Shown here: one piece after another, positions 1-64,000 of the stretch
Layout: the number at the start of each line of letters is the position of its first letter
How positions within the stretch are numbered: position 1 is the stretch's first letter
Assembly (NCBI GenBank): GCA_963676525.2
Contig: CAXXNB010000010.1
Location: forward strand, 19,797 to 83,796
DNA: 64,000 nucleotides
Reading direction: 5' to 3'
DNA from: an uncultured Vibrio sp.
GTDB lineage: Bacteria > Pseudomonadota > Gammaproteobacteria > Enterobacterales > Vibrionaceae
Translations under genes and position numbers: made by a program
The notes under the pieces: generated by a model
What the model was told of the DNA's origin: nothing
The model's input: the letters and a program-made list of their open reading frames with translations, nothing else
The model's database searches: none

Positions 1-839
1 TGCGTGGTAGTTTCTATCTCGATTTATATGCCCGCGAACACAAACGTGGCGGTGCATGGATGGATGACTGCCGTGGCCGACGGGTTACTGATACAGGCGA
101 ATTACAAACTCCTGTGGCGTATCTGACCTGTAACTTCAATAAACCTGTTGGTGATAAACCCGCGTTATTTACTCATAATGAAGTCGTGACGTTATTCCAC
201 GAAACCGGTCATGGTATTCACCATATGCTGACTCAGGTTGATGTCGGTGCTGTTTCAGGTATTAATGGTGTGCCTTGGGATGCCGTTGAATTACCAAGTC
301 AGTTCTTAGAAAACTGGTGTTGGGAAGAAGAAGCTCTGGCATTCATTTCGGGTCACTATGAAACAGGTGAAGCGTTGCCAAAAGAAATGCTGGATAAAAT
401 GCTGGCTGCGAAAAACTTCCAGTCAGCTATGTTTATTTTGCGTCAGTTAGAATTTGGTTTGTTCGATTTTACTCTGCATACCACTTACGATCCTGAAGAA
501 GGGCCAAAAGTACTGGAAACTCTGGCGGAAGTGAAATCCAAAGTAGCCGTGTTACCAAGCCTTGAATGGAACCGTTTCTCGCATAGCTTCAGTCATATTT
601 TTGCTGGTGGCTATAGCGCAGGATATTACAGCTATTTATGGGCAGAGGTTCTTTCTTCAGACGCTTTCTCTCGTTTCGAAGAAGAAGGTATTTTTAATAC
701 CAAAACCGGTCAAAGCTTCCTGAATAACATTCTGGAAATGGGTGGCAGTGAAGAACCAATGGAATTGTTTAAACGTTTCCGTGGTCGTGAGCCTGAAATC
801 GATGCTCTGCTAAGACATTCCGGTATTATTGTTGCCTAA
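1..839 (+). CDS. prlC: Oligopeptidase A (M3 family), C-terminal part; gene starts before the window
   Basis: Frame is open from the window start (RGSFYLDLYAREHKRGGAWM). Contains the HETGH zinc motif, WDAVELPSQFLENW and HIFAGGYSAGYYSY, all typical of OpdA/PrlC. Confidence 0.95.
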   Translation, partial: RGSFYLDLYAREHKRGGAWMDDCRGRRVTDTGELQTPVAYLTCNFNKPVGDKPALFTHNEVVTLFHETGHGIHHMLTQVDVGAVSGINGVPWDAVELPSQFLENWCWEEEALAFISGHYETGEALPKEMLDKMLAAKNFQSAMFILRQLEFGLFDFTLHTTYDPEEGPKVLETLAEVKSKVAVLPSLEWNRFSHSFSHIFAGGYSAGYYSYLWAEVLSSDAFSRFEEEGIFNTKTGQSFLNNILEMGGSEEPMELFKRFRGREPEIDALLRHSGIIVA

Positions 840-864
840 GAGGCAAAAAGTCTTTTAACAAAAA

Positions 865-893
865 AACAAAGGGGCATTCAAAGCCCCTTTGTT
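865..893. terminator. Intrinsic terminator after prlC
   Basis: Hairpin aacaaaggggc/attcaaa/gcccctttgtt, with an A-run on the left and T-rich right arm. Confidence 0.7.
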
Positions 894-944
894 GTATCTG
901 AATTATACTGAATGTGATGAGGTACCCATAGTTCGGAGGCTGCA

Positions 945-1661
945 GTGAATTCAATCGACATTCAAGGTCATTTGCAGGTTTTGGTGTGGAATTTACATAA
1001 ACAAAGTTCCCGCAACTGGCGTACAGAACTTACCCAGCATAGTCAGTATTCTCAAATAGTCTTGTTGCAGGAAATTAAACTCACAACCCTGTTTAAGCGA
1101 TATATCAAAGACTTTCACTGGCTCGCAAATCATGCTGACGCTTTTACAATTTTTAATAACAGTGCCGGTGTGTTATCGGCTGCGAAAGTGCCGGTTGAAG
1201 AGATTGTGTGTTATCTGGCTCCTGAGCCGGTGTTCCGGTTACCAAAATCTTCGAATATCTCCCGTTACAAATTGAGTAATGGTCAGATATTGACCGCAGT
1301 GAATGTGCATCTGATCAATTTTACCTTTGGTTTAAAAGCATATCGTCAGCAGATGGAGGCTCTTATCGAGGATGTAAAATACGTGGATGGGCCGATGATT
1401 TTTGCCGGAGATTTTAATACCTGGAGTAAAGCCCGTCAGGATATGATCGATACTATGATGGCCGGACTCGGACTGGCAGAAGTCTCTTATTTGCATGATA
1501 TCCGTCGCCGTTTTCTGGCCCGCTTACCGTTAGATCATATCTACTACCGGGGATTAAATCTGAAAAAGGCTGAAGTGTTAGACACATCGGCTTCGGATCA
1601 TAATCCACTGCTTGTCGACTTTTCTCTTTCATCAGCTATAAGCCCTGCCATAAATAACTAG
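945..1661 (+). CDS. Endonuclease/exonuclease/phosphatase (EEP) domain protein, YafD-like
   Basis: WNLHK, LLQE, NVHLINF, AGDFNTWS, LDHIYYRGL and SDHNPL EEP motifs. GTG start with GGAGG RBS. Confidence 0.85.
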   Translation: MNSIDIQGHLQVLVWNLHKQSSRNWRTELTQHSQYSQIVLLQEIKLTTLFKRYIKDFHWLANHADAFTIFNNSAGVLSAAKVPVEEIVCYLAPEPVFRLPKSSNISRYKLSNGQILTAVNVHLINFTFGLKAYRQQMEALIEDVKYVDGPMIFAGDFNTWSKARQDMIDTMMAGLGLAEVSYLHDIRRRFLARLPLDHIYYRGLNLKKAEVLDTSASDHNPLLVDFSLSSAISPAINN

Positions 1662-1730
1662 TTCGTAGTAAAAAGAAATTCTCTGAAATGCGAGCATCTG
1701 CCACCCATTTATGGTTATAATTCCTGCTAT

Positions 1731-1746
1731 ATGTATAAATAACCAG
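1731..1746 (+). promoter_or_regulatory. Possible LexA (SOS) box upstream of uvrD
   Basis: ATGTATAAATAACCAG matches CTG-N10-CAG with one mismatch. It lies just downstream of a TATAAT at 1716-1721, as for E. coli uvrD. Confidence 0.4.
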
Positions 1747-1760
1747 TAAGCGATATAGCA

Positions 1761-3935
1761 ATGATGGATCCTTCTCTACTCCTCGATGGTCTTAATGATA
1801 AACAACGTGAAGCTGTGGCGGCACCGTTACAGAACCTGCTTGTGCTGGCGGGAGCCGGGAGTGGTAAGACTAGAGTACTGGTTCATCGTATTGCCTGGTT
1901 AATGTCAGTAGAAGATGCTTCTCCGTTCTCCATTATGTCGGTGACGTTTACCAATAAAGCTGCAGCAGAAATGCGCGGGCGAATTGAAGAGTTAATGATG
2001 GGCAGCGCTTCCGGTATGTGGAACGGCACATTCCATGGGATTTGTCACCGGATCCTGCGTGCTCATTATCTGGATGCGAGACTGCCGGAAGATTTTCAGA
2101 TTTTAGATTCCGAAGATCAGCAGCGCTTACTTAAGCGTCTGATTAAAGCCCAGAATCTGGATGAAAAGCAGTGGCCGGCGCGTCAGGTCGCCTGGTGGAT
2201 TAATGGGAAAAAAGACGAAGGCTTACGTCCGCAGCATATTGATTCTTTTCAGGACCCGATCACCAGTACATATATTCAGATTTATAAAGCCTATCAGGAA
2301 ACCTGTGATCGGGCTGGCTTAGTCGATTTTGCTGAGATCTTACTGCGTGTTCAGGAACTGCTACGGGAAAACAAATTTATCCGCGAGCATTACCAGTCCC
2401 GTTTCAAGCATATTCTGGTGGATGAATTTCAGGATACCAACAACATTCAGTATGCCTGGCTGCGGTTGATGTGTGGGCCAGAAACCAATGTCATGATTGT
2501 TGGTGATGATGACCAGTCTATTTATGGCTGGCGTGGTGCAAAGGTCGAAAATATTGAAAAATTTACTCAGGAGTTTCCGGGAGTAAACACCATCCGTCTT
2601 GAGCAAAACTACCGTTCAACGAAAACTATCTTAGAAGCATCGAATACGCTGATTGCCAACAACACCGAACGTATGGGAAAAAGCCTGTGGACGGATGGCC
2701 AGGAAGGCGAACTTATTTCGGTTTATTCTGCCTATAACGAGCTGGATGAAGCGCGCTTTGTCGTGAACAAAATTAAAGAGTGGCAGGATAAAGGCGGAGC
2801 TTTGAGTGATACGGCTTTGTTGTATCGTAATAACGCCCAGTCTCGTGTTCTGGAAGAAGCGTTGCTGCAGTCTGGTTTACCTTACCGAATTTATGGTGGG
2901 ATGCGCTTCTTCGAGCGGAAAGAAGTAAAAGACTCTCTTGGTTATTTACGTTTGATTGCCAACCGTAATGATGATGCTGCTTTTGAACGCATCGTTAATA
3001 CGCCAACCAGAAGTATTGGTGATAAAACACTGGAAACGGTGCGTTTTGCTGCGCGTGATCGGGGATGTACTCTGTGGCAGGCTGGTAAGGCCTTGATTGA
3101 CGAAAAAGTCTTGGTCGGGCGTGCCGGTAATGCCCTGGGGCGTTTTATTGAACTGATTAATGCCTTGGAAGATGATACCTGTGAAATGACATTAAACGGC
3201 CAGACCGATCATGTTATTAAAGCCTCTGGCTTGTATGCAATGTACGAGCAGGAGAAAGGTGAAAAGTCTAAGGCTCGCGTAGAAAACCTGGAAGAATTGG
3301 TGACGGCAACCCGTCAGTTTGAAAAGCCGGAAGAAGCCGAAGAAATGTCGATGCTGACGGCATTTCTGACCCATGCGGCTTTAGAATCAGGTGAAGGTCA
3401 GGCTGATGAATTTGAAGATGCGGTCCAGCTTATGACACTGCATAGCGCGAAAGGGTTAGAGTTTCCGATGGTCTTTATGGTCGGGGTCGAAGAAGGCATG
3501 TTCCCGAGTCAGATGTCGGTTGAAGAAGCCGGTCGTTTGGAAGAAGAACGCCGTTTGTGCTATGTCGGTATGACCCGGGCAATGCAGAAGCTGTATATCA
3601 CGTATGCGGAAATGCGTCGTTTATACGGTCAGGACAAATATCATAAACCTTCCCGATTCATTAAAGAATTACCTGAATCCTGTCTGGATGAAGTTCGGAT
3701 GAAAGCGAAAGTTAGCCGCCCTTCTAATACCGGACGTTTTAGCCAGAAAGTGGTTAAAGAGAATTTTAATGAAACCGGGTTTAGTCTGGGTTCCAGAGTG
3801 AAGCATCCTAAGTTTGGTGAAGGGACTATCATTAATTTTGAAGGTACCGGGCCACAAAGTCGGGTACAGGTTGCTTTCAATGGCGAAGGGATTAAGTGGC
3901 TGGTGACGGCTTATGCAAAATTAGAAAAGATGTAG
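1761..3935 (+). CDS. uvrD: DNA helicase II
   Basis: AGAGSGKT Walker A, VDEFQDTN, VGDDDQSIYGWRG, LEQNYRST and EEERRLCYVGMTRA. 724 aa. Confidence 0.98.
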   Translation: MMDPSLLLDGLNDKQREAVAAPLQNLLVLAGAGSGKTRVLVHRIAWLMSVEDASPFSIMSVTFTNKAAAEMRGRIEELMMGSASGMWNGTFHGICHRILRAHYLDARLPEDFQILDSEDQQRLLKRLIKAQNLDEKQWPARQVAWWINGKKDEGLRPQHIDSFQDPITSTYIQIYKAYQETCDRAGLVDFAEILLRVQELLRENKFIREHYQSRFKHILVDEFQDTNNIQYAWLRLMCGPETNVMIVGDDDQSIYGWRGAKVENIEKFTQEFPGVNTIRLEQNYRSTKTILEASNTLIANNTERMGKSLWTDGQEGELISVYSAYNELDEARFVVNKIKEWQDKGGALSDTALLYRNNAQSRVLEEALLQSGLPYRIYGGMRFFERKEVKDSLGYLRLIANRNDDAAFERIVNTPTRSIGDKTLETVRFAARDRGCTLWQAGKALIDEKVLVGRAGNALGRFIELINALEDDTCEMTLNGQTDHVIKASGLYAMYEQEKGEKSKARVENLEELVTATRQFEKPEEAEEMSMLTAFLTHAALESGEGQADEFEDAVQLMTLHSAKGLEFPMVFMVGVEEGMFPSQMSVEEAGRLEEERRLCYVGMTRAMQKLYITYAEMRRLYGQDKYHKPSRFIKELPESCLDEVRMKAKVSRPSNTGRFSQKVVKENFNETGFSLGSRVKHPKFGEGTIINFEGTGPQSRVQVAFNGEGIKWLVTAYAKLEKM

Positions 3936-3960
3936 CTGTAAATTATAGTTATCACATAAA

Positions 3961-3993
3961 AGAAAAACCCCGAGAGCAAAGCTCATCGGGGTT
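3961..3993 (-). terminator. Rho-independent terminator of the Csr sRNA
   Basis: Minus strand reads aaccccgatgagc-tttg-ctctcggggtttttct: GC-rich stem followed by a U-tract. Confidence 0.85.
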
Positions 3994-4290
3994 ATGATCT
4001 CACTCGCAGCAATCCGGCTACTAGAGGTGCTCCCTGCATCTAATCCATGATAGTCCGCTGAAATCCGTCAGCTTAATCCTTACATCGCCATCCTAGCGGT
4101 GTCCTTGACCTTATCCTGGTCTGCTAACGTTCCTCGTTAACATGCATCACTAATCCTTAGTGGTGTCCTGACATCATCCTGATGTTTGTTCCATGCCCTG
4201 TCCAGAGGGTTGTCCATTTCCGTCCTTAGTCGCAACCATCCTAGCTACGATAAGCTTCCCTTCCATGTCCGTTTCAGCGTCCTGCCGATG
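3961..4290 (-). ncRNA. CsrB/CsrC-family CsrA-sequestering sRNA (ends approximate)
   Basis: I count about 23 GGA motifs on the minus strand, many in hairpin loops (plus-strand cactaa-tcc-ttagtg, acatca-tcc-tgatgt, taacg-ttcct-cgtta). Ends in an intrinsic terminator; UvrY/VarA box and IHF site lie upstream. Confidence 0.9.
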
Positions 4291-4381
4291 AGTTCATATT
4301 ATCGAATCTGCCCTTTTACGCAATCAAAAGAAAACGATTACAACACAATTATAAATTAGTAATTTTATTAGTTTTTATTAA

Positions 4382-4394
4382 AATCAATAAGTTA
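4382..4394. promoter_or_regulatory. IHF binding site in csr sRNA promoter
   Basis: AATCAATAAGTTA fits WATCAANNNNTTR. It lies between the UvrY box and the predicted transcription start. Confidence 0.65.
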
Positions 4395-4447
4395 GTGTTT
4401 TTAAGGTATGTTTGTCTGAAAAATATATGGTAATTTCCTTACTCCTT

Positions 4448-4465
4448 TGTGAGAGATCTCTTACA
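4448..4465. promoter_or_regulatory. UvrY/VarA/GacA binding box
   Basis: TGTGAGAGATCTCTTACA, an 18-bp near-palindrome fitting the TGTAAG-N6-CTTACA consensus found upstream of csrB-family genes. Confidence 0.9.
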
Positions 4466-4586
4466 AAACGATCGGATAAATAGATATATCTGTTTATAAG
4501 TTAAAGAGGATTTGAGAGGTATGACCGAAGAAAATAATCGTTATGTGAGCTGGTTTGCATAGTAACTCACATAACGACAGATGAAA

Positions 4587-5504
4587 TTATTCGCTGACTG
4601 CTTTGACGATGGTTTTGGATCTGCTGTGTTTCAGACCATCCAGACTGAAAATGATTAGTGCACTCCAGATAAACGCAAATGTGATGGCTTTATCGATACT
4701 GAATGCTTCCCCATACAGGGTGGTTGCCAGTAAAAACATGATACTAGGCCCTATGTACTGAAAGAAGCCCAAAGTGGACAAGCGGAGTCTTTTTGCCGCA
4801 CCAGCAAAGCAGAGTAGAGGAACCGTGGTAACAATTCCTGCCGAAAACAGCAGAAAGTCAAGCCATAAGCTATTGTCTGTCATATGGCTGGTTGGTGAAT
4901 CGGCAAACCACAACAGATATATCGCTGCAACAGGAAACAGAACTAAGGTTTCAATAAATAATCCGGTCTGGGCATCAACCATGATTTTTTTACGCAACAG
5001 GCCATAAAAACCAAATGTCGATGCAAGGGATATGGCAACAATAGGTATTGAGCCGAATAAGACCAACTGAACACTGACTCCCAGAACCGCCAATGTCACC
5101 GCAAACCACTGCATTTTCCGGAGCCTTTCCTGCAGAAAAACTAACCCCAGAACCACATTAATAATTGGATTAATGTAATAACCTAAACTTGCATCCAGTA
5201 AGTGGTTCTCGCTTATGGCCCAAATATAAAGTAACCAGTTAGAACCAACTAGTAGTGATGTCACCACTAACAATGCCGTTGTTTTGCCGGAACGTAAAAT
5301 TTGTCTGACAGCACTCCAGCGATGGTTTACGTGAAGTAACAGGGCAAGCAGTAAAAATGACCAGACGATTCTATGGGCAAGGATTTCAAACGGAGCAACT
5401 AAAGTCAGTTGCTTGAAATAGATTGGAGCAAAGCCCCATAAGAGATAAGCACTAAAGGCAAATATAACGCCTTTTTTTACCTGCAGTTGGTCATCTTGAG
5501 TCAT
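4587..5504 (-). CDS. rarD: EamA/DMT family transporter RarD
   Basis: About 10 TM segments with EILAHRIVWS, ASLGYYINP and GFFQYIGP. Conserved position next to recQ. Confidence 0.93.
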   Translation of the reverse strand: MTQDDQLQVKKGVIFAFSAYLLWGFAPIYFKQLTLVAPFEILAHRIVWSFLLLALLLHVNHRWSAVRQILRSGKTTALLVVTSLLVGSNWLLYIWAISENHLLDASLGYYINPIINVVLGLVFLQERLRKMQWFAVTLAVLGVSVQLVLFGSIPIVAISLASTFGFYGLLRKKIMVDAQTGLFIETLVLFPVAAIYLLWFADSPTSHMTDNSLWLDFLLFSAGIVTTVPLLCFAGAAKRLRLSTLGFFQYIGPSIMFLLATTLYGEAFSIDKAITFAFIWSALIIFSLDGLKHSRSKTIVKAVSE

Positions 5505-5689
5505 TAGGTTCCTGAGAGTACAAAAATATGGGATCGGTTTAACAGTATAACGTGAGTCGATGACATAATGCTCGTATTAATCAGTGTTAATCCGAGTGCT
5601 TATTTTTGGTTTCAATCCATATATTGACCGACTACAATACTCAGCCTGTTATATAATTTTCATCCACCAGAATTGACGAATTTATTTTT

Positions 5690-7528
5690 ATGACCAGCAC
5701 TTCTACAGCCGAACAAATGATTGAACCGACTCCTGATGCGCAGGAGATACTGCGTTCTGTGTTTGGCTACCAGCAGTTTCGTGTTGGTCAGCAAGAAGTG
5801 ATTGATGCTGTACTTTCTAATCAGGATTGTGTGGTTATCATGCCAACTGGTGGTGGCAAATCTCTGTGTTATCAGATCCCTGCACTGGTACGTTCTGGTC
5901 TGACGCTCGTTATTTCTCCTCTTATTTCTCTGATGAAAGATCAGGTCGATCAACTCAAGGCCAATGGGGTTGCTGCAGAATGTATTAATTCGTCGATGCC
6001 CCGGGAAGATCTGATTAATGTTTATCAGCGGATTAACGCAGGGCAGTTAAAACTGTTGTATGTCTCTCCTGAGCGGGTATTAATGGATAACTTTATCGAT
6101 CGGTTATCTGAGCTGCAACTGTCGATGATTGCGGTCGATGAAGCGCATTGTATTTCGCAGTGGGGACACGATTTTCGCCCGGAATATGCCGCATTAGGCA
6201 AGTTGAAACAGTGTTTTAGTCATGTTCCGGTGATGGCGCTTACCGCAACAGCGGATGAAGCAACGCGGGAAGATATTAAACATCGCCTCCACCTGCATGA
6301 GCCGCATGTTTATATGGGAAGTTTTGACCGACCGAATATTCGTTACACACTGGTTGAAAAACATAAGCCCATTTCTCAGGTGATTCGTTTTGTTGAAACG
6401 CAGAAAGGCCACTGTGGCATCATCTATTGCGGCAGCCGGAAAAAAGTTGAAATGGTGACCGAAAAGCTATGTAACAACCACATTCGGGCCGCATCGTATC
6501 ATGCCGGAATGGACGCAGATGAAAGAGCCTATGTTCAGGATGCTTTTCAGAAAGACGATATCCATATCGTTGTGGCAACGGTTGCTTTTGGTATGGGAAT
6601 CAATAAGCCCAATGTCCGGTTTGTCGTGCACTTTGATATTCCGAGAAATATTGAATCCTATTATCAGGAAACCGGGAGAGCAGGACGTGATGGTTTACCG
6701 GCTGAAGCAATGATGCTGTACGATCCTACTGATATTGGCTGGTTGAGACGACTGCTGGATGAAAAAGAAGACGGACCACAAAAGCAGGTGGAAACCCATA
6801 AGTTAAATGCCATGAGTGCTTTTGCGGAAGCACAGACCTGCCGTCGTCAGGTGTTATTAAATTATTTTGGTGAGTATCGAAAAGAGCCTTGCGGCAACTG
6901 CGATATTTGCCTTGATCCGCCGAAGCGATTTGATGCCACAGAGCAGGCACAAAAAGCGCTGTCCTGTGTTTATCGGGTCAACCAAAGTTTCGGTATTGGT
7001 TATGTGGTGGAAGTTTTGCGTGGTATGCAAAATATCCGGATTCGCGAAAATGGACATGACAAGCTTTCGACTTATGGAATTGGCAAAGATTTTAGTCATG
7101 ATTACTGGGTTAGTATTTTTCGTCAGTTAGTTCATAAAGGACTGTTACAGCAGAATATTACCCGCAATTCGACATTGCAGCTAACCGAAGAAGCCAGACC
7201 ATTACTGCGTGGTGAAATGCAACTGGAACTGGCGGTTCCTCGTCTGGATACTGCGGCACGAACGGCTAAGTCTGATAAATTATCCAGCAAACATTACGAC
7301 AAAAAACTGTTCGCAAAACTGCGCAAACTGAGAAAGTCGATTGCCGATGAAGAAAACATTCCGCCTTATGTTGTCTTCAATGATGCGACGTTGATTGATA
7401 TGGCTGAAATTCTGCCAACTTCCTATGGGGAAATGCTGGCGGTGAATGGTGTTGGGCAAAGAAAACTGGATAAGTATGCCGATCCGTTCCTTGATTTAAT
7501 TCAGGACCACCTGACTTATCATGGCTGA
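5690..7528 (+). CDS. recQ: ATP-dependent DNA helicase RecQ
   Basis: [31 protein letters not shown], Zn-binding CRR...CGNCD, RQC and HRDC domains. Confidence 0.98.
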
Positions 7529-7820
7529 TTTTTCTGTTGTCGAATATCTGCGTGAAGAAGGCCGGGTAATACTGACTTATCCCGGCTTTGATTTTGATAA
7601 GTTTGCTGATATTGCTGAAAGTCTGGTTATGTTCTTATCTGCTCAGGTTATAGAAAAGCAAGATGATGCCGATTTAAGTTCCTGGCTAATCCGGTTTGAA
7701 GACACACTGTTTTTGTTACGTTCTGAATTTTATAGTCAGTCATTATGGATAGAAGCCCTGTCTGTTGAACACTCTCTGGAACAACTGGATTGTTTAGTTC
7801 AGCAGCTAGAGTCTGATTAA
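7521..7820 (+). CDS. Small conserved protein (DUF3630-like)
   Basis: Overlaps the recQ stop. Pattern [18 protein letters not shown] resembles the Vibrionaceae DUF3630 family, from recall. Confidence 0.6.
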
Positions 7821-8010
7821 GTTTCTTCCCTGAAATGGCATGGAACTGTGGCAATTCTTCTTTAATTTCCTGTTATCTGCTTATTATCTGTGATCTCTCC
7901 TGATTCTTCACATAGTATAAAACGTTAGTATGAGCGTAAATTTTTATACCCAATTGTTCGGTATATTTTCTTCATTTTTTACGCCAAAACCAGATTTGAA
8001 AGGAGTCGTT

Positions 8011-8460
8011 ATGGCAGTTTATACAGTGGAACGTGATTACCATCTTGATGGCAGGATGAGTAAAACCATTATTGATGATCATATTCGGACCGTCGTCAGT
8101 GAAAGTGGTATTCGTGAAGGTTATGTGATGGTTTTTGTTGCAGGATGTGTGGCCGGATTAGCTATTACTGAAGCCGAACCAGGTATTATGGAACATGATA
8201 TGGACCATATGTTTGCCAAAGCAATTGGAGTTCCTTATGGTGATAATTTTGCGGATGGGACTCCTTATCGTCACCATGAAATCTGGAATGATGATAATGG
8301 TGCCAGTCATTTGCGAGCACTCATGCTACATCATTCTTTCTCAATTCCTGTCGTAGATGGTCGGGTTATGTTGGGACCCTGGCAGAATGTGTTATTGATT
8401 GAATGTGATACCGGCCCGAGAACTCGTACCATTTGGTATCAGGTTCAGGGCGAACGTTAG
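8011..8460 (+). CDS. yjbQ: YjbQ/UPF0047 family protein (secondary thiamine-phosphate synthase-like)
   Basis: AGLAITEAEP, YRHH...NGASHLRA, LGPWQNVLLIECD and GPRTR motifs. Start placed at ATG 8011 behind AAGGAG (the track starts at 7930). Confidence 0.85.
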   Translation: MAVYTVERDYHLDGRMSKTIIDDHIRTVVSESGIREGYVMVFVAGCVAGLAITEAEPGIMEHDMDHMFAKAIGVPYGDNFADGTPYRHHEIWNDDNGASHLRALMLHHSFSIPVVDGRVMLGPWQNVLLIECDTGPRTRTIWYQVQGER

Positions 8461-8468
8461 GATTAAAC

Positions 8469-8957
8469 ATGTCTTTATCATATCTAACCATGACAGATAC
8501 ACCGATTGGCCGACTTTTACTGGTGGCAAATTCTGAGGCTTTGGTTGAAATTGTATTTTTAGATGCACAATCGTCAGAAGAAAGAGAGTACTCAGACTGT
8601 TTATATACTCATCCTGTCCTAACCCAGACGGTTAATGAGTTAAACGAGTATTTTTCTGGTCAAAGAAAGCAGTTTACTGTTCCTGTCCACTTAGAAGGCA
8701 CCTCCTTTCAGAGTCAGGTATGGCGGGCGCTACAGGAAATTCCTTATGGTGAAGTGGTTAGCTATGGTGAGATAGCACATAGAGTTGGAAATCCGAAAGC
8801 ATCCAGAGCGGTTGGTATGGCAAATAATCGTAACCGCATTCCGATTATCGTTCCCTGTCATCGAGTTGTCGGCAATAAAGGTGACATGACCGGTTATGCT
8901 GGAGGTATCGATATCAAGCAATGGCTTCTACAATTAGAAGGATACGCGATTAAGTAG
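8469..8957 (+). CDS. ogt: Methylated-DNA--protein-cysteine methyltransferase
   Basis: GTSFQSQVW, IPYGEVVSY, RAVGMAN and the IIVPCHRVV active site. Likely start at ATG 8469. Confidence 0.93.
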   Translation: MSLSYLTMTDTPIGRLLLVANSEALVEIVFLDAQSSEEREYSDCLYTHPVLTQTVNELNEYFSGQRKQFTVPVHLEGTSFQSQVWRALQEIPYGEVVSYGEIAHRVGNPKASRAVGMANNRNRIPIIVPCHRVVGNKGDMTGYAGGIDIKQWLLQLEGYAIK

Positions 8958-8988
8958 CAATGATTAATTCTGTAAGGAGCATGCGTAA

Positions 8989-10110
8989 ATGTCTCAAGAT
9001 CATGAGTTACCAATAGAAAAAAACGATATGGTAAGAGATATTATCGATAAAGTTGTTTATCCGATCAGAAGAGATCGTTATGTTTATATTCTGGCTGTGT
9101 TAATCTGTGCTGTGACTTATATTATTGCTCGGATTTTTCAGGTTCCACAAGAATTTAAGTTTGTTGCGTATAATTCTTCTTTTTCTTTTGCATTAGCCAC
9201 GACAGCAGTGCTCTACACGATAGGCTTTTATTTTTATTTATTGTTTCAGTGGCATCCCAGCCCTTTAAAGCAATTTGTAATCAAATTTATATCGCTACTG
9301 AAAAGCTGGCCGGAGATTATAAATTTTGTTTTATTATCTCAAAGCTTAGCAATTGTATTGTCTTGTTTTACTTCCCTGAAAACAGCAATTCCAGCAGTTA
9401 TTCCTTACTATTTAGACCCTTATTTTGCTCAGATAGATAGTTGGTTGAATCTGGGATTTGTACCATGGCAACTGACCCACGATATTTTTTCTTCACCGTG
9501 GGCTACCGCTGTGATTAATTTCCTTTATAACTTTTGGTTTTTTGTTGTCTGGCTTTTTCTTATTTATTCAATGTGCGCAATAAAAAATGTGAAGCTCAGA
9601 CAAAAAATGCTGCTAAGTAATTGTCTTACCTGGTTTGTAAATGGTGGGATCCTGGCCATTTTGTTCTCTTCAGCTGGACCTGCATACGCGGAGAAATTAT
9701 TTCCGTTTATGCATGACTATCGAGAACTTTTCCACCTGTTATCCGGGCAAAATGATTTTTTAATTCAGCATGATAGTTTTGTTAATGTGTGGGCATTAGC
9801 CACGCAAAATGAACTTTGGGATGCATACAGTAATAATCATTTTATGATTGGGGCTGGTATTTCTGCATTTCCCAGTGTGCATGTGTCAACCATCACACTG
9901 ATTGCTTTATCCATGTATTCCCTTAATAAAAAACTTGGCTTGGTTACATGGCTTTATGTTGCCGTGATTGTAATTGGTTCTGTTCATTTGGGGTGGCACT
10001 ATGCTGTAGATGGATATTTTGGCATTTTATTTACCATTGCAATTTGGAAAATAGTTGGGAAATGGCAAGAGCGTTTTTCTGATATTGAATGTTATTCCAG
10101 TCGCTTATGA
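8989..10110 (+). CDS. Membrane PAP2-family phosphatase/phosphotransferase (AUR1/IPT1-like PAP2_3 type)
   Basis: Multiple TM segments with SAGP, SAFPSVHV and SVHLGWHYAVDG lipid-phosphatase/phosphotransferase motifs. Confidence 0.8.
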   Translation: MSQDHELPIEKNDMVRDIIDKVVYPIRRDRYVYILAVLICAVTYIIARIFQVPQEFKFVAYNSSFSFALATTAVLYTIGFYFYLLFQWHPSPLKQFVIKFISLLKSWPEIINFVLLSQSLAIVLSCFTSLKTAIPAVIPYYLDPYFAQIDSWLNLGFVPWQLTHDIFSSPWATAVINFLYNFWFFVVWLFLIYSMCAIKNVKLRQKMLLSNCLTWFVNGGILAILFSSAGPAYAEKLFPFMHDYRELFHLLSGQNDFLIQHDSFVNVWALATQNELWDAYSNNHFMIGAGISAFPSVHVSTITLIALSMYSLNKKLGLVTWLYVAVIVIGSVHLGWHYAVDGYFGILFTIAIWKIVGKWQERFSDIECYSSRL

Positions 10111-11222
10111 AAACGCAGTGAAGCCACACAAATCCCTACAATGGTAAAAACACTCAGCCAGATAACATCCTTTTGCAGCATAAGCAGCGAAGCGCCTTTG
10201 AGCACAATCGCGCGTACCATGCGCATAAAGTGTGTTGCGGGGAGAGCTTCTGCAATCCACTGCGCCGCTTCGGGCATGGCATCATAGGGAAACATAAATC
10301 CGGACAGCAGGATGGAGGGTAACAGAATAAATACGGTTAACTGCATTGCCTGTAGCTGAGTTTTAGCGATAGTACTGATCACCAACCCTAATGTCAGACT
10401 GGCAAAAATAAACAGTAACGCAGCAGCAAATAAGGTAAACAGCCCACCTCTTACCGGTACACCAAACAGAAAATGGCCGACAATTAAAATAATCGTCACC
10501 TGAATCAGTCCAACCAGCACAAAAGGAATGATTTTCCCTATCATGAGTTCCATTGGTTTGATTGGTGTGGTGATCAGTAATTCCATATTGCCATGTTCTC
10601 TTTCCCGGACAATTGCCGCAGACGTAAACATAATCATGGTCATGGTCAGGATCACGGCCAACAAACCCGGCACAATATTGATGACGGTTCGTTGCTCGGT
10701 ATTGAAATACTGTACTACTTCAAAACTGGGTACTGACGTTGATACTGCTTTTCCGGCTAATTCACTGAGAGGCATGGCGCGCAAACTGCGTACGGTAGAG
10801 GCAACCAGTGTGTCCGAACCATCGACAATCCATTGCGCTATTGGTCGGGTCAGTGGTGTGTTTTTATTGTTGGTGTTAAATGCAGGATGTCTTATTAACC
10901 GCTGATACATATCTGATGGTATATAAAAAATCGCTTTTATTTCTCCGGCAACGAGAGCTGACTCTGCCTGAGATAATGAGGAATATGCCTGTCGGATATC
11001 AACTGCCTGAGAAGCATTAACAGACTGAATCAGGGTGCGGCTGATCTGACTGGAAGACAGGTCGACGACTCCCGCCGGAACATGGCGGACATCCGTGTTG
11101 ATCGCATAACCAAACAGTAGTAACTGAACCAGAGGGATCATCACTATCATGGCAAAGGTCATTCGATCGCGAGCCAGTTGGCGGAATTCTTTAAACAATA
11201 CAGCGTTAATTCTGGCCCACAT
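10092..11222 (-). CDS. ABC-2 type exporter permease
   Basis: VREREHGNMELLITTP and LLSGFMFP motifs. Start placed at ATG 11222 behind GGAGG. Confidence 0.9.
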   Translation of the reverse strand: MWARINAVLFKEFRQLARDRMTFAMIVMIPLVQLLLFGYAINTDVRHVPAGVVDLSSSQISRTLIQSVNASQAVDIRQAYSSLSQAESALVAGEIKAIFYIPSDMYQRLIRHPAFNTNNKNTPLTRPIAQWIVDGSDTLVASTVRSLRAMPLSELAGKAVSTSVPSFEVVQYFNTEQRTVINIVPGLLAVILTMTMIMFTSAAIVREREHGNMELLITTPIKPMELMIGKIIPFVLVGLIQVTIILIVGHFLFGVPVRGGLFTLFAAALLFIFASLTLGLVISTIAKTQLQAMQLTVFILLPSILLSGFMFPYDAMPEAAQWIAEALPATHFMRMVRAIVLKGASLLMLQKDVIWLSVFTIVGICVASLRFHKRLE

Positions 11223-12141
11223 GACGACCTCCGGTACAGGCAACAAACACATCTTCCAGACTAGGTCTGACGATTTGCAGCGAACTTGTTGGTGCATATG
11301 GCTGTAACGAAGCAATCGGATCCCGAGTCGACTTTGTGATTAAAACCCGTAACCGGCTACCGATCTGTGAGGCAGAAATAACCTCAGGAAGTTGGATTAA
11401 ACTTTGTTTTAATGCCCGCAGTCCGTGGCCTTCAATTTCTACTATAGTGGATTCTAAATTGGACATTAATTCAAATGGTGAGCCATCTGCTCGCTTGATG
11501 CCGTTATCGAGGATGCCAATTTGATGACATCGTTCAGCTTCATCCATATAGTGCGTTGAGACCAGAATCGTGGTTCCCGCATCGCATAAATCAAAGAGTC
11601 GTTCCCAGAATTCACGGCGATTTTCCGGGTCGACCGCTGATGTGGGTTCATCCAGAAATAAAAGCTCAGGAGAATGCAATGTGGCACAAGCCAGCGCCAG
11701 CCTCTGTTTCTGACCACCACTCATGGAGCCAGCCAGTTGGGATTCCCGTCCTGTTAATTCATATAATTTCAGCAGTTCATTGATGCGCTGTTTTCTGTGT
11801 GTACCACTGAGACCATATATCGTGGCAATAAAACGCAGATTTTCCAGCACCGTCAGGTTTTCATATAAAGAAAATTTTTGAGTCATATAGCCCATGCGGG
11901 TTTTTAATTGTTCTTCATTGCCTTTTAGTGGTTCACCAAAAACCTGCACGCTGCCCTGGGTGGGAGTCAACAGTCCTGTTAGCAGGCGAATGGTGGTGGA
12001 CTTACCACAGCCATTGGGGCCAAGAAAACCATAAATGATGCCCTTAGGGATGTTTAATTCTAACTGGTTAACCGCAGTATTTTCCCCGAAACAACGGGTT
12101 AGATTCTCGGTCTGAATAACAGAGTCTGTGGTATGTGTCAT
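11206..12141 (-). CDS. ABC exporter ATP-binding protein
   Basis: GPNGCGKST, MSGGQKQRL, LDEPTSAVD and STHYMDEAE. Confidence 0.95.
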   Translation of the reverse strand: MTHTTDSVIQTENLTRCFGENTAVNQLELNIPKGIIYGFLGPNGCGKSTTIRLLTGLLTPTQGSVQVFGEPLKGNEEQLKTRMGYMTQKFSLYENLTVLENLRFIATIYGLSGTHRKQRINELLKLYELTGRESQLAGSMSGGQKQRLALACATLHSPELLFLDEPTSAVDPENRREFWERLFDLCDAGTTILVSTHYMDEAERCHQIGILDNGIKRADGSPFELMSNLESTIVEIEGHGLRALKQSLIQLPEVISASQIGSRLRVLITKSTRDPIASLQPYAPTSSLQIVRPSLEDVFVACTGGRHVGQN

Positions 12142-13085
12142 GGAAGATGAACCTCCAGTGTCATACCGGTAGGTAGCGATTCGGCCTGTTGAATGTCGAT
12201 TTTGGTCAGATACATTAACCGGGAACGGTCGCGTTCGTTTAATGCATAATAAGGAGTAAAAGCTGGTTGGCGACGAATATAGCGAACGACACCTGAATAT
12301 TGTTTGCTGCTACCATCAATGCTGACATTGACTTCTTGCCCTTCATGGAGCGTATTCAATGCGGTTTGTGGAACGTAAACCTGAGCATAAGCCTGACTAT
12401 TGGTTTCGAGTCGAATCAGTGGTTCGTTGGCATTGATTCGGTTACCGGTTATCCAGGGAAGCTGTACCACTGTTCCTGCTGAAGGTGCTGTTATGGTCAG
12501 ATCGCTAAGTGATTTCTGAGTCTGTTTTAGAGCACTTTCCGCTGCAGTGACCTGAGCTTTAAGTTGTTCCAGTAGTTCTATGCGGGTGCCATTCTGTAGT
12601 ACTTGCCATAGAGCTAAACTTTGTTTGGTTAACTGGCGTTTTTGCTGGTAGTCAGTCTGGGTATTATCGAGTTCTGCCTGGCCGACAGTTTTGGTTTTAA
12701 ACAGTTTTTGCGTTCTCAGATAAGCCAGTCGGGCTTTTTCTTCGGCTGCTTTTGCTGCTTCATACTGGGCTTGTGCGGCCTGTCGGTCTTCCAAACGGGC
12801 ACCATTTTCTTTTTCTTCCAGAGCAAATTTGGCTGCATCTAAATTGGCCTGGGCCTGTTGGACTTTGAGCCTGGCATCATCTGAATTTATCTGTATTAAA
12901 GGCTGATTGGCTTTTACCTGCTCACCTTCAGTTACATAGATGGTCTGGATTTGTTCACTGATTGGTGATGACAGGGTAATAACATCCCGTTCCAGAGTAC
13001 CCATCGCGATATGTTCATCAGTTTTTTGGCAGCCAACTTGTAGTAGTAAAGATAGAAGGATACATACCCTAACTAGAGTCATCAT
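12138..13085 (-). CDS. HlyD-family membrane fusion protein (YbhG-like), lipoprotein signal
   Basis: N-terminal hydrophobic segment ending VGC, V.EGEQV lipoyl-like half, long helical hairpin, AFTPY and LPTGM. First gene of the ABC operon. Confidence 0.88.
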   Translation of the reverse strand: MMTLVRVCILLSLLLQVGCQKTDEHIAMGTLERDVITLSSPISEQIQTIYVTEGEQVKANQPLIQINSDDARLKVQQAQANLDAAKFALEEKENGARLEDRQAAQAQYEAAKAAEEKARLAYLRTQKLFKTKTVGQAELDNTQTDYQQKRQLTKQSLALWQVLQNGTRIELLEQLKAQVTAAESALKQTQKSLSDLTITAPSAGTVVQLPWITGNRINANEPLIRLETNSQAYAQVYVPQTALNTLHEGQEVNVSIDGSSKQYSGVVRYIRRQPAFTPYYALNERDRSRLMYLTKIDIQQAESLPTGMTLEVHLP

Positions 13086-13568
13086 TTTTTCTCTCTTCTT
13101 GAACCTTTTTTGTATTTATTTTCTGAATAATCATTATTAATGATTGGTAAAACGTTCTGAATCGTGGGATCACATTTGGTGAATTTTTATCAATATAATT
13201 AAATTTATTACCTTATATAAACAATTTAGCTTATTTTTTTAGCTTATATATAATTTTGATGATTAATGTTGTTGTAAATTTTATAAAAAACTCTAAATAT
13301 CTTAAATTTGCTTCTAATTGTTGGGAAAATACTTGATTTTGTTTTTTTGACATATGTCAAATTTGTTTATTTTTTCTTTGTTTTGTCAAAAAAATAACTA
13401 GATCCTGACATTGTGTTTGTTCAAGAATGATTTTACTCAGCTCATTTATTTGATTTATGAATACGTCAACATCATCCGATTTGTTATTAATGTTATTTGT
13501 TGGATGTGAATGGATAAATGAACTGTTTAAATTTACGAACAAAAAATATTCAGGAGAAATTCATTCTT

Positions 13569-16046
13569 ATGAAAACTATAAAATATATTTCCGGTACGGC
13601 AATGTCATTATTGGCATTATCGATTGCCGGATGCGGCGGTGGTGATGGTAGCAGCAGTAGTAGTAGTCTTAGTACAGGGGTTTACAAAGATGATACAGTC
13701 GATGGGGTGAATTATACCTGTGGTTCCACAACTGGTATCACACAAGAAGGTGGTAAATTCCATTATGAAGCGGGAGACACTTGTACCTTCTATATTACTT
13801 ATACTGATAGTGATAATGCCACTAAGACCATTACATTAAGTGAAGTTGATACTAGTACACTTACTAGTGAAACGTATTTCGAAAAAAACGAAGATGCACA
13901 AACAGTTCTTCAGACCATTGGTACTATTGAGACTAATTCAAATGGTCTGAATGTCATTACAATTACTCCGGAACAAGTTCAAAATGTTATAGATATAGTA
14001 GGTGATGACCTTGCTGGTGATGCGGCAGAGTCACTGGTTTCGGCTATGCAAAGTCATACTGATGAGATTGACGTTGTAACTGATGAAGAAAGAGCTGCGC
14101 ACATATTAAATACACTTTTACTCGATTCGTCATTCCTTGATGTCGGTGATGATGATGGCACCATATACGCTTCTTTCACTTTTTCTGATGAAGAAGGGGA
14201 TGACGGGCTTGTTGACACCGTTACTTATGTGGATCAATTGGGTAGCGAAGACGGTACTGCTTCAATATCTCTTAATGATAGTGAGGGTACCGCGACTTTA
14301 ACTACTGATGATAATACTGTATATACACTTACTTATGTTAGAGACGAAGACAATGATCTTTATTATGTAGAGATGACAACTTCATCAGCAACCGAGCGTC
14401 TTTATCCGGTAACAGAAAAAGGTGCGGCTGAAAGTTATTTATTAAGTACTATATTACCTAATAGTTCAACAATGTACCTGGTTGAAGACGGTATGTCATC
14501 TCCTGAAACATGGCAGTATTCTGATGCAACAACTGTTACCTATGATGTGTCAACTCCGACAGTCACACTTACCTATTATGACTCTACAACAACAGTGACT
14601 TTCACTGGCTTCTATGAAGATTATCTGACTTACACTTATACAGATGTAGAAGGTGAGACGACAACAACAGGTAGTGGGCGTATGTATTATGATGCAGATA
14701 CCGCTCAAAATTATCTTGATGAGTTAAATTCAGATGATTCATCAGATTCTACTACAACAGCATTCTCTTTAGATATGGTAAGTGGGAAAACACTATATAC
14801 CAGTGATTTCTACAAACTTGTATTTGAAGACTCTAATACTCCTACTGTGCAAATTTTTAATATGCTGAATTCTGAAGAGGATGATGGTGAAACTGAATCT
14901 TATTCCGTGAACAATGATGGTCAATTAGTTATTGAAGGTAGTGATGATATCGAAACGCTGACTTTAACTGGTATTGGTGACAATTATTACTCAATAGAAC
15001 TAATGGAAGGTATTGAGTTAGAAGAATTGACAGTATATAGCAGTCTGGATGCTTTAGAAGATGCAATGGTTGATGATGCACTTCCAACTAGTGTAACGGA
15101 TGCGTCTAATGATTCAACTAATGATACTTATGCAGGCTTCGAACTTCTTACCTTGACTGCAGAAGAATCATCAGATGCTGAGCAAATTCAAATCACAGTG
15201 ACCGCTAATGGTAGTATTCCAGATGCATTGGCAGCAGCTGCTTTGGATCCAGATGGGAATGTATCTTCAAATTATACTAACTATCTGTGGATTGAAGTAA
15301 ACAATAGCATTGAATTTGGTATGTCTTCATCTGGCGATAAATATTGTGTCACTGATTATTGGCAAGATGGTGAATATGTTGATGGTACTTCAATAGATAG
15401 TTACTGTACGGCAGAAGTAAGTACTGATGGAAAAACGGTTACTTTAACTATTGATGCAGAACAAATTCCGGATAATGATTATGGCTATTTGACTGTGTCT
15501 GCTGAAATGGGGGCAGACTACGATGATTTGGACGGAAGTGACGAATATGATGATTATGGCTATGATAGAATCGTTCTTGCAGCAAGTTGGTCCTATAACA
15601 CATCATTTAGCTTTACGGCTGACTGGTTGGCAGGAAAAACTCTATACGACGTATTTTCAATGGCCCAGTATGGTGGTGAAAATCCAATTGAGGTAGATAG
15701 TGGCTGGGAATTTGACCAATTAACGTTTTCCGCTGATGGAAGTAGCCTCACTCTAACAAATATAGACACAGGAGGTAGTCTTGGTTCTTCAGAGTATGGC
15801 TCATATATTGTTACCAGTGAAGGTTATATTGAAGTAACTTTATTCGGTGACGATGGAGTTGCTGATACAGAAGACGATGAAGTCTATTATGTAAAAGCGT
15901 TTTCTAAGAATGCCAGCTATGTAACCACAATGTCTGCTGAGACTGAAGATGAGTTAACTGCTACTACGGAGCATGATGGTTACGAATACTTCTTCTTGGA
16001 TTACGACTCTGCGATTCAGTTTGCTGAGGAAAACCCAATCGAATAA
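13569..16046 (+). CDS. Large, very acidic Ser/Thr/Asp/Glu-rich lipoprotein of unknown function (825 aa)
   Basis: Signal peptide with lipobox IAG-C22 followed by a GGGDGSSSSSS linker. Very few Lys/Arg. Start at ATG 13569 behind CAGGAG. Confidence 0.85.
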   Translation: MKTIKYISGTAMSLLALSIAGCGGGDGSSSSSSLSTGVYKDDTVDGVNYTCGSTTGITQEGGKFHYEAGDTCTFYITYTDSDNATKTITLSEVDTSTLTSETYFEKNEDAQTVLQTIGTIETNSNGLNVITITPEQVQNVIDIVGDDLAGDAAESLVSAMQSHTDEIDVVTDEERAAHILNTLLLDSSFLDVGDDDGTIYASFTFSDEEGDDGLVDTVTYVDQLGSEDGTASISLNDSEGTATLTTDDNTVYTLTYVRDEDNDLYYVEMTTSSATERLYPVTEKGAAESYLLSTILPNSSTMYLVEDGMSSPETWQYSDATTVTYDVSTPTVTLTYYDSTTTVTFTGFYEDYLTYTYTDVEGETTTTGSGRMYYDADTAQNYLDELNSDDSSDSTTTAFSLDMVSGKTLYTSDFYKLVFEDSNTPTVQIFNMLNSEEDDGETESYSVNNDGQLVIEGSDDIETLTLTGIGDNYYSIELMEGIELEELTVYSSLDALEDAMVDDALPTSVTDASNDSTNDTYAGFELLTLTAEESSDAEQIQITVTANGSIPDALAAAALDPDGNVSSNYTNYLWIEVNNSIEFGMSSSGDKYCVTDYWQDGEYVDGTSIDSYCTAEVSTDGKTVTLTIDAEQIPDNDYGYLTVSAEMGADYDDLDGSDEYDDYGYDRIVLAASWSYNTSFSFTADWLAGKTLYDVFSMAQYGGENPIEVDSGWEFDQLTFSADGSSLTLTNIDTGGSLGSSEYGSYIVTSEGYIEVTLFGDDGVADTEDDEVYYVKAFSKNASYVTTMSAETEDELTATTEHDGYEYFFLDYDSAIQFAEENPIE

Positions 16047-16072
16047 GTAACTAAAACTTTCACAAATGTATG

Positions 16073-16107
16073 AACAGGATATGGCTTATGTCATATCCTG
16101 TTTTTTT
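16073..16107 (+). terminator. Intrinsic terminator after the lipoprotein gene
   Basis: Stem aacaggatatg/catatcctgtt followed by a T-tract. Confidence 0.85.
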
Positions 16108-16274
16108 CTATTATTCACATCATCCATAATTTTCGAACACTTCAAATTTATTTCCCCATCATCGTCTATAGTTTTAAGTATGTTTCTATCATTTGCTAAT
16201 AATCTCAGCAATAAGTCAGTTACCTATTAAGTAATAAGTGGTTGAAGGCTTATCTGACAAATAAGGTGATCAAC

Positions 16275-17912
16275 ATGCGCATGCCACCCAGAGATATGAC
16301 ACCACCGCCGGATTTAACTCTCAAAAAAGGCACGGGTCCGGTTCTGACCCATTTCCCGGTTTATTCCAATTCAGTGCCTCCCTGTAATTATGCCTGTCCT
16401 ACCGGAAGTAATATTCAGAAATGGTTGTCACTTGCTCAGGAAAAACGTTACGAAGAAGCCTTTCAGGAACTGGTGCTGAATAATCCGTTACCTGCGGTCC
16501 ATGGCCGGGTGTGTTATCACCCTTGTGAGCATGCCTGTAACCGAACCAATGTTGATCAGGCTGTGAGTATTCATGCCGTGGAACGTTTTCTTGGTGATAT
16601 TGCATTAGAAAAAAACTGGCCGGTTCGTTATGAAGCCAAACCAACAGGGAAACGGGTGCTGATTGTTGGTGCCGGACCAAGCGGATTAGCGACTGCTTAT
16701 CATCTAAAGCGCAAAGGGCATGATGTCGAAATACATGAATCTGCTTCTATGGCCGGGGGAATGATGCTATTCGGCATTCCTGCCTATCGCTTGCCCAGAG
16801 ATATTCTGAAACAGGAAATCCAGCGTCTGGAAAATATGGGTATCCGGATCGTGCTCAATCATTTGGTAAAAAATCTCCTGGCTGAGAAAGTATCTGGTCA
16901 GTTTGATGCGGTATTTATTGCTATTGGTGCTCATGTCGGGCGGGGAGTCAGTCTTTCTCATGAGGATCATGATAGTACTTATGATGCCATATCCTATTTA
17001 CGCAGTAATGAAATGGGGGATGCGCCAGATCTGGGTAAACGGGTGATTGTTTATGGCGGCGGTAATACTGCGATGGATGCAGCCCGAACTGCGAGAAGAA
17101 AAGGTGCTGAAGTGACCGTTATTTATCGGCGCGACCGCGAACATATGCCGGCTCATGATTTTGAATGTCAGGAAGCTCTGGAAGAAGGAGTTATCTTTAA
17201 CTGGTTGAAAACCATTAATCAGGTTGAAGAAATCACCTTTACTCTGGAAAGAATGGAACTGAATGATGATGGCTATCCAATGCCGACCGGAGAGTTGGAA
17301 ACCATCGAGGCGGATTCACTGATTTTAGCCCTCGGGCAGAATATCGACTCTAAACTGACACAAAACCTGCCAGGGGTTGAACATGATAAAGGCGGTGTCG
17401 TTACGGTTAATGAGCAAATGATGACTGGATATCCTGGTGTGTTTGCTGGTGGTGATATGGTCCCTAGTGAAAGAACGGTCACTATCGCTGTCGGGCATGG
17501 CAAAAAAGCGGCGGCTCATATTGATGCTTATCTGCATGGCAGAACCTATCACAAAGAGAATAAAAAACCGTTAGTCAGTTATGACCAGTTACACCTTTGG
17601 TATAAGACTGATGCTGATCAGAAAGCTCAACCGGCGATTGCACCGGAAATACGGGCAGAAAGTTTTGATGAAGTGGTTGGTGGATTAACCGAAGAAGAAG
17701 CCTATTACGAAGCGCAGCGCTGTTACTCCTGTGGTAACTGTTTTGAGTGTGATGGTTGCTACGGTGCCTGTCCCAACGGAGCAATCATTAAGCTGGGTAA
17801 AGGGAACGGATATCAGATTGATTACGATAAGTGTACCGGCTGTGGTGCCTGTTATGCTCAGTGTCCCTGCCATGCCATAGAAATGGTACAAGCTGAAGTT
17901 AATCCGCAATAA
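16275..17912 (+). CDS. GltD/SudA/NfnB-like FAD- and NAD(P)H-dependent Fe-S oxidoreductase with C-terminal ferredoxin domain
   Basis: CNYACP...GRVCYHPCEHAC, GAGPSG, GGGNTAMD...IYRR, plus C-terminal CxxCxxCxxCxxCxxxCP and CxxCxxCxxxCP. Start probably ATG 16275 behind AAGGTGA. Confidence 0.85.
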   Translation: MRMPPRDMTPPPDLTLKKGTGPVLTHFPVYSNSVPPCNYACPTGSNIQKWLSLAQEKRYEEAFQELVLNNPLPAVHGRVCYHPCEHACNRTNVDQAVSIHAVERFLGDIALEKNWPVRYEAKPTGKRVLIVGAGPSGLATAYHLKRKGHDVEIHESASMAGGMMLFGIPAYRLPRDILKQEIQRLENMGIRIVLNHLVKNLLAEKVSGQFDAVFIAIGAHVGRGVSLSHEDHDSTYDAISYLRSNEMGDAPDLGKRVIVYGGGNTAMDAARTARRKGAEVTVIYRRDREHMPAHDFECQEALEEGVIFNWLKTINQVEEITFTLERMELNDDGYPMPTGELETIEADSLILALGQNIDSKLTQNLPGVEHDKGGVVTVNEQMMTGYPGVFAGGDMVPSERTVTIAVGHGKKAAAHIDAYLHGRTYHKENKKPLVSYDQLHLWYKTDADQKAQPAIAPEIRAESFDEVVGGLTEEEAYYEAQRCYSCGNCFECDGCYGACPNGAIIKLGKGNGYQIDYDKCTGCGACYAQCPCHAIEMVQAEVNPQ

Positions 17913-17920
17913 GGAGTGGA

Positions 17921-20900
17921 ATGATGAATCTAGATAAACAGACCGTCATGCACACCTGTGACGGAAACGAAGCAACTGCTTATATTGCCTATCGGGTCAG
18001 TGAAGTATGCGGAATCTTTCCGATAACCCCGTCATCGGCGATGGCTGAATTTGCCGATCAATGGGCATCAGAAGGGAAACCTAATCTGTGGGGCAATATT
18101 CCTTTAATTGCTGAAATGCAAAGTGAAGGTGGGGCTGCCGGTACGGTTCATGGGGCATTGCAAAGTGGCGCATTAACCACGACATTTACGGCATCGCAAG
18201 GGCTGATGCTAATGTTGCCTAATATGTATAAGATTGCCGGAGAACTGACTTCCACTGTGTTTCACGTGGCTGCTCGCTCTCTGGCGGCTCAGGCATTATC
18301 GATCTTTGGTGATCATCAGGATGTCATGGCCGTTCGCGGAACCGGGTTTGCCTTGCTGGCCTCTTCTTCGGTGCAGGAAGCACATGATTTGGCTTTAATT
18401 GCGCATGCTTCTACGCTTTTGTCCCGTATTCCATTTGTGCATTTCTTTGATGGATTCCGAACCTCTCACGAAGTAAATAAAATCAGTTTAATCCCTGATT
18501 CTGTTATTAGGGAAATGATCTCAGATCGCTTAGTCAGAGAGCACCGGGAACGGGGGTTGAGGCCGGACAATCCATTTATCCGAGGTACCGCGCAAAATCC
18601 TGATGTCTATTTTCAGGCCCGGGAAACCGTCAATCCGTTTTATGAAGCAACACCAGATATTGTTCAGGCATGCATGGATCAGCTTGCTGACCTGACCGGA
18701 AGACAATACCAACTGATGGAATACTCTGGTGCTACAGATGCTGAGCATATTGTGGTTGCTATGGGCTCTGGTGTAGAGACCATCAAAGAAACCGTAGACT
18801 ACCTGACAGCACTGGGTGAAAAAGTTGGTGTCATTAAGGTGCGTTTATATCGGCCTTTATCGGCCAGTCATTTGTTGGATGCAATTCCTGATACAGTGAA
18901 AACCATAACGGTACTGGACAGAACCAAAGAGACCGGTGCCAATGGCGATCCGTTATATCAGGATGTTATGACTGCTGTGGTGGAAAATAGCGAAAGGTTC
19001 ACCATGATCCCTAAGCTAATTGCCGGGCGTTATGGTTTGTCCAGTAAAGAATTTACACCGGCAATGGTGAAAGCTGTTTTCGATAATATGAAGTCGGACA
19101 ACATCAAGCAGCATTTTACGGTTGGTATTATTGATGATGTTACCCATTCAAATCTAAATGTTGATGACAGCTTTGATATTGAATCCAATGAAATTGTCCG
19201 GGCTCTGTTCTTTGGATTAGGGGCAGACGGAACGGTCGGAGCCAATAAAAATACCATTAAAATTATTGGAGCAGATCCTGATTATTTCGCTCAGGCGTAT
19301 TTTGTCTATGACTCTAAGAAATCAGGTTCGAAAACCGAATCTCACCTGCGTTTTGGGCATCATCCGATTAACAGCCCGTATCTGATCCAGTCGGCGAATT
19401 TTATTGCCTGTCATCAGGCGACCTTTGTCGAAACGGTCAATATGCTCGATAAAGCCGCTGTTGGAGCCACATTCCTGCTCAATAGTTCTGTTCCAAAAGA
19501 TAAAGTCTGGCGTTCTCTGCCAGAACACATGCAGCAAACCTTAATTGATAAGCAGATGAAGCTGTTTGTTATTGATGCGTGTAAAGTGGCGCGTGAAACA
19601 GAAATGGGTAGCCGTATCAATACCATAATGCAGACATGTTTTTTTGCGTTGTCTGGTGTGATGGATAAAGATACGGCGATAGGAAAAATTAAAAAAGCGA
19701 TCGAAAAAACCTATTCCCGCAAAGGAGCTGAATTAGTACAGAAAAACTTTGCTGCGGTCGATCAGGCCTTGGCAAATCTTTATCAGGTTGATATTCCGGA
19801 ATCTGTTTCTTCCGATGTAATAAATAAACCTACTGTAGAAGAACAAGCGCCTGAATTTGTCCAAACTGTCACGGCAGAAATGATTCGCGGTAAAGGTGAT
19901 TTAATTCCGGTCTCTATGTTGCCTATTGACGGTACATATCCATCAGGAACCAGTCGGTGGGAGAAACGTAATATAGCTCAGCGAATTCCAATCTGGGAAT
20001 CCGAAGACTGTATTCAGTGTGGAAACTGCAGCATGATTTGTCCACATGCGGCAATTCGGGCCAAATTCTATGATAAGTCACTGTTAGAAAGAGCACCGGA
20101 AGGGTTCAAATCAGCAGGAATTACAGCCAGAGGTTTTCCTGATGCTCGTTATACCCTTCAGGTTTATCCGGAAGACTGTACCGGATGCGGACTTTGTGTA
20201 GATGCCTGTCCGGTACAGAACCCCATTGATGTCGGCCAGTTGCCACGAAAAGCGATCAATATGGAACTGAAAGCGCCTTATCTGGAAACAGAAAAAGAAA
20301 GCCTCAAGTTCTTTGAAACCATTCCATATAACGATCGCTCCAGAGTGGATTTCTCTCACGTTCGAGGGGTGCAGTTCCTCGAACCTTTGTTTGAGTTTTC
20401 CGGTGCCTGCTCAGGTTGTGGCGAAACGCCGTATCTGAAATTAATATCTCAGTTATTTGGCGACCGGATGATGGTGGCTAATGCGACCGGGTGTTCATCT
20501 ATCTATGGTGGTAACTTACCAACGACGCCATGGTCAAAAAACAGCGCAGAACGGGGCCCTGCCTGGTCGAACTCTCTGTTTGAAGACAATGCGGAGTTTG
20601 GTTTTGGTTTCCGGCTAGCCGCAACCAAACAACATGAACTGGCAAAACAGTTATTGATAGAACATAAAGATGTGCTTGCTCCTTTGCTGGTTGACTTGTT
20701 ATTAAATGCGAAACAAATAACAGAGTCGGATATTCAGGCTCAGATCGAGCGGGTAGAAGAGCTAAAACAGTGCTTAGAAAAAATAGGTACCAATGAAGCG
20801 CTTAATTTGATTTCTGTCGCTGATCAGTTAATCAGGCGTTCCATCTGGATTGTTGGTGGTGATGGCTGGGCATATGACATCGGTTATGGCGGTCTTGACC

Positions 20901-21523
20901 ATGTACTGGCAAGCGGAGCAGATGTGAATGTATTGGTGATGGATACAGAGGTGTACTCAAACACTGGCGGGCAGATGTCAAAATCAACGCCATTAGGTGC
21001 TGCTGCTAAGTTTGCTGCCGGTGGCAAACATGCCAGCAAAAAAGACATCGCCCTTCAGGCCATTGCTTATAAAAATGTCTATGTCGCCAGAATTGCTATT
21101 GGTGCGGATCCGCAACAGGCACTTTTGGCGATGCGTGAAGCTGAGGCTTATCATGGTCCATCAATGATTATTGCGTATAGCCATTGTATTGCTCATGGCA
21201 TCAATATGAATGATGGTCGCCGTCAGCAGCTTCTTGCGGTGAAATCCGGGCACTGGCCATTATTCCGCTATAATCCGGAACTAATTGGTTCAGGAATCAA
21301 CCCATTTTCTCTGGATACGCTACGTCCGAGCATTCCATTAAAAGAATATCGATTGAATGAAGCAAGATATAAAGTGCTCTATGATGCAGACCCTGATTAT
21401 TATGAACAGGTATTGGCCCAGGCTCAGGAAGTTGCTGAAAATAAATGGCAGTTCTATGAAGAGCTTGCCACTCGTCCAGATGCTGCAGTTCTTCCTCATT
21501 TTGGGCATGAAATCCGGCATTGA
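17921..21523 (+). CDS. nifJ: Pyruvate:ferredoxin/flavodoxin oxidoreductase (homodimeric NifJ/PFOR type)
   Basis: IFPITPSS, MQSEGGAAG, GLGADGTVGANK, two CxxCxxCxxxCP clusters, EFSGACSGCGE, GGDGWAYDIG and EVYSNTGGQ. Confidence 0.95.
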   Translation: MMNLDKQTVMHTCDGNEATAYIAYRVSEVCGIFPITPSSAMAEFADQWASEGKPNLWGNIPLIAEMQSEGGAAGTVHGALQSGALTTTFTASQGLMLMLPNMYKIAGELTSTVFHVAARSLAAQALSIFGDHQDVMAVRGTGFALLASSSVQEAHDLALIAHASTLLSRIPFVHFFDGFRTSHEVNKISLIPDSVIREMISDRLVREHRERGLRPDNPFIRGTAQNPDVYFQARETVNPFYEATPDIVQACMDQLADLTGRQYQLMEYSGATDAEHIVVAMGSGVETIKETVDYLTALGEKVGVIKVRLYRPLSASHLLDAIPDTVKTITVLDRTKETGANGDPLYQDVMTAVVENSERFTMIPKLIAGRYGLSSKEFTPAMVKAVFDNMKSDNIKQHFTVGIIDDVTHSNLNVDDSFDIESNEIVRALFFGLGADGTVGANKNTIKIIGADPDYFAQAYFVYDSKKSGSKTESHLRFGHHPINSPYLIQSANFIACHQATFVETVNMLDKAAVGATFLLNSSVPKDKVWRSLPEHMQQTLIDKQMKLFVIDACKVARETEMGSRINTIMQTCFFALSGVMDKDTAIGKIKKAIEKTYSRKGAELVQKNFAAVDQALANLYQVDIPESVSSDVINKPTVEEQAPEFVQTVTAEMIRGKGDLIPVSMLPIDGTYPSGTSRWEKRNIAQRIPIWESEDCIQCGNCSMICPHAAIRAKFYDKSLLERAPEGFKSAGITARGFPDARYTLQVYPEDCTGCGLCVDACPVQNPIDVGQLPRKAINMELKAPYLETEKESLKFFETIPYNDRSRVDFSHVRGVQFLEPLFEFSGACSGCGETPYLKLISQLFGDRMMVANATGCSSIYGGNLPTTPWSKNSAERGPAWSNSLFEDNAEFGFGFRLAATKQHELAKQLLIEHKDVLAPLLVDLLLNAKQITESDIQAQIERVEELKQCLEKIGTNEALNLISVADQLIRRSIWIVGGDGWAYDIGYGGLDHVLASGADVNVLVMDTEVYSNTGGQMSKSTPLGAAAKFAAGGKHASKKDIALQAIAYKNVYVARIAIGADPQQALLAMREAEAYHGPSMIIAYSHCIAHGINMNDGRRQQLLAVKSGHWPLFRYNPELIGSGINPFSLDTLRPSIPLKEYRLNEARYKVLYDADPDYYEQVLAQAQEVAENKWQFYEELATRPDAAVLPHFGHEIRH

Positions 21524-21525
21524 AT

Positions 21526-21553
21526 AAAAAACCGCCCGTTGAGATGCGGGCGG
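21526..21553. terminator. Hairpin between nifJ and parD
   Basis: ccgcccg/ttgagatg/cgggcgg, preceded by an A-run. Confidence 0.55.
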
Positions 21554-21655
21554 CTTGCTGAGCTTTGTCCATAACAAGGTTGTTTAAGAAAATTGTCTTA
21601 CCTCCCCACATACGCTATATTCATTTTTATTAAATATGAATATTTGAGGTGTTTC

Positions 21656-21904
21656 ATGGCCACTACTAGCTTAAGCTTGGGAGAACATTGGGAAGTGTTC
21701 ATAAAAAATGAAATATCCAGCGGTCGTTATGGTTCCGCAAGTGAAGTTGTGCGTGATGCCTTACGTGCGATGGAAGAACGAAAAAGTAAGTTAGAAGCTT
21801 TACGTGCTCACCTGTCCGAAGGTGCCACCCAGGCTAATAATGGCGATTTTGTTGATGATTTTTCTATGGATTCACTTATCAATGACCTGGATGCAGAGTC
21901 CTGA
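21656..21904 (+). CDS. parD: ParD-type (ribbon-helix-helix) antitoxin
   Basis: TSLSLGEHW...SGRYGSASEVVRDALR motif, acidic C-terminus, overlaps the toxin start. ATG 21656 behind GAGG. Confidence 0.88.
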   Translation: MATTSLSLGEHWEVFIKNEISSGRYGSASEVVRDALRAMEERKSKLEALRAHLSEGATQANNGDFVDDFSMDSLINDLDAES

Positions 21905-22218
21905 TGACGCACAATCCTAAGATAAAGGTCAGAGTCACCCCTCGTGCTCAGGATGATTTAAAAAATATCGGCCGTTATACGGAGCAGATATGGGGAAAAG
22001 CGCAACGAAACCGCTACTTGAAGAACATTGAAGTACGCTTTCAATGGCTTGCTGAAAATCCTTTACTTGGTAAACATCGAACGGATATCTGTGAAGGCTA
22101 CTACAGTTTTCCTGAGGGGCAGCATGTGGTGTTCTACCTAATTGGCAGTCATTCCATTGATATCATCGGTATTCCCCATAAAGAAATGGACACGATTCAT
22201 TATTTCTTGGAAAGCTAG
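21904..22218 (+). CDS. parE: ParE/RelE-family toxin
   Basis: RAQDDL..IGRYT..IWG..Q...Y, NPLLG, HVVFY pattern. Confidence 0.9.
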   Translation: MTHNPKIKVRVTPRAQDDLKNIGRYTEQIWGKAQRNRYLKNIEVRFQWLAENPLLGKHRTDICEGYYSFPEGQHVVFYLIGSHSIDIIGIPHKEMDTIHYFLES

Positions 22219-22230
22219 GCTGGGGATGGA

Positions 22231-22256
22231 AAAGCCCTTTAAAGTCAAAGGGCTTT
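22231..22256. terminator. Bidirectional terminator shared by parE and the pre-insertion yicC 3' end
   Basis: Perfect 10-bp stem aaagcccttt/aaagtc/aaagggcttt, 26 bp from the displaced yicC stop codon. Confidence 0.75.
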
Positions 22257-22282
22257 AGCGTGTTTAAGGAATGTTTGGGGAA

Positions 22283-22303
22283 TTATTCAATATTCTGGAT
22301 CTG
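22283..22303. repeat. Distal att site (displaced original yicC 3' end)
   Basis: ttattcaatattctggatctg. Minus strand encodes QIQNIE-TAA. 17 bp are identical and 19 of 21 match the copy at 36222-36242. Confidence 0.92.
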
Positions 22304-22363
22304 AATGAACTATTTTATATTAAGCTATTGATTATATTATATTATATTATTTTTGTTTTATTA

Positions 22364-22387
22364 TTTGTCACCAGCATGTCACCAATT
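22364..22387. promoter_or_regulatory. Probable integrase arm-type sites, left end
   Basis: Tandem TGTCACCA (tttgtcacca 22364-22373; tgtcaccaatt 22377-22387). The same motif recurs at the right end. Confidence 0.7.
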
Positions 22388-22595
22388 GAATTAAACTCTT
22401 CAATAAAGTACACATACAATTTCCCCAACCATCGTTATCGTCTGCATAAAAAGGTTATATACCTAAACCTAGTAATTATCAGGTGTAACTTATTGCTATT
22501 TCACAAAGATGCAATTTTTTCCCCCTGGTACTTTGCCAGAATTTCATTAGAATAATACTATATGTACCTAATTAAGTTTTAAGAGTATTTTCTAA

Positions 22596-23861
22596 ATGTC
22601 ACCCAAACCTAACGCTTTCAAAAGTGGCACCTATATCGATCTTTTCTCTGGTTGTGGAGGACTATCACTAGGTTTAGGTAATGCTGGTTGGAAGGGGCTT
22701 TTCGCTGTAGAAAAAGATTCAATGGCATTTTCTACTTTTAAGCACAACTTAATTGATGGAAAGCATGCACACTTTGATTGGCCTGAGTGGTTGCCCAAGC
22801 AATCCACAACAATTCAAAAACTTCTAGAAGAGTATCCGCAACAGTTATCTGATTTAAAAGGTAACGTTGATCTAATTGCGGGAGGACCACCTTGTCAGGG
22901 ATTCTCGATTGCGGGACTAAGAAATGCGAAAGATCCAAGAAATAAACTATCAGACGAATATATAAAAATGGTAGAGATAGTCTCTCCTAAGTTTCTCCTA
23001 TTAGAAAATGTACGCGGATTTAATACTTCTTTTAAAGCTCCTGAGGGTAAGAAAGCAAGAAAGCCTTATTCAATGATCGTAAAGGCGAAGCTTGAAAGTC
23101 TTGGTTATAAAGTGTTCACCGACTTTCTATGTAGCGCAGACTTTGGAGTTCCCCAAAAGCGCACTAGGTTCATAATGATAGGAATCAAAAATGAATTAGT
23201 AGGTCAAGACTTCCAGAATCCTTTTGAAACTATTAAAAAAAATAGAAGGGATTTCTTGATTAGTAAGAAGCTACCTCTACGTCAAGTTAAAGTAAAGGAC
23301 GCTATTGGTGATCTATTAGTGAAAACGAATGGATTGATATACCACTCAGGAACTGAGAAAAGTGGTTTTAAACAGGTTGACTATAAAGTTCCTTCAAAAC
23401 CTTCGAAGTACCTCCGAGTTATAAGGAAGGGGGCTGGAAACTCTAAGCCCAATAGTCTTCGATTGGCTAGACATAAAGAGAGCACTATAGAGAAATTCAC
23501 GAAGATTCAGAAAATCTGTAAGCCTGGTGTTAGTTTGAGTGAGCAGATGCGTTTGGAAATAGGAACTAAGAAGCAAGCGATAACCGTTTTAAATCCCAAT
23601 GAACCATCAACAACGCTAACTACCTTACCGGATGATTTACTTCACTATAGTGAGCCAAGAATTCTTACGGTAAGAGAAATGGCACGTATCCAATCATTTC
23701 CAGATAGTTTTGATATTTTAGGGAAGTATACCACCGGTGGTGATAGACGGACTCAAGAATGCCCTAGATATACTCAAATAGGAAATGCAGTTCCTCCTCT
23801 TCTTGGTGAGGCATTGGGTGCAACAATTAGGAATATAAGGACTAAGTTAGACAATGGATAA
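22596..23861 (+). CDS. DNA (cytosine-5)-methyltransferase
   Basis: Motif I FSGCGG, motif IV GGPPC(100)QGFS, ENV, QKRTRF, RILTVREMARIQSFP and QIGNAVPP. Confidence 0.96.
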   Translation: MSPKPNAFKSGTYIDLFSGCGGLSLGLGNAGWKGLFAVEKDSMAFSTFKHNLIDGKHAHFDWPEWLPKQSTTIQKLLEEYPQQLSDLKGNVDLIAGGPPCQGFSIAGLRNAKDPRNKLSDEYIKMVEIVSPKFLLLENVRGFNTSFKAPEGKKARKPYSMIVKAKLESLGYKVFTDFLCSADFGVPQKRTRFIMIGIKNELVGQDFQNPFETIKKNRRDFLISKKLPLRQVKVKDAIGDLLVKTNGLIYHSGTEKSGFKQVDYKVPSKPSKYLRVIRKGAGNSKPNSLRLARHKESTIEKFTKIQKICKPGVSLSEQMRLEIGTKKQAITVLNPNEPSTTLTTLPDDLLHYSEPRILTVREMARIQSFPDSFDILGKYTTGGDRRTQECPRYTQIGNAVPPLLGEALGATIRNIRTKLDNG

Positions 23862-26277
23862 GTTACAATTCGAGGTTAGCTCAGGGTTAAAATCTATTAT
23901 AGGTAAAGATCTAATAACAAATGATATTGTAGCTATCTTTGAATTAGTAAAAAATTCCTACGATGCAAACTCTAAAAGAGTAGATATCATTTTTACTACT
24001 AAGTTTGAGAAAATAAAGGTAGATAATGAGCATATAGAAGTTGCTTATAAAGATAAGATTTTTATCATTGATAGTGGCAAGGGGATGTCTTATCAAGATA
24101 TTAAAAATAAGTGGTTAAAAGTTGCATATTCAGCAAAAAAAGATGGAACGGAAGACCATTTACATAAAACCTATGCAGGGAATAAAGGTGTAGGTAGATT
24201 CTCCTGCGACAGGTTAGGTGCTAAATTAAGAATTCAATCAAAAACAGAAGATTGTGATGAAATCTCAAATTTATATATAGATTGGGGGGATTTTGATAAG
24301 GACTTTAAAAGGGAGTTTTCGAGTGTAGATATTCTTTATGAAAAAAAAGAAAGCTTTGATTTCCCCAAAGAGTTTAATGAAAAAATAAAATCTGGAGTTA
24401 TAATTGAAATTTCTAGTTTAAGAGAAAAATATTCTTGGACAACAAATAAATTACTAGATTTAAAAAGAAATTTAATTAAGCTTGTAGACCCTTTTGGTGA
24501 TTCTAGATTTGTATTTGATATATATATAAATGATAGTTATTCAAAAGAACGTGATGACAATATTATAAATAGTGCCCAACCAGAAGACGAATTTCAAACC
24601 AATATAATAAACGGGAAAATAAGTAATACAATAATAGATGTATTAAAATCCAAAACAACGTATCTTGAAGTTGAGTTGAAAGACAAACATTATTATTCAA
24701 CTCTTAAAGATAGAGGAGAGTTGGTTTATAAAATTAAAGAGCCAATTAATAAAAACAGTTTCTTAGTTGATAGTTCTTTTAAATGCGAATTGTTTTTTCT
24801 TAATAGATCAGCCAAATCTACTTTTACTCGGAGGATGGGAACACAATCAGTGAGTTATGGTTCGTTGTTCTTATTTAGGAATGGCTTTAGAGTTTATCCC
24901 GTAGGTGAAGAAGATAATGATTTTTGGGGATTAAATAGAAGAAAACAACAAGGTCATTCTAGATATCTCGGTAGTCGAGATATTTTAGGTAAAGTTGAAG
25001 TATGGGGAAATGAAGATGAATTTAAAGAAGCATCTAGCCGAGATATGGGATTAATTAAAACTGATGCTTCTGAGGAATTAAAAAAAGTAATTTTAGATAG
25101 AGTTGTAAAAAAATTGGAAGCATATGTTGTAGGTATACAATGGAAAGATGCTTTTGATAAAGATTTTGATACACCAGAAAGAATGTTTAGGGATGAAAAT
25201 AAAGTAAGAATATTAGATTTAGTTTCAAAGCTTTCTGGGACGGACTCTATAGAGCTTATTGATTATAACAATGATCTTGTTGCGATTTATGACGAAAAAT
25301 CTAAACACTTTGAGTCTACAATAGACAAAATAGTTGGGCTTGCTGGGGAAACTAATAATACTAAGCTTTTAAAATTAGTAAAAGAAGCAACATCTAGATT
25401 TGAATTAGAGAAGAAAAGGGCTGAAGAAGCTAAGAAGCAGGCTGATTTAGAACAGAAATTACGTCGTGAAGCTGAGCTTAAGGCCAGAGAAGAATCAATA
25501 CGACGGGCTGAGGAAGAGACTAAAAGGCGTCAAGCAGAAGCACAAGCCGAAAAATTTAAAGTAGAATCTGAACATGAAAAGTCACGAAATCTCTTTTTAT
25601 CTTCAATGGCAAAAGATAGAGATAAAGAAAAGTTAGAAAGTTTTATTCATCAATTAATAATTTATTCTGCTGCGACAAAAGACTTAATTAACAATGCAAT
25701 TTATAAAGTTAATAAGAATAAAGGAAATCTAGATAAGTTAGAGATATTAGATGTATTTTCAGAGATATTAAATAATAATGAAAAAATAATAACGACATCA
25801 AGATTTGCTGTAATGGCTGATTTTATGCTTGATTCAGCTTGCATAGAAGAAAATTTAACTGATTATATAGCTCAATATATGAGTGATATTATAACTGCAT
25901 ATAATCAAAAAATTAAAATAGAAAATAACATTCCTAATGATATTGATTTTGTTATCCGTTTTTCTCCAATCGAAATAGGGTTAATATTTGATAATTTGAT
26001 TTCTAATGCGCAAAAGGCAAGAGCTTCAAAAGTTATTGTAGATGCTAAGGTTGATAAAAATAATTACCTTATTATTACAGTCACTGATAATGGTAAAGGT
26101 ATTAGCTCACAAATAGATGCAACACGAATATTTGAGAAAGGGTACACTTCAACGAATGGATCCGGTCTCGGTTTATATCATGCGAAAACTCAAGTAGAAA
26201 AAATTGGTGGTGAGATATTACTCGATGAAACACAACCATTACGAGGCGCAAGATTTACTATAAGGATAAAGAAATGA
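23854..26277 (+). CDS. Fusion of MORC/MutL-type GHKL ATPase, coiled coil and histidine kinase (two ATP-binding GHKL domains)
   Basis: N-terminal ELVKNSYDA, IIDSGKGMS, GNKGVGRFS. Charged coiled coil around residues 500-580. Putative H-box FIH(599)QL. C-terminal DNLISNA, DNGKG, IFEKGYT, GSGLGLY. No TM segment. Confidence 0.88.
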   Translation: MDKLQFEVSSGLKSIIGKDLITNDIVAIFELVKNSYDANSKRVDIIFTTKFEKIKVDNEHIEVAYKDKIFIIDSGKGMSYQDIKNKWLKVAYSAKKDGTEDHLHKTYAGNKGVGRFSCDRLGAKLRIQSKTEDCDEISNLYIDWGDFDKDFKREFSSVDILYEKKESFDFPKEFNEKIKSGVIIEISSLREKYSWTTNKLLDLKRNLIKLVDPFGDSRFVFDIYINDSYSKERDDNIINSAQPEDEFQTNIINGKISNTIIDVLKSKTTYLEVELKDKHYYSTLKDRGELVYKIKEPINKNSFLVDSSFKCELFFLNRSAKSTFTRRMGTQSVSYGSLFLFRNGFRVYPVGEEDNDFWGLNRRKQQGHSRYLGSRDILGKVEVWGNEDEFKEASSRDMGLIKTDASEELKKVILDRVVKKLEAYVVGIQWKDAFDKDFDTPERMFRDENKVRILDLVSKLSGTDSIELIDYNNDLVAIYDEKSKHFESTIDKIVGLAGETNNTKLLKLVKEATSRFELEKKRAEEAKKQADLEQKLRREAELKAREESIRRAEEETKRRQAEAQAEKFKVESEHEKSRNLFLSSMAKDRDKEKLESFIHQLIIYSAATKDLINNAIYKVNKNKGNLDKLEILDVFSEILNNNEKIITTSRFAVMADFMLDSACIEENLTDYIAQYMSDIITAYNQKIKIENNIPNDIDFVIRFSPIEIGLIFDNLISNAQKARASKVIVDAKVDKNNYLIITVTDNGKGISSQIDATRIFEKGYTSTNGSGLGLYHAKTQVEKIGGEILLDETQPLRGARFTIRIKK

Positions 26278-27164
26278 AGTTAACTTATAATATTTTATGG
26301 TTTGAAGATCAATTTGATGCAATCACGCCATCAGTCGATAGGTTGGAAGGTTTTATTCGAGATGAAGGGCTAATACCTGTTTTAGAAAAGCGAAATGGCA
26401 TCACGGAGGAAGAAATTTATAAAATATCAGATAAACTTGAAAGAAATAATCCGTATGATTTGGTTATTTTTGATTTTGATATGGGAGAGGGTTCTCTTGA
26501 TGGTATTGAAATAGCTAAAATTCTTAGAACAAACATATATACAGATATGGTGTTTTATTCAGGAAAAAAACCAGATGAAATAAGTGAGCTTGTTTATAAA
26601 AATGGAGTTCAAGGAGTATATATTGCTCATAAATTGAATTTGATCGATGAAGTAGAGCCTTTAATTCAAGACCAAATAAAAAAAATATCAAGCTTAAATG
26701 GTGCTAGAGGGCTTGTGATGTCTGAGTCTAGTCAGATAGATATTGATCTTAGAAATAAGGTTATTAATGTTGTAAAAGGTTTTTCTAGAGAAGAGCTTGA
26801 TACGATTACCAAGAAAATAAAAGAAAGGTTAAGTAGTAAACTGAATGAAAGAGGGAAAAAGCTAGAAGAACTAGAAGTGTACGATATTATTTTTAGTACT
26901 ATGCTAATGGATAACGATACACTCAGGAAAACATGTAAGGATATTTATACATCCTCTACAATTTTTAATGAAGGTGGTAAATATCAAGTAACACAGCAAG
27001 AACGGAATTTTTTAGCTCATAATCCTCATGAATTACTTGATAATGGAGATATATTGGTTAAAGGTTTAAATAAAAATAGGACATATAACCATAGTGAATT
27101 TAGTCGAGTAAGGAAAGAACTCATTGAGCTTAAGAGTTTAATAAATGAAATTGATACACAATAA
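26274..27164 (+). CDS. Receiver (REC) domain protein with C-terminal helical domain bearing a HEPN-like RxxxxH motif
   Basis: ILWFED acidic pocket, LVIFD(67)FDM...DG and VFYSG. C-terminal R244-NFLA-H249. ATGA overlap with the kinase gene. REC call is firm; HEPN call rests on the motif only. Confidence 0.75.
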   Translation: MKLTYNILWFEDQFDAITPSVDRLEGFIRDEGLIPVLEKRNGITEEEIYKISDKLERNNPYDLVIFDFDMGEGSLDGIEIAKILRTNIYTDMVFYSGKKPDEISELVYKNGVQGVYIAHKLNLIDEVEPLIQDQIKKISSLNGARGLVMSESSQIDIDLRNKVINVVKGFSREELDTITKKIKERLSSKLNERGKKLEELEVYDIIFSTMLMDNDTLRKTCKDIYTSSTIFNEGGKYQVTQQERNFLAHNPHELLDNGDILVKGLNKNRTYNHSEFSRVRKELIELKSLINEIDTQ

Positions 27165-27609
27165 AACAGTCATCGTTGATCTTGATGGAACTTTAGCTTT
27201 AAACAAGCACCGAAGTCACTTTATTGATAAGTCCGATGGCAAGAAAGCTGACTGGGTCTCGTACTTTGAGGCTTGTGATCAAGACTTACCTCATAAACCA
27301 GTTATTGAGTCAGTAAATGCTCTAAAGAGGCAAGGGTATCGAATACATATTTTTTCTGCCAGAGGTGATTTAGTCAGAGATAAAACCGTTAATTGGCTTT
27401 CCCGATATGGTGTTATGTATGATGAACTTACAATGAGGGAAATGGATACATTTACAGCAGATGAAATACTGAAACGTTTTTGGTTGGTAGATCTTTATCC
27501 AAACTACAAAGATGACATTCTGTGTGTGTTCGATGACAGAGATAAAGTTGTCAAAATGTGGCGCGATTTGGGCCTCATATGCTTTCAAGTAGCAGAAGGA
27601 AACTTTTGA
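27145..27609 (+). CDS. HAD-superfamily phosphatase resembling the 3'-phosphatase domain of T4 polynucleotide kinase
   Basis: VIVD(12)LD(14)GTLA, IFSAR, LTMR...D...K and VFDDRDKVVKMWRDLGLICFQVA. Confidence 0.88.
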   Translation: MKLIHNKTVIVDLDGTLALNKHRSHFIDKSDGKKADWVSYFEACDQDLPHKPVIESVNALKRQGYRIHIFSARGDLVRDKTVNWLSRYGVMYDELTMREMDTFTADEILKRFWLVDLYPNYKDDILCVFDDRDKVVKMWRDLGLICFQVAEGNF

Positions 27610-27648
27610 TTTGCTCCCTTCGATAGGCTCTAACTATTAGAGATAATT

Positions 27649-28377
27649 ATGACAAACTGGAAGATATATGAAAGGTTCGTTGCTGAGTTGTGTTCTGATG
27701 ACTATCAGTCTTCTAGTGTTACAGTTATTCCGAATGCCAAAATTAAAGGCTGTCTAAGTCAAACACTTAGGCAAGTGGATGTACTCATTGATTCTCGTTT
27801 TGGTGACGATAGAAATCGTAGAATTATTGTCGACTCAAAGAAGTATAACCGTCCGTTAAACGTTAAAGATGTAGAAAGCTTTCATGGAATGATGCTCGAT
27901 TGTTCATCTAAAGCAGGTATTTTAGTTTGTCCCAACGGTTATAGTGAAGCCGCGAAGAAAAGAGCACAGGATTTCATTAATCTCAAAGTGGTATCCCTTG
28001 CTGAGCTAGAAAATATTGATCTTTCATTATGGGATGATTGTTTCAGTGAGAATTGTAACGATAAAGCTGAACGAGGGTTAGTATTGTGGGACAGCCCCAT
28101 GGGCATAGGTTCTACTATGTCCCCCGTATCAATTTCCTGCATCGGGAAGTGTGATGTCTGCGGTGACTTCCATATTTGGTGTTGGGACTGCGGTACTAAG
28201 TTTTCTGTAAGCAATGAAAGTGAAGCTCAATGTGCCTGTGGTTATCCCTGGTTTTGGCTTACAACTATTGAAGAAGATGACATTAGTTCAAATGAGTACG
28301 AAATATCAAAATCCGTATATTTGCTTTTAGTTACTCTAAAAGATGTTTTTATTGCGGATCGAAAGCCATTGAATTAA
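27649..28377 (+). CDS. Mrr-type PD-(D/E)xK restriction endonuclease with Cys-rich C-terminal domain
   Basis: YE(8)RFVAEL, RQVD(44)VL, IVD(62)SK(64)KY, VKDVESF and GYSEAA. C-terminal CxxxxC, CDVC, CWDC and CAC. Confidence 0.82.
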   Translation: MTNWKIYERFVAELCSDDYQSSSVTVIPNAKIKGCLSQTLRQVDVLIDSRFGDDRNRRIIVDSKKYNRPLNVKDVESFHGMMLDCSSKAGILVCPNGYSEAAKKRAQDFINLKVVSLAELENIDLSLWDDCFSENCNDKAERGLVLWDSPMGIGSTMSPVSISCIGKCDVCGDFHIWCWDCGTKFSVSNESEAQCACGYPWFWLTTIEEDDISSNEYEISKSVYLLLVTLKDVFIADRKPLN

Positions 28378-28514
28378 AAATCAACAGGGAACTTTAGTTA
28401 GGATGTTCCCCGTTATATATATATAAAATCAAATAAAAAATGTGCTAATTCAGAGTGTTTTTTTTGAGAACAGTTGTCTTCATCCCCGCATCGGCCGTTT
28501 GTTGCAGTCCATAA

Positions 28515-31109
28515 CTAAAGTCTACATCGCCCAACGGTTTTCTTCGTTACACTAGACTGTCGATTTAGTCCTTCTGGATATGAGAATTCGTGTAAGATAC
28601 TTTTGTCTAATTGATACTCGACAGCCAAAGAAGCATGACGATCTTGCTTCATCAACTCTGCTAGAGCTGCCTGTCTTAAGGAGTCTGTAGGCTCAACACC
28701 ATCTTCAAACACTCGTACCCGCTCATTAATTTCGGCCTTATTGACATAAATGTGCGACTCGTCTTTATGACGGCTTAGAGCGACATACGTTTCTCGTTGG
28801 CCCATCCGTCCAGAGTAGAGAGTGAACGTATTGCCATTTATGGTTGTACCTTGTGAACTAAAAATAGTTAAAGCGTATGCATGGCATAAATTGACTCCTA
28901 TCTCGTCGGTGTATTCTGAAGCTAGAAATGAAATAGTCCGGTTATTATCAAGAGTCACTGTGAGCTGAACATCATCATCTAATGATGTAATAGCTCGGAT
29001 AGTTCCCAAGGTGCCATTCGTCACTTGTAAGTATCTATATTCATTACGACAGAATTTAACGCGATCTCCTATAGAATAATCATATTCAAATTTTTTATCT
29101 GCGACACTGCATGTTAGCTTGATGTTCTCTGTACCAACTTTGCCTTCATTGATATAAATTTTCCGAATTGCCTTGCTGAGTTCTTTTACATATTTCCATT
29201 CGCGTGCAATCACTAATGATTGTTTCTCAGGGTGGGACTTTTGATAGTTATGCCAATCACTGATCAGAGCTTGTATGGCTTCTTCATTGTTATTGGCCCA
29301 GTGTAAACAGTCATGCTTTTGAAGAGACTCTAAAGCTTGTTCTGAGCGTTTATCTCGGAGATCGACGACGACTTGCTTTGCCCAAGTTTTTCTTTGGCGA
29401 CGGATTGTTTCAATCCGTTGTGTTCCCAGAATTTCCGGTTTGGATAGAAAGCGTAGGGCACCACCTCGAGAGATTGCGTCAAGTTGCTTATCTTCTCCGG
29501 TGAGAATGACCTTGCAGTTTGATTCTTTTGCTTCGTGCAGAAGTAATTGCAAGTCAGTACTGGGAAGTAATCCCGCTTCATCCACAATCAAAACATCAAC
29601 ATTAATCAAAGGATGTCTATTATCTTGAATAGTTGTTACTAATGAAGCCACTGTATGAGATTGAATTCCTGTTTCTTGCGTGAGATTATCGGCTGCTTTT
29701 TTCGCAATACAGGCTCCTTTGACAGTTAACTCTTGTTTCTCATAAGCAAGCTTTGCCGCAAGCATTAATGTCGTTTTACCTGCGCCAGCGCTACCTTGAG
29801 TGATAGATAGGTTACCGGAACATAATGTGTATTGAATTGCTTCTTTTTGTTCCTCACCGAAAGAGAACCTCAGTAGTTTTTCAGCAGTGATAACAGCATC
29901 ATTAACTTGTTTTACTGTGATATTTGTTGTGTTCCGTTTCGCTAGAATTTTGGCGTCGTTGATCATCAGGCGTTCACATAACAGAACATCTTCAGTGGTA
30001 AACTGACGAGAAAAAGCATTCTTAGGCTGTAATGAAAATATCTCTTCACTTTCAAGAATGAAGCGCGATAGTGTTTCGGCTTTCGTAGCATTTATGCCTT
30101 GATGTGAGGCTTGTACTGCGATAGTTCGAAATAGCTCTTGTTCAGTGAAAACCGCTTTTTTATCAGTGATCTCTGATAAAATTTTGTATTCATCAATTTC
30201 TGTGGGTGTCAGATTTTTCTCTTTCCGAGTTAAAGATTCAATATAAGTTTCTGACAAACCATAGGTTGCTAGTTCACTTTTCCATCTTTGAAATAGCTTA
30301 TCTCGAGTTATTTTCTTTTTGTTTTTTCTATTTAGAGTCTTAAATCGAGCTCCTTCTTTGCTTGAGCTGCTTTTTATTCCCGACTTTTTGAGCTCTCTTT
30401 CAATTTCTTTGGCTCGACTAGAAAAGATATCACATGCCTCTTTTGAGACCCCCGCTACTTGGAAAGAATCATTGTCAGGATCAACTTCGAATCCTAACTC
30501 TCTCATTTGATAAGCTAGCTCTGCACGGTAAATAGCGCCTGAAGCCATTTTCCAAAAATAAAGACTGTCTGACGTAATAGAACCCCATGAATCGTCAATA
30601 CGTGGAGCAATATTCAGAACGAGTACATGAGTATGTAGATGTGGATCTTCATTTCTATTTGTACAATGTTCAAAAGTGGCTAAAACTAATCCAGCTGTTT
30701 TTTCGTAGTTTGAAGAGCGTGCACAGCGGCGTGTCATTGCAGCGTGTCGTTCTATAAATTTGATAACTTTATCCACTGCTTTCTGTTGTGCTTTTTCAAT
30801 TTTGTTCTGTAATTCAGGAGAAGCTACTGCCCATGCTAAGGTGACACTTTTTGGTGCATTAAGAGTGCAATCCCATCCTGCGCGACGATTTTCCTTTCCA
30901 GCGTTTTGGACAAGTGCTTTACCGGATGGAGAATATCCATTCATCAATTTTAGATAATCGTCGTCATTGATAGTTTGCCCATGCAGTTGAAGAACTTTTG
31001 CACCTAATCCGAGCCAAGAACCTTTCGGCTCTCCATGACCAGAGTAATAATCTTCCTGCGCTAAATCAGCGTAGTAAGCAATGTTGTTTATCGGGTGAAT
31101 AGACATCAT
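28515..31109 (-). CDS. MobF (TrwC/TraI-like) relaxase with C-terminal RecD-like helicase
   Basis: YY(12,13)...DYY(21,22), HCTNRNEDPHLHTH HUH motif, QGSAGAGKTT, VDEAG, GEDKQL, SSQGTT and YVALSR. Confidence 0.95.
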   Translation of the reverse strand: MMSIHPINNIAYYADLAQEDYYSGHGEPKGSWLGLGAKVLQLHGQTINDDDYLKLMNGYSPSGKALVQNAGKENRRAGWDCTLNAPKSVTLAWAVASPELQNKIEKAQQKAVDKVIKFIERHAAMTRRCARSSNYEKTAGLVLATFEHCTNRNEDPHLHTHVLVLNIAPRIDDSWGSITSDSLYFWKMASGAIYRAELAYQMRELGFEVDPDNDSFQVAGVSKEACDIFSSRAKEIERELKKSGIKSSSSKEGARFKTLNRKNKKKITRDKLFQRWKSELATYGLSETYIESLTRKEKNLTPTEIDEYKILSEITDKKAVFTEQELFRTIAVQASHQGINATKAETLSRFILESEEIFSLQPKNAFSRQFTTEDVLLCERLMINDAKILAKRNTTNITVKQVNDAVITAEKLLRFSFGEEQKEAIQYTLCSGNLSITQGSAGAGKTTLMLAAKLAYEKQELTVKGACIAKKAADNLTQETGIQSHTVASLVTTIQDNRHPLINVDVLIVDEAGLLPSTDLQLLLHEAKESNCKVILTGEDKQLDAISRGGALRFLSKPEILGTQRIETIRRQRKTWAKQVVVDLRDKRSEQALESLQKHDCLHWANNNEEAIQALISDWHNYQKSHPEKQSLVIAREWKYVKELSKAIRKIYINEGKVGTENIKLTCSVADKKFEYDYSIGDRVKFCRNEYRYLQVTNGTLGTIRAITSLDDDVQLTVTLDNNRTISFLASEYTDEIGVNLCHAYALTIFSSQGTTINGNTFTLYSGRMGQRETYVALSRHKDESHIYVNKAEINERVRVFEDGVEPTDSLRQAALAELMKQDRHASLAVEYQLDKSILHEFSYPEGLNRQSSVTKKTVGRCRL

Positions 31110-31113
31110 AGGG

Positions 31114-32790
31114 TTACTTCCTTTTGTTTAAGCGATTGGTTTGTGGCTGCGTTTTTTGTGTTACTGGCTTTTTTGAATAAGGGGTAGTTACCCATTTTGC
31201 TGGCACTTTCCTTTTGGCTTTTTGAATGCTTTGAAATAACGGCCATCTCAGTTTGTATACAGCATTCCAGCCTGGAATCTGTATATATCCTTCGACACCT
31301 TTCCGTGTTGGTTGCCCCAGCTGGACTAAATCTGATGCCTTTACAACTGGTGTTTCTTCTCTTTTCCCAATTCTATCTGGATGGTCATAATCAGGAGTTT
31401 CTGCTGTGTACTCACCAAAAATATTTGCACTGTATTTTGCATCATCGCCTGCTGCGCCCATCCTAAAAGTGATGACATTGGATAGTAAGTTGATTATTGA
31501 GTCTGTTTCTTCTTTACCGTAAACAGAATGAAGTTGAGAGATTGACTGAGTACAAAGTACTGACCGAGCACCATTTTCTCTAGCTAATTCAAGCCATTTC
31601 TTTATATTTGGGTTGCGTGGAAGGTTGGCAAATTCGTCAATGAACAACCATGTTTTCCTTTTAGAAGAAAAAGTTCCAGCTAGATAATGCTTTGTCATTA
31701 GAGAAAGAATGGCATTACATAGCGGTTCTCCAAGGCTAGGAAATTGACTGTGTGCTTGAATCATAATGACATGTTTTGCTTGGCTATCTTTAAGCCAACT
31801 TTTCAGACTAAATGTTGATCTAGATTGTTCCGGCCACGCTTTTGCCAAATCTTCAATCCAACTCAATTTGCTCATAATATGAACATAAAAACCTTGGGTT
31901 GTTTTTGATTCGGACTCAATGAAACTTGTCACTATTGGATGATGAACAACAAATTCTGAGCGAGCTTTGTCAGGGCTAAACATAAATTGTTTATAAAGGT
32001 CATTCCAGCCCCATGCATTTCCTTGTACATGGATTAATTTCATCAACATGCTGACAAAAATAACTCTGGCACCTTGATCCCAGATTGGATCAGGAGTTTT
32101 AGAGTCGGGGATTAAACACAGCGCCAAAAGTTCTGCATCTTGCTTGGTTGTAATATCTTCACAAATATTCCAGCAAATGCTGCGTTTGTCCCATGGTGCA
32201 AGTAAGATAGTGTTATTTGGGCTATAAAAGCTCTCTGTATATTCCCCTTTCTCATCATAGATCACAGCATAGTCGCCTCGATTGAGTGCCAATTGAACAA
32301 GTAGCTTGAATGCTGTCGATTTACCTGCTCCTGTGGTTCCGTTAATTAGAAAGTTGTTTTGCTCCCTTGCTTCTGTGATTTTGATGTTTGGATGGACTTT
32401 TATACCAGTGCGGGTGAATGGGTTGCCTCGTAAATCTTTTCTGTGCTGAGCTTTGGCATGTCGAATTGCTTTTCGTCCTGAGTACAGCTTGGGGCCAGCA
32501 ATGTATTTCAGCTCATATGATTTGTGTCTTGATTTGAAGATAAATGTAATAAAAGAAACAGATAATGCGAGAGCTACAGATAAAGTGATAGCATTGTTTT
32601 CACTGTGGACTACTGATTGCCAGTCACCATCTCGTCCATAATTTTGAAGCACTTCCCTTAGCCACATCTTATTGCTATGAGGTGATTTAATCCAAGAAAA
32701 CCCCTTCAAAGCCATTGTCACTGGAATAGCCAGCAGAATGCTGGCCAAAATAAAAATAATGGTCTGGTAGATACGAGAAATTAGAATCAT
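31114..32790 (-). CDS. Type IV coupling protein (TrwB/TraD-like)
   Basis: Two N-terminal TM segments, GTTGAGKST, IYDEKGEY, FIDEFANL and TQSISQL..VYG. Confidence 0.92.
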   Translation of the reverse strand: MILISRIYQTIIFILASILLAIPVTMALKGFSWIKSPHSNKMWLREVLQNYGRDGDWQSVVHSENNAITLSVALALSVSFITFIFKSRHKSYELKYIAGPKLYSGRKAIRHAKAQHRKDLRGNPFTRTGIKVHPNIKITEAREQNNFLINGTTGAGKSTAFKLLVQLALNRGDYAVIYDEKGEYTESFYSPNNTILLAPWDKRSICWNICEDITTKQDAELLALCLIPDSKTPDPIWDQGARVIFVSMLMKLIHVQGNAWGWNDLYKQFMFSPDKARSEFVVHHPIVTSFIESESKTTQGFYVHIMSKLSWIEDLAKAWPEQSRSTFSLKSWLKDSQAKHVIMIQAHSQFPSLGEPLCNAILSLMTKHYLAGTFSSKRKTWLFIDEFANLPRNPNIKKWLELARENGARSVLCTQSISQLHSVYGKEETDSIINLLSNVITFRMGAAGDDAKYSANIFGEYTAETPDYDHPDRIGKREETPVVKASDLVQLGQPTRKGVEGYIQIPGWNAVYKLRWPLFQSIQKAKRKVPAKWVTTPYSKKPVTQKTQPQTNRLNKRK

Positions 32791-33092
32791 GACTTACTCT
32801 CTGGCTGTAGGTTTGAACGATATTTTTTTCTAGCTTGCAGCCGTTGTTGATCATCAATATCGGCTATCGCAGCAACCATCTCGAATATCCGTCTCTCTAG
32901 TCGTTTTTCGAGCTGTTCAATTTTAAAATTCATATTCTTTAGATTTATATAGTCATCAATTAGCAAGCGTCCTAGCTCGGAATTGCTCATGTTTTTTTCT
33001 TCCGCTGCTCGCGCAAAAAGGTTATATTGATGGGTAGTAACTCGGAAAGTGATGCTTCTTCCGGTATCTGGGCTGCGTTTTGAACGAGTCAT
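32787..33092 (-). CDS. Ribbon-helix-helix relaxosome accessory protein (TrwA/MobC-like)
   Basis: SITFRVT...FARAAEEKNMSNSELGRLLID RHH pattern. Overlaps the T4CP start. Likely start at ATG 33092. Confidence 0.7.
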   Translation of the reverse strand: MTRSKRSPDTGRSITFRVTTHQYNLFARAAEEKNMSNSELGRLLIDDYINLKNMNFKIEQLEKRLERRIFEMVAAIADIDDQQRLQARKKYRSNLQPESKS

Positions 33093-33176
33093 ATTTCTTT
33101 CTCTTAATGTATACAGTGTAAGCACTTTGATTTTGTTTGATTTTTTTGACGAAAAATCTGACATTTGTATTCAGAG

Positions 33177-33223
33177 TAAATACACGCTAACCTCTTGAAT
33201 ATGTTGGATTTAGCGTGTATTTA
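33177..33223. promoter_or_regulatory. 14-bp perfect inverted repeat in the candidate oriT region
   Basis: taaatacacgctaa (33177-33190) and ttagcgtgtattta (33210-33223), directly upstream of the RHH-T4CP-relaxase operon. oriT role is inferred from position. Confidence 0.55.
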
Positions 33224-33266
33224 TGACCTAACTAAAGCTTACTTAGAAGCGTTCAGGTCTGAGTCC

Positions 33267-33626
33267 TTAAAGAACGTTGTAGGAAAAGTCAGGCGCTCTT
33301 TTTGAATAGATGGAAAGGGCTAAAGCCATAACTCTTAAAGTATCGATATCGATTAAGAGACAATTTTCTTGTTTGGCCTGTCTTATCTCTGGACTGCTTA
33401 CTACTTCAAGCAGGCTTGAGCACTCCACAGGGTCAAGTTCTATGCCTAATGTGTGTTCCGCCTCTTCTATGGATTGTGCAAGTAATTCATAAACACCACG
33501 AGCCATAGAGTGGTGACATCTGCCGATTTCCATAGCAATCGATAAATTTTGATCTTTTGCTTGGAGCCGAGAGATTATTTTCTTTTGGCGTGGTGATTCA
33601 TCTAAATAGCTCATAATTTTCTCCAT
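33267..33626 (-). CDS. Hypothetical protein, co-transcribed with the AlpA gene
   Basis: 119-aa ORF starting 2 bp after the AlpA stop. No recognisable motif. Confidence 0.6.
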   Translation of the reverse strand: MEKIMSYLDESPRQKKIISRLQAKDQNLSIAMEIGRCHHSMARGVYELLAQSIEEAEHTLGIELDPVECSSLLEVVSSPEIRQAKQENCLLIDIDTLRVMALALSIYSKRAPDFSYNVL

Positions 33627-33628
33627 TT

Positions 33629-33820
33629 TTATTGGTTATCTAACCAGTTAGTTATATCTTTCAATTTCCAGCCTAATATTTTATTCCCGGTGTAAACTCC
33701 GGATGGAAAGTTCGCTTCAGTATTTCGACGTAATCTATCTAAAGTCGCTGTACTGATATTTAATATTTGGCAGACTTGCCGTTTTCGTAAGAGTAGTGGT
33801 GTTAGTTGCTGGTACTTCAT
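33629..33820 (-). CDS. AlpA-family HTH protein (probable recombination directionality factor)
   Basis: LLRKRQVCQILNISTATLDRL...FP...ILGW...I.NW pattern. AAGAGG RBS. Confidence 0.88.
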   Translation of the reverse strand: MKYQQLTPLLLRKRQVCQILNISTATLDRLRRNTEANFPSGVYTGNKILGWKLKDITNWLDNQ

Positions 33821-33935
33821 CTTTTTTCCTCTTTAGTAATCACCTTGTATGCTCTTATGGTATTGTTTGAAGGCATCTGTGTATTGGTCGTGATAGATTA
33901 GCTTCACGGCATTGATTTTTTTATGGTAATGTGAT

Positions 33936-34841
33936 ATGGGAATTCCAATCGATAAGCTAAGAACGATTTTTTGGGCTCATAGAGTCCTAGAAATTGATGG
34001 CCTTGATGGGCTATTGAAAAAAGGTAAGTCCGATAAAAATAAAATCGTTAAGTTGATTGAGGAGAGGTATGAAAAAGTAGAACCTTTATTTAAAGACGAT
34101 GATATTTTTGATGTTGCAATGGAATTATTTTTTGATAAAGCCTCGTGGAAAAGATATTTGTCTGGGGAAACGCCACCAAGCTATAGTAAAGAAGGAAATT
34201 TTTTTACAAATGGAATAAACAGGCACTCTTACAAGGTTAATATTGTTGAAACTTTGTTTCCTGAAGTAAAAGGTTATTACCTCAATGGCCCATATGGATT
34301 AATTGATGTGATGTCTTGTGATAACTTAGATGACGCTTTACATACTTTCGAAAACAATTTGAAATCTTTTGTGAATATTCATGAGGCTAATCATGTGCGT
34401 CATGAGCAAGCTGATATTCAACCTTTTACGTTCTCAGACACTTGGGAAGCGATTAAAAACCGAATGAAACATGTTCCTGAGAATAATTTCGACATTATGA
34501 AATGCTCATTACCGAGTTTGTATGAACTTCCATCGAAGTGGTCTCCTGTGTCTGAAGCTCCATTATTCCTGCTTATGGCTATAGGATATATTGAAGCTCG
34601 TTTTATGCAGCGCTTTCCGTCTTACCAGTCTGTGCTTGATGGAACACAACTAGCTGAGATTGCTATCTTTGATGACGAAAAGCGCATTGAATCTGGGATT
34701 TTGTATTTAGAAAAAAAATATCAGATAAATCGAAAGATTTGGTTTGAGGATGATGTTTTTAATATGGCAAGAAAGAATATCCTCGATAGAGGACGTGAAG
34801 CATTTCCTGAACTTGCCGAATTTGATTTTGATAATGGCTAG
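33936..34841 (+). CDS. Hypothetical protein (301 aa), divergent from AlpA and convergent with the integrase
   Basis: Long ORF filling the gap between backbone genes. No family recognised. Confidence 0.75.
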   Translation: MGIPIDKLRTIFWAHRVLEIDGLDGLLKKGKSDKNKIVKLIEERYEKVEPLFKDDDIFDVAMELFFDKASWKRYLSGETPPSYSKEGNFFTNGINRHSYKVNIVETLFPEVKGYYLNGPYGLIDVMSCDNLDDALHTFENNLKSFVNIHEANHVRHEQADIQPFTFSDTWEAIKNRMKHVPENNFDIMKCSLPSLYELPSKWSPVSEAPLFLLMAIGYIEARFMQRFPSYQSVLDGTQLAEIAIFDDEKRIESGILYLEKKYQINRKIWFEDDVFNMARKNILDRGREAFPELAEFDFDNG

Positions 34842-34844
34842 TAT

Positions 34845-36041
34845 TTATTCTCCTAATATATAAGGAGTAAGCTTCAAGCTAAGTATTTCATATGCTTCTC
34901 TTCGTTGTTCTAAGTAATCATGTATATCGTAAGTCCCTGCTATTTTGGGGAGCTTATGATTTAAGCATCTTTCAGCTATATGCGGAAGGATATGGCAACC
35001 TGACAGTAAGGTTCTGAAAGTCCGTCGTAGGTCATGCACAGTGAAGTGTGCAATATCGACATCATCCTGAGATAGTAATTTATTCAGAGCTGCGTTTAGT
35101 GTGTCGGGTGATACATGTCCAAACCTTTTAGATGATCGTCGCTTGGGAAATACATAAATACTGTCTGCTGCCCTGATTTTTAATTCAGCAAAAATATCCC
35201 AGATTTTTGATGGGAGAGGAATTGAAATTGCCAAGGAATTTTTTGTTCTTTCTTCCGGGATATGCCAAAGCTTTTCTTCAAAGTCGAATTCGTCCCATTT
35301 GGCTGCTATCAATTCTCCTTTCCTAACACCGAGTAGTAAAAGTAAGCAGCAGGCCAAGTAGTTTTCACGAACAAAAATATCGTTGTGTGATTTTATTGCT
35401 TTGAACAGCGACTCGATTTCATCGATTGATAAGACTCGTTTTCGTGGCTTTTCTTCACCGCCAGCATCATGAATATCAAATGCATATGCTGGGTTATATT
35501 TTATTAACCCCATCTTGATAGCATGGTTGAAAAGTTGTTTAAGATAGCTTAGAGCATCATTTGAGATAGAAGGGCGATTATCGTCGTTAATAGCTCTTAT
35601 TATTTGAGCAATATCCCGAGGTTCCACCTTGCTTACTTCCATCTTGCCAATGAGTGGAGATATATCTTTCCGGTAGACGCGTTCCGGAATTTGAGGGTTT
35701 TTGATTCTTTTGCTTTTTACTGATAACCAATCATCGGCTAGGTGATCAACAGTATCAAATTCTAGCCTTTCAGTGCGTTTTTTCTCGATCTGTGGGTCGT
35801 TCCCGTTTTTCAATTCATATTTTAATAGAATCGCACGTTCTTTTGCTTCAGCACCTTTAATGCCCGCCGGTGGCACTCCATACTTAGCTATTGTATGTTC
35901 CTTTCTTTGCCCTTTATATGTATATCGAAAAGTCCAGAATGCGGACATTGGGCTTACTACTCGAAAATAAAGCCCTGTAGATATGCGATGACGCCTAGGC
36001 TCGCCCTCTTTCATTAAGGCTATGAGATCATTATCTTTCAT
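34845..36041 (-). CDS. Tyrosine recombinase/integrase (P4-like, with arm-binding domain)
   Basis: N-terminal GLYFRV...WTFRY...G arm domain. Catalytic GVRKGEL, HDLRR, LNH and terminal TY. Confidence 0.96.
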   Translation of the reverse strand: MKDNDLIALMKEGEPRRHRISTGLYFRVVSPMSAFWTFRYTYKGQRKEHTIAKYGVPPAGIKGAEAKERAILLKYELKNGNDPQIEKKRTERLEFDTVDHLADDWLSVKSKRIKNPQIPERVYRKDISPLIGKMEVSKVEPRDIAQIIRAINDDNRPSISNDALSYLKQLFNHAIKMGLIKYNPAYAFDIHDAGGEEKPRKRVLSIDEIESLFKAIKSHNDIFVRENYLACCLLLLLGVRKGELIAAKWDEFDFEEKLWHIPEERTKNSLAISIPLPSKIWDIFAELKIRAADSIYVFPKRRSSKRFGHVSPDTLNAALNKLLSQDDVDIAHFTVHDLRRTFRTLLSGCHILPHIAERCLNHKLPKIAGTYDIHDYLEQRREAYEILSLKLTPYILGE

Positions 36042-36052
36042 GATGGGTGCTC

Positions 36053-36119
36053 AAATTGGTGACAATGAGACAAAAGTATCATGTTGTCTCAATTTTTGTC
36101 ACCACTTTGTCACCAATTT
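36053..36119. promoter_or_regulatory. Probable arm-type sites / inverted repeat at the right end, over the integrase promoter region
   Basis: aaattggtgacaa (36053-36065) is inverted with ttgtcaccaattt (36107-36119). tttgtcacca occurs in tandem at 36095-36104 and 36106-36115. Inner IR tgagacaa/ttgtctca. Confidence 0.7.
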
Positions 36120-36221
36120 TTTGAGGTTAAGAGATTAGGTTTGAATCTGTTTGATTATATATAATTCATTTAACCTATTGTTTTTACGGTGATTTGGTTT
36201 TATATGATTCTATATGACTTT

Positions 36222-36242
36222 CTACTCAATATTCTGGATCTG
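36222..36242. repeat. yicC-proximal att site (restored yicC 3' end)
   Basis: ctactcaatattctggatctg. Minus strand encodes QIQNIE-TAG. Direct repeat of 22283-22303. Confidence 0.92.
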
Positions 36243-37088
36243 CTCACGCATCTGCTCAATTAACACTTTAAGTTCTACCCCTGTAGCAGTGACTTCGGTG
36301 TTAATAGACTTCGATGCCAGAGTGTTAGATTCGCGGTTGAATTCCTGCATCATAAAATCTAAGCGGCGGCCGACAGCGCCACCTTTTTTCAGGATGTTTT
36401 TGGTTTCTTTTACGTGAGAATCTAAGCGATCCAGTTCTTCTGCAACATCAGATTTCTGAGCCAGAAGAATTAACTCTTGTTCAACCCGGGTCGAATCCAG
36501 CTCCACTTTTGCTTCTTCAAATTTAGAAAATAAGCGGTTGCGCTGCCATTCGATGATTTCAGGCATCATGGTACGAACTTTAGTAACTTCTTCTGTAATG
36601 GCATCTAAACGCTGTTCAATAAGCGCTTTCATGTTGTCGCCTTCACGGCCACGAGCTGCAAGGAAATCTTCAATTGCTTCATCAAACGCACCCAGCAACT
36701 CTTTGGTGATTGAATCGATATCCTGCTCTGGTGTTTCCATGACACCTGGCCACTGCATTACCTGAAATGGATTAATCCGGCTGAGTTCACCAGTCATATG
36801 CATAACCTGATTCGCTGCCTTAATGACCTGTTCAGCTAATCTTTCATTGATCGTTAGTTCGTCTTTTGCTGCAGGGTTTGCTTCATAACGAAGGTGGCAT
36901 TCCACTTTACCGCGAGCCAGTTTCTGACGGAATCGATCGCGAAGAACCGGCTCGAGTCCACGGAACTGCTCTGGTAAGCGGAAGTAGGTCTCGAGGTAGC
37001 GTTGATTTACGGAGCGGATTTCCCATACCGCTGTTCCCCAATCAGCTTTGACTTCTTTGCGTGCGTACGCCGTCATACTGTAAATCAT
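36222..37088 (-). CDS. yicC: YicC/YloC family endoribonuclease
   Basis: MIYSMTAYAR, SVNQRYLE, DVAEELDRL, GRRLDFMMQEFNRESNTLASKS and EQMREQIQNIE. Confidence 0.97.
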   Translation of the reverse strand: MIYSMTAYARKEVKADWGTAVWEIRSVNQRYLETYFRLPEQFRGLEPVLRDRFRQKLARGKVECHLRYEANPAAKDELTINERLAEQVIKAANQVMHMTGELSRINPFQVMQWPGVMETPEQDIDSITKELLGAFDEAIEDFLAARGREGDNMKALIEQRLDAITEEVTKVRTMMPEIIEWQRNRLFSKFEEAKVELDSTRVEQELILLAQKSDVAEELDRLDSHVKETKNILKKGGAVGRRLDFMMQEFNRESNTLASKSINTEVTATGVELKVLIEQMREQIQNIE

Positions 37089-37291
37089 TTAAAAATCCTT
37101 GGTTAAAATATCAATATCTTACTTCTTGAGATAGTAGCATAAATACTAATTTAAACGTTATTATTCCGGCACGTTTGTGACAAAGAGATATCAGGAATGA
37201 TAAGCTTGTGACCCAAACTATGAACAAGCGTCGATTTCTTATATAATCGGCGCCCAATCCATTCGTTCACCCAATTAAAGGTAGAAGCGTC

Positions 37292-38008
37292 ATGCGTCCA
37301 AATAACCGTGCTGCCGATCAGGTTCGACCTATAAAAATTACTCGTAATTATACTGCTTATGCTGAAGGTTCAGTATTAGTGGAATTCGGCAATACAAAAG
37401 TATTGTGTAACGCAAGTGTAGAAGACACTGTTCCACGTTGGTTAAAAGGCCAGGGTAAAGGTTGGGTGACTGCAGAATACGGTATGTTACCAAGAGCGAC
37501 CCATTCCCGTACCCGCCGTGAAGCGGCCAGTGGTAAACAGGGTGGGCGTACGATGGAAATTCAGCGTTTGATCGCCCGTAGCCTTCGTGCTGTGGTTGAT
37601 TTAAAAGCCATGGCTGACATGATGATCACTGTTGACTGTGATGTTATTCAGGCTGACGGTGGTACTCGTACAGCTTCTATCACTGGGGCTTGTGTTGCTT
37701 TGTCTGATGCTTTCGACAAACTGGTTGTTGAAGGCAAGCTTAAAGCGAATCCGATGAAAGGCTTAGTTGCTGCTGTCTCTGTTGGTATTCTTGGCGAAAA
37801 TGTTTTGTGTGACCTTGAATACGTTGAAGACTCTTCAGCGGATACTGACATGAATGTAGTGATGACTGAAGATGGTCGCCTGATTGAAGTTCAGGGGACG
37901 GCTGAAGGTGAACCGTTTACTCATGAAGAGTTGATGACACTTCTGGAATCGGCCAAGAAAGGCATCGCCGATATTGTCGCTGCACAGAAAGAGGCTCTGG
38001 AAAGTTAA
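37292..38008 (+). CDS. rph: Ribonuclease PH
   Basis: [26 protein letters not shown] and [14 protein letters not shown]. Confidence 0.98.
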
Positions 38009-38019
38009 TGATTTATTGG

Positions 38020-38048
38020 ATAGCTCCTTTTTAAGGGGCTATTTTTTT
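38020..38048 (+). terminator. rph-pyrE intercistronic attenuator
   Basis: Stem atagctcctt/aaggggctat plus T-run 11 nt after the rph stop. Same position as the E. coli pyrE attenuator. Confidence 0.75.
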
Positions 38049-38103
38049 GTAAGTAGGTTTTATTGTTGCAAGCGAAGCTTGAGTTAGGAAAGAGAGAAAA
38101 TAG

Positions 38104-38745
38104 ATGAAAGCATACCAGCGTGAATTTATTGAATTTGCTTTAGAGAAACAGGTTCTTAAGTTTGGGGAGTTTACTTTAAAGTCCGGCCGTAAGAGCCCGT
38201 ATTTTTTTAATGCTGGTTTGTTCAACACTGGTCGTGATTTGGCTCGTTTAGGCCGTTTCTATGCAGCTGCGCTAGTTGATTCAGGTATTAGCTATGATGT
38301 GTTGTTTGGTCCTGCATACAAAGGCATTCCAATTGCAACCACAACCGCAGTTGCTCTGGCAGATCACCACAATGTAGACACGCCATACTGCTTTAACCGT
38401 AAAGAAGCAAAAGACCATGGTGAAGGTGGTAACTTAGTCGGTAGTCCACTGGAAGGTCGTATTATGCTGGTGGATGATGTGATTACTGCCGGTACGGCAA
38501 TTCGTGAATCGATGGAAATCATTAAAGCGAATGGTGCTGACTTAGCGGGCGTTCTGGTTGCGATTGATCGTCAGGAAAAAGGTAAAGGTGAACTTTCTGC
38601 GATTCAGGAAGTGGAACGTGATTTCGGCTGTTCAATCATTTCAATTGTTGGTTTGACTGATCTGATTACTTACCTTGAAGAGAAAGGTGATGAAGCTGAG
38701 CATCTGGAAGCAGTAAAAGCATATAGAGCGCAGTACGGGGTTTAA
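38104..38745 (+). CDS. pyrE: Orotate phosphoribosyltransferase
   Basis: [37 protein letters not shown] and [10 protein letters not shown]. Confidence 0.98.
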
Positions 38746-38900
38746 GGAACTAAAGGGTTTTAGGAAGTAAAGGTATTTAAGGGAATAAAAGAAGAGAAGG
38801 TTTTTAAGGAAGGGAAGGAAATAAAGGAAAACAGGGGGTGAGGAAAATAAAAGGTTTGAGGAAAAAAGGTTGCAGGTTGTTAGGAATGAGGAAAAAATCT
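38746..38900 (+). repeat. Purine-rich low-complexity tract (GGAA/GGTT words every 7-10 nt)
   Basis: Example: ggaactaaa-gggttttta-ggaagtaaa-ggtatttaa. Almost no C over about 155 nt. Confidence 0.8.
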
Positions 38901-38902
38901 TG

Positions 38903-39174
38903 CTGAAACCCTGAAACCCTGAAACCCTGAAACCCTGAAACCCTGAAACCCTGAAACCCTGAAACCCTGAAACCCTGAAACCCTGAAACCCTGAAACCCT
39001 GAAACCCTGAAACCCTGAAACCCTGAAACCCTGAAACCCTGAAACCCTGAAACCCTGAAACCCTGAAACCCTGAAACCCTGAAACCCTGAAACCCTGAAA
39101 CCCTGAAACCCTGAAACCCTGAAACCCTGAAACCCTGAAACCCTGAAACCCTGAAACCCTGAAACCCTGAAACC
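38903..39174. repeat. Perfect tandem repeat (CTGAAACC)x34
   Basis: 272 bp; 8-bp phase checked on every sequence line. Ends exactly at the lpxM stop codon (39175). Confidence 0.98.
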
Positions 39175-40143
39175 TTAACTATATATTTTCTTCCCATCTC
39201 TCTGCGTCTGCAGTAGAAACAGGTTCCACATATATTGCTCCGGTCTTGGGGTGAGCAGATCTTCAATGGCTTTGTTCATCGCTCTGGCATCCTGTTCTTC
39301 ATCTCCGGTTGGGAAGTTTTCCAGTGCCGGTAAAATATGAACTTCATACTTGGATGTTTTGTCATTGTAGGCTGGCAGAATCGGGATAACTTTTGCTTTT
39401 GATAAACGCGCCATTTTTCCAAAGCCTTTCAGAGTGGCTTTCTCTGTAGCGAAGAAAGGCACAAAGACGGAGTTTTGCGGGCCATGGTCTTCGTCAGGCA
39501 GCCAGTAACCGATATAGCCATCCTTGATAGAGCGAACGAAAGGTTTTACTCCCGCATCACGAGCAAAAATTCGGCCGCCATACTGCATGCGCTGAACATG
39601 CATCAGCCAGTCACCTATCTTATTCCGCTGAGGTTTCATGATTGTGGTAACTTTATAGCCTCGGGCAGCAAGCATAACTGCCGGATAGTCTACCGCCCAG
39701 GCATGAGGCGCCAGAATAATCACTTTTTCTCCGGCATCGAGCAAGGGAATAATATTTTCTTCCCCAATCATAACGCCACGGTTCTGATTGTGTTTGGTTG
39801 AACGCACAATAAATTCTGAATAGCCAAGGAAATACTGCGCCGCTTTCACAAAGGTTTCCCTGACGATTTCTTCCCGTTCCTGCGCTGATTTTTCAGGGAA
39901 ACAGTATTCAAGGTTTGTTCTGGCCCGGCGTACAACCCGACCATTTTTATTTACAACGAATGTAGATAATTTCCGTGCTAATCCGTCCCGCCATTTCGGT
40001 GGTATGAATGCTAAAAGTACAGCAAAAAGAATACCGATCCACATCCCCCAGTGGCGCGGGTGCAAAAACGACCACTGAAATGTCGGGTTATGCAAATAGG
40101 CGTCAATACTATTCTTTTTAGGAGCGTCTTGGTCTGAACTCAT
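39175..40143 (-). CDS. lpxM: Lipid A myristoyltransferase (MsbB)
   Basis: HAWAVD HxxxxD motif, WLPDEDHG and PEQYMW. Confidence 0.92.
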   Translation of the reverse strand: MSSDQDAPKKNSIDAYLHNPTFQWSFLHPRHWGMWIGILFAVLLAFIPPKWRDGLARKLSTFVVNKNGRVVRRARTNLEYCFPEKSAQEREEIVRETFVKAAQYFLGYSEFIVRSTKHNQNRGVMIGEENIIPLLDAGEKVIILAPHAWAVDYPAVMLAARGYKVTTIMKPQRNKIGDWLMHVQRMQYGGRIFARDAGVKPFVRSIKDGYIGYWLPDEDHGPQNSVFVPFFATEKATLKGFGKMARLSKAKVIPILPAYNDKTSKYEVHILPALENFPTGDEEQDARAMNKAIEDLLTPRPEQYMWNLFLLQTQRDGKKIYS

Positions 40144-40164
40144 TCAACAAAAGCCTTTTTAATT

Positions 40165-41112
40165 TTATTGGTAGCGGGTGCTGGACTGGGTGCCATCTGG
40201 CAGTGATTTAAATCGCTTATGCAGCCACATCCACTGTTCAGGAGCGCGCAGTATAACGGCTTCGATATATTTATTCATGTAAGCAGCTGCAGCCGTCTTA
40301 TCTTTTTGTGGATAGTTATCCTCAATAGATTCATCAGCCATGATTTCATATTTACCGTCTGGATTGCGAAATCCTGAAACCGGCATGATGGCACACTTAC
40401 TTGAATACGCGAGAATACTGGTACCAGTTGTTGTGCAGGCTTCTTCAACCGCAAAGAAAGGCACAAATACCGATTGGTTATGACCATAATCCTGATCTGG
40501 CAAATAAAACAGACGCTCACCTTGTCTTAATACCCGAATCATTTTTTTCAGATCCCGGCGATAAACCAGTTTGTTGCCATCCCGGGTTCGGCCCCGATAC
40601 TGAATAAACTCGTATGCAGCATTGCTATGAGGGCGGTAAACACCATAGCCCGGCATTCCCAGAGCGGCAAAACCACGGGCACAGATTTCCAAATTAAAGG
40701 CATGCACGGCACACAGCAGTACCCCTTTATTATTTTTTTCGTGCTCAAGCAGCTTCTTAGTGTCTTTATTGATAAGCAGACGACGAAAACGCCAGGTTGG
40801 CCAGAACCAGGCAATTGCCGATTCAATTAATGCTGCACCGGTATTTTTAAAGTTTTCGACTAATAGCTCATCGACTTCATCACTTGGTTTGTCTGGGAAA
40901 GCAAGTTCAAGATTTCGTCTTGCAATATGCAAACGTTTCTTGCCAAACCTCATGGCAAACTTACCTAATGACTGTCCCAGTTTTAAAGACAGTGAATAAG
41001 GCAACATATTCACGGTTAGCGAAAGCAAACCGAATCCGAACCAGACACCCCAATATTTTGGATGTAACAGCGATAATGAAAACTCAGGTTTTCCGACGTT
41101 ATAATCACTCAT
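40165..41112 (-). CDS. lpxL: Lipid A lauroyltransferase (HtrB)
   Basis: LLHPKYW, HAFNLE, YLPDQDYG and PEQWMWLHKRFK. Confidence 0.92.
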   Translation of the reverse strand: MSDYNVGKPEFSLSLLHPKYWGVWFGFGLLSLTVNMLPYSLSLKLGQSLGKFAMRFGKKRLHIARRNLELAFPDKPSDEVDELLVENFKNTGAALIESAIAWFWPTWRFRRLLINKDTKKLLEHEKNNKGVLLCAVHAFNLEICARGFAALGMPGYGVYRPHSNAAYEFIQYRGRTRDGNKLVYRRDLKKMIRVLRQGERLFYLPDQDYGHNQSVFVPFFAVEEACTTTGTSILAYSSKCAIMPVSGFRNPDGKYEIMADESIEDNYPQKDKTAAAAYMNKYIEAVILRAPEQWMWLHKRFKSLPDGTQSSTRYQ

Positions 41113-41116
41113 AAAC

Positions 41117-41707
41117 TTACTTTATTTGTGCACTTAAAAGAGCCCAGTACTCTTCAAAGTTTTCTGTTGGTTGATATTTAAAATCAGAGCGAACAAAGCG
41201 ATTAAGGCTTCCTTCGACCTGACCGAGTAGTTGTGAGGCTAGAATTCCTTCTTCCACTGGGAATGATTTTCCTTCTCGGATTTTACGCTCACGCAGAATT
41301 TGTCGTAAAGATGTTTCAATACGTTCGAACAGCTGGTTGATCCGTTCACGCAGACGTTCATTTTCAAACATTAAAGCATGGCCAGATAAGATTCGTGTCA
41401 GGCCCGGGTTACGTTCAGAGAAGGTCAGAATCAGTTGCATGACCATTTTTAAACGGTTCAATGTGTCTTTTTCTTCATTCAGAATATAGTTAATACGGGA
41501 CATCAGGGTTTCTTCAATAAATTCAATCAGTCCCTCGAACATACGAGCTTTACTTGGAAAATGGCGATATAAAGCAGCTTCAGAAACACCAACCTGCTTG
41601 GCTAATTTAGCTGTTGTAATTCGCGATGCTCCATCATGAGATTCAAGCATTTCAGCCAGTGCCTGGAGAATTTCTTCCCTACGGTTACTTTTTTTTGTAC
41701 CACTCAT
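41117..41707 (-). CDS. slmA: Nucleoid occlusion factor SlmA
   Basis: [38 protein letters not shown]. Start probably ATG 41707. Confidence 0.97.
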
Positions 41708-41759
41708 TCTTTTGCCCTTATTCACTCTAATGTTAACTACGTACTTAACCTGACTCTTT

Positions 41760-42962
41760 TTATTGTATTTTTTTACTAATGAATGACATTAATTCTGTTG
41801 CCAGCTGGTTTTTTGATGTGAGAGGAAAGACGTGCTCTCCATCCTTCCAGTAAACTGTCAACGCATTCGCATCACTGTTAAATCCTTGTCCAGCGACTGA
41901 AACATCATTAGCGCAGATCAGGTCGAGATTTTTCCGTTCTAATTTACTTCTGGCATATTGCTCAAGATTCTCTGTTTCAGCTGCAAAACCAACAGTATAG
42001 GGTCTTCCAGAGGTTAATGATGCTACCGAAGCAACGATATCCGGATTTTTTACCATTGTTATGGTCATTTCATCGTTATCGGCCGTTTTCTTGATTTTTT
42101 GATCCGCAATGGCATCAGGACGATAATCGGCAACTGCAGCACAACTGATGAAAATATCGTGTTGTGGAGCCTGTTCCATTACCTGTTCGTACATATCCAT
42201 GGCACTGGTTACATTGATTCTGGTAACGCCTGTTGGAGTTGTCAGATGTACCGGGCCACTAACCAAAGTCACCGATGCTCCTAATTTTGCGGCAGCATCC
42301 GCGAGCTGAAAGCCCATTTTCCCTGAGCTGTGATTCGAGATATAACGTACCGGGTCGATGGCTTCCTGAGTCGGACCGGCTGTAATTAAGATCGATTTAC
42401 CATCTAATAGTTTAGGCTGAAAAAACTCTTCACAATGATGGACAAGTTCCATTGGCTCTAACATGCGTCCAGGGCCAACATCGCCACAGGCCTGTTCTCC
42501 TGAACCTGGTCCCCAGATCGGAAATTGGCGGCGTTGTAACGTGGCTAAGTTTTCCTGAGTAGCAATATTGCGGTACATGTTCTGGTTCATTGCCGGAGCG
42601 ACAGCGACTGGCGCATCTGTGGCCAGTACTAGCGTGGACAGCAAATCGTTTCCCAGTCCGCCGGCTACGCGGGCAATTAAATCAGCGGTTGCCGGTGCTA
42701 ATAGTACTAAATCCGCCCATTTCGCCAGTTCAATATGATTCATTGAACGGTCTGCTTCAGGATCAAGCAGACTTGAAGCCACCTGATGGCCAGATACGGC
42801 CTGCATGGTTAATGGGGTGATAAACTCTTTTGCAGCTTCAGTCATAACAACGCGAATTTCTGCTCCGCGTTCAATAAGGCGGCGTGTGAGCTCTGCACAC
42901 TTATACGCTGCGATACCACCACTCATGCCGAGAAGAATTTTTTTACCAGATAATGTTTGCAT
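41760..42962 (-). CDS. coaBC: Bifunctional phosphopantothenoylcysteine decarboxylase/ligase
   Basis: [54 protein letters not shown] and VGFAAET. Confidence 0.98.
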
Positions 42963-42991
42963 TATTTATCCCCACTATTTTTATATCAGTT

Positions 42992-43053
42992 CCCTGAACC
43001 CTGAACCCTGAACCCTGAACCCTGACCCCTGAACCCTGAACCCTGAACCCTGA
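42992..43053. repeat. Tandem heptamer (CCCTGAA)x~9
   Basis: 8 full units (one is CCCTGAC) plus a partial unit, about 30 bp upstream of the coaBC start. Confidence 0.95.
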
Positions 43054-43241
43054 TATTACCATAATTTTCCAATCATACAGCAATCAGGTGATAACGGCGA
43101 AGTGAGTACTTAGTCGCAAAGAATGTGCAAAAAATAATGGTTCAGTATTATTTTGAGTGAAATATCATCCGTATTGCCAGAAACTTTTTGTATTACAAAA
43201 TTTAATACGTCTTGATCTCCTGATAACCGGGGGAGATAACC

Positions 43242-43904
43242 ATGTTACCAACTGAATTAATGCCAAGAGAAAAACTATTAAGTCGCGGATCTCAGTCATT
43301 ATCCGATGCTGAACTGCTGGCGATTTTTCTTCGCACCGGAACCAAAGAGATGAATGTGTTGTATTTGGCCGACCATTTATTAAAAGAATTCGGTTCTCTG
43401 CGAAAATTATTTGCCGCTAGTAAAGACGAATTTTGCCAAATTAAAGGGTTGGGGGAAGCAAAATATGTCCAGCTGCAAGCCATTTTGGAGATGACACAAC
43501 GCTACCTGCTGGAAACCTTAGAACGCGGTGATGCGTTAACCAGTCCGACCCAGACGCGACTTTATCTTTCCAGTTTACTGAGAGACAAACCGAGAGAAGC
43601 ATTTTATGTACTGTATCTGGATAATCAGAATCGCGTCATTCAGGGTGACACTCTGTTTGAAGGAACGATTGATTCAGCATCAGTTTATCCGAGAGAAATA
43701 GTGAAGCAGGCGCTGCATCATAACGCAGCGGCATTAATCCTGGCCCATAACCATCCATCAGGTGTTGCTGAGCCCAGTCAGGCCGACAGACGGATTACAA
43801 CCCGAATCAGAGATGCACTTGCTCTTGTCGATATTAGAGTGCTCGATCACTTTGTGATTGGGGATGGTGAAATTGTGTCATTTTGCGAAAGAGGGATTTT
43901 GTAG
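43242..43904 (+). CDS. radC: RadC/JAB-domain protein
   Basis: PREKLL...[14 protein letters not shown] and AHNHPSG...PSQAD...LDHFVIG JAMM motif. Confidence 0.96.
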
Positions 43905-44123
43905 GGAGGGAAGGAAGATAAGGGGTTGAGGAAGAAAAGGAAAGAAGGAAAAGAGGGGAGAGAAGGAAAAGAAAGGGTAAAAGGAAAGAAGGAAAAGAGG
44001 GAGCAGGAAGGGAAGGTTTTTAGGAAGAAAAGCAAAAGAAGGGGGTGAGGATTTTAAGGGTTGAGGAAGGAAAGGAAGAAGGAAAAGAAAGGGGGTGGTC
44101 AGGAATCCGGAAAAGAAGGGGGG
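43903..44123 (+). repeat. Purine-rich low-complexity tract upstream of the four-helix-bundle gene
   Basis: Nearly all A/G with short T runs. Contains blocks complementary to the downstream pyrimidine tract. Confidence 0.85.
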
Positions 44124-44149
44124 CAATAAATTTATTTGGGAGGTGGTTT

Positions 44150-44506
44150 TTGGAATCGTTTGAACAGTTAAAAGTGTGGCAATCTGGGATGAGTATTGCG
44201 ATACAAGTGAATAAAAAATTTGAGTTTTTTAAAGCTAATTCAGGCTTTAAAGATCAAATTACCCGATCTGCAATTTCAGTACCGTCAAATATAGCGGAAG
44301 GAGATCAGAGAGGCAGCATTAAGGATTCCATTCGTTTTTTGTATATAGCTAAAGGGTCTGCCGCTGAATTGTTAACACAAATAATTTTAGCAAAGGAGCT
44401 GGGCTATATGAGCGTTAATGATAACGTTGCGTTAGAGAATCAGACCAGGGAGGTTATAAAAATGCTTGCTAGTTTAATCTGGAGCCGTAAACAAAGACTA
44501 GAATAA
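44150..44506 (+). CDS. Four-helix-bundle protein (23S rRNA IVP / Avd-like family)
   Basis: FEQLKVWQ, DQITRSAISVPSNIAEG, RFLYIAKGSAAELLTQ. TTG start at 44150 with GGAGG at 44139-44143. Confidence 0.92.
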   Translation: MESFEQLKVWQSGMSIAIQVNKKFEFFKANSGFKDQITRSAISVPSNIAEGDQRGSIKDSIRFLYIAKGSAAELLTQIILAKELGYMSVNDNVALENQTREVIKMLASLIWSRKQRLE

Positions 44507-44546
44507 GATGTACAACTGTACAACTTATTTGTACAACTTATTCACA

Positions 44547-44765
44547 CCTGATTCCTTTATTCCTCCCTCCTCAAAACCTTACCCTCCCTCTTTTCCTTAA
44601 TTTCCTAACCTCCTTGTTTTCCTGATTCCTTTATTCCTCCCTCCTCAAAACCTTACCCTCCCTCTTTTCCTTAATTTCCTAACCTCCTTGTTTTCCTGAA
44701 TCCTTCTTTCCTTCAAAACCTTTCTCTCCTTCGCTTCCTTCTTTTCCTAAAAACCTTCTTTTCCT
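44547..44765 (+). repeat. Pyrimidine-rich tract containing a perfect 74-bp tandem duplication
   Basis: 44547-44620 equals 44621-44694, then continues cctga. C/T-rich to about 44765. Confidence 0.92.
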
Positions 44766-44884
44766 GAAAACTAATACTTGTCCCGCCCATTATTTCTGCT
44801 ATTATTCGGCCACTAAATTTTTAACCTAAATCAGCTCGGCGATAAAAAAGATCAAAAGATCTGCAAAAAGGATCTGTTCGGGTC

Positions 44885-44913
44885 TTGAGCAATGCTCGTC
44901 AAGTTAGTATAAT
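44885..44913 (+). promoter_or_regulatory. Sigma70 promoter of rpmB-rpmG
   Basis: TTGAGC, 17 bp, TATAAT, followed by the GC-rich discriminator gcgcgac. Confidence 0.8.
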
Positions 44914-45038
44914 GCGCGACCTTTGATAGCCTTGTATGGGTTTTCCATAACGGTTTTTAACCTCTACTTTTAGTATTAAGTAATGAGGTTCGGCCACCAA
45001 GGTTGATATCGAGCTGAAACGATTTGGAGAAGACATTC

Positions 45039-45275
45039 ATGTCCCGAGTATGCCAAGTAACTGGTAAGCGTCCAGTAACGGGTAACAACCGTTCACACGC
45101 AAAAAATGCTACTAAGCGTCGTTTTCTGCCGAACCTACAAACTCATCGTTTCTGGGTAGAGAGCGAAAAACGTTTTGTTAAACTACGTCTAACTGCAAAA
45201 GGCATGCGTATCATCGATAAGAAAGGTATCGATGCTGTAATTGCTGATATTCGTGCACGTGGCGAAAACGTTTAA
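45039..45275 (+). CDS. rpmB: 50S ribosomal protein L28
   Basis: [33 protein letters not shown]. 78 aa from ATG 45039. Confidence 0.98.
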
Positions 45276-45288
45276 GAGGAATTGAGCA

Positions 45289-45456
45289 ATGGCTAAAGGC
45301 ATTCGTGAGAAAATCCGTCTGGTTTCTACTGCTGAAACTGGTCACTTCTACACTACTGACAAAAACAAACGTAATATGCCGGGTAAATTTGAGATCAAGA
45401 AATATGATCCAGTTGCTCGTAAACACGTTTTATACAAAGAAGCAAAAATCAAGTAA
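45289..45456 (+). CDS. rpmG: 50S ribosomal protein L33 (not in the ORF track, 55 aa)
   Basis: Translated by hand: [55 protein letters not shown]. Confidence 0.98.
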
Positions 45457-45478
45457 TTGGTTTTCTTTGTATCAGTTT

Positions 45479-45504
45479 AAAACCCAGCTTAGGCTGGGTT
45501 TTTT
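45479..45504 (+). terminator. Intrinsic terminator after rpmG
   Basis: aaaacccagc-ttag-gctgggtttttt. Confidence 0.9.
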
Positions 45505-45571
45505 ATTGTCTGAAATTTGCTAATTAGTCTATTTCAAAGATAATAGAATCCATATCTATTGAGTCTGAGGA

Positions 45572-46075
45572 ATGGTGATGCGATACAGAGGTCGTAAGTG
45601 GAATAATATTCTTATCTTTTCCGTTATTGCATTTATTGTAATTTTAAACCTGCCAACTCTGATCAAAACCTATTTGATTCCTCCTGAGCAGCAACATCCT
45701 ATTTCTACAGTACTTTTTAATCCGGAATATACGGTTAAGGCTGTGTATAGCTCTGACTGGTCATTGGAGAAAAAAGACGGGCAGTGGAATTTATTTCCAG
45801 TGCTGACTCTGTCTGGCTCAACTTTATTCGAACATTGGCAAAGTCTTGAGGGAACTCCCGTTAATCAGGACACTTATCAATCTTTATCTGCTAATTTACC
45901 CGCACCTCAAACGCTGGAAGTCTGGTATAAAGAGCAGGAAGAGCCGCAGCGAATCACCTTTTATCAGACGCCTAAATTTTGGTTATTCAAAAACTGGCAG
46001 GATCGCTGGATTGCTGTGTCAGTCGAAAAAAAATATCTGTTTCCTGAGCAAACAAAGTCACAAAATGCAGAGTAG
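45572..46075 (+). CDS. Hypothetical membrane-anchored protein
   Basis: Basic N-terminus, one TM segment and a soluble Trp-rich domain. Sits between rpmG and mutM. Confidence 0.75.
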   Translation: MVMRYRGRKWNNILIFSVIAFIVILNLPTLIKTYLIPPEQQHPISTVLFNPEYTVKAVYSSDWSLEKKDGQWNLFPVLTLSGSTLFEHWQSLEGTPVNQDTYQSLSANLPAPQTLEVWYKEQEEPQRITFYQTPKFWLFKNWQDRWIAVSVEKKYLFPEQTKSQNAE

Positions 46076-46085
46076 AGATTAAAAC

Positions 46086-46895
46086 ATGCCTGAATTACCG
46101 GAAGTTGAAGTCAGCCGAATGGGGATCAGCCCTTTTCTTGTCGGTGAAAAAGTAAAATCAATAGCGGTGAGAACGCCTAAGTTGCGTTGGGATATTCCGC
46201 ATGAGTTACATAAACTTGAAGGGCAGGTGATTCGTCGTATTCAACGTCGGGCAAAATATCTGTTGTTGGAAACAGATCTAGGCACTGCAATAGTTCATCT
46301 GGGGATGTCTGGTTCTCTTAGGGTAATTGATGCACCGCTTGAGCCACAAAAACACGACCATGTAGACTTGTTTATGTGTAACGGTAAAGTCCTTCGTTAT
46401 AACGACCCCAGACGTTTTGGTGCCTGGCTTTGGTGCGATAAGGGTGAAACTCCTAAGGTATTAGAAAATTTAGGGCCAGAGCCGTTAAGTGATGAATTTA
46501 CGGCGGATTATATGCAGGAGAAAGCTCAGGGGAAACGAGTCGCAATCAAGCAGTTTATTATGGATAATAAATATGTGGTTGGAGTAGGAAATATTTACGC
46601 CAATGAATCTTTGTTTTCCTCGCATATTAATCCGACCCGAACTGCGGGTAGTATTAAATCTGAAGAGTGGCAGCAATTAGTTGCTGAGATTAAGTCAGTA
46701 CTTGCTCACTCTATAAAACAGGGCGGAACGACGCTGAAAGATTTTGCTCAGGCAGATGGTAAACCGGGCTATTTTGCTCAGGAATTACGAGTCTATGGTA
46801 AAGCCGGAGAGCCTTGCCCTGAATGTGGTGCATTGCTTCAGGAGCAGAAAATCGGACAAAGAAATACATTTTTTTGCCCGGTCTGTCAGATCTAA
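46086..46895 (+). CDS. mutM: Formamidopyrimidine-DNA glycosylase
   Basis: [23 protein letters not shown] and C4 zinc finger CPEC...CPVC. Confidence 0.98.
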
Positions 46896-47386
46896 ATTTT
46901 TTTCTTCTTATTTAACGCATTAGCCACTATTTCCGGGACAAAAGCATTTACATCGCCACCATGAATGGCCACTTCTCTGACAATAGTTGAAGAGAGAAAA
47001 GCAAATTCATTGGAAGGGGTGAGAAAGACACTTTCCAGATTTGGCATGAGTTTGCGATACATAGCAGTCAGGCCAAATTCATACTCGAAATCCATAGTCG
47101 TTCTCAAACCACGAATTAAAACGTTGGCTTCCACCTGCTTGGCAAAGTCGACCAGTAACCCAGAGAAACCTTGTACAGAAACGTTTGTTAAGTGCTTAGT
47201 GACTTCTTCGGCAAAGTGAACCCGTTCTGCCAGAGTAAACATAGTATTTTTACTGGGACTGGCCGCTACTGCGATAATGACTTCATCAAACATGGCTGCA
47301 GCACGTTCGACAATATCGATATGGCCGTTGGTCATAGGATCAAATGTGCCGGGATAAATGACTCTGGAATATTGTCTCTGACTCAC
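46892..47386 (-). CDS. coaD: Phosphopantetheine adenylyltransferase
   Basis: [25 protein letters not shown] and SSTIVREVA. Confidence 0.98.
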
Positions 47387-47506
47387 AATATGGTCTCTTT
47401 AAATATGGAAAAACTCTCATAATAATAACAAAAAGGGTCAAAATTACCTATTGATACGGGTATGATACTCATTCCGGAAATTGCTGTGATTAATTAAGAG
47501 ATTGAA

Positions 47507-48541
47507 ATGAAAAAGTTACTTGTCATCAGAAACGATAAAATTGGTGACTTTATGCTAGCATGGCCGAGTTTCGCCATGCTCAAAGCTTCTATTCCTGATT
47601 GCCATATAACAGCATTAGTACCTAAGTATACGGTGGCTTTGGCGCAGTTATGTCCCTGGATTGATGATGTAATCGAAGATCCAACCAAAAAAGCGTCCAA
47701 AGAATCACAGCAAGCCGTTATTGAAGAGATTCGTCAGTGTCAGTTTGATGCCTCAATCAATCTGTTTTCGACTACTTATAATGCTCTGCTGGTGTGGAAA
47801 GCGAAAATTCCTTATCGACTGGCACCAGCTACTAAGGTGGCACAGCTTTTTTATAATCGACGAATCAAACAAAAACGCTCACAGTCCCAAAAACCGGAAT
47901 TTGAATATAATTTAGATCTGATCCGGGCATTTTTACGAGATAACCAGATTCCCGTGATTGAACCCTCCGCGCCATATTTATCTTTTAACGAATCTGAATT
48001 AGCTAAACAAAAAAGCAAGTTAGCTGCTCAGTTAAGTATTAGTCCGAATAAACCGTGGATTTATCTGCATGCCGGAAGTGGTGGTTCGGCCAATAATTTA
48101 TCTTTAGAGCAGTACTGTCAGCTGGTTGATGGTATTGAAGGTTATTTTGAAGTGGTACTTACGGCTGGTCCGGGTGAAGAAGAAAAAGCATATCAATTAC
48201 AGTCTCTGATTAATAAACACGGTGAGAAAGCTGTGGTGTATGATAAAAATGATGGCTTGGTGGATTTTGCCAAATCTATTGCGTGCGCAGATGTGTTTAT
48301 TGCTGGCTCGACTGGACCGCTGCATATAGCTGCCGCTATTGATGTTCCAACGATAGGTTTTTTCCCAGCCAAACGCTCTGCAACACCTTTGCGCTGGCGA
48401 CCAATAAACTCTAAAGGTCGCCATATCGCATTTTGTCCGCCAAAAGCGGGCAATAAACAGCAACAGGAAAACATGGCCAATATCAATATCAGCCATGTAT
48501 TAGTAGATGTTAATCCTTGGGTGAAGACGTACTTGTTCTGA
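47507..48541 (+). CDS. GT9 family LPS heptosyltransferase
   Basis: [10 protein letters not shown] and [13 protein letters not shown]. Confidence 0.9.
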
Positions 48542-49289
48542 CCCACAAATCCGCATATTTTACAAAGGTGGAATGTGCGGATAAGAATGACAGTAAGAAT
48601 CCCTGTTTACCATCAAGAAAACCGGCTTTGATAATATACATTTTTACAAAGCAGCCTATAGCATGGATTAGTCCCTGGCTGATACTGCTTTTTTTACCTC
48701 GTTTTTCACGCTGTTCCGCCCAGGCTTTGGCATATCCAGCGGATTTTACTAAGTAATGGTGAATATCGTCATAGGTGTAGTGAATCGCATCCCCGGAAAG
48801 ATTGGCAACTTTCATCGCAGCGGTTACTTCAACTTTTTCATGCACCAGAGCATCGTTGTATTGAGTCAGTTTTGTTGGATAGAGGCGCAGTACCAGATCC
48901 GGATACCAGCCACAATGGCGAATAAAACGCCCGAATACCCAGCTTAAACGGGAAATTTGATAAACCGTATCTGGCTTATTTTCTTGTACTGCCTTCTGAA
49001 TGCTTACTTTAAGCTCCGGTGTAACCCGTTCATCAGCATCGAGCCAGAGAACATAATCCGATTCAACATAGGATTGCGCTAAGCGGCGTTGCGGACCAAA
49101 TCCAGGCCATTCTTTATTGGTATAAAATTTATCGGTAAATTGTCTGGCGATCTCTTCTGTGTTATCTGTACTTCCGGAATCAAGAATGACTATTTCATCC
49201 ACCCAGTCATGTACGGTTTCTAAACAGGCTTTGAGATGTTTGGCTTCGTTTCTGACGATAAGTGCAACAGCTAAAGTTGATTGAGTCAC
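48510..49289 (-). CDS. GT2 family LPS core glycosyltransferase (WaaE/LgtF-like)
   Basis: [23 protein letters not shown] and VHEK. Confidence 0.9.
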
Positions 49290-50368
49290 TATTGAGTTTC
49301 TCCGGTTTTAATCGTTTCGATTTTGTAATCACAGACAATTTTATCAAACATAGCAATCACCTGCTCACTTTGGATGCGATTCATTGCTGATTTATCTTTC
49401 ACTCTGGTGCGCCAACTGAGTTCCGATATCTCTTTCCCTGTTTCCTCTTTGATGGCTTCTTCGTAGGCTGAAACCACATACTCCTGATAACAGTATGGTC
49501 CGGTTCGTTTTGGGTTGTGATGTGCATAAAGCCCGATAACCGGAGTGCTCATCGCATTTGCCATATGGGCCGGACCAGTATCTGGAGCAATCACCAAGTC
49601 GCATTTATCCAGTAATGCCAACATCTGTTTTAGTGAGCTTGAACCCACTAAATTTGTCACGGGGTGGGCTAGTTTACTTTCGATTTCATTCGCAAGATCA
49701 ACTTCGACCTTAGCTGGTGAGCCCGCAAGAATGACATTCCACCCAAGATTCTGAGCATGATGAATAACATCTGCATAACCGTCTGCATGCCAGTTTTTGT
49801 AAGCTTTACTTGCACCGGGAACAATAACCAAATTATGTTGATTGGGAGAAAGATGTGACTGAGCCCATTGCAAATCTTCACTGGAATAAGTAAGTGACCA
49901 CTTTGGATCTATATCATTGATACCCAGATATTGGGCAAAAGCTAGCATGCCATCTAAAACATGGAATCCGGTTGGAGAGGGTACTTTTTTATTGGTAAAC
50001 CAGGTCTGAAAATCCTGACTGCGCTGAGCGTCAAAACCAAGTTTATATTTTGCTCTTATCCCCAGAGTTGCAATACTTGCCCGAAATGCATACTGCATAT
50101 GTAACAAAGCATCAAATTTATGTCCTTTCAGCTCGGCCCAAAGCTGTTTATAAGCTGCCCAGCCCTGCTTTTTATCAAAGATAATGGCTTTGATACCAGG
50201 AAGGTCGCCAATGAGTTGAGCTTCTAATTTCCCCGTTATCCAGGTTATTTGGGTTTCTGGCCATTGTCTTTGTATGGATTGTACAACAGCAACTGCATTG
50301 CAAACATCACCAATAGCGGATAGACGTAGTACGCAAATGGATTTAGGAGCAGACTCAAATAACGCCAT
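49289..50368 (-). CDS. GT9 family heptosyltransferase (OpsX-like)
   Basis: RLSAIGDVC and [11 protein letters not shown]. Divergent from kdkA. Confidence 0.88.
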
Positions 50369-50439
50369 GGGGTTCTCGTTCTAAAAAGAAAGTGACAAGA
50401 ATTATGCAGATAGCGAAGGAAAATGTAAAATAGTTGATA

Positions 50440-50600
50440 GGAAGATAGGGAAGATAGGGAAGATAGGGAAGATAGGGAAGATAAGGAAGGTAGGAAATAA
50501 AGGAAATAAAGGAAATAAAGGAAATAAAGGAAATAAAGGAAGGCAAGGAAATGAGGGAAGGTAAGGAAATGAGGGAAGGTAAGGAAATAAAGGAACAAAG
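50440..50600 (+). repeat. Phased array of 18 units, each starting GGAA (17 are 9 nt, one is 8 nt)
   Basis: ggaagatag x4, ggaagataa, ggaaggta, ggaaataaa x5, ggaaggcaa, (ggaaatgag ggaaggtaa) x2, ggaaataaa, ggaacaaag. Confidence 0.93.
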
Positions 50601-50625
50601 GGATCTGGGATATTAGTGAGTATTT

Positions 50626-51333
50626 GTGAAAACAGTTGAAAATAAAAAACTAAAAGTCTGGTTTGATGAAGCGTTGTTGAACGTTGCACCTGAAAATTGT
50701 TTTGATCCTGAGTTCTGGCAACAACAAGGCAAAGTTATCGGTAGCGCTCAGGGACGTGGTACTACCTGGTTTATTCAGTTGGATGGTATTCAGGGCGCAT
50801 TACGTCATTATCGTCGTGGCGGACTTTTTGGTAAGTTGGTAAGTGATCACTATATTTTTACTGGTTGGGAAAACACTCGTAGCTATCAGGAATTTATGAT
50901 TCTGAATCATTTAATCCGGGCTGGTGTGAATGTCCCTCGGGCAGTGGCTGCCCGAGCGATAAAAAAACATGTTTGTTATCAGGCTGATTTAATAACCGAA
51001 AAGATTCCTAATGCCCGTGATCTTGTCTCTATTTTACAGGAACAGCCACTTAGTGATGCGATGTATCAGAAAATAGGCAAAGAAATTCGTAAAATGCACG
51101 ATGCTCAGGTAAATCATACCGATCTCAATATTCATAATATTCTGATTGATGATCAGGAAAATGTCTGGATTATTGATTTTGATAAGTGTGTGAATCAGCC
51201 TGGTGACTCATGGAAATCTCAAAACCTTGATAGACTTAAGCGTTCATTTTTAAAAGAACAACAGAAAAGAAATATTCTGTGGCAACCTGCCTTATTTGAT
51301 TTATTACACCGGGCTTACAGTGAATCATTCTAA
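50626..51333 (+). CDS. kdkA: Kdo kinase
   Basis: GSAQGRGTTWF, LRHYRRGG, HTDLNIHNIL, IIDFDKC and NLDRLKRS. Confidence 0.96.
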   Translation: MKTVENKKLKVWFDEALLNVAPENCFDPEFWQQQGKVIGSAQGRGTTWFIQLDGIQGALRHYRRGGLFGKLVSDHYIFTGWENTRSYQEFMILNHLIRAGVNVPRAVAARAIKKHVCYQADLITEKIPNARDLVSILQEQPLSDAMYQKIGKEIRKMHDAQVNHTDLNIHNILIDDQENVWIIDFDKCVNQPGDSWKSQNLDRLKRSFLKEQQKRNILWQPALFDLLHRAYSESF

Positions 51334-52388
51334 TGAAAAAAAATATTATTATTATCAAGCTACAGCTGTACAGAGATATCATTCGTAGACAATTAGGTTT
51401 ACTTATATTTGATCGGGAAAAAAAGTCTGATTTTGATCTGACCCAGACAAAGAGTCTTTTGTTTATTCGTAACGATGCCAAACTTGGTGATGCAATTGTT
51501 TCATCCTGTGTGATCAAAAAAATTCGCAAGTATCGCCCTGATATTAAAATTATGGTGATGACGACTCCAAATATGACCGAGCTTTTTAAAGAAGGATTTG
51601 GCATTGATGAAGTTATTCATTTGAAAAAACGCCCATCATATTCTGAAATTAAACTGGTTTGTGAAAGTTTAGGTCCGATAGATGTCGCAGTGTCATTAAA
51701 TCCAGATATGAAAATGAAAGATATCTATTTGCATCGATGTCTTCAGTCCAAAGTGAATATCGGTTTGGATAAGCGAGTGAAACTGGTCAATAAAAATATT
51801 GCCGACCAAATATCACATGTTCACTATGCGATGAAGTTTGATTATATTGCAAAAGAACTCGGTATTGATGAAGAGCAGGAAAAATATATAGTTCCTTTGA
51901 AACAAGGGTCATTAGATAAAGTGGATGCTTTTTTGCAGGATAATGCTATTAAAAATTATATCCTGTTTAATCCGTTTGGAAGTGGCAGTACCAGAAAGCT
52001 CAATAAAGCCAATATTCAAAAAATTATAAAGTGTATCCACAATAAAGAACCATCACGTCAGGTGGTATTATTGTCTTCACCAGATACTCGAACTGAACTC
52101 AATAAAATGAATATTTGCGATAATAAGCTTGTGTTCCATTTTGACCAAAGTGATTCGATTTATGATGCGATTGCTATCGTAGAACGAGCTGATAGTGTTA
52201 TTACTGTCGATACATCAATCGTACATATTGCGACTGGTTTAGGTAAAAGACAGATTGCAATCTATAAAGATGAACTAGAGAATTTCCAAAATTGGGGGCC
52301 AAATTCAGATCTGGCAACTCCTGTTTTTTCAGCAATTGACAATATTAATGATATCAATACCACAGAAATTGAGAGTACTTGGCAATAA
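51333..52388 (+). CDS. GT9 family glycosyltransferase
   Basis: RNDAKLGDAIV, FNPFGS, ITVDTSIVHIA and NWGP. Confidence 0.85.
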   Translation: MKKNIIIIKLQLYRDIIRRQLGLLIFDREKKSDFDLTQTKSLLFIRNDAKLGDAIVSSCVIKKIRKYRPDIKIMVMTTPNMTELFKEGFGIDEVIHLKKRPSYSEIKLVCESLGPIDVAVSLNPDMKMKDIYLHRCLQSKVNIGLDKRVKLVNKNIADQISHVHYAMKFDYIAKELGIDEEQEKYIVPLKQGSLDKVDAFLQDNAIKNYILFNPFGSGSTRKLNKANIQKIIKCIHNKEPSRQVVLLSSPDTRTELNKMNICDNKLVFHFDQSDSIYDAIAIVERADSVITVDTSIVHIATGLGKRQIAIYKDELENFQNWGPNSDLATPVFSAIDNINDINTTEIESTWQ

Positions 52389-52477
52389 TGAGTGAATTAA
52401 GAAGCTAGCAACATTATTGAAAATATTGCTAGCATTTTGATTTTATAGAATATAATAAATGGTTTTTGAAATAGGAA

Positions 52478-53395
52478 CTATATATTTTTAATATAATCAA
52501 CTAAATCCATGAAATTTTTTGAAACTTTATTCCTATATTCAAATACGTCCAACTTATTTACAGTGAAATATTCATTTGGCTTTATCTTTTTATGAAAAAC
52601 ATCATTAACTAAGCCTTCAAACTTTCCGGAATATATATTCCTTTTTTTATCGAATTGTTCGCCATAAGAAACTTTTTCAGCAGAACATAATGAACATAAG
52701 AAAGTATGCAATCTATTGCTATGAACATATCGGTAGCTTTGAATATCTTGAATATATAAATCTAAAGCATTTCTGATGAAAGGTTCTTTATGAGATATAT
52801 ATAAAGTTTCATCCTTATTCCATGATGTTAGTGGAAATAGCATGATAAGCCAATCACCTAAGTGGACAACATTATCGGTTGAAATATTTAATTTATTTAA
52901 AAATTTTATATCTTTCTCGTATCTTATAAAGATTTTATCAAATTGGTTGATGCATTTTTCAAATAGCACTTTGTCCTTTTCTAACATTTCATAATATTGA
53001 AATCCACATATTCCAATTACATGTTTAGCTTTAGACAGATATTCATAAAAATCATCACTAATCATATTGTGATATATGCTATTCCCTGTTCCTATTATTA
53101 CCAGGTCATAATCTTCAGGGTTTTTAGCTAAAACTTCAGGATCATCAAAATCAATGCTAGCTATGTTTGGAATAAGAGAGGTAAGCATAGAGATATTATG
53201 GTAGCCGAGTCTGTCACCAAAATTCCGCATAAAAATTTTAGAAGATATTAAAACTTTCATACCTCCATTTGCAAAATCAGAATTAATATTTCTTTTCTTT
53301 GTTCCGACTTCCACATGTTTTTTAAAAAGTAACTCTTCTTTATATAAATACGGAATGTTTTTAATGAATTTACGCAATAATTTGAAATAATTCAT
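52478..53395 (-). CDS. Polysaccharide pyruvyl transferase-like protein
   Basis: NFGD, IIGTGNSI, IFIRYE, GDW and SNRLH patterns. Confidence 0.6.
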   Translation of the reverse strand: MNYFKLLRKFIKNIPYLYKEELLFKKHVEVGTKKRNINSDFANGGMKVLISSKIFMRNFGDRLGYHNISMLTSLIPNIASIDFDDPEVLAKNPEDYDLVIIGTGNSIYHNMISDDFYEYLSKAKHVIGICGFQYYEMLEKDKVLFEKCINQFDKIFIRYEKDIKFLNKLNISTDNVVHLGDWLIMLFPLTSWNKDETLYISHKEPFIRNALDLYIQDIQSYRYVHSNRLHTFLCSLCSAEKVSYGEQFDKKRNIYSGKFEGLVNDVFHKKIKPNEYFTVNKLDVFEYRNKVSKNFMDLVDYIKNI

Positions 53396-53428
53396 GATTT
53401 TAATTTTTACCTAAAGGACCATGTATGG

Positions 53429-54697
53429 TTAGTTAATCATATTTAATAATGTTTTTGCGATTGCACCCTTATTTTCCTCAACAAAGGCGATAGCATTGGA
53501 TGATGCTGTCTGACTTGATTTTTTATCAGTAAGCAATTTTACCACATTAGGTGCGATTTCATTATTGATATTTATGATGATTAATGCCCCATGTTTTTCT
53601 AATTCTAACGTGATATCTTTGAAATTAAAGTAGCTTGGCCCAATTATTGTTGGGATTCCCATCGATGCCGGCTCAAGAACATTATGGCCACCAACCTTAT
53701 CTCCAAGCAAACTCCCCCCCATAAAACAGACATCTGAAGAACCAAGCAACAGTAACATCTCTCCCATAGTATCAGCCAGATAAACCTGCTCATTCGTTAT
53801 AGTCTGATTTGATGAACGTCTAACGACGCTAAAACCATTTTTTTTAATCAGATTATAAACATCTTGGAAACGTTCAGGATGTCTGGGTACTATAATTAGA
53901 AGTACATCAGGGAACGTGTCTAAAACCTTTTTATGGGCATCTAATAAGATCTGGTCTTCTCCTTCATGAGTACTGGCCGCAATCCATATAGGTCGTTGTG
54001 AGCCGAGTTCTTGTCTTAGAGCTTTGGAGTTAGTATAGATTGTTTCTGATATATCAACGTCGTACTTGATTGAACCAGTGACAGTTAAACAATTTGCAGA
54101 CATACCTAATTGTTCAAAGCGTTGTTTATCTGATTCGGTTTGGCAAAAAATATGATCTAGTGAGGTCAAGCAAGGCTTGATCAGCCAGGATAATCTAGTG
54201 TAATTGCGATATGACTTCTCAGATAAGCGAGCGTTAACAACAGATGTTTTTATGCCATATTTACGAGCAATAGTTAATGTATTTGGCCAAAGTTCCGTTT
54301 CCATTATCACTAAATGAGTTGGCCTGATATTCTTTATAAAACGCTTTACTGCAAAAGGAAAATCCAGAGGCATATACCTATGTTCCGCAATACCAGCTAA
54401 CTTTTGTGCCTGTTCTGCTCCGGTTGGTGTTGTAGTCGTCAGAACTATTGTAGCTTCTGGATATTTTTGGTGTAGACGTTTAACTAGTGGCGTGACGGCA
54501 ATCGTTTCTCCTACTGATACCGCATGCACCCAAATGGTTTGCTTGTCATTTGCTTGTTTTATGGCAGGCGTTATACCAAAAAGTTCTGGCCAGCGAGATC
54601 CTATACTTGGTCTGTTGGTTTTTTTTTTCAAAAGCCCCCAGAGAAATAGGGGGGCTACTATGTATAAAACAACGGTATACAGTAATCTGATAATCAT
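53429..54697 (-). CDS. waaA: Kdo transferase
   Basis: WVHAVSVGE, ETELWPN, NARLS, AASTHEGE, VPRHPERF and GGHNVLEP. Confidence 0.97.
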   Translation of the reverse strand: MIIRLLYTVVLYIVAPLFLWGLLKKKTNRPSIGSRWPELFGITPAIKQANDKQTIWVHAVSVGETIAVTPLVKRLHQKYPEATIVLTTTTPTGAEQAQKLAGIAEHRYMPLDFPFAVKRFIKNIRPTHLVIMETELWPNTLTIARKYGIKTSVVNARLSEKSYRNYTRLSWLIKPCLTSLDHIFCQTESDKQRFEQLGMSANCLTVTGSIKYDVDISETIYTNSKALRQELGSQRPIWIAASTHEGEDQILLDAHKKVLDTFPDVLLIIVPRHPERFQDVYNLIKKNGFSVVRRSSNQTITNEQVYLADTMGEMLLLLGSSDVCFMGGSLLGDKVGGHNVLEPASMGIPTIIGPSYFNFKDITLELEKHGALIIININNEIAPNVVKLLTDKKSSQTASSNAIAFVEENKGAIAKTLLNMIN

Positions 54698-54700
54698 AGT

Positions 54701-55489
54701 TTATTTTTTGATTAAATCTTTTGGGTCTTTATGAGTCCATTTACCTTTGGGTTTATCCAGATATTGGAAGTACTCATTTGTGAATGTTCCCTGGATACAA
54801 ATATGACGTCTTCTGCCTGAGTTTACCTGTTTTCCTTGTAAAACTCGATTGAGGACATCTGGTCCTGTCACACCATAGACACCTTTCTTTCCATCATGAT
54901 TATTTATATTGTTGACTATCATTTCTATGGCTGCAGTGTAATGTTCATTATTCGGTGCTGTTGCCAAAAAAAAGTTTGTAAATTCAGTATCATTTTTGAT
55001 TTTAATGTACAGAGCATCTTTTACATTTTGTAATGTTTTTCTTAAGGGCCAGACAAAAGTAGCATCAATGTCCATATAGATACCACCTTGTTGGTTAAGA
55101 ACTACCAGACGCCACAAATCAGCTTGGGCAGCACCATCATTTAATTTCATAAATGCATTATAAACGTGAGCAGGAGCATGCTCTTTCATGAACTCTTCGC
55201 GCGCTTCAGTACTCACATAGTGATATTCATAATCCAATGACATTAATCGGTTAAGCAGGTAGTTTAGATACACTGGTAATGTACAGCGATTTGAATAATT
55301 TGTTTGCCATATGCAACGAGGAATATTACTCGTGTTGCTCCAGTTGACTTTTGCTCCAGAATTCTCAGGAATAGTAAACCTATACTTAGGTAATATAAAA
55401 TGAAAAGGATAAGATAATATTTTAAAAATATTACCTGTTAACCTGATTAACCTATTTGTTATTATCATTGGTTTCATTTTTAACACCAT
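54701..55489 (-). CDS. GT32 (OCH1-like) DXD glycosyltransferase
   Basis: IPRCIWQT, AQADLWRL, GGIYMDID and TGP. Confidence 0.88.
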   Translation of the reverse strand: MVLKMKPMIITNRLIRLTGNIFKILSYPFHFILPKYRFTIPENSGAKVNWSNTSNIPRCIWQTNYSNRCTLPVYLNYLLNRLMSLDYEYHYVSTEAREEFMKEHAPAHVYNAFMKLNDGAAQADLWRLVVLNQQGGIYMDIDATFVWPLRKTLQNVKDALYIKIKNDTEFTNFFLATAPNNEHYTAAIEMIVNNINNHDGKKGVYGVTGPDVLNRVLQGKQVNSGRRRHICIQGTFTNEYFQYLDKPKGKWTHKDPKDLIKK

Positions 55490-56699
55490 TTTGAGCTAAA
55501 TTATAAGTTGAACACCACAAAGTGAATAATATTACTGTTTGAAAGCTTAATTCGTTACTGTAGAGCGTGCCTACTATTAAATAACAGATTATAAGGCAAA
55601 ATGATGACATCCCCCAAACATTATCTTTACTTATCTTAATTGATTTTATGATTAAGCTGATTATCAACATATAGAAGGCTATGCTATATAGTAAACCATG
55701 TTTACTAATATTGTTCATATAAGCACTATGATGGTCATTCAGTGAAAATGCTTTAGGGCGGTCATTTATATCTGGGAAAATATTTTCTGTTAAAAATATA
55801 GTGTATTTATTTTTAAAATTAGATTCTTGTGTGCCAAATAACAAATCTCGCGGTTCATTCTTTGCTTTGTCTATTATATATAAAATCCCATTACGATACA
55901 TCTCTAGTCTTGCAGTGTTTGATTCGTTTGTTGATGTGTTACTAATGGTTTTTATAGTATGATTTATATTTTTTGAGATAGGGTTGTTTGTTGCTAATAC
56001 AATGGCAGATAAGAACGTAAGGATAACAATTGATTTTATTAATAAATTTCTTTTATAAAAGATTAAAAATACCCCTAGTGTTAAAAATATGGCAATATAA
56101 ACAATTCGACCTCCAGTAAATATTGCTGATGGAAGTAGTAGTATGAAAAATAAAATAAAAATAATTCTTTTATTTGTGTTTTTATGAAAGCATAGAGGAA
56201 AAATAAGCACTATAGAATAACATAATAACTCTCTCCATCGACCTTTATCCCAGAAACTTCTGGATTCTATTGTAAAGAATGGGTGACTACTTATATACAT
56301 GAGATAATATGAGTAAACACATGCCAATATTAACCCAATAAAAAACCCCATTATTAATAATTTGTTAGCGTTGAAATTTTCTTTTGTCTGAGATATTCCT
56401 ATATTTATTAAAGATGGAATTAATAATAAGAAAAATGCTTTTCTAAAAAAATACACTGAATCTGAAATGTTAAAATTTGATAAATATGCTCCGACAGTAC
56501 CAATACTACATGCCAAAATGCTTAATATTAACAAATTTTTATTTTTATTATGTTTTTTTTCAAAAAAAATATAATACATTAAAATTAATGCTGGAAAAAT
56601 ATATACGCCACCTTTAAATGTAGATAAAGATAATCCAGTCAAAAAGAAAATTATTAAAATAAAGGTGTTATTCTTTATCATATGCTTCATTGTATCCAT
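55452..56699 (-). CDS. O-antigen ligase (WaaL/Wzy_C) family membrane protein
   Basis: About 12 TM segments with TGGR, SNTARLEMY and HHSAYMN. Very AT-rich. Confidence 0.8.
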   Translation of the reverse strand: MDTMKHMIKNNTFILIIFFLTGLSLSTFKGGVYIFPALILMYYIFFEKKHNKNKNLLILSILACSIGTVGAYLSNFNISDSVYFFRKAFFLLLIPSLINIGISQTKENFNANKLLIMGFFIGLILACVYSYYLMYISSHPFFTIESRSFWDKGRWRELLCYSIVLIFPLCFHKNTNKRIIFILFFILLLPSAIFTGGRIVYIAIFLTLGVFLIFYKRNLLIKSIVILTFLSAIVLATNNPISKNINHTIKTISNTSTNESNTARLEMYRNGILYIIDKAKNEPRDLLFGTQESNFKNKYTIFLTENIFPDINDRPKAFSLNDHHSAYMNNISKHGLLYSIAFYMLIISLIIKSIKISKDNVWGMSSFCLIICYLIVGTLYSNELSFQTVILFTLWCSTYNLAQNGVKNETNDNNK

Positions 56700-57489
56700 T
56701 TTTTGCTATAAACTCTTTATTTGATATTGTTTCTTCAAATATTTTGACAGCTTCAGGTAAACGAGGTAACTCTGGATGCTGAATATGAAGCATATTAGCC
56801 TGAAAGAAAAGATTCTTAACTTTCTTTCCTGAGTTTACTAATCTGTATTCAATATCGGTATCTTCACCAATACTTGCTACTTCATAATTATTGTTAAACC
56901 CATTAATTGATATTATATCTTCTTTATATAAAGAGATATTACATCCAACTATACCTTTATTTTTCCTATTCAACCAATCAGATAATGTTTTGTTTGTAAA
57001 ACGCAATCCTTTTTCTATATTTTTCCCTTTACCAAAAATATAATTTATAAATATGGAGGCAATGTTTGATGAAAAAAATATTTGTGGTTGATGTGAATTT
57101 AGTAACTGATCCTTATATATATTTGGTAAATCTACTCGCCGACCATTTAATATAAAGTTTTTTTCTTTATTATTCATATGATCTTCTATGAAATGCTCTT
57201 GAGGAATACAATCACCATCTATGAATATAAGATAATCAGAACGAGCTATATGGATAGCTTTATTGAGAATTCTATTTTTCCTAAAATTAAGATCTTTTTG
57301 CCATACATGCTGTATATCTATGGAGGAAGATGAAATGATACTAGCTACAATAGCTGTAGATTCTTCATTTGAACCATCGTCAGCAATAATAACTTCAAAA
57401 TTATCTTTTTGGTTTTCAAGAGAACGAATGATTGTTTTTAGTGCGGCAGTATTATTATAAAATGAAATAATTACAGATGCTGAAAACAT
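56668..57489 (-). CDS. GT2 family glycosyltransferase
   Basis: IADDGS, NRILNKA, FIDGDCIP, GCNIS and GEDTDIEYRL. Confidence 0.9.
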   Translation of the reverse strand: MFSASVIISFYNNTAALKTIIRSLENQKDNFEVIIADDGSNEESTAIVASIISSSSIDIQHVWQKDLNFRKNRILNKAIHIARSDYLIFIDGDCIPQEHFIEDHMNNKEKNFILNGRRVDLPNIYKDQLLNSHQPQIFFSSNIASIFINYIFGKGKNIEKGLRFTNKTLSDWLNRKNKGIVGCNISLYKEDIISINGFNNNYEVASIGEDTDIEYRLVNSGKKVKNLFFQANMLHIQHPELPRLPEAVKIFEETISNKEFIAKNGYNEAYDKE

Positions 57490-57507
57490 ATTTAACCTTT
57501 TGCAAAA

Positions 57508-58530
57508 TTATAAATTGTTATAGCTCTCTATAACTTTATCTACTGATAAATCATTCAAACATTTCATGTGTCCCAAAGGACACTCTCTTTTAAAGCAGGG
57601 TCTACAGCTAATATCTGTGCTTACAATAGCCACTTTACTGGATAACGGTGGCGTATATTGTGGTGATGTTGAACCATAGATAGCCACAATTTGACATCCT
57701 ACAGCTGCAGCAACATGCATTAACCCAGAATCATTGCAGAATACCGTTTTACACATGGCCAGCAGATCAACCGCTTCGATCAATGACGTTAATCCTGCCA
57801 AATTATAGCAATGAGGTTGTTGTTCTTCAGGTAACGAATTGAGAATTTTGTTGGTTACTTCCTGATCTTTTGTTGAACCAAACATCCATACTTGTTTCCC
57901 CTGTGTGATTAGATAAGAGGTTAGTTCAGCATAATATTCATCGGGCCATCTTTTGGCTGGTCCGAACTCGGCACCAGGACAAGTCCCAATAATTTCTCTG
58001 TCAGAAGTGAGTCTTAGTTTTTCTTTTAGGTGCTGTTGATTTACTGCAGAAACCGTCAGCAATGGTTGTGGACAAAGAGCTAACGATATCTCATCTTTCA
58101 TTGTCGATTTTTCAGACGCTAAAGCAACATAGCGTTCTACCATATACTGAAAAACGGTTTTATCTGGTCGCAGATCGTTCAGAAGCCCATAACGCACTTC
58201 ACCCTTCCATCCGATACGTTTGGGAATTCTGGCAAAAAATGGAATTAAAGCGGATTTGGCTGAATTAGGTAAAACAAAGGCGTGTGTATAATGATTTTTT
58301 GCTAACTGACGGCCTAAGTTCCAACGACCTTTTAGATTGAAAGCGCCATGACCAATAGGCATTTCGAATGTATTATCAATCTGTGGCATTCTTTCTAAAA
58401 TAGGCTTGCACCATTGAGGTGCCAAGACATCAATGGTTGCATCGGGGTGGCGATTTTTCAGTTCGATATACAGGCTTTGTGACATAACCATGTCGCCAAC
58501 CCACGAAGGTCCTACAACAAGAATTTTCAT
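57508..58530 (-). CDS. waaF: ADP-heptose:LPS heptosyltransferase II
   Basis: GPSWVGDMVM, LPNSAKSAL, CPGAEFGPAKRWP and NDSGLMHVAAA. Confidence 0.96.
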   Translation of the reverse strand: MKILVVGPSWVGDMVMSQSLYIELKNRHPDATIDVLAPQWCKPILERMPQIDNTFEMPIGHGAFNLKGRWNLGRQLAKNHYTHAFVLPNSAKSALIPFFARIPKRIGWKGEVRYGLLNDLRPDKTVFQYMVERYVALASEKSTMKDEISLALCPQPLLTVSAVNQQHLKEKLRLTSDREIIGTCPGAEFGPAKRWPDEYYAELTSYLITQGKQVWMFGSTKDQEVTNKILNSLPEEQQPHCYNLAGLTSLIEAVDLLAMCKTVFCNDSGLMHVAAAVGCQIVAIYGSTSPQYTPPLSSKVAIVSTDISCRPCFKRECPLGHMKCLNDLSVDKVIESYNNL

Positions 58531-58623
58531 TGGTATTTATGATAACTCTAAATTTACATTTCACTGACTGAATGGTAGCACTAGATACTAGGTTAAGTAC
58601 AATATATAACTGTTTTATATTTA

Positions 58624-59730
58624 TTATTTGTAATAATTCAACAATGCTTGGATATGTTTTTCGATAGAAAAGACATTTTCTGCTCTGTTTCTTGCTTTTT
58701 GGGCTCTCTGCAGAGCTTCTTTTTGATCACTGAATATGGCTAATAACTGGTTAGCAATATCATCAGCATCGTTTGGATTACAATAGTAGCCGACTGCGCC
58801 TAAAATTTCCGGTAAGGCTCCGGTACTGGACGCTAATATCGGTCTGGCGGCTGACATCGCTTCAATTGCGGTTAGCCCAAATGCTTCGTTTGCATAAGGC
58901 AGGCATACCACATCCATGATTGAATATAATTCATGAATATTTCGGCAGAAACCAGTGAAGAGAACATCGTCCAGCAGATCTTCTTCTTTAATTAGTCGTT
59001 GTAATTGAGCAAGGTATTCAATATCAGCACCTTCTTCTTCTTTCAAACCACCAACAATCACTAAAACAGAGTCAGGATAACTTTGTTTTATCTTCGAGTA
59101 AGCTCTAATTAAATTTATGTGTCCTTTTCCAGGAGATAGACGTCCAACAGTGCCAATTATGATTTTGTTTTCAGGAATTAAATGAACATCTTTGATGTGC
59201 TGTAATCTTTCTGGTGATGTGATTAATTCAGGAATATCCGTCCCTAACCACAGGCGTTCAATCTTCTCTTCTGGTACAGGTAAAGCCACAATGTTTCTTT
59301 TATAGGTTTCATCGCTGATGGAAAGAACCTGATCCACATGTTTGTATACCCATTTATGGAACAAATCCTTTTTTGGTCTTTTAACACCCATATGTTCTGT
59401 GAACACGATTTTTATATCTAAAAAACTTTTTATCAAAGCTGCAACTAAAAGGTCACCAGACTTATGGCAATGAACAACGGTTATGTGATTTTTCTTTATC
59501 CAGCGTATCAGAGAGAATAATTCTTTGGTTAAAAGAGATGCTTTACTTTTTGCCGGAAACACATTCAGGCCTTCTGTTTTCATTCCGGAATAGGTTTGTG
59601 TTCCTTCAATTGCAAGTCCAAATACACGATAACCTTTATCTGATAAGAGTTTTCCTGTGCGGATAGGGTACATTTCCAGTCCTCCCCACCCACGAGACAG
59701 ACAGATATGTAATATTGCAATATCAGACAT
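58624..59730 (-). CDS. GT4 family glycosyltransferase
   Basis: WGGLE, FTEH, VGRLSPGKG and EAFGLTAIEAM. Confidence 0.9.
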   Translation of the reverse strand: MSDIAILHICLSRGWGGLEMYPIRTGKLLSDKGYRVFGLAIEGTQTYSGMKTEGLNVFPAKSKASLLTKELFSLIRWIKKNHITVVHCHKSGDLLVAALIKSFLDIKIVFTEHMGVKRPKKDLFHKWVYKHVDQVLSISDETYKRNIVALPVPEEKIERLWLGTDIPELITSPERLQHIKDVHLIPENKIIIGTVGRLSPGKGHINLIRAYSKIKQSYPDSVLVIVGGLKEEEGADIEYLAQLQRLIKEEDLLDDVLFTGFCRNIHELYSIMDVVCLPYANEAFGLTAIEAMSAARPILASSTGALPEILGAVGYYCNPNDADDIANQLLAIFSDQKEALQRAQKARNRAENVFSIEKHIQALLNYYK

Positions 59731-59846
59731 TTAGATAACCTATTAGAGAAAGCATATACGGTAATGTTACCTTTCCTTAAGGTAAATAAAAAGAAAAAGG
59801 CACTCAAAGCATGAGTGCCATAATAGAATCAAAATATGCAGAACTA

Positions 59847-60788
59847 TTAGCTGTTTATGATCTGTAAGTATTCAGCAACACCTTGGGCAACCGTTTTAAA
59901 CTCAACATCGCAGCCAGTCGCTCTTAGTTTGGTTAAATCAGCCTGAGTATATTCCTGATAAGCACCTTTTAAGTGTTCAGGGAATGGAATTGTTTCAATT
60001 TGCCCTTTGCCATGATGTTTAATAACGGCTTTAGCTACTTCCTGGAATGATTCCGCATTACCTGTACCACAGTTGAAAATTCCAGAAACACCATGCTGCA
60101 TAAACCATAAGTTAACTTTGCATACATCACCAACGTACACAAAGTCGCGAATAAAATGTTCACTACCTTCAAAGAGTTTTGGATTTTCACCGGCATTCAT
60201 TTGGTTGTTTAAATGGAATGCAACGGATGCCATTGAACCTTTGTGATTTTCACGTGGGCCATATACGTTGAAGTAACGGAAACCGGTAATTTGAGAAAGA
60301 GTTTCCCCATGTTCTTCTGCGTCTTTCCAAAGACGGCGAACATAGTTATCAAATTGTTGTTTTGAATAACCATAGACGTTTAGCGCACCTTCAAACTGAG
60401 GTTCTTCAACAAATGTTTTAGTATCACCATAAGTTGCTGCTGAAGAGGCATACAGGAATGGAATTTCGCGATCCAAGCAGTAATGCAGTAACTCTTTAGA
60501 ATATTCATAGTTATTCAGCATTATATATTTGCCATCCCACTCTGTAGTAGCAGAACAGGCACCTTCATGAAAAACTGCTTCAATCGGGCCAAAATCATCG
60601 CCAGCCATAATCTGGGTTAGGAAGTCATCGCGATCCATGTAATCCGCGATTTTTAAATCAACCAGGTTTTTAAACTTTCGGCCATTCTTCAGGTGGTCGA
60701 CGACCAGAATGTCATCAATTCCGCTTTCATTTAGTGCTTTTACTATGTTGCTGCCAATCATGCCAGCGCCGCCAGTTACGATGATCAT
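59847..60788 (-). CDS. hldD: ADP-L-glycero-D-manno-heptose 6-epimerase
   Basis: [35 protein letters not shown] and RYFNVYGP. Confidence 0.98.
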
Positions 60789-60983
60789 AGTGAGTATTCC
60801 GTAATCGTTTTTTAATAATGGACTATATTATAGTCAGTTAGTGTGAATCTGTAATCACAAAATATTATGTAAAATGTTACCCAGGTACATTGGATTAAAG
60901 ATTTAAAGAGGGACTCCAATCGAGGATATTTTGAAAAGCCATAAAATCTGGCTTTTCATGATTGTTTTTTTAGCTAATATAAC

Positions 60984-62108
60984 TTAATTCTGGTCAATGA
61001 ATATTTTTTGTTTTGGAGTATCCCACAAACTAATACGTTCTAATTCTTTTATAAATAGTTCATCACTGTTGCCATGACCAAATTCTTTTTCCTCTTCAAA
61101 AGTACTATTTGATGCCAATTCGATGGTTTGCAATATGTCATCTTTTAGTTCATCAACATTAAATATAGATAGAGCTTTCGAACGATTATTTTGCCGAGAA
61201 CCTAAATTAATGGAAGATTTTCCATAAAAAGGCATTTCCCTTACTCCGGCACTAGAGTTACCAATCATAAAATCAGCATTCTTTAATAGAGTCAAAAAAT
61301 ATTCGAATCTTATACTAGGGAATATTTTGAAATTCGGATTGTGATTTAATCTTTTTAATTCATTGATGATTATTTCTGACCCATGATCATTGTTTGGGTA
61401 AATGACAATAAATTGTTTATCACTTTCTATTAAAGCATCTATTGTTTCTTTAATTTTATTTGGTAGAGATTCTACTTCTGTTGTCACTGGATGATACATA
61501 AAAACACTATATTTAGAAAATGTGATGCCATAGTGTTCTTTTGTATTTTCTAATGATGGAAGAGCTGGTGACGTCATAATATCAAGATCAGGAGAACCAA
61601 AAATATAAATACTTGACTCTGACTCACCTAACTGAATCAGACGATCTTTTGCTGATTGGTTAGACACAAAGTGTAAATGGGATAGTTTAGTTACAGAGTG
61701 CCTTATTAGTTCATCTATAGTCCCAGATACTTCACCACCTTCTATATGGGACACCAGAATATTATTTAATGCACCCACAATGGCTCCGGCCATTGCTTCA
61801 ACTCTATCACCATGAACGACAATCATGTCGGGCTTTATTTCTTTTACATAATCAGATACCCCTTGAATAGTTTTGGCAAGGATTATATCCATGGAGTCAT
61901 ATTCATTTTGATTTATGTATTTATAGATAGAACTAAAGCCAGATTTTTCAACTTCATTTGCTGTCATTCCATACTTGGCAAGCATGTGCATTCCAGTTAC
62001 AAATATGTGAGCATCTAATGCCGTAGAGCCTTCCACTTTTTTAATAAGGCTCTTCAACTTTCCAAAATCGGCTCTGGTTCCTGTTAAAAAAAGTATTTTT
62101 TTATTCAT
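60984..62108 (-). CDS. neuC: UDP-GlcNAc 2-epimerase (hydrolysing)
   Basis: TGTRADFGKL, VHGDRVEA, HIEGGEVSGTIDE, GNSSAG and GSRQ. Confidence 0.93.
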   Translation of the reverse strand: MNKKILFLTGTRADFGKLKSLIKKVEGSTALDAHIFVTGMHMLAKYGMTANEVEKSGFSSIYKYINQNEYDSMDIILAKTIQGVSDYVKEIKPDMIVVHGDRVEAMAGAIVGALNNILVSHIEGGEVSGTIDELIRHSVTKLSHLHFVSNQSAKDRLIQLGESESSIYIFGSPDLDIMTSPALPSLENTKEHYGITFSKYSVFMYHPVTTEVESLPNKIKETIDALIESDKQFIVIYPNNDHGSEIIINELKRLNHNPNFKIFPSIRFEYFLTLLKNADFMIGNSSAGVREMPFYGKSSINLGSRQNNRSKALSIFNVDELKDDILQTIELASNSTFEEEKEFGHGNSDELFIKELERISLWDTPKQKIFIDQN

Positions 62109-62109
62109 G

Positions 62110-63150
62110 TCATTCCAAATGATCTTTGCTTAACTGAATATCGGAAGGGATATCAACTTTAGCTGTTTTTCCAATTAAATTTTCATAGTCTTCAGCAAGG
62201 AAATCTCCTGTTCCAGGACGTTTTACCCATAAATTATCATGAGTTAATTGTTCCCCTTTCTTTATTGGCTTAATTGTTACAACACTAGCATATGCAAAGT
62301 CGATGGTTACTTGTTCTTCTTTTACCGCACATTTCTTCCCGCCTCGCATTTTTGCCATTCTGGCAGATTGCTTAATTAATTCTGAACATTCAGCTGCATC
62401 CATTGAACAACATATATCTGGTCCGGGTCTACTTTTACTATCGGTGAAGTGGCGCTCTAGCACTGAAGCTCCACATGCAACGGCACCTAAACATGCCAAG
62501 TTATCAATACTATGGTCAGATAAGCCAACAACGGCATCTGGAAACGCTTTTTGTAATTCTTCCATAGCGCCAATTCGGATTAAATTATCTGGTGTTGGAT
62601 AAAGATTTGTCGTATGCAATAAACAAAATGGCGTTTTATATTTTCGGAATATTTCAACTGTTTTGGATACTGATTTTATATCATTCATCCCAGTGCTGAT
62701 AATGGTAGGTTTGCCAAAACTGGCTATAAGGTTCATTAAGGGGTAATTGTTACATTCACCGGAACCTATTTTGTAGGCTGAAACATTCATCCGTTCTAGC
62801 CTTAATGCGGCTGCCCTTGAAAAGGGAGTGCTAATAAATATAGCACCTTTAGATTCAACGTATTCTTTTAGCTTAATCTCGTCTTGTTCATTTAATGCGC
62901 AACGTTTCATTATTTCATAGATAGAAACATCGGCGTTCCCAGGAATAACACTTTTAGCTTCACCACTCATTTCATCTTCGACAACGTGAGTTTGATGTTT
63001 GATTACTTCAGCACCACCTTCAATTGCAGCATCAACCATGGCAAATGCTGTTTTCAGAGAACCTTCATGGTTTATGCCTATTTCAGCAATCACAAGAGGG
63101 TCATAATCCAGACCGACTTTTCTACCTGAAATATTGATAATAGGATTCAT
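62110..63150 (-). CDS. neuB: N-acetylneuraminate synthase
   Basis: [39 protein letters not shown] and C-terminal SAF domain. Closely follows N. meningitidis SiaC as I recall it. Confidence 0.93.
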
Positions 63151-63848
63151 TAATAATTTCCTTTGAGAATAGCTTCTATCTTATGTAGATCATCAATTGT
63201 GTCTACGTCTATTGAATTAATTTCCGACATAACATAAGGATAAACATTTTGTCTGGGAATATATTGATTCTTACTAAATTGATTGACATCGAAAGCATAT
63301 ATAGCGCCATTCGGCTGATAAGCTTTAGGTAAGTCCTGTCTACGAGTATATGGTGCTTCAGGAGAGAAAAGACCAGTTAGGGAACCGTCATTGTTTTCTA
63401 TATAAGCCTTAATAGGTGTATGTGAGGGCTCAAAAACGCTAATGACACAGTCAGCATGTTTATCGACAAAAATACTCAGAGCATTTGTAATATCGTCACT
63501 TGTCCTTAATGGAGATGTTGGTTGTAAAAGCACCATTGTAGACGGGTAAATTTTTTTATTATTCAGATTCTCTATCGCATGGGTGATTACGGAATGACTA
63601 CTCGCATCATCTGATGCTAAGTCTAAAGGTCTTATGATAGTTTCTGCACCGAAATCTTTACTTATATTTAGTATTTCTTCATCTTCACTTGATACATAAA
63701 CCTGATCAATTTTTTCACACTGAAGGGCAGCCTCAATTGTCCAGGCTATCATTGGCTTTCCATTTAATGGCAAAATGTTTTTTCGTGGCAATCCTTTGGA
63801 TCCTCCGCGCGCCGTGATTAGTGCTATTGTAGGGATGATGTGAATCAT
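63150..63848 (-). CDS. neuA: CMP-N-acylneuraminate synthetase
   Basis: [31 protein letters not shown] and IDVD. Likely start at ATG 63848. Confidence 0.93.
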
Positions 63849-64000
63849 AACTGTGAAACCTGAATGATAAATATATAAAATATATACGTTCATATGTGAT
63901 ATAAACAGCAAAAATTCATTTTTACCAAGAATTACTGTAAAGAACATGCTTTTCAATTTAAGTCTGAACACACTGATAGCTGTATGATTTTACTTTTACC

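What the first reader, a model, noticed from the sequence alone, without database searches (positions are those of the whole stretch)
22596..28377. Candidate new anti-phage system: C5-MTase + MORC-ATPase/His-kinase + REC-HEPN + Pnk-like phosphatase + Mrr nuclease
Seen: five co-oriented genes. The first four are linked by overlapping stop/start codons (23854/23861, ATGA at 26274-26277, 27145/27164); the fifth starts 39 bp later. They are visibly AT-rich and are the whole cargo block of a mobilizable island. Established: island cargo is enriched in defence genes. Comparative genomics has placed prokaryotic MORC-type GHKL ATPases in restriction-modification-like operons. HEPN RxxxxH domains are RNases in abortive-infection systems. 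Mrr-type PD-(D/E)xK enzymes cut DNA. Inference: the MTase marks self DNA, the ATPase senses unmarked or invading DNA, its fused kinase phosphorylates the receiver and activates an RNase effector, the HAD enzyme resets or processes the products, and the nuclease is a first line of defence. This would be restriction wired to a two-component phosphorelay. I know of no experimental description of this five-gene set, but I could not search for one.
Basis: partly seen in the sequence, partly recalled or inferred. Interest (0 to 1): 0.9.

Follow-up and report, generated by a model that had tools for sequence, protein, structure and literature searches.

The report
Methylase-linked kinase-to-RNase relay, five-gene variant
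A mobile island in this Vibrio-like genome carries a DNA methylase, a soluble sensor kinase and a receiver protein with a probable RNA-cutting domain, a trio already described by computer analysis in 2021 and still untested, here extended by a phage-type RNA-end phosphatase and a DNA nuclease.

Summary
The five co-oriented, overlapping, AT-rich genes sit at the stated coordinates, and every named catalytic residue is present. They are the cargo of a 13.9-kb integrase/relaxase/coupling-protein island bounded by a 19/20 direct repeat at the 3' end of yicC.

The conserved unit is three genes, not five: C5-methyltransferase, a MutL/Hsp90-like GHKL ATPase fused to a histidine kinase, and a receiver protein with an Rx4H C-terminal domain.
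- The trio co-occurs in 79 of 80 genome loci from many phyla.
- The kinase and receiver co-vary with each other, but not with the methylase.

This trio was published in silico in 2021 (HEF_HK/Response_reg_2, PMC8011034). A related methylase-kinase-regulator-nuclease system, Ambrosia, was validated in 2025. This scan has met the trio in at least 14 other genomes.

What this window adds:
- A Pnk-type HAD phosphatase follows the receiver gene in about ten lineages. Elsewhere an unrelated calcineurin-like phosphoesterase takes that position.
- The Mrr nuclease is replaced by an HNH nuclease in one lineage.
- In sister Vibrio islands the kinase-receiver pair alone is swapped (31-82% identity) inside a constant methylase/phosphatase/nuclease frame.

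The HEPN call rests on the motif and helix order; Foldseek found no match. Function is untested.

Verdict: a new variant of a known kind.

The parts
22284..22303 (.). attL-like direct repeat (left end of the island)
   Evidence: 19/20 match to 36223-36242 (family D8).
22533..22561 (+). Promoter-like site upstream of the methylase gene
   Evidence: TTGCCA-17-TACTAT, 9/12. This is a consensus match only.
22596..23861 (+). C5 cytosine DNA methyltransferase (421 aa; catalytic C100 in PPCQ, ENV at 137)
   Evidence: PF00145 3.5e-59; TIGR00675 dcm; PADLOC MTase_II 2e-82; motifs checked.
23854..26277 (+). Soluble dual-GHKL kinase (807 aa): paraMORC/MutL-like ATPase head, conserved middle region, coiled coil, DHp with H599-Q600, HK catalytic domain
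   Evidence: HATPase_c_3 at 26-150 and HATPase_c at 707-806. BbrUII/HgiDII family 1e-16 over residues 17-242. H599 and Q600 invariant in 15 diverse homologues. Profile positions 572-787 align to the HK853 DHp+CA domains.
26274..27164 (+). Receiver domain (D67) fused to an all-alpha Rx4H domain, probably a HEPN RNase (296 aa)
   Evidence: D67, R244 and H249 are invariant in 80 homologues. AlphaFold model has pLDDT 95.1, and the receiver domain has Foldseek hits to CheY/PmrA. Rx4H is present in 143 of 143 complete homologues. Sub-threshold HEPN Pfam hits occur in 6 members. The C-terminal domain has no Foldseek hit.
27145..27609 (+). Stand-alone T4-Pnk-type HAD 3'-phosphatase (154 aa; D12/D14, S71, DD130-131)
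   Evidence: PF25109 HAD_PNKP 2.2e-30. phrog_415 and phrog_505 'polynucleotide kinase', 2.7e-43 and 1.7e-35. It follows the receiver gene in about ten other lineages.
27649..28377 (+). Mrr-type PD-(D/E)xK nuclease with a Cys-rich C-terminal region (242 aa; D44, D62, K64)
   Evidence: PF04471 Mrr_cat 1.9e-9. 80-82% identical in sister Vibrio islands. An HNH gene takes its place in L097.
28515..31109 (-). TrwC-type relaxase/helicase of the island
   Evidence: PF08751 4.4e-73 and AAA_30.
31114..32790 (-). TrwB/TraD-type coupling protein
   Evidence: PF10412 7.1e-67.
33629..33820 (-). AlpA-type excision regulator
   Evidence: PF05930 1.8e-6.
34845..36041 (-). Tyrosine integrase
   Evidence: PF00589, Phage_int_M and Arm-DNA-bind_3.
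36223..36242 (.). attR-like direct repeat inside the 3' end of yicC (36222-37088, minus strand)

Best explanation
The core is a three-gene, horizontally mobile, restriction-modification-like immune or addiction cassette in which the DNA-cutting subunit has been replaced by a phosphorelay.

Proposed mechanism:
1. The C5-methyltransferase keeps resident DNA modified (inferred).
2. The paraMORC/MutL-like ATPase head of the 807-aa protein monitors DNA or the methylation machinery (inferred).
3. On a trigger, the fused kinase autophosphorylates H599 and passes the phosphate to D67 of the receiver protein. The domains and residues are shown; the chemistry is inferred.
4. Receiver phosphorylation switches on the C-terminal Rx4H domain, a probable HEPN RNase. 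RNA cleavage then arrests the infected or methylase-less cell (inferred).

In this Vibrio island lineage two accessories are attached. One is a phage-Pnk-type 3'-phosphatase, which most likely acts on the 2',3'-cyclic or 3'-phosphate ends that HEPN RNases leave. The other is an Mrr-type nuclease acting on DNA as a second layer. The kinase-receiver pair behaves as one exchangeable module inside a constant methylase/phosphatase/nuclease frame.
For: Linkage:
- 492 relatives of the kinase were found among 185,579 species genomes.
- In the best 80 loci, methylase + kinase + receiver co-occur in 79. No other neighbour is conserved.
- The trio recurs in metagenome contigs that carry enough flanking sequence.

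Kinase:
- H599-Q600 are invariant.
- DHp+CA align to solved histidine kinases, and the head aligns to MutL/PMS1/Hsp90.
- The head matches the BbrUII/HgiDII restriction-enzyme family at 1e-16.

Receiver:
- D67 is invariant. The model has pLDDT 95 and CheY-like fold hits.

Effector domain:
- R244 and H249 are invariant and N245 is conserved in at least 90% of members. Rx4H is present in 143 of 143 homologues, 127 of them as RN.
- The helix order H1-H2-insert-H3(Rx4H at its end)-H4 matches the published HEPN description (PMC3710099).
- Weak HEPN_RiboL-PSP, LA2681 and Apea hits occur in 6 members.
- The domain is found almost only fused to a receiver: 1210 cluster representatives in all, and the best 150 have this layout or look like fragments of it.

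Pair behaviour:
- Kinase and receiver similarity co-vary (rho 0.75), against 0.17 and 0.14 with the methylase.
- blastn breakpoints fall at the MT/HK and REC/HAD junctions.

Accessories:
- HAD follows the receiver gene in about ten lineages.
- An unrelated calcineurin-like phosphoesterase overlaps the receiver stop codon in L110, L130 and L138.
- HNH replaces Mrr after HAD in L097.

Mobility:
- The receiver gene was found in 6 of 200 other species genomes of the genus.
- The cargo is AT-rich and lies in an island at yicC.

Precedents:
- Detocs shows that a kinase-to-receiver-effector relay can defend against phage.
- Ambrosia shows that a methylase + HK/Hsp90-like ATPase + regulator + nuclease operon defends and needs its phospho-Asp.
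- paraMORC-HEPN direct fusions occur in R-M neighbourhoods (PMC3710099).
Against: - There is no experiment on this cassette.
- Foldseek found no HEPN or any other significant match for the isolated C-terminal model (pLDDT 90.7) in PDB or BFVD.
- The PDB profile search and a Pfam scan of the consensus sequence gave no HEPN hit.
- PADLOC has no model matching the kinase, receiver or HAD.
- The methylase does not co-vary with the kinase. The same methylase orthologue (about 75% DNA identity) sits next to kinase-receiver pairs only 31-32% and 22-26% identical. This argues against a co-adapted sequence-specific readout.
- In Ambrosia the two-component part is proposed to act through transcription, not through an enzymatic effector.
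- HAD and Mrr are absent from most loci, so their role may be independent of the trio.
Confidence: 0.55

Rival explanations
1. The cassette is mainly a selfish addiction (post-segregational killing) module. Loss or dilution of the methylase leaves the chromosome unmodified, the kinase fires, and the Rx4H effector kills the cell. This stabilises the island rather than protecting against phage.
For: The trio is tightly linked and rides on mobile islands. There is no dedicated endonuclease. In L166 and L054 the cargo is kept next to yicC while the mobilisation genes have decayed or gone. PMC8011034 discusses R-M systems as selfish elements.
Against: This is not exclusive of defence, since classical R-M systems do both. 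Swapping of the kinase-receiver module inside a fixed frame looks more like an arms race with an outside antagonist than simple addiction. Ambrosia and Detocs are bona fide anti-phage systems.
Confidence: 0.2
2. The kinase and receiver are a regulatory two-component system that controls expression or activity of the neighbouring R-M-type genes (methylase, Mrr). This is what the 2021 paper speculated and what was proposed for Ambrosia. On this view the C-terminal domain is a non-catalytic interaction or RNA-binding module.
For: PMC8011034 discussion. Ambrosia AbrC is a REC-wHTH protein, and reporter expression rises on infection. The fold search gave no support for HEPN.
Against: No HTH or other DNA-binding domain was detected in 80 members. 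R and H of the Rx4H motif are invariant across at least 143 homologues from many phyla, which is the signature of a catalytic site. Most loci have nothing to regulate except the methylase.
Confidence: 0.1
3. The five genes are two or three separate units that happen to be stacked in a defence island: the methylase-kinase-receiver trio, a stand-alone type IV (Mrr-like) restriction enzyme, and a phosphatase with an unrelated role.
For: HAD is present in only 9 of 150 fetched loci and Mrr in 3. HAD occurs without Mrr in L002/L097, L100/L101, L144 and L165. A 39-bp gap and a weak promoter-like site precede Mrr. The frame and the kinase-receiver pair have different histories.
Against: HAD overlaps the receiver stop codon by 20 bp here, and overlaps it or lies within about 20 bp in L001, L002/L097, L003, L100 and L144. 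Two unrelated phosphoesterase families occupy the same slot. Two unrelated nuclease families follow HAD. HAD and Mrr stay in place when the kinase-receiver pair is replaced.
Confidence: 0.15

Closest known systems
HEF_HK / Response_reg_2 'two-component-system-like' elements linked to C5-methylases and paraMORC ATPases (Bellieny-Rabelo, Pretorius & Moleleki 2021, PMC8011034)
   Same: Same architecture: a soluble HATPase_c_3 + DHp(His) + HATPase_c protein, an adjacent divergent receiver protein with a conserved Asp, and an adjacent PF00145 methylase. The paper's seed genes came from Pectobacterium, and Pectobacterium proteins are full-length homologues of this kinase (P0035 48%, P0099 42%).
   Different: That paper names no output domain (the word HEPN does not occur in it), reports no experiment, and suggests a regulatory role. 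The window's proteins do not reach the Pfam models: PF19192 matched only 9 of 80 family members weakly, and PF19191 was not reported. The HAD and Mrr accessories and the module swapping are not described there.
Ambrosia (AbrR-AbrA-AbrB-AbrC-AbrD; bioRxiv 10.1101/2025.09.30.679545)
   Same: An operon of a DNA methylase, a histidine-kinase/Hsp90-like ATPase, a receiver protein and a type IV-like nuclease. It was shown to block phages in P. aeruginosa PAO1. Every gene is needed, and so is the phospho-acceptor Asp.
   Different: Ambrosia has an XRE regulator, an N6-adenine methylase, a REC-wHTH regulator acting (as proposed) on transcription, and an HNH nuclease. Here there is no XRE, the methylase is C5, the receiver carries an Rx4H enzyme-like domain, the nuclease is PD-(D/E)xK, and a phosphatase is added. 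Homology of AbrB to this kinase could not be tested because no sequence was at hand.
Detocs (DtcA-DtcB-DtcC; bioRxiv 10.1101/2023.01.24.525353)
   Same: Same logic: a kinase senses infection and phosphorylates a receiver fused to a toxic enzymatic effector, leading to abortive infection. Effector domains are swappable, and Detocs was first tested from a Vibrio.
   Different: The Detocs sensor is TPR-based rather than a GHKL ATPase. There is no methylase, a stand-alone buffer receiver (DtcB) is present, and the effector is an ATP nucleosidase (PNP). PADLOC models gave no hit.
PrrC/RloC anticodon nucleases and paraMORC-HEPN (Ymh) fusions in R-M contexts (PMC3710099)
   Same: A HEPN RNase is coupled to an ATPase and embedded in or guarding an R-M system. 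In the T4-PrrC conflict the cut tRNA ends are healed by T4 Pnk, whose phosphatase domain is the family of the HAD gene here. That last point is from my own knowledge plus the PHROG hits.
   Different: There the ATPase and the HEPN domain are in one polypeptide. Here they are joined by a His-to-Asp phosphotransfer, and the Pnk-type phosphatase is encoded by the host cassette without a kinase or ligase partner.

Membership tests
HEF_HK / Response_reg_2 cassette (PMC8011034) | Soluble protein with N-terminal HATPase_c_3, a DHp helix with a conserved His, and a C-terminal HATPase_c | tested here: met
   H599 is invariant. No membrane segment is evident in the sequence.
HEF_HK / Response_reg_2 cassette (PMC8011034) | Adjacent receiver-like gene with a conserved acidic pair and phospho-acceptor Asp | tested here: met
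   E11-D12 and D67 are present. The fold is confirmed. The gene is adjacent in 80 of 80 loci.
HEF_HK / Response_reg_2 cassette (PMC8011034) | Adjacent C5 cytosine methylase (PF00145) | tested here: met
   present in 79 of 80 loci.
HEF_HK / Response_reg_2 cassette (PMC8011034) | Match to Pfam PF19191 (HEF_HK) and PF19192 (Response_reg_2) | tested here: not met
   Neither model is reported for the window proteins at E<=0.01. PF19192 is hit weakly by 9 of 80 relatives. Full-length homology to Pectobacterium members still argues for the same family.
HEPN superfamily (C-terminal domain of the receiver protein) | Rx4-6H motif with a polar residue after R | tested here: met
   R244-N-F-L-A-H249. R and H are invariant and N is conserved in at least 90% of members.
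HEPN superfamily (C-terminal domain of the receiver protein) | [quoted passage not shown] | tested here: inconclusive
   The order of secondary-structure elements in the model fits (compared with PMC3710099). The three-dimensional packing was not compared with a solved HEPN structure.
HEPN superfamily (C-terminal domain of the receiver protein) | Significant profile or fold match to a known HEPN family | tested here: not met
   Foldseek against PDB and BFVD gave best E-values of 0.11 and 0.18. The PDB profile search gave none. Only sub-threshold Pfam HEPN hits were found, in 6 of 80 members.
Ambrosia | XRE regulator, N6-adenine methylase, REC-wHTH regulator, HNH type IV nuclease | tested here: not met
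   There is no XRE gene. The methylase is C5, the receiver carries an Rx4H domain and no HTH, and the nuclease is Mrr_cat.
Ambrosia | AbrB-type HK/Hsp90-like ATPase homologous to this kinase | not testable with these tools
   The AbrB sequence is not in the held text.
Detocs | DtcA kinase, DtcB stand-alone receiver, DtcC receiver-PNP effector | tested here: not met
   There is no stand-alone receiver gene and no PNP domain. PADLOC gave no hit.
Classical type II R-M | Methylase with a cognate DNA endonuclease | tested here: not met
   No conserved endonuclease gene lies next to the trio in 80 loci. The kinase matches the BbrUII/HgiDII family only over its GHKL head, model positions 14-215 of 659.
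T4 Pnk-type HAD phosphatase | DxDxT nucleophile motif, S/T motif II, DD motif IV, and a full-length match to the PNKP phosphatase domain | tested here: met
   PF25109 positions 2-143 of 143, 2.2e-30. phrog_505 positions 161-295 of 295. Motifs checked.
Mrr / type IV restriction nuclease | PD-(D/E)xK catalytic core (Mrr_cat) | tested here: met
   PF04471 1.9e-9 with D44, D62 and K64. No N-terminal winged-helix domain as in E. coli Mrr was detected. A Cys-rich C-terminal region is present instead.

The most novel reading that the evidence does not exclude
The kinase/receiver-Rx4H pair is a hypervariable sensing-and-killing cartridge that is exchanged by recombination inside a constant methylase/phosphatase/nuclease frame. 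The host-encoded phosphatase (HAD-Pnk type, or calcineurin type in other lineages) is an 'anti-repair' arm. It strips the 2',3'-cyclic phosphate from RNA cut by the effector, so that RtcB-type or phage RNA-repair enzymes cannot reseal it. On this reading the defence system carries its own answer to RNA-repair counter-defence.
Probability: 0.15. Interest if true: 0.8.

Novelty: new variant of a known kind. Interest (0 to 1): 0.55.

Why it matters
The trio is widespread: 492 species genomes and many phyla. It is still untested, and it would be an R-M-like system that signals instead of cutting DNA.

This window offers a compact, intact version that can be cloned, with two extra parts that sharpen the question.
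- The recurrent phosphatase, supplied by two unrelated enzyme families in the same slot, points to RNA 3'-end chemistry. It gives a simple handle for proving that the Rx4H domain is an RNase in vivo.
- The natural module swaps in sister Vibrio islands are ready-made chimeras. They can be used to ask what the kinase senses and whether it needs its own methylase.

If the methylase-loss toxicity test is positive, it would show a new way of coupling epigenetic self-marking to abortive infection.

Tried and rejected
- **Foldseek on the isolated C-terminal domain.** Searches against PDB and BFVD found nothing significant. The full-length model returned only receiver-domain hits.
- **Other searches for a HEPN match.** A profile search of PDB with the C-terminal alignment and a Pfam scan of consensus sequences gave no HEPN hit.
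- **The 1.84-billion-protein profile search.** It showed the domain almost only in the same receiver-fused layout, so it gave no bridge to a named HEPN family.
- **P0143 as a receiver-HAD 'Rosetta stone' fusion.** Rejected. It lacks the DxDxT half of HAD and sits on a 2.1-kb contig, so it is probably a deletion or an assembly artefact. It still shows that HAD follows the receiver gene there. P0146 is likewise a kinase-tail/receiver read-through.
- **ParDE as part of the island.** Rejected, because it lies outside attL.
- **Plasmid and phage collections.** They hold only distant partial relatives of the kinase.
- **'MORC' as a family label.** Rejected in favour of a paraMORC/MutL/Hsp90-like GHKL domain.

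Full report
**Observation**

The overlaps are 8 bp, 4 bp and 20 bp, followed by a 39-bp gap. GC falls to 0.29-0.37 over the block, against 0.40-0.47 on either side.

Pfam and NCBIfam give these assignments:
- A C5 DNA methylase (3.5e-59).
- An 807-aa protein with HATPase_c_3 at residues 26-150 and HATPase_c at 707-806.
- A 296-aa protein with a weak receiver match.
- A full-length PNKP-type HAD phosphatase (2.2e-30).
- An Mrr_cat nuclease (1.9e-9).

The block is the cargo of an island. A 19/20 direct repeat lies at 22284-22303 and 36223-36242, the second copy inside the 3' end of yicC. The rest of the island is a TrwC relaxase, a TrwB-type coupling protein, AlpA, a tyrosine integrase and a few unassigned ORFs. 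ParDE lies just outside.

**What is conserved**

A pattern scan of one genome per species found 492 relatives of the 807-aa protein. They come from Proteobacteria, Verrucomicrobiota, Bacteroidota, Planctomycetota, Acidobacteriota and other phyla.

In the 80 best loci the kinase is followed by a homologue of the 296-aa protein in 80 of 80. A C5 methylase is adjacent in 79 of 80, either upstream and co-oriented or downstream and convergent. Clustering of all neighbouring ORFs found no fourth conserved gene. Metagenome contigs with enough flanking sequence show the same trio. So the unit is three genes, and it has no dedicated DNA endonuclease.

**The parts**

- *Kinase.* In the 807-aa family, H599-Q600 and the N, G1 and G2 boxes are invariant. 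A family profile aligns positions 572-787 to the DHp+CA domains of HK853-type kinases, and aligns the head to MutL, PMS1 and Hsp90. NCBIfam places the head nearest the BbrUII/HgiDII restriction-enzyme family, but only over the GHKL part. 'paraMORC-type' is therefore a better label than 'MORC'.
- *Receiver.* In 80 homologues of the 296-aa protein the invariant residues include D67, R244 and H249. AlphaFold gives a confident two-domain model (pLDDT 95.1). Its N-terminal half matches CheY, PmrA and PorX receivers.
- *Output domain.* The C-terminal half is all-alpha. It has a long helix pair, an insert, a helix ending in R244-N-F-L-A-H249, a small beta-meander and a last helix. This is the order the HEPN survey describes: motif at the end of helix 3, a polar residue after R, and an insert between helices 2 and 3 (PMC3710099). 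The Rx4H motif is present in 143 of 143 complete homologues, 127 of them as RN.

Independent confirmation of the HEPN fold failed:
- Foldseek on the isolated domain (pLDDT 90.7) found nothing in PDB or BFVD.
- A PDB profile search and a Pfam scan of consensus sequences were empty.
- Only 6 of 80 members give sub-threshold hits to HEPN_RiboL-PSP, LA2681 or Apea.

A search of 1.84 billion representatives found 1210 clusters with this domain. The best 150 are all the same ~300-aa receiver-fused layout or shorter proteins that look like fragments of it. I rate 'HEPN RNase' at about three in four.

**What is already known**

The trio was described by sequence analysis in 2021. That paper reported HATPase_c_3 + a new DHp (HEF_HK) + HATPase_c, next to a divergent receiver (Response_reg_2) and a C5 methylase, in 644 regions of 628 strains (PMC8011034). 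It does not mention HEPN, includes no experiment, and suggests a regulatory role. Its seed genes came from Pectobacterium, and Pectobacterium proteins are full-length homologues of this kinase. The window's own proteins do not reach the two Pfam models.

Three published precedents bear on the mechanism:
- Ambrosia, from a 2025 preprint, is an operon of an XRE regulator, an N6 methylase, a histidine-kinase/Hsp90-like ATPase, a REC-wHTH regulator and a type IV HNH nuclease. It blocks phages in P. aeruginosa. Every gene and the phospho-acceptor Asp are required.
- Detocs shows that a kinase-to-receiver-effector relay can act as abortive infection.
- The HEPN survey had noted paraMORC-HEPN direct fusions in R-M neighbourhoods and compared them with PrrC.

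Earlier notes of this scan report the same trio in at least 14 other genomes. One of them gave me the lead to Ambrosia, which I then read myself.

**What this window adds**

*1. The phosphatase slot.* The HAD gene is close to phage polynucleotide kinase phosphatase domains (phrog_415 2.7e-43; phrog_505 over its C-terminal half). It follows the receiver gene, often overlapping it, in about ten lineages whose receiver proteins are only 22-79% identical to this one. In three other loci the same position, again overlapping the receiver stop codon, holds an unrelated calcineurin-like phosphoesterase.

From my own knowledge, both enzyme families include RNA 3'-end healing enzymes: T4 Pnk, and the Clostridium thermocellum Pnkp and lambda phosphatase. 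HEPN RNases leave 2',3'-cyclic phosphate ends (PMC3710099). The most economical reading is that the phosphatase works on the effector's products. A role in resetting the phosphorelay is the main alternative.

*2. The nuclease slot.* Mrr follows HAD in the Vibrio islands. In a Porticoccus-like lineage (L097) an HNH nuclease follows HAD instead, and Vsr follows that. Other loci have HNH or Vsr directly after the receiver gene. This echoes Ambrosia's gene order.

*3. Module swapping.* Sister islands in the same genus keep the frame nearly constant while the kinase-receiver pair varies widely.

| Component | Amino-acid identity to the window |
|---|---|
| Methylase | 78-85% |
| HAD | 76-86% |
| Mrr | 80-82% |
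| Kinase / receiver pair, by locus | 82/79, 77/77, 46/38, 39/25, 32/22, 31/26% |

At the DNA level one sister island (L166) is about 75% identical across the whole block. In another (L164) the similarity stops near 23810, the methylase/kinase junction, and resumes at 27163, the receiver/HAD junction.

Across 118 loci, kinase and receiver similarity co-vary (rho 0.75), while each is nearly independent of methylase similarity (0.17 and 0.14). The loci are related to one another, so this is descriptive only.

The pair is thus one exchangeable cartridge. This fits an arms race, but it also argues against a kinase head that is co-adapted to the methylase's sequence specificity.

**Mechanism**

I commit to the relay model. 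The methylase marks resident DNA. The GHKL head responds to unmodified DNA or to interference with methylation. H599 is phosphorylated and passes the phosphate to D67. The Rx4H domain is then activated and cleaves RNA, and the cell stops growing.

The domains, residues and linkage are shown. Every activity is inferred. Rival readings are addiction rather than defence, a purely regulatory two-component system, and a stack of independent units; they are scored separately.

The receiver gene was found in only 6 of 200 other species genomes of the genus. The kinase is nearly absent from the plasmid and phage collections. Both fit a chromosomal-island defence gene.

**Limits**

- AbrB could not be aligned.
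- PADLOC (2023 models) recognises only the methylase and, weakly, the nuclease.

**Verdict**

This is a new five-gene variant of a cassette already known in silico, with a validated relative. It is worth a bench test because the locus is compact and the accessory genes make specific predictions.

Noticed in passing
window 22353-22387 and 36084-36118: A 35-nt imperfect direct repeat containing two copies of TTGTCACCA sits just inside each end of the island. It may be a set of integrase or excisionase arm-type binding sites.
   Followed up: no
window 22271-22555: The 94-aa ORF spanning attL is hydrophobic and low in complexity and has no family hit. It is probably not a gene. A promoter-like site for the methylase lies at its 3' end.
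   Followed up: partly
window 21593-22218: A ParD/ParE toxin-antitoxin pair lies between the PFOR gene and attL, outside the island.
   Followed up: partly
L166 (G110:C1) 6592-13603 and L054 6741-12305: In two other genomes of the genus the cassette sits next to yicC without a working mobilisation module. L166 has only a 60-aa relaxase remnant. L054 has methylase-kinase-receiver directly beside yicC. The cargo has outlived its island.
   Followed up: partly
L144 7691-8395 and 8417-9670: After the Pnk-type HAD gene this metagenome locus has a second, different HAD hydrolase and a dCTP-deaminase/dUTPase-like gene on the other strand. This may be a nucleotide-depletion defence neighbour.
   Followed up: no
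L101 8070-8807: A WYL-HTH regulator (of the kind that controls BREX and other defence loci) lies about 700 bp downstream of the HAD gene of that cassette.
   Followed up: no
window 33936-34841: A 301-aa island ORF between AlpA and the integrase has no Pfam or PHROG match.
   Followed up: partly
L001 (record titled Balneola sp. MAG): This 8.5-kb contig is 77-84% identical in protein to the Vibrio cassette and to its relaxase. It is probably a Vibrio-type island contig mis-binned into a Balneola MAG.
   Followed up: no

What the first reader, a model, noticed from the sequence alone, without database searches (positions are those of the whole stretch)
23854..26277. One polypeptide with two different GHKL ATP-binding domains and no membrane sensor
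Seen: an N-terminal Hsp90/MutL/MORC-type fold (ELVKNSYDA, DSGKGM, GNKGVGRFS), a middle region, a long E/K/R/A-rich coiled coil, then a complete kinase set (H599 candidate, DNLISNA, DNGKG, IFEKG, GSGLGL). There is no TM segment. Established: MutL/MORC GHKL domains dimerise on ATP and clamp DNA; histidine kinases switch on through coiled-coil register changes. Inference: DNA clamping by the N-terminal ATPase is the sensory input transmitted down the coiled coil, making this a DNA-sensing histidine kinase.
Basis: partly seen in the sequence, partly recalled or inferred. Interest (0 to 1): 0.72.

Follow-up and report, generated by a model that had tools for sequence, protein, structure and literature searches.

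The report
Methylase-linked two-ATPase sensor kinase
This gene encodes a soluble histidine kinase whose input end is a second, MORC/Hsp90-type ATPase; together with a DNA cytosine methylase and a receiver protein carrying a probable RNase it forms a widespread, experimentally untested cassette that looks like a restriction-modification system wired through a phosphorelay, an architecture already described by computer analysis in 2021.

Summary
ORF 23854-26277 (+) encodes an 807-aa soluble protein. It has an N-terminal MORC/Hsp90-type GHKL ATPase plus transducer-like domain, a long charged helix, a two-helix DHp hairpin and a complete kinase ATP-binding domain. H599 is the only invariant histidine (113/113 relatives).

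In 79 of 80 related loci from at least 12 phyla the gene overlaps a about 300-aa receiver protein by about 4 nt. That partner has an invariant D67 and an invariant RNxxxH (HEPN-type) motif. A C5 cytosine methyltransferase is adjacent in 79 of 80. The HAD phosphatase and Mrr nuclease of this window are rare accessories.

The dual-GHKL/receiver/Dcm design was published in 2021 (HEF_HK/Response_reg_2). A related methylase-kinase-receiver-nuclease system, Ambrosia, was shown to block phages in 2025. This scan has also reported the same family on other genomes.

The protein here belongs to a shorter sister family that the Pfam models PF19191/PF19192 do not recognise. It has H-Q instead of H-E, and its REC-HEPN partner was not found in the literature searched.

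DNA clamping as the kinase input is plausible but untested. Support is circumstantial, and no kinase segment co-varies with the methylase.

Verdict: a real, moderately interesting new variant of a known kind.

The parts
22596..23861 (+). C5 cytosine DNA methyltransferase (Dcm, 421 aa); overlaps the kinase start by 8 nt
   Evidence: Pfam DNA_methylase E 3.5e-59. Motifs FxGxG, PC, ENV, QxRxR and GN are all present. A Dcm is adjacent in 79/80 related loci.
23854..26277 (+). Dual-GHKL soluble histidine kinase (807 aa, P0001)
23854..25143 (+). Input module, residues 1-430: Bergerat-fold ATPase (Pfam match 26-150) plus transducer-like middle domain
   Evidence: HATPase_c_3 E 2e-20. E30, N34, D37, D73, G75, G77, G109, K111, G112 and G114 are invariant. 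Foldseek matches Hsp90, the SMCHD1 ATPase module and Topo VI-B over 450-530 columns, E about 1e-10. hhalign to true HEF_HK proteins gives prob 99.8% over query HMM positions 8-416 (386 aligned columns).
25360..25551 (+). Long charged helix, residues 503-566 (69% E/K/R/A); presumed coiled coil in the dimer
   Evidence: AlphaFold2 helix 503-566; composition. The coiled-coil state is inferred, because only a monomer was modelled.
25552..25614 (+). Conserved low-confidence linker, residues 567-587 (E575 and R578 invariant; N579, F581 and L582 nearly so)
   Evidence: pLDDT <50 for 565-589; conservation. Role unknown.
25615..25815 (+). DHp-like helical hairpin, residues 588-654, with phospho-acceptor candidate H599 (codon 25648-25650) followed by invariant Q600
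   Evidence: Helices 588-621 and 628-654. H599 is H in 113/113 relatives and is the only invariant His. Foldseek aligns the C-terminal about 240 residues with the DHp+CA of HK853, WalK, CpxA and DivL (TM about 0.5 on the target).
25843..26271 (+). Kinase catalytic (CA) domain, residues 664-806, with N, G1, F and G2 boxes
   Evidence: HATPase_c E 1.7e-20. PDB sequence hits to PrrB, YycG and ZraS. N714, N718, D745, G747, G749, F760, G769, G771 and G773 are invariant.
26274..27164 (+). Receiver-HEPN partner (296 aa); start overlaps the kinase stop by 4 nt (ATGA)
   Evidence: Present in 79/80 loci, typically with the same 4-nt overlap. AlphaFold2 pLDDT 93.5.
26274..26633 (+). Receiver (REC) domain, residues 1-120: D12, D62, D67, S96, K120
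   Evidence: (beta-alpha)5 fold in the model. Foldseek matches CheY, PmrA and VicR receivers, TM 0.6-0.7. D67, Y95 and S96 are invariant.
26694..27149 (+). All-alpha C-terminal domain, residues 141-292; probable HEPN RNase with R244-N-F-L-A-H249 (nt 27003-27020)
   Evidence: R244 and H249 are invariant and N245 is 92% conserved in 80 sequences. The commonest Pfam families among 67 members are HEPN_RiboL-PSP (6, best E 2.4e-5), Abi_2 (6), HEPN_LA2681 (2) and HEPN_Swt1 (2). The fold was not confirmed independently.
27145..27609 (+). Accessory HAD-type PNKP-like 3'-phosphatase (154 aa, DLDGT at 12-16)
   Evidence: Pfam HAD_PNKP E 2e-30; motif. Found in only 3/80 related loci.
27649..28377 (+). 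Accessory Mrr_cat (PD-(D/E)xK) nuclease (242 aa) with a Cys-rich C-terminal half
   Evidence: Pfam Mrr_cat E 1.9e-9. Found in only 2/80 loci even with a profile. It recurs beside the cassette in Pectobacterium polaris.
28515..36041 (-). Rest of the mobilisable island that carries the cassette: MobF relaxase 28515-31109, TraD-like coupling protein 31114-32790, tyrosine integrase 34845-36041, inserted next to yicC (36222-37088)
   Evidence: NCBIfam; Pfam. GC falls to 29-32% at 24-27 kb against 42-48% in the flanks.

Best explanation
P0001 is the sensor kinase of a three-gene core cassette (Dcm methyltransferase, dual-GHKL kinase, receiver-HEPN protein). The cassette acts as a methylation-linked defence or exclusion module carried on a mobilisable island.

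Proposed mechanism:
1. The protein dimerises through its DHp hairpin.
2. The N-terminal MORC/Hsp90-type ATPase-transducer module is the input. Its ATP-driven closure, most likely on or in response to DNA lacking the cassette's own m5C mark, is passed down the long charged helix.
3. The C-terminal CA domain phosphorylates H599.
4. The phosphoryl group moves to D67 of the overlapping receiver protein.
5. Receiver dimerisation assembles the composite RNxxxH site of its HEPN domain, which cleaves RNA and stops growth or phage development.
6. The Dcm keeps resident DNA from triggering the relay.
7. In this Vibrio-type clade a PNKP-like phosphatase and an Mrr-type nuclease were added.

Shown here: domain architecture, residue conservation, gene linkage and fold similarity.
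Inferred: kinase activity, phosphotransfer, RNase output, defence role, and above all the nature of the cue.

My odds for each step: functional His-Asp relay about 0.75; defence or exclusion role about 0.65; DNA as the cue about 0.35.
For: Architecture and competence:
- Two GHKL domains, each E 2e-20.
- All ATP-binding motifs of both halves are invariant in 113 relatives.
- H599 is the only invariant His and sits in helix 1 of a two-helix hairpin directly before the CA domain.
- Foldseek matches the DHp+CA of HK853, WalK and CpxA, and separately Hsp90, SMCHD1 and Topo VI-B for the first about 500 residues.
- No TM segment and no other sensor domain.

Relay partner:
- Present in 79/80 loci, mostly with a 4-nt overlap.
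- Kinase and receiver identities co-vary (r 0.90).
- D67 and S96 are invariant; the REC fold has pLDDT 93.5.

Output:
- Invariant R244/H249 with N245.
- HEPN families are the commonest weak Pfam matches.
- No HTH was detected and no nuclease gene is conserved in the cassette.

Link to DNA methylation:
- An intact Dcm is adjacent in 79/80 loci, and Vsr in 14.
- The one exception still has a Vsr.
- The N-terminal ATPase domain is closest to the BbrUII/HgiDII restriction enzymes (E 1e-16; hhalign 97.9%). These sit next to a Dcm in 4/4 loci, in the same arrangements.

Precedents:
- Detocs: a kinase-to-receiver-effector relay that defends, lost with the His or Asp mutants.
- Ambrosia: methylase + HK/Hsp90-like ATPase + REC + nuclease defends, and D60A abolishes defence.
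- paraMORC-HEPN fusions in R-M contexts.

Mobility: island cargo with low GC.
Against: - There is no experiment on this family.
- H599 is followed by an invariant Gln, not the Glu/Asp that HisKA kinases use. No Pfam DHp model, including HEF_HK, matches.
- The conserved receiver Lys is Arg in 95% of the family.
- The long helix and the DHp are separated by a low-confidence segment (565-589), so a continuous signalling helix is not modelled.
- HEPN rests on a motif and weak profile hits. Foldseek's top 50 hits were all receivers, and the PDB profile search found no HEPN.
- For DNA as the cue: homology to restriction enzymes covers only the ATPase domain. No sequence-reading domain was identified. 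The same Dcm (72-96% identity) pairs with kinases 39-49% identical, and no kinase segment follows the Dcm.
- The 2021 paper proposed NTP sensing, and the Ambrosia authors do not identify the cue.
Confidence: 0.4

Rival explanations
1. Same relay and output, but the cue is not DNA. The N-terminal GHKL module would sense something else produced or perturbed by infection:
- a phage protein bound as a client, in the manner of Hsp90;
- the ATP/dNTP pool, as the 2021 paper speculated;
- inhibition or loss of the Dcm partner, a guard logic like PrrC with EcoprrI.
For: - The top Foldseek hits of the input module are Hsp90 chaperones.
- No DNA-reading domain was found.
- Dcm and kinase are only loosely co-evolved, and the same Dcm pairs with very different kinases.
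- NTP sensing was suggested in PMC8011034.
- The PrrC/RloC analogy was drawn for paraMORC-HEPN fusions.
Against: - The near-obligate Dcm (79/80) and frequent Vsr are easier to explain if DNA methylation state matters directly.
- The closest characterised relatives of the ATPase domain are DNA-cutting enzymes.
- Hsp90, MORC and Topo VI-B share one fold, so the Hsp90 ranking says little.
Confidence: 0.25
2. The pair is an ordinary regulatory two-component system that switches on transcription of neighbouring R-M genes. This was proposed for the HEF_HK family and is the working model for Ambrosia.
For: The published models say so. Ambrosia genes are induced on infection. The window has a nuclease gene (Mrr_cat) downstream in the same operon.
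Against: - The receiver protein has no detectable DNA-binding domain. Its output domain is all-alpha with an invariant RNxxxH.
- No nuclease or other target gene is conserved beside the cassette: HAD in 3/80, Mrr in 2/80.
- The genes overlap as one operon with no internal terminator-like site.
Confidence: 0.07
3. The kinase-like half is not a kinase. Both GHKL domains would act as ATPases in an R-M-type DNA-handling machine. The receiver would be a phosphorylation-independent, perhaps nucleotide-binding, switch of the kind described in other conflict systems.
For: - H-Q instead of H-E/D, and no DHp Pfam match.
- Arg replaces the receiver Lys in most members.
- Weak cREC_REC matches (E 0.094 in the window, 3.7e-4 in L021).
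- Kinase-independent receivers in conflict systems are discussed in PMC8195603.
Against: - The sole invariant His is exactly where a phospho-acceptor should be.
- D67, D12 and S96 are conserved.
- Complete N/G1/F/G2 boxes.
- Tight kinase-receiver coupling and co-variation.
- His and Asp mutants abolish defence in Detocs, and the Asp mutant does so in Ambrosia.
Confidence: 0.1
4. Same molecular mechanism, but the biological role is addiction rather than phage defence. If the island and its Dcm are lost, unmethylated host DNA triggers the relay and the RNase kills the segregant, which stabilises the mobile element.
For: The cassette is the main cargo of a mobilisable island. R-M systems are known to behave as selfish addiction modules, as discussed in PMC8011034.
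Against: - Kinase and receiver would be lost together with the Dcm, so killing needs long-lived proteins.
- The cassette is also found in many chromosomal contexts without conserved neighbours, as defence genes typically are.
- The related Ambrosia system does protect against phages.
Confidence: 0.1

Closest known systems
HEF_HK / Response_reg_2 'two-component-system-like' pairs linked to C5 methyltransferases and paraMORC ATPases (Bellieny-Rabelo, Pretorius & Moleleki 2021, PMC8011034)
   Same: - N-terminal HATPase_c_3, a DHp-like region and a C-terminal HATPase_c in one soluble protein.
- An adjacent receiver-like gene and an adjacent Dcm.
- The N-terminal about 400 residues are homologous (hhalign 99.8%, E 1.8e-29).
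- Same Dcm-kinase-receiver gene order.
   Different: - True PF19191 members found here are about 1000 aa, with 555-617-aa partners that match PF19192.
- The window's family is about 800 aa with about 300-aa partners, and neither Pfam model reaches significance.
- H599 is followed by Gln, not Glu.
- The partner's output domain carries a HEPN motif not reported in that paper.
- The paper started from Pectobacterium genes, and this family also occurs in Pectobacterium. Its orthologous groups may therefore have included some members.
Ambrosia anti-phage system, AbrR-AbrA-AbrB-AbrC-AbrD (van den Berg et al., bioRxiv 10.1101/2025.09.30.679545)
   Same: A methyltransferase, a 'sensor histidine kinase/Hsp90-like ATPase', a receiver protein and a nuclease lie in one operon. 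Defence needs the receiver Asp. The window's Dcm-kinase-receiver-...-Mrr order resembles it.
   Different: - Ambrosia has an N6-adenine methylase, a REC-wHTH regulator, an HNH type IV nuclease and an XRE repressor.
- The cassette here has a C5 methylase and a REC-HEPN protein, no XRE was seen, and most family members have no nuclease.
- Sequence relatedness to AbrB could not be tested, because no sequence was available.
Detocs (DtcA/DtcB/DtcC; Rousset et al. 2023, bioRxiv 10.1101/2023.01.24.525353)
   Same: A cytoplasmic kinase phosphorylates a receiver fused directly to a cell-arresting effector rather than to a DNA-binding domain. It is experimentally a defence system.
   Different: Detocs senses through TPR repeats, has a buffer receiver (DtcB) and mostly a PNP ATP-nucleosidase effector. 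It has no methyltransferase and no second GHKL domain.
BbrUII/HgiDII family restriction enzymes (NCBIfam NF050001)
   Same: The N-terminal Bergerat ATPase domain is homologous (E 1e-16; hhalign 97.9%). These genes sit beside a Dcm, upstream or convergent, exactly as here.
   Different: The restriction enzymes are about 620-680 aa, with a different C-terminal two-thirds and no kinase or receiver. Homology ends at about residue 215.
MORC / paraMORC GHKL-S5 ATPases of R-M systems (Iyer, Abhiman & Aravind 2008, PMC2292703), and paraMORC-HEPN (Ymh) fusions (Anantharaman et al. 2013, PMC3710099)
   Same: A GHKL plus transducer module in Dcm/Vsr contexts. In the Ymh fusions the same kind of ATPase is coupled to a HEPN domain, and the authors compare it with PrrC/RloC.
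   Different: Here a complete His-Asp phosphorelay stands between the ATPase and the HEPN domain. No helicase or endonuclease partner is conserved.

Membership tests
Sensor histidine kinase (class I, DHp + CA) | Two-helix DHp hairpin carrying a conserved phospho-acceptor His, directly N-terminal to the CA domain | tested here: met
   Helices 588-621 and 628-654 precede CA 664-806. H599 is H in 113/113 relatives and is the only invariant His. Foldseek matches the DHp+CA of HK853, WalK and CpxA.
Sensor histidine kinase (class I, DHp + CA) | CA domain with N, G1, F and G2 boxes | tested here: met
   HATPase_c E 1.7e-20. N714, N718, D745, G747, G749, F760, G769, G771 and G773 are invariant.
Sensor histidine kinase (class I, DHp + CA) | Acidic residue next to the His (the HisKA H-E/D motif), or a match to a curated DHp model | tested here: not met
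   Q600 is invariant. No HisKA-type Pfam model matched at E<=10. Not all DHp families have the acidic residue.
Sensor histidine kinase (class I, DHp + CA) | Cognate receiver with the phospho-acceptor Asp, genetically coupled | tested here: met
   Present in 79/80 loci, mostly with a 4-nt overlap. D67 is invariant and the fold is REC.
Sensor histidine kinase (class I, DHp + CA) | Autophosphorylation and phosphotransfer | not testable with these tools
   Needs biochemistry.
HEF_HK / Response_reg_2 family (PF19191 / PF19192) | Match to the HEF_HK model PF19191 above its cut-off | tested here: not met
   No hit in P0001 or in 5 relatives. Searching the whole genome found nothing at this locus. Genuine members score 30-96 bits in hmmscan and 31-100 bits in the genome search.
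HEF_HK / Response_reg_2 family (PF19191 / PF19192) | Partner matches the Response_reg_2 model PF19192 | tested here: not met
   Only 1 of 6 partners gives a sub-threshold hit (18 bits against a cut-off of 27). Genuine partners score 51-101 bits.
HEF_HK / Response_reg_2 family (PF19191 / PF19192) | HATPase_c_3 at the N terminus, HATPase_c at the C terminus, adjacent C5 methyltransferase, soluble | tested here: met
   The N-terminal module is homologous to genuine members.
MORC / paraMORC GHKL ATPases | Bergerat-fold motifs I-III intact | tested here: met
   E30, N34, D37, D73xGxG77 and G109xKGxG114 are invariant; HATPase_c_3.
MORC / paraMORC GHKL ATPases | S5-type transducer domain after the ATPase | tested here: inconclusive
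   Foldseek aligns about 450-530 columns with Hsp90, SMCHD1 and Topo VI-B, but TM is only 0.24-0.37. The S5 fold and the catalytic Lys were not identified residue by residue.
MORC / paraMORC GHKL ATPases | ATP-dependent dimerisation and DNA entrapment | not testable with these tools
Ambrosia system | N6-adenine methylase, REC-wHTH, HNH type IV nuclease, XRE regulator | tested here: not met
   The window has a C5 methylase, REC-HEPN and Mrr_cat, with no XRE or HNH detected.
Ambrosia system | Sequence homology of the kinase to AbrB | not tested
HEPN RNase superfamily (for the partner's output domain) | Conserved Rx4-6H motif with a polar residue after the Arg | tested here: met
   R244-N-F-L-A-H249. 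R and H are invariant and N is 92% conserved in 80 sequences.
HEPN RNase superfamily (for the partner's output domain) | All-alpha HEPN fold, or a significant match to a HEPN profile | tested here: inconclusive
   The model is all-alpha with a small beta insert. 16 of 67 members give weak hits to four HEPN Pfam families, best E 2.4e-5. There is no HEPN in the Foldseek top 50 or in the PDB profile search.

The most novel reading that the evidence does not exclude
This would be a restriction-modification system without restriction. The kinase would be the first histidine kinase whose sensory input is the ATP-driven closure of a MORC/MutL-type GHKL clamp on DNA lacking the resident m5C mark. Detection of foreign DNA would then be reported by a His-Asp phosphorelay to a HEPN RNase instead of by DNA cleavage.
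Probability: 0.3. Interest if true: 0.8.

Novelty: new variant of a known kind. Interest (0 to 1): 0.45.

Why it matters
If the relay works as proposed, it would link two large fields: two-component signalling, and epigenetic self/non-self discrimination.

It would offer a tractable bacterial model of how a MORC/Hsp90-type ATPase converts a nucleic-acid or client state into a signal. That question is still open for eukaryotic MORCs and SMCHD1.

The cassette is compact (three genes), soluble and found in at least 12 phyla. It has obvious point mutants (E30, H599, D67, R244/H249, Dcm C100), so the hypothesis can be tested directly.

It would also add a phosphorelay-gated RNase to the catalogue of anti-phage effectors. 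As it stands, it is an uncharacterised relative of systems already described (2021) and partly validated (Ambrosia, 2025).

Tried and rejected
- PADLOC models gave no hit for the kinase, receiver or phosphatase.
- MADS (methylation-associated defence system) was considered and dropped. The text read describes mad1-8 only in general terms (ATPases, nucleases, methyltransferases, kinases; a P-loop NTPase/Toprim-like nuclease MAD3-MAD4 module). The only histidine kinase mentioned there is a flanking boundary gene, and nothing read matched this cassette.
- The DefensePredictor paper lists HATPase and REC only as abbreviations in a figure legend for predicted, unvalidated systems, which gave nothing usable.
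- The 2013 HEPN survey does not describe a receiver-HEPN partner of a kinase. No paper in the library contains 'REC-HEPN' or its variants.
- Independent fold confirmation of HEPN failed. Foldseek on the full receiver model returned only receiver domains in the top 50. A PDB profile search with the C-terminal domain found nothing meaningful.
- I looked for a kinase segment that co-varies with the Dcm, as a candidate methylation or sequence reader. There was only a weak bump at residues 271-300, which is not convincing.
- Phage and plasmid collections hold only distant, partial relatives.
- The promoter/terminator scan was uninformative beyond the absence of internal terminator-like sites.
- The supplementary tables of the 2021 paper are not held. 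Whether its orthologous groups contained this exact family could not be settled.

Full report
**Observation**

The + strand ORF 23854-26277 is open (807 aa). The reverse strand is closed.

Pfam finds two independent GHKL domains:
- HATPase_c_3 (MutL/MORC/Hsp90-like) at residues 26-150, E 2e-20.
- HATPase_c (kinase type) at residues 707-806, E 2e-20.

PDB sequence hits for the C-terminal part are all histidine-kinase catalytic domains: PrrB, YycG and ZraS. The highest 19-residue hydropathy mean is 1.27, so there is no membrane segment. Residues 503-566 are 69% E/K/R/A.

**Conservation**

- A word-indexed search returned 2977 relatives. The best 120 are essentially all full length (one covers 85%) and all carry both Pfam domains.
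- An exhaustive search of 1.84 billion representatives gave 432 clusters at E<=1e-30.
- In 113 aligned relatives both nucleotide sites are invariant:
  - N-terminal site: E30, N34, D37, D73, G75, G77, G109, K111, G112, G114.
  - Kinase site: N714, N718, D745, G747, G749, F760, G769, G771, G773.
- H599 is H in 113/113 relatives and is the only invariant histidine. It is followed by an invariant Gln.

**Structure**

An AlphaFold2 model built on this alignment has mean pLDDT 80.9. Its parts are:
- a beta-rich ATPase plus middle domain up to about residue 430;
- helical segments and one long helix at 503-566;
- a low-confidence but conserved segment at 565-589;
- a helical hairpin at 588-621 and 628-654, with H599 in the first helix;
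- an alpha/beta CA domain at 664-806.

Foldseek against the PDB gives two sets of hits at E about 1e-10 to 1e-9:
- Hsp90/GRP94, the SMCHD1 ATPase module and Topo VI-B, over 450-530 columns.
- The DHp+CA cores of HK853, WalK/YycG, DivL and CpxA, over about 240 columns (TM about 0.5 on the target).

**Surroundings**

On the same strand the genes run as follows:
- Dcm (22596-23861, all catalytic motifs intact), overlapping the kinase by 8 nt.
- The kinase, overlapping the 296-aa gene by 4 nt.
- The 296-aa gene, overlapping a HAD/PNKP-type phosphatase by 20 nt.
- An Mrr_cat nuclease after a further 39 nt.

There is no terminator-like site inside this stretch. The block is the cargo of an island with a MobF relaxase, a coupling protein and an integrase next to yicC. 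GC drops to 29-32% inside the island.

**Related loci**

A scan of one genome per species found 405 loci encoding a relative. The 80 best come from at least 12 phyla. In these 80 loci:
- The about 300-aa partner follows the kinase in 79. The exception is a contig end.
- The overlap is 4 nt in most cases.
- A Dcm is adjacent in 79: convergent just downstream in 47, directly upstream in at least 24.
- A Vsr gene is present in 14.
- No other neighbour is conserved.

The phosphatase occurs in 3 loci and the Mrr nuclease in 2, even when searched with a profile. An Mrr_cat gene also lies beside the cassette in Pectobacterium polaris. The one locus without a Dcm still has a Vsr. The core is therefore three genes.

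**The partner**

Its model (pLDDT 93.5) is a (beta-alpha)5 receiver followed by an all-alpha domain. Foldseek confirms the receiver fold: CheY, PmrA and VicR, TM 0.6-0.7.

D67, Y95-S96, R145-G146, R244 and H249 are invariant. D12, D62 and N245 are nearly so. The usual receiver Lys (K120 here) is Arg in 95% of sequences.

R244-N-F-L-A-H249 is a textbook HEPN Rx4-6H motif. When 67 C-terminal domains were scanned singly, the most frequent Pfam families were HEPN_RiboL-PSP (6, best E 2.4e-5), Abi_2 (6), HEPN_LA2681 (2) and HEPN_Swt1 (2). This makes HEPN likely but not proven, because there was no structural confirmation.

**What is known**

- Bellieny-Rabelo et al. 2021 described HATPase_c_3 + HEF_HK + HATPase_c proteins. 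These are soluble, lie next to a receiver-like gene (91.6% linkage) and next to C5 methylases. The authors suggested that the N-terminal GHKL is the sensor, perhaps of NTPs, and that the pair controls R-M systems. They reported no experiments.
- The Pfam models from that work do not recognise the window's proteins or ten relatives.
- Genuine PF19191 members, found in 3 of 401 genomes of the class, are about 1000 aa with 555-617-aa PF19192 partners, in the same Dcm-kinase-receiver order.
- Their first about 400-500 residues are clearly homologous to ours (hhalign 99.8%, E 1.8e-29). The window's protein thus belongs to a shorter sister family with a different DHp (H-Q) and a different output.
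- Other dual-GHKL variants exist: 711 aa with a Dcm on a Stenotrophomonas plasmid, and 875 aa with an N6 methylase on a Hymenobacter plasmid.
- A lead from earlier notes of this scan took me to van den Berg et al. 2025, which I read. Ambrosia has an XRE regulator, an N6 methylase, an HK/Hsp90-like ATPase, a REC-wHTH protein and an HNH nuclease. It protects Pseudomonas aeruginosa from phages and needs the receiver Asp.
- Detocs shows that a kinase-to-receiver-effector relay can itself be a defence system.
- paraMORC-HEPN fusions in R-M contexts were noted in 2013 and compared with PrrC/RloC.

**Is the input DNA?**

For:
- The near-obligate Dcm and Vsr.
- The ATPase domain is most similar to the BbrUII/HgiDII restriction enzymes (E 1e-16).
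- Those enzyme genes lie next to a Dcm in 4 of 4 loci I fetched, in the same two arrangements.

Against:
- The homology ends at residue about 215.
- I found no sequence-reading domain.
- Kinase and receiver identities co-vary tightly (r 0.90), while the Dcm is looser (0.72-0.75).
- Dcm genes 72-96% identical sit beside kinases only 39-49% identical.
- No kinase segment follows the Dcm.

I therefore put DNA as the cue at about one in three. A functional His-Asp relay is at about three in four, and a defence or exclusion role at about two in three.

**Verdict**

The architecture is already in the literature, and this scan has met the same family on other genomes.

What is not in the literature I could search is this sister family's H-Q DHp and its REC-HEPN output. 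I class it as a new variant of a known kind, of moderate interest.

One tool (look-up of sequencing runs) was closed, so expression could not be checked.

Noticed in passing
window 27145-27609 (+): A stand-alone PNKP-type HAD 3'-phosphatase (DLDGT at 12-16) overlaps the end of the REC-HEPN gene. It is present in only 3 of 80 related loci. HEPN RNases leave 2',3'-cyclic phosphate ends. The phosphatase might reset the damage, or make the ends unusable for RtcB-type ligases. This is speculation.
   Followed up: partly
window 27649-28377 (+); L094 11056-11811: The Mrr_cat nuclease has a Cys-rich C-terminal half that looks like a zinc ribbon. It is rare beside the cassette (2/80) but recurs in Pectobacterium polaris after a convergent Dcm. 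A methylase together with a type IV-like nuclease in one operon recalls the Ambrosia layout.
   Followed up: partly
window about 22280-36200: The cassette is cargo of a mobilisable island next to yicC (36222-37088). The island carries a MobF relaxase, a TraD-like coupling protein and a tyrosine integrase (34845-36041). GC is 29-32% at 24-27 kb. No mating-pair genes were seen.
   Followed up: partly
window 21593-22218 (+): A ParD/ParE toxin-antitoxin pair lies directly upstream, just outside the low-GC block.
   Followed up: no
L002 (record titled Balneola sp. MAG): An 8.5-kb contig carries the whole five-gene cassette at 77-82% protein identity to this Vibrio-like window. Either the contig was mis-binned or the island moved recently between distant phyla.
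   Followed up: no
L088 4995-7130; L089 4596-7223: Two further dual-GHKL kinase variants occur on plasmids. One is 711 aa, directly after a Dcm, in Stenotrophomonas rhizophila. The other is 875 aa, in an operon with an N6 methylase, a few kb from a Piwi-domain gene in Hymenobacter.
   Followed up: partly
window 26274-26633 (receiver domain): The conserved receiver Lys (K120 here) is Arg in 95% of the family. Some members give weak matches to the cREC_REC model ('cyclic-phosphate processing receiver'; E 3.7e-4 in L021).
   Followed up: no
window 25552-25614 (kinase residues 567-587): A strongly conserved stretch (E575 and R578 invariant; N579, F581 and L582 nearly so) lies between the long helix and the DHp. 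It is modelled with pLDDT <50. It may be an interaction or switch element.
   Followed up: no
L047 10346-17391: This is the only locus without a Dcm. It still has a convergent Vsr after the receiver gene, followed by an 1843-aa ORF with a weak TrwB-like match.
   Followed up: partly
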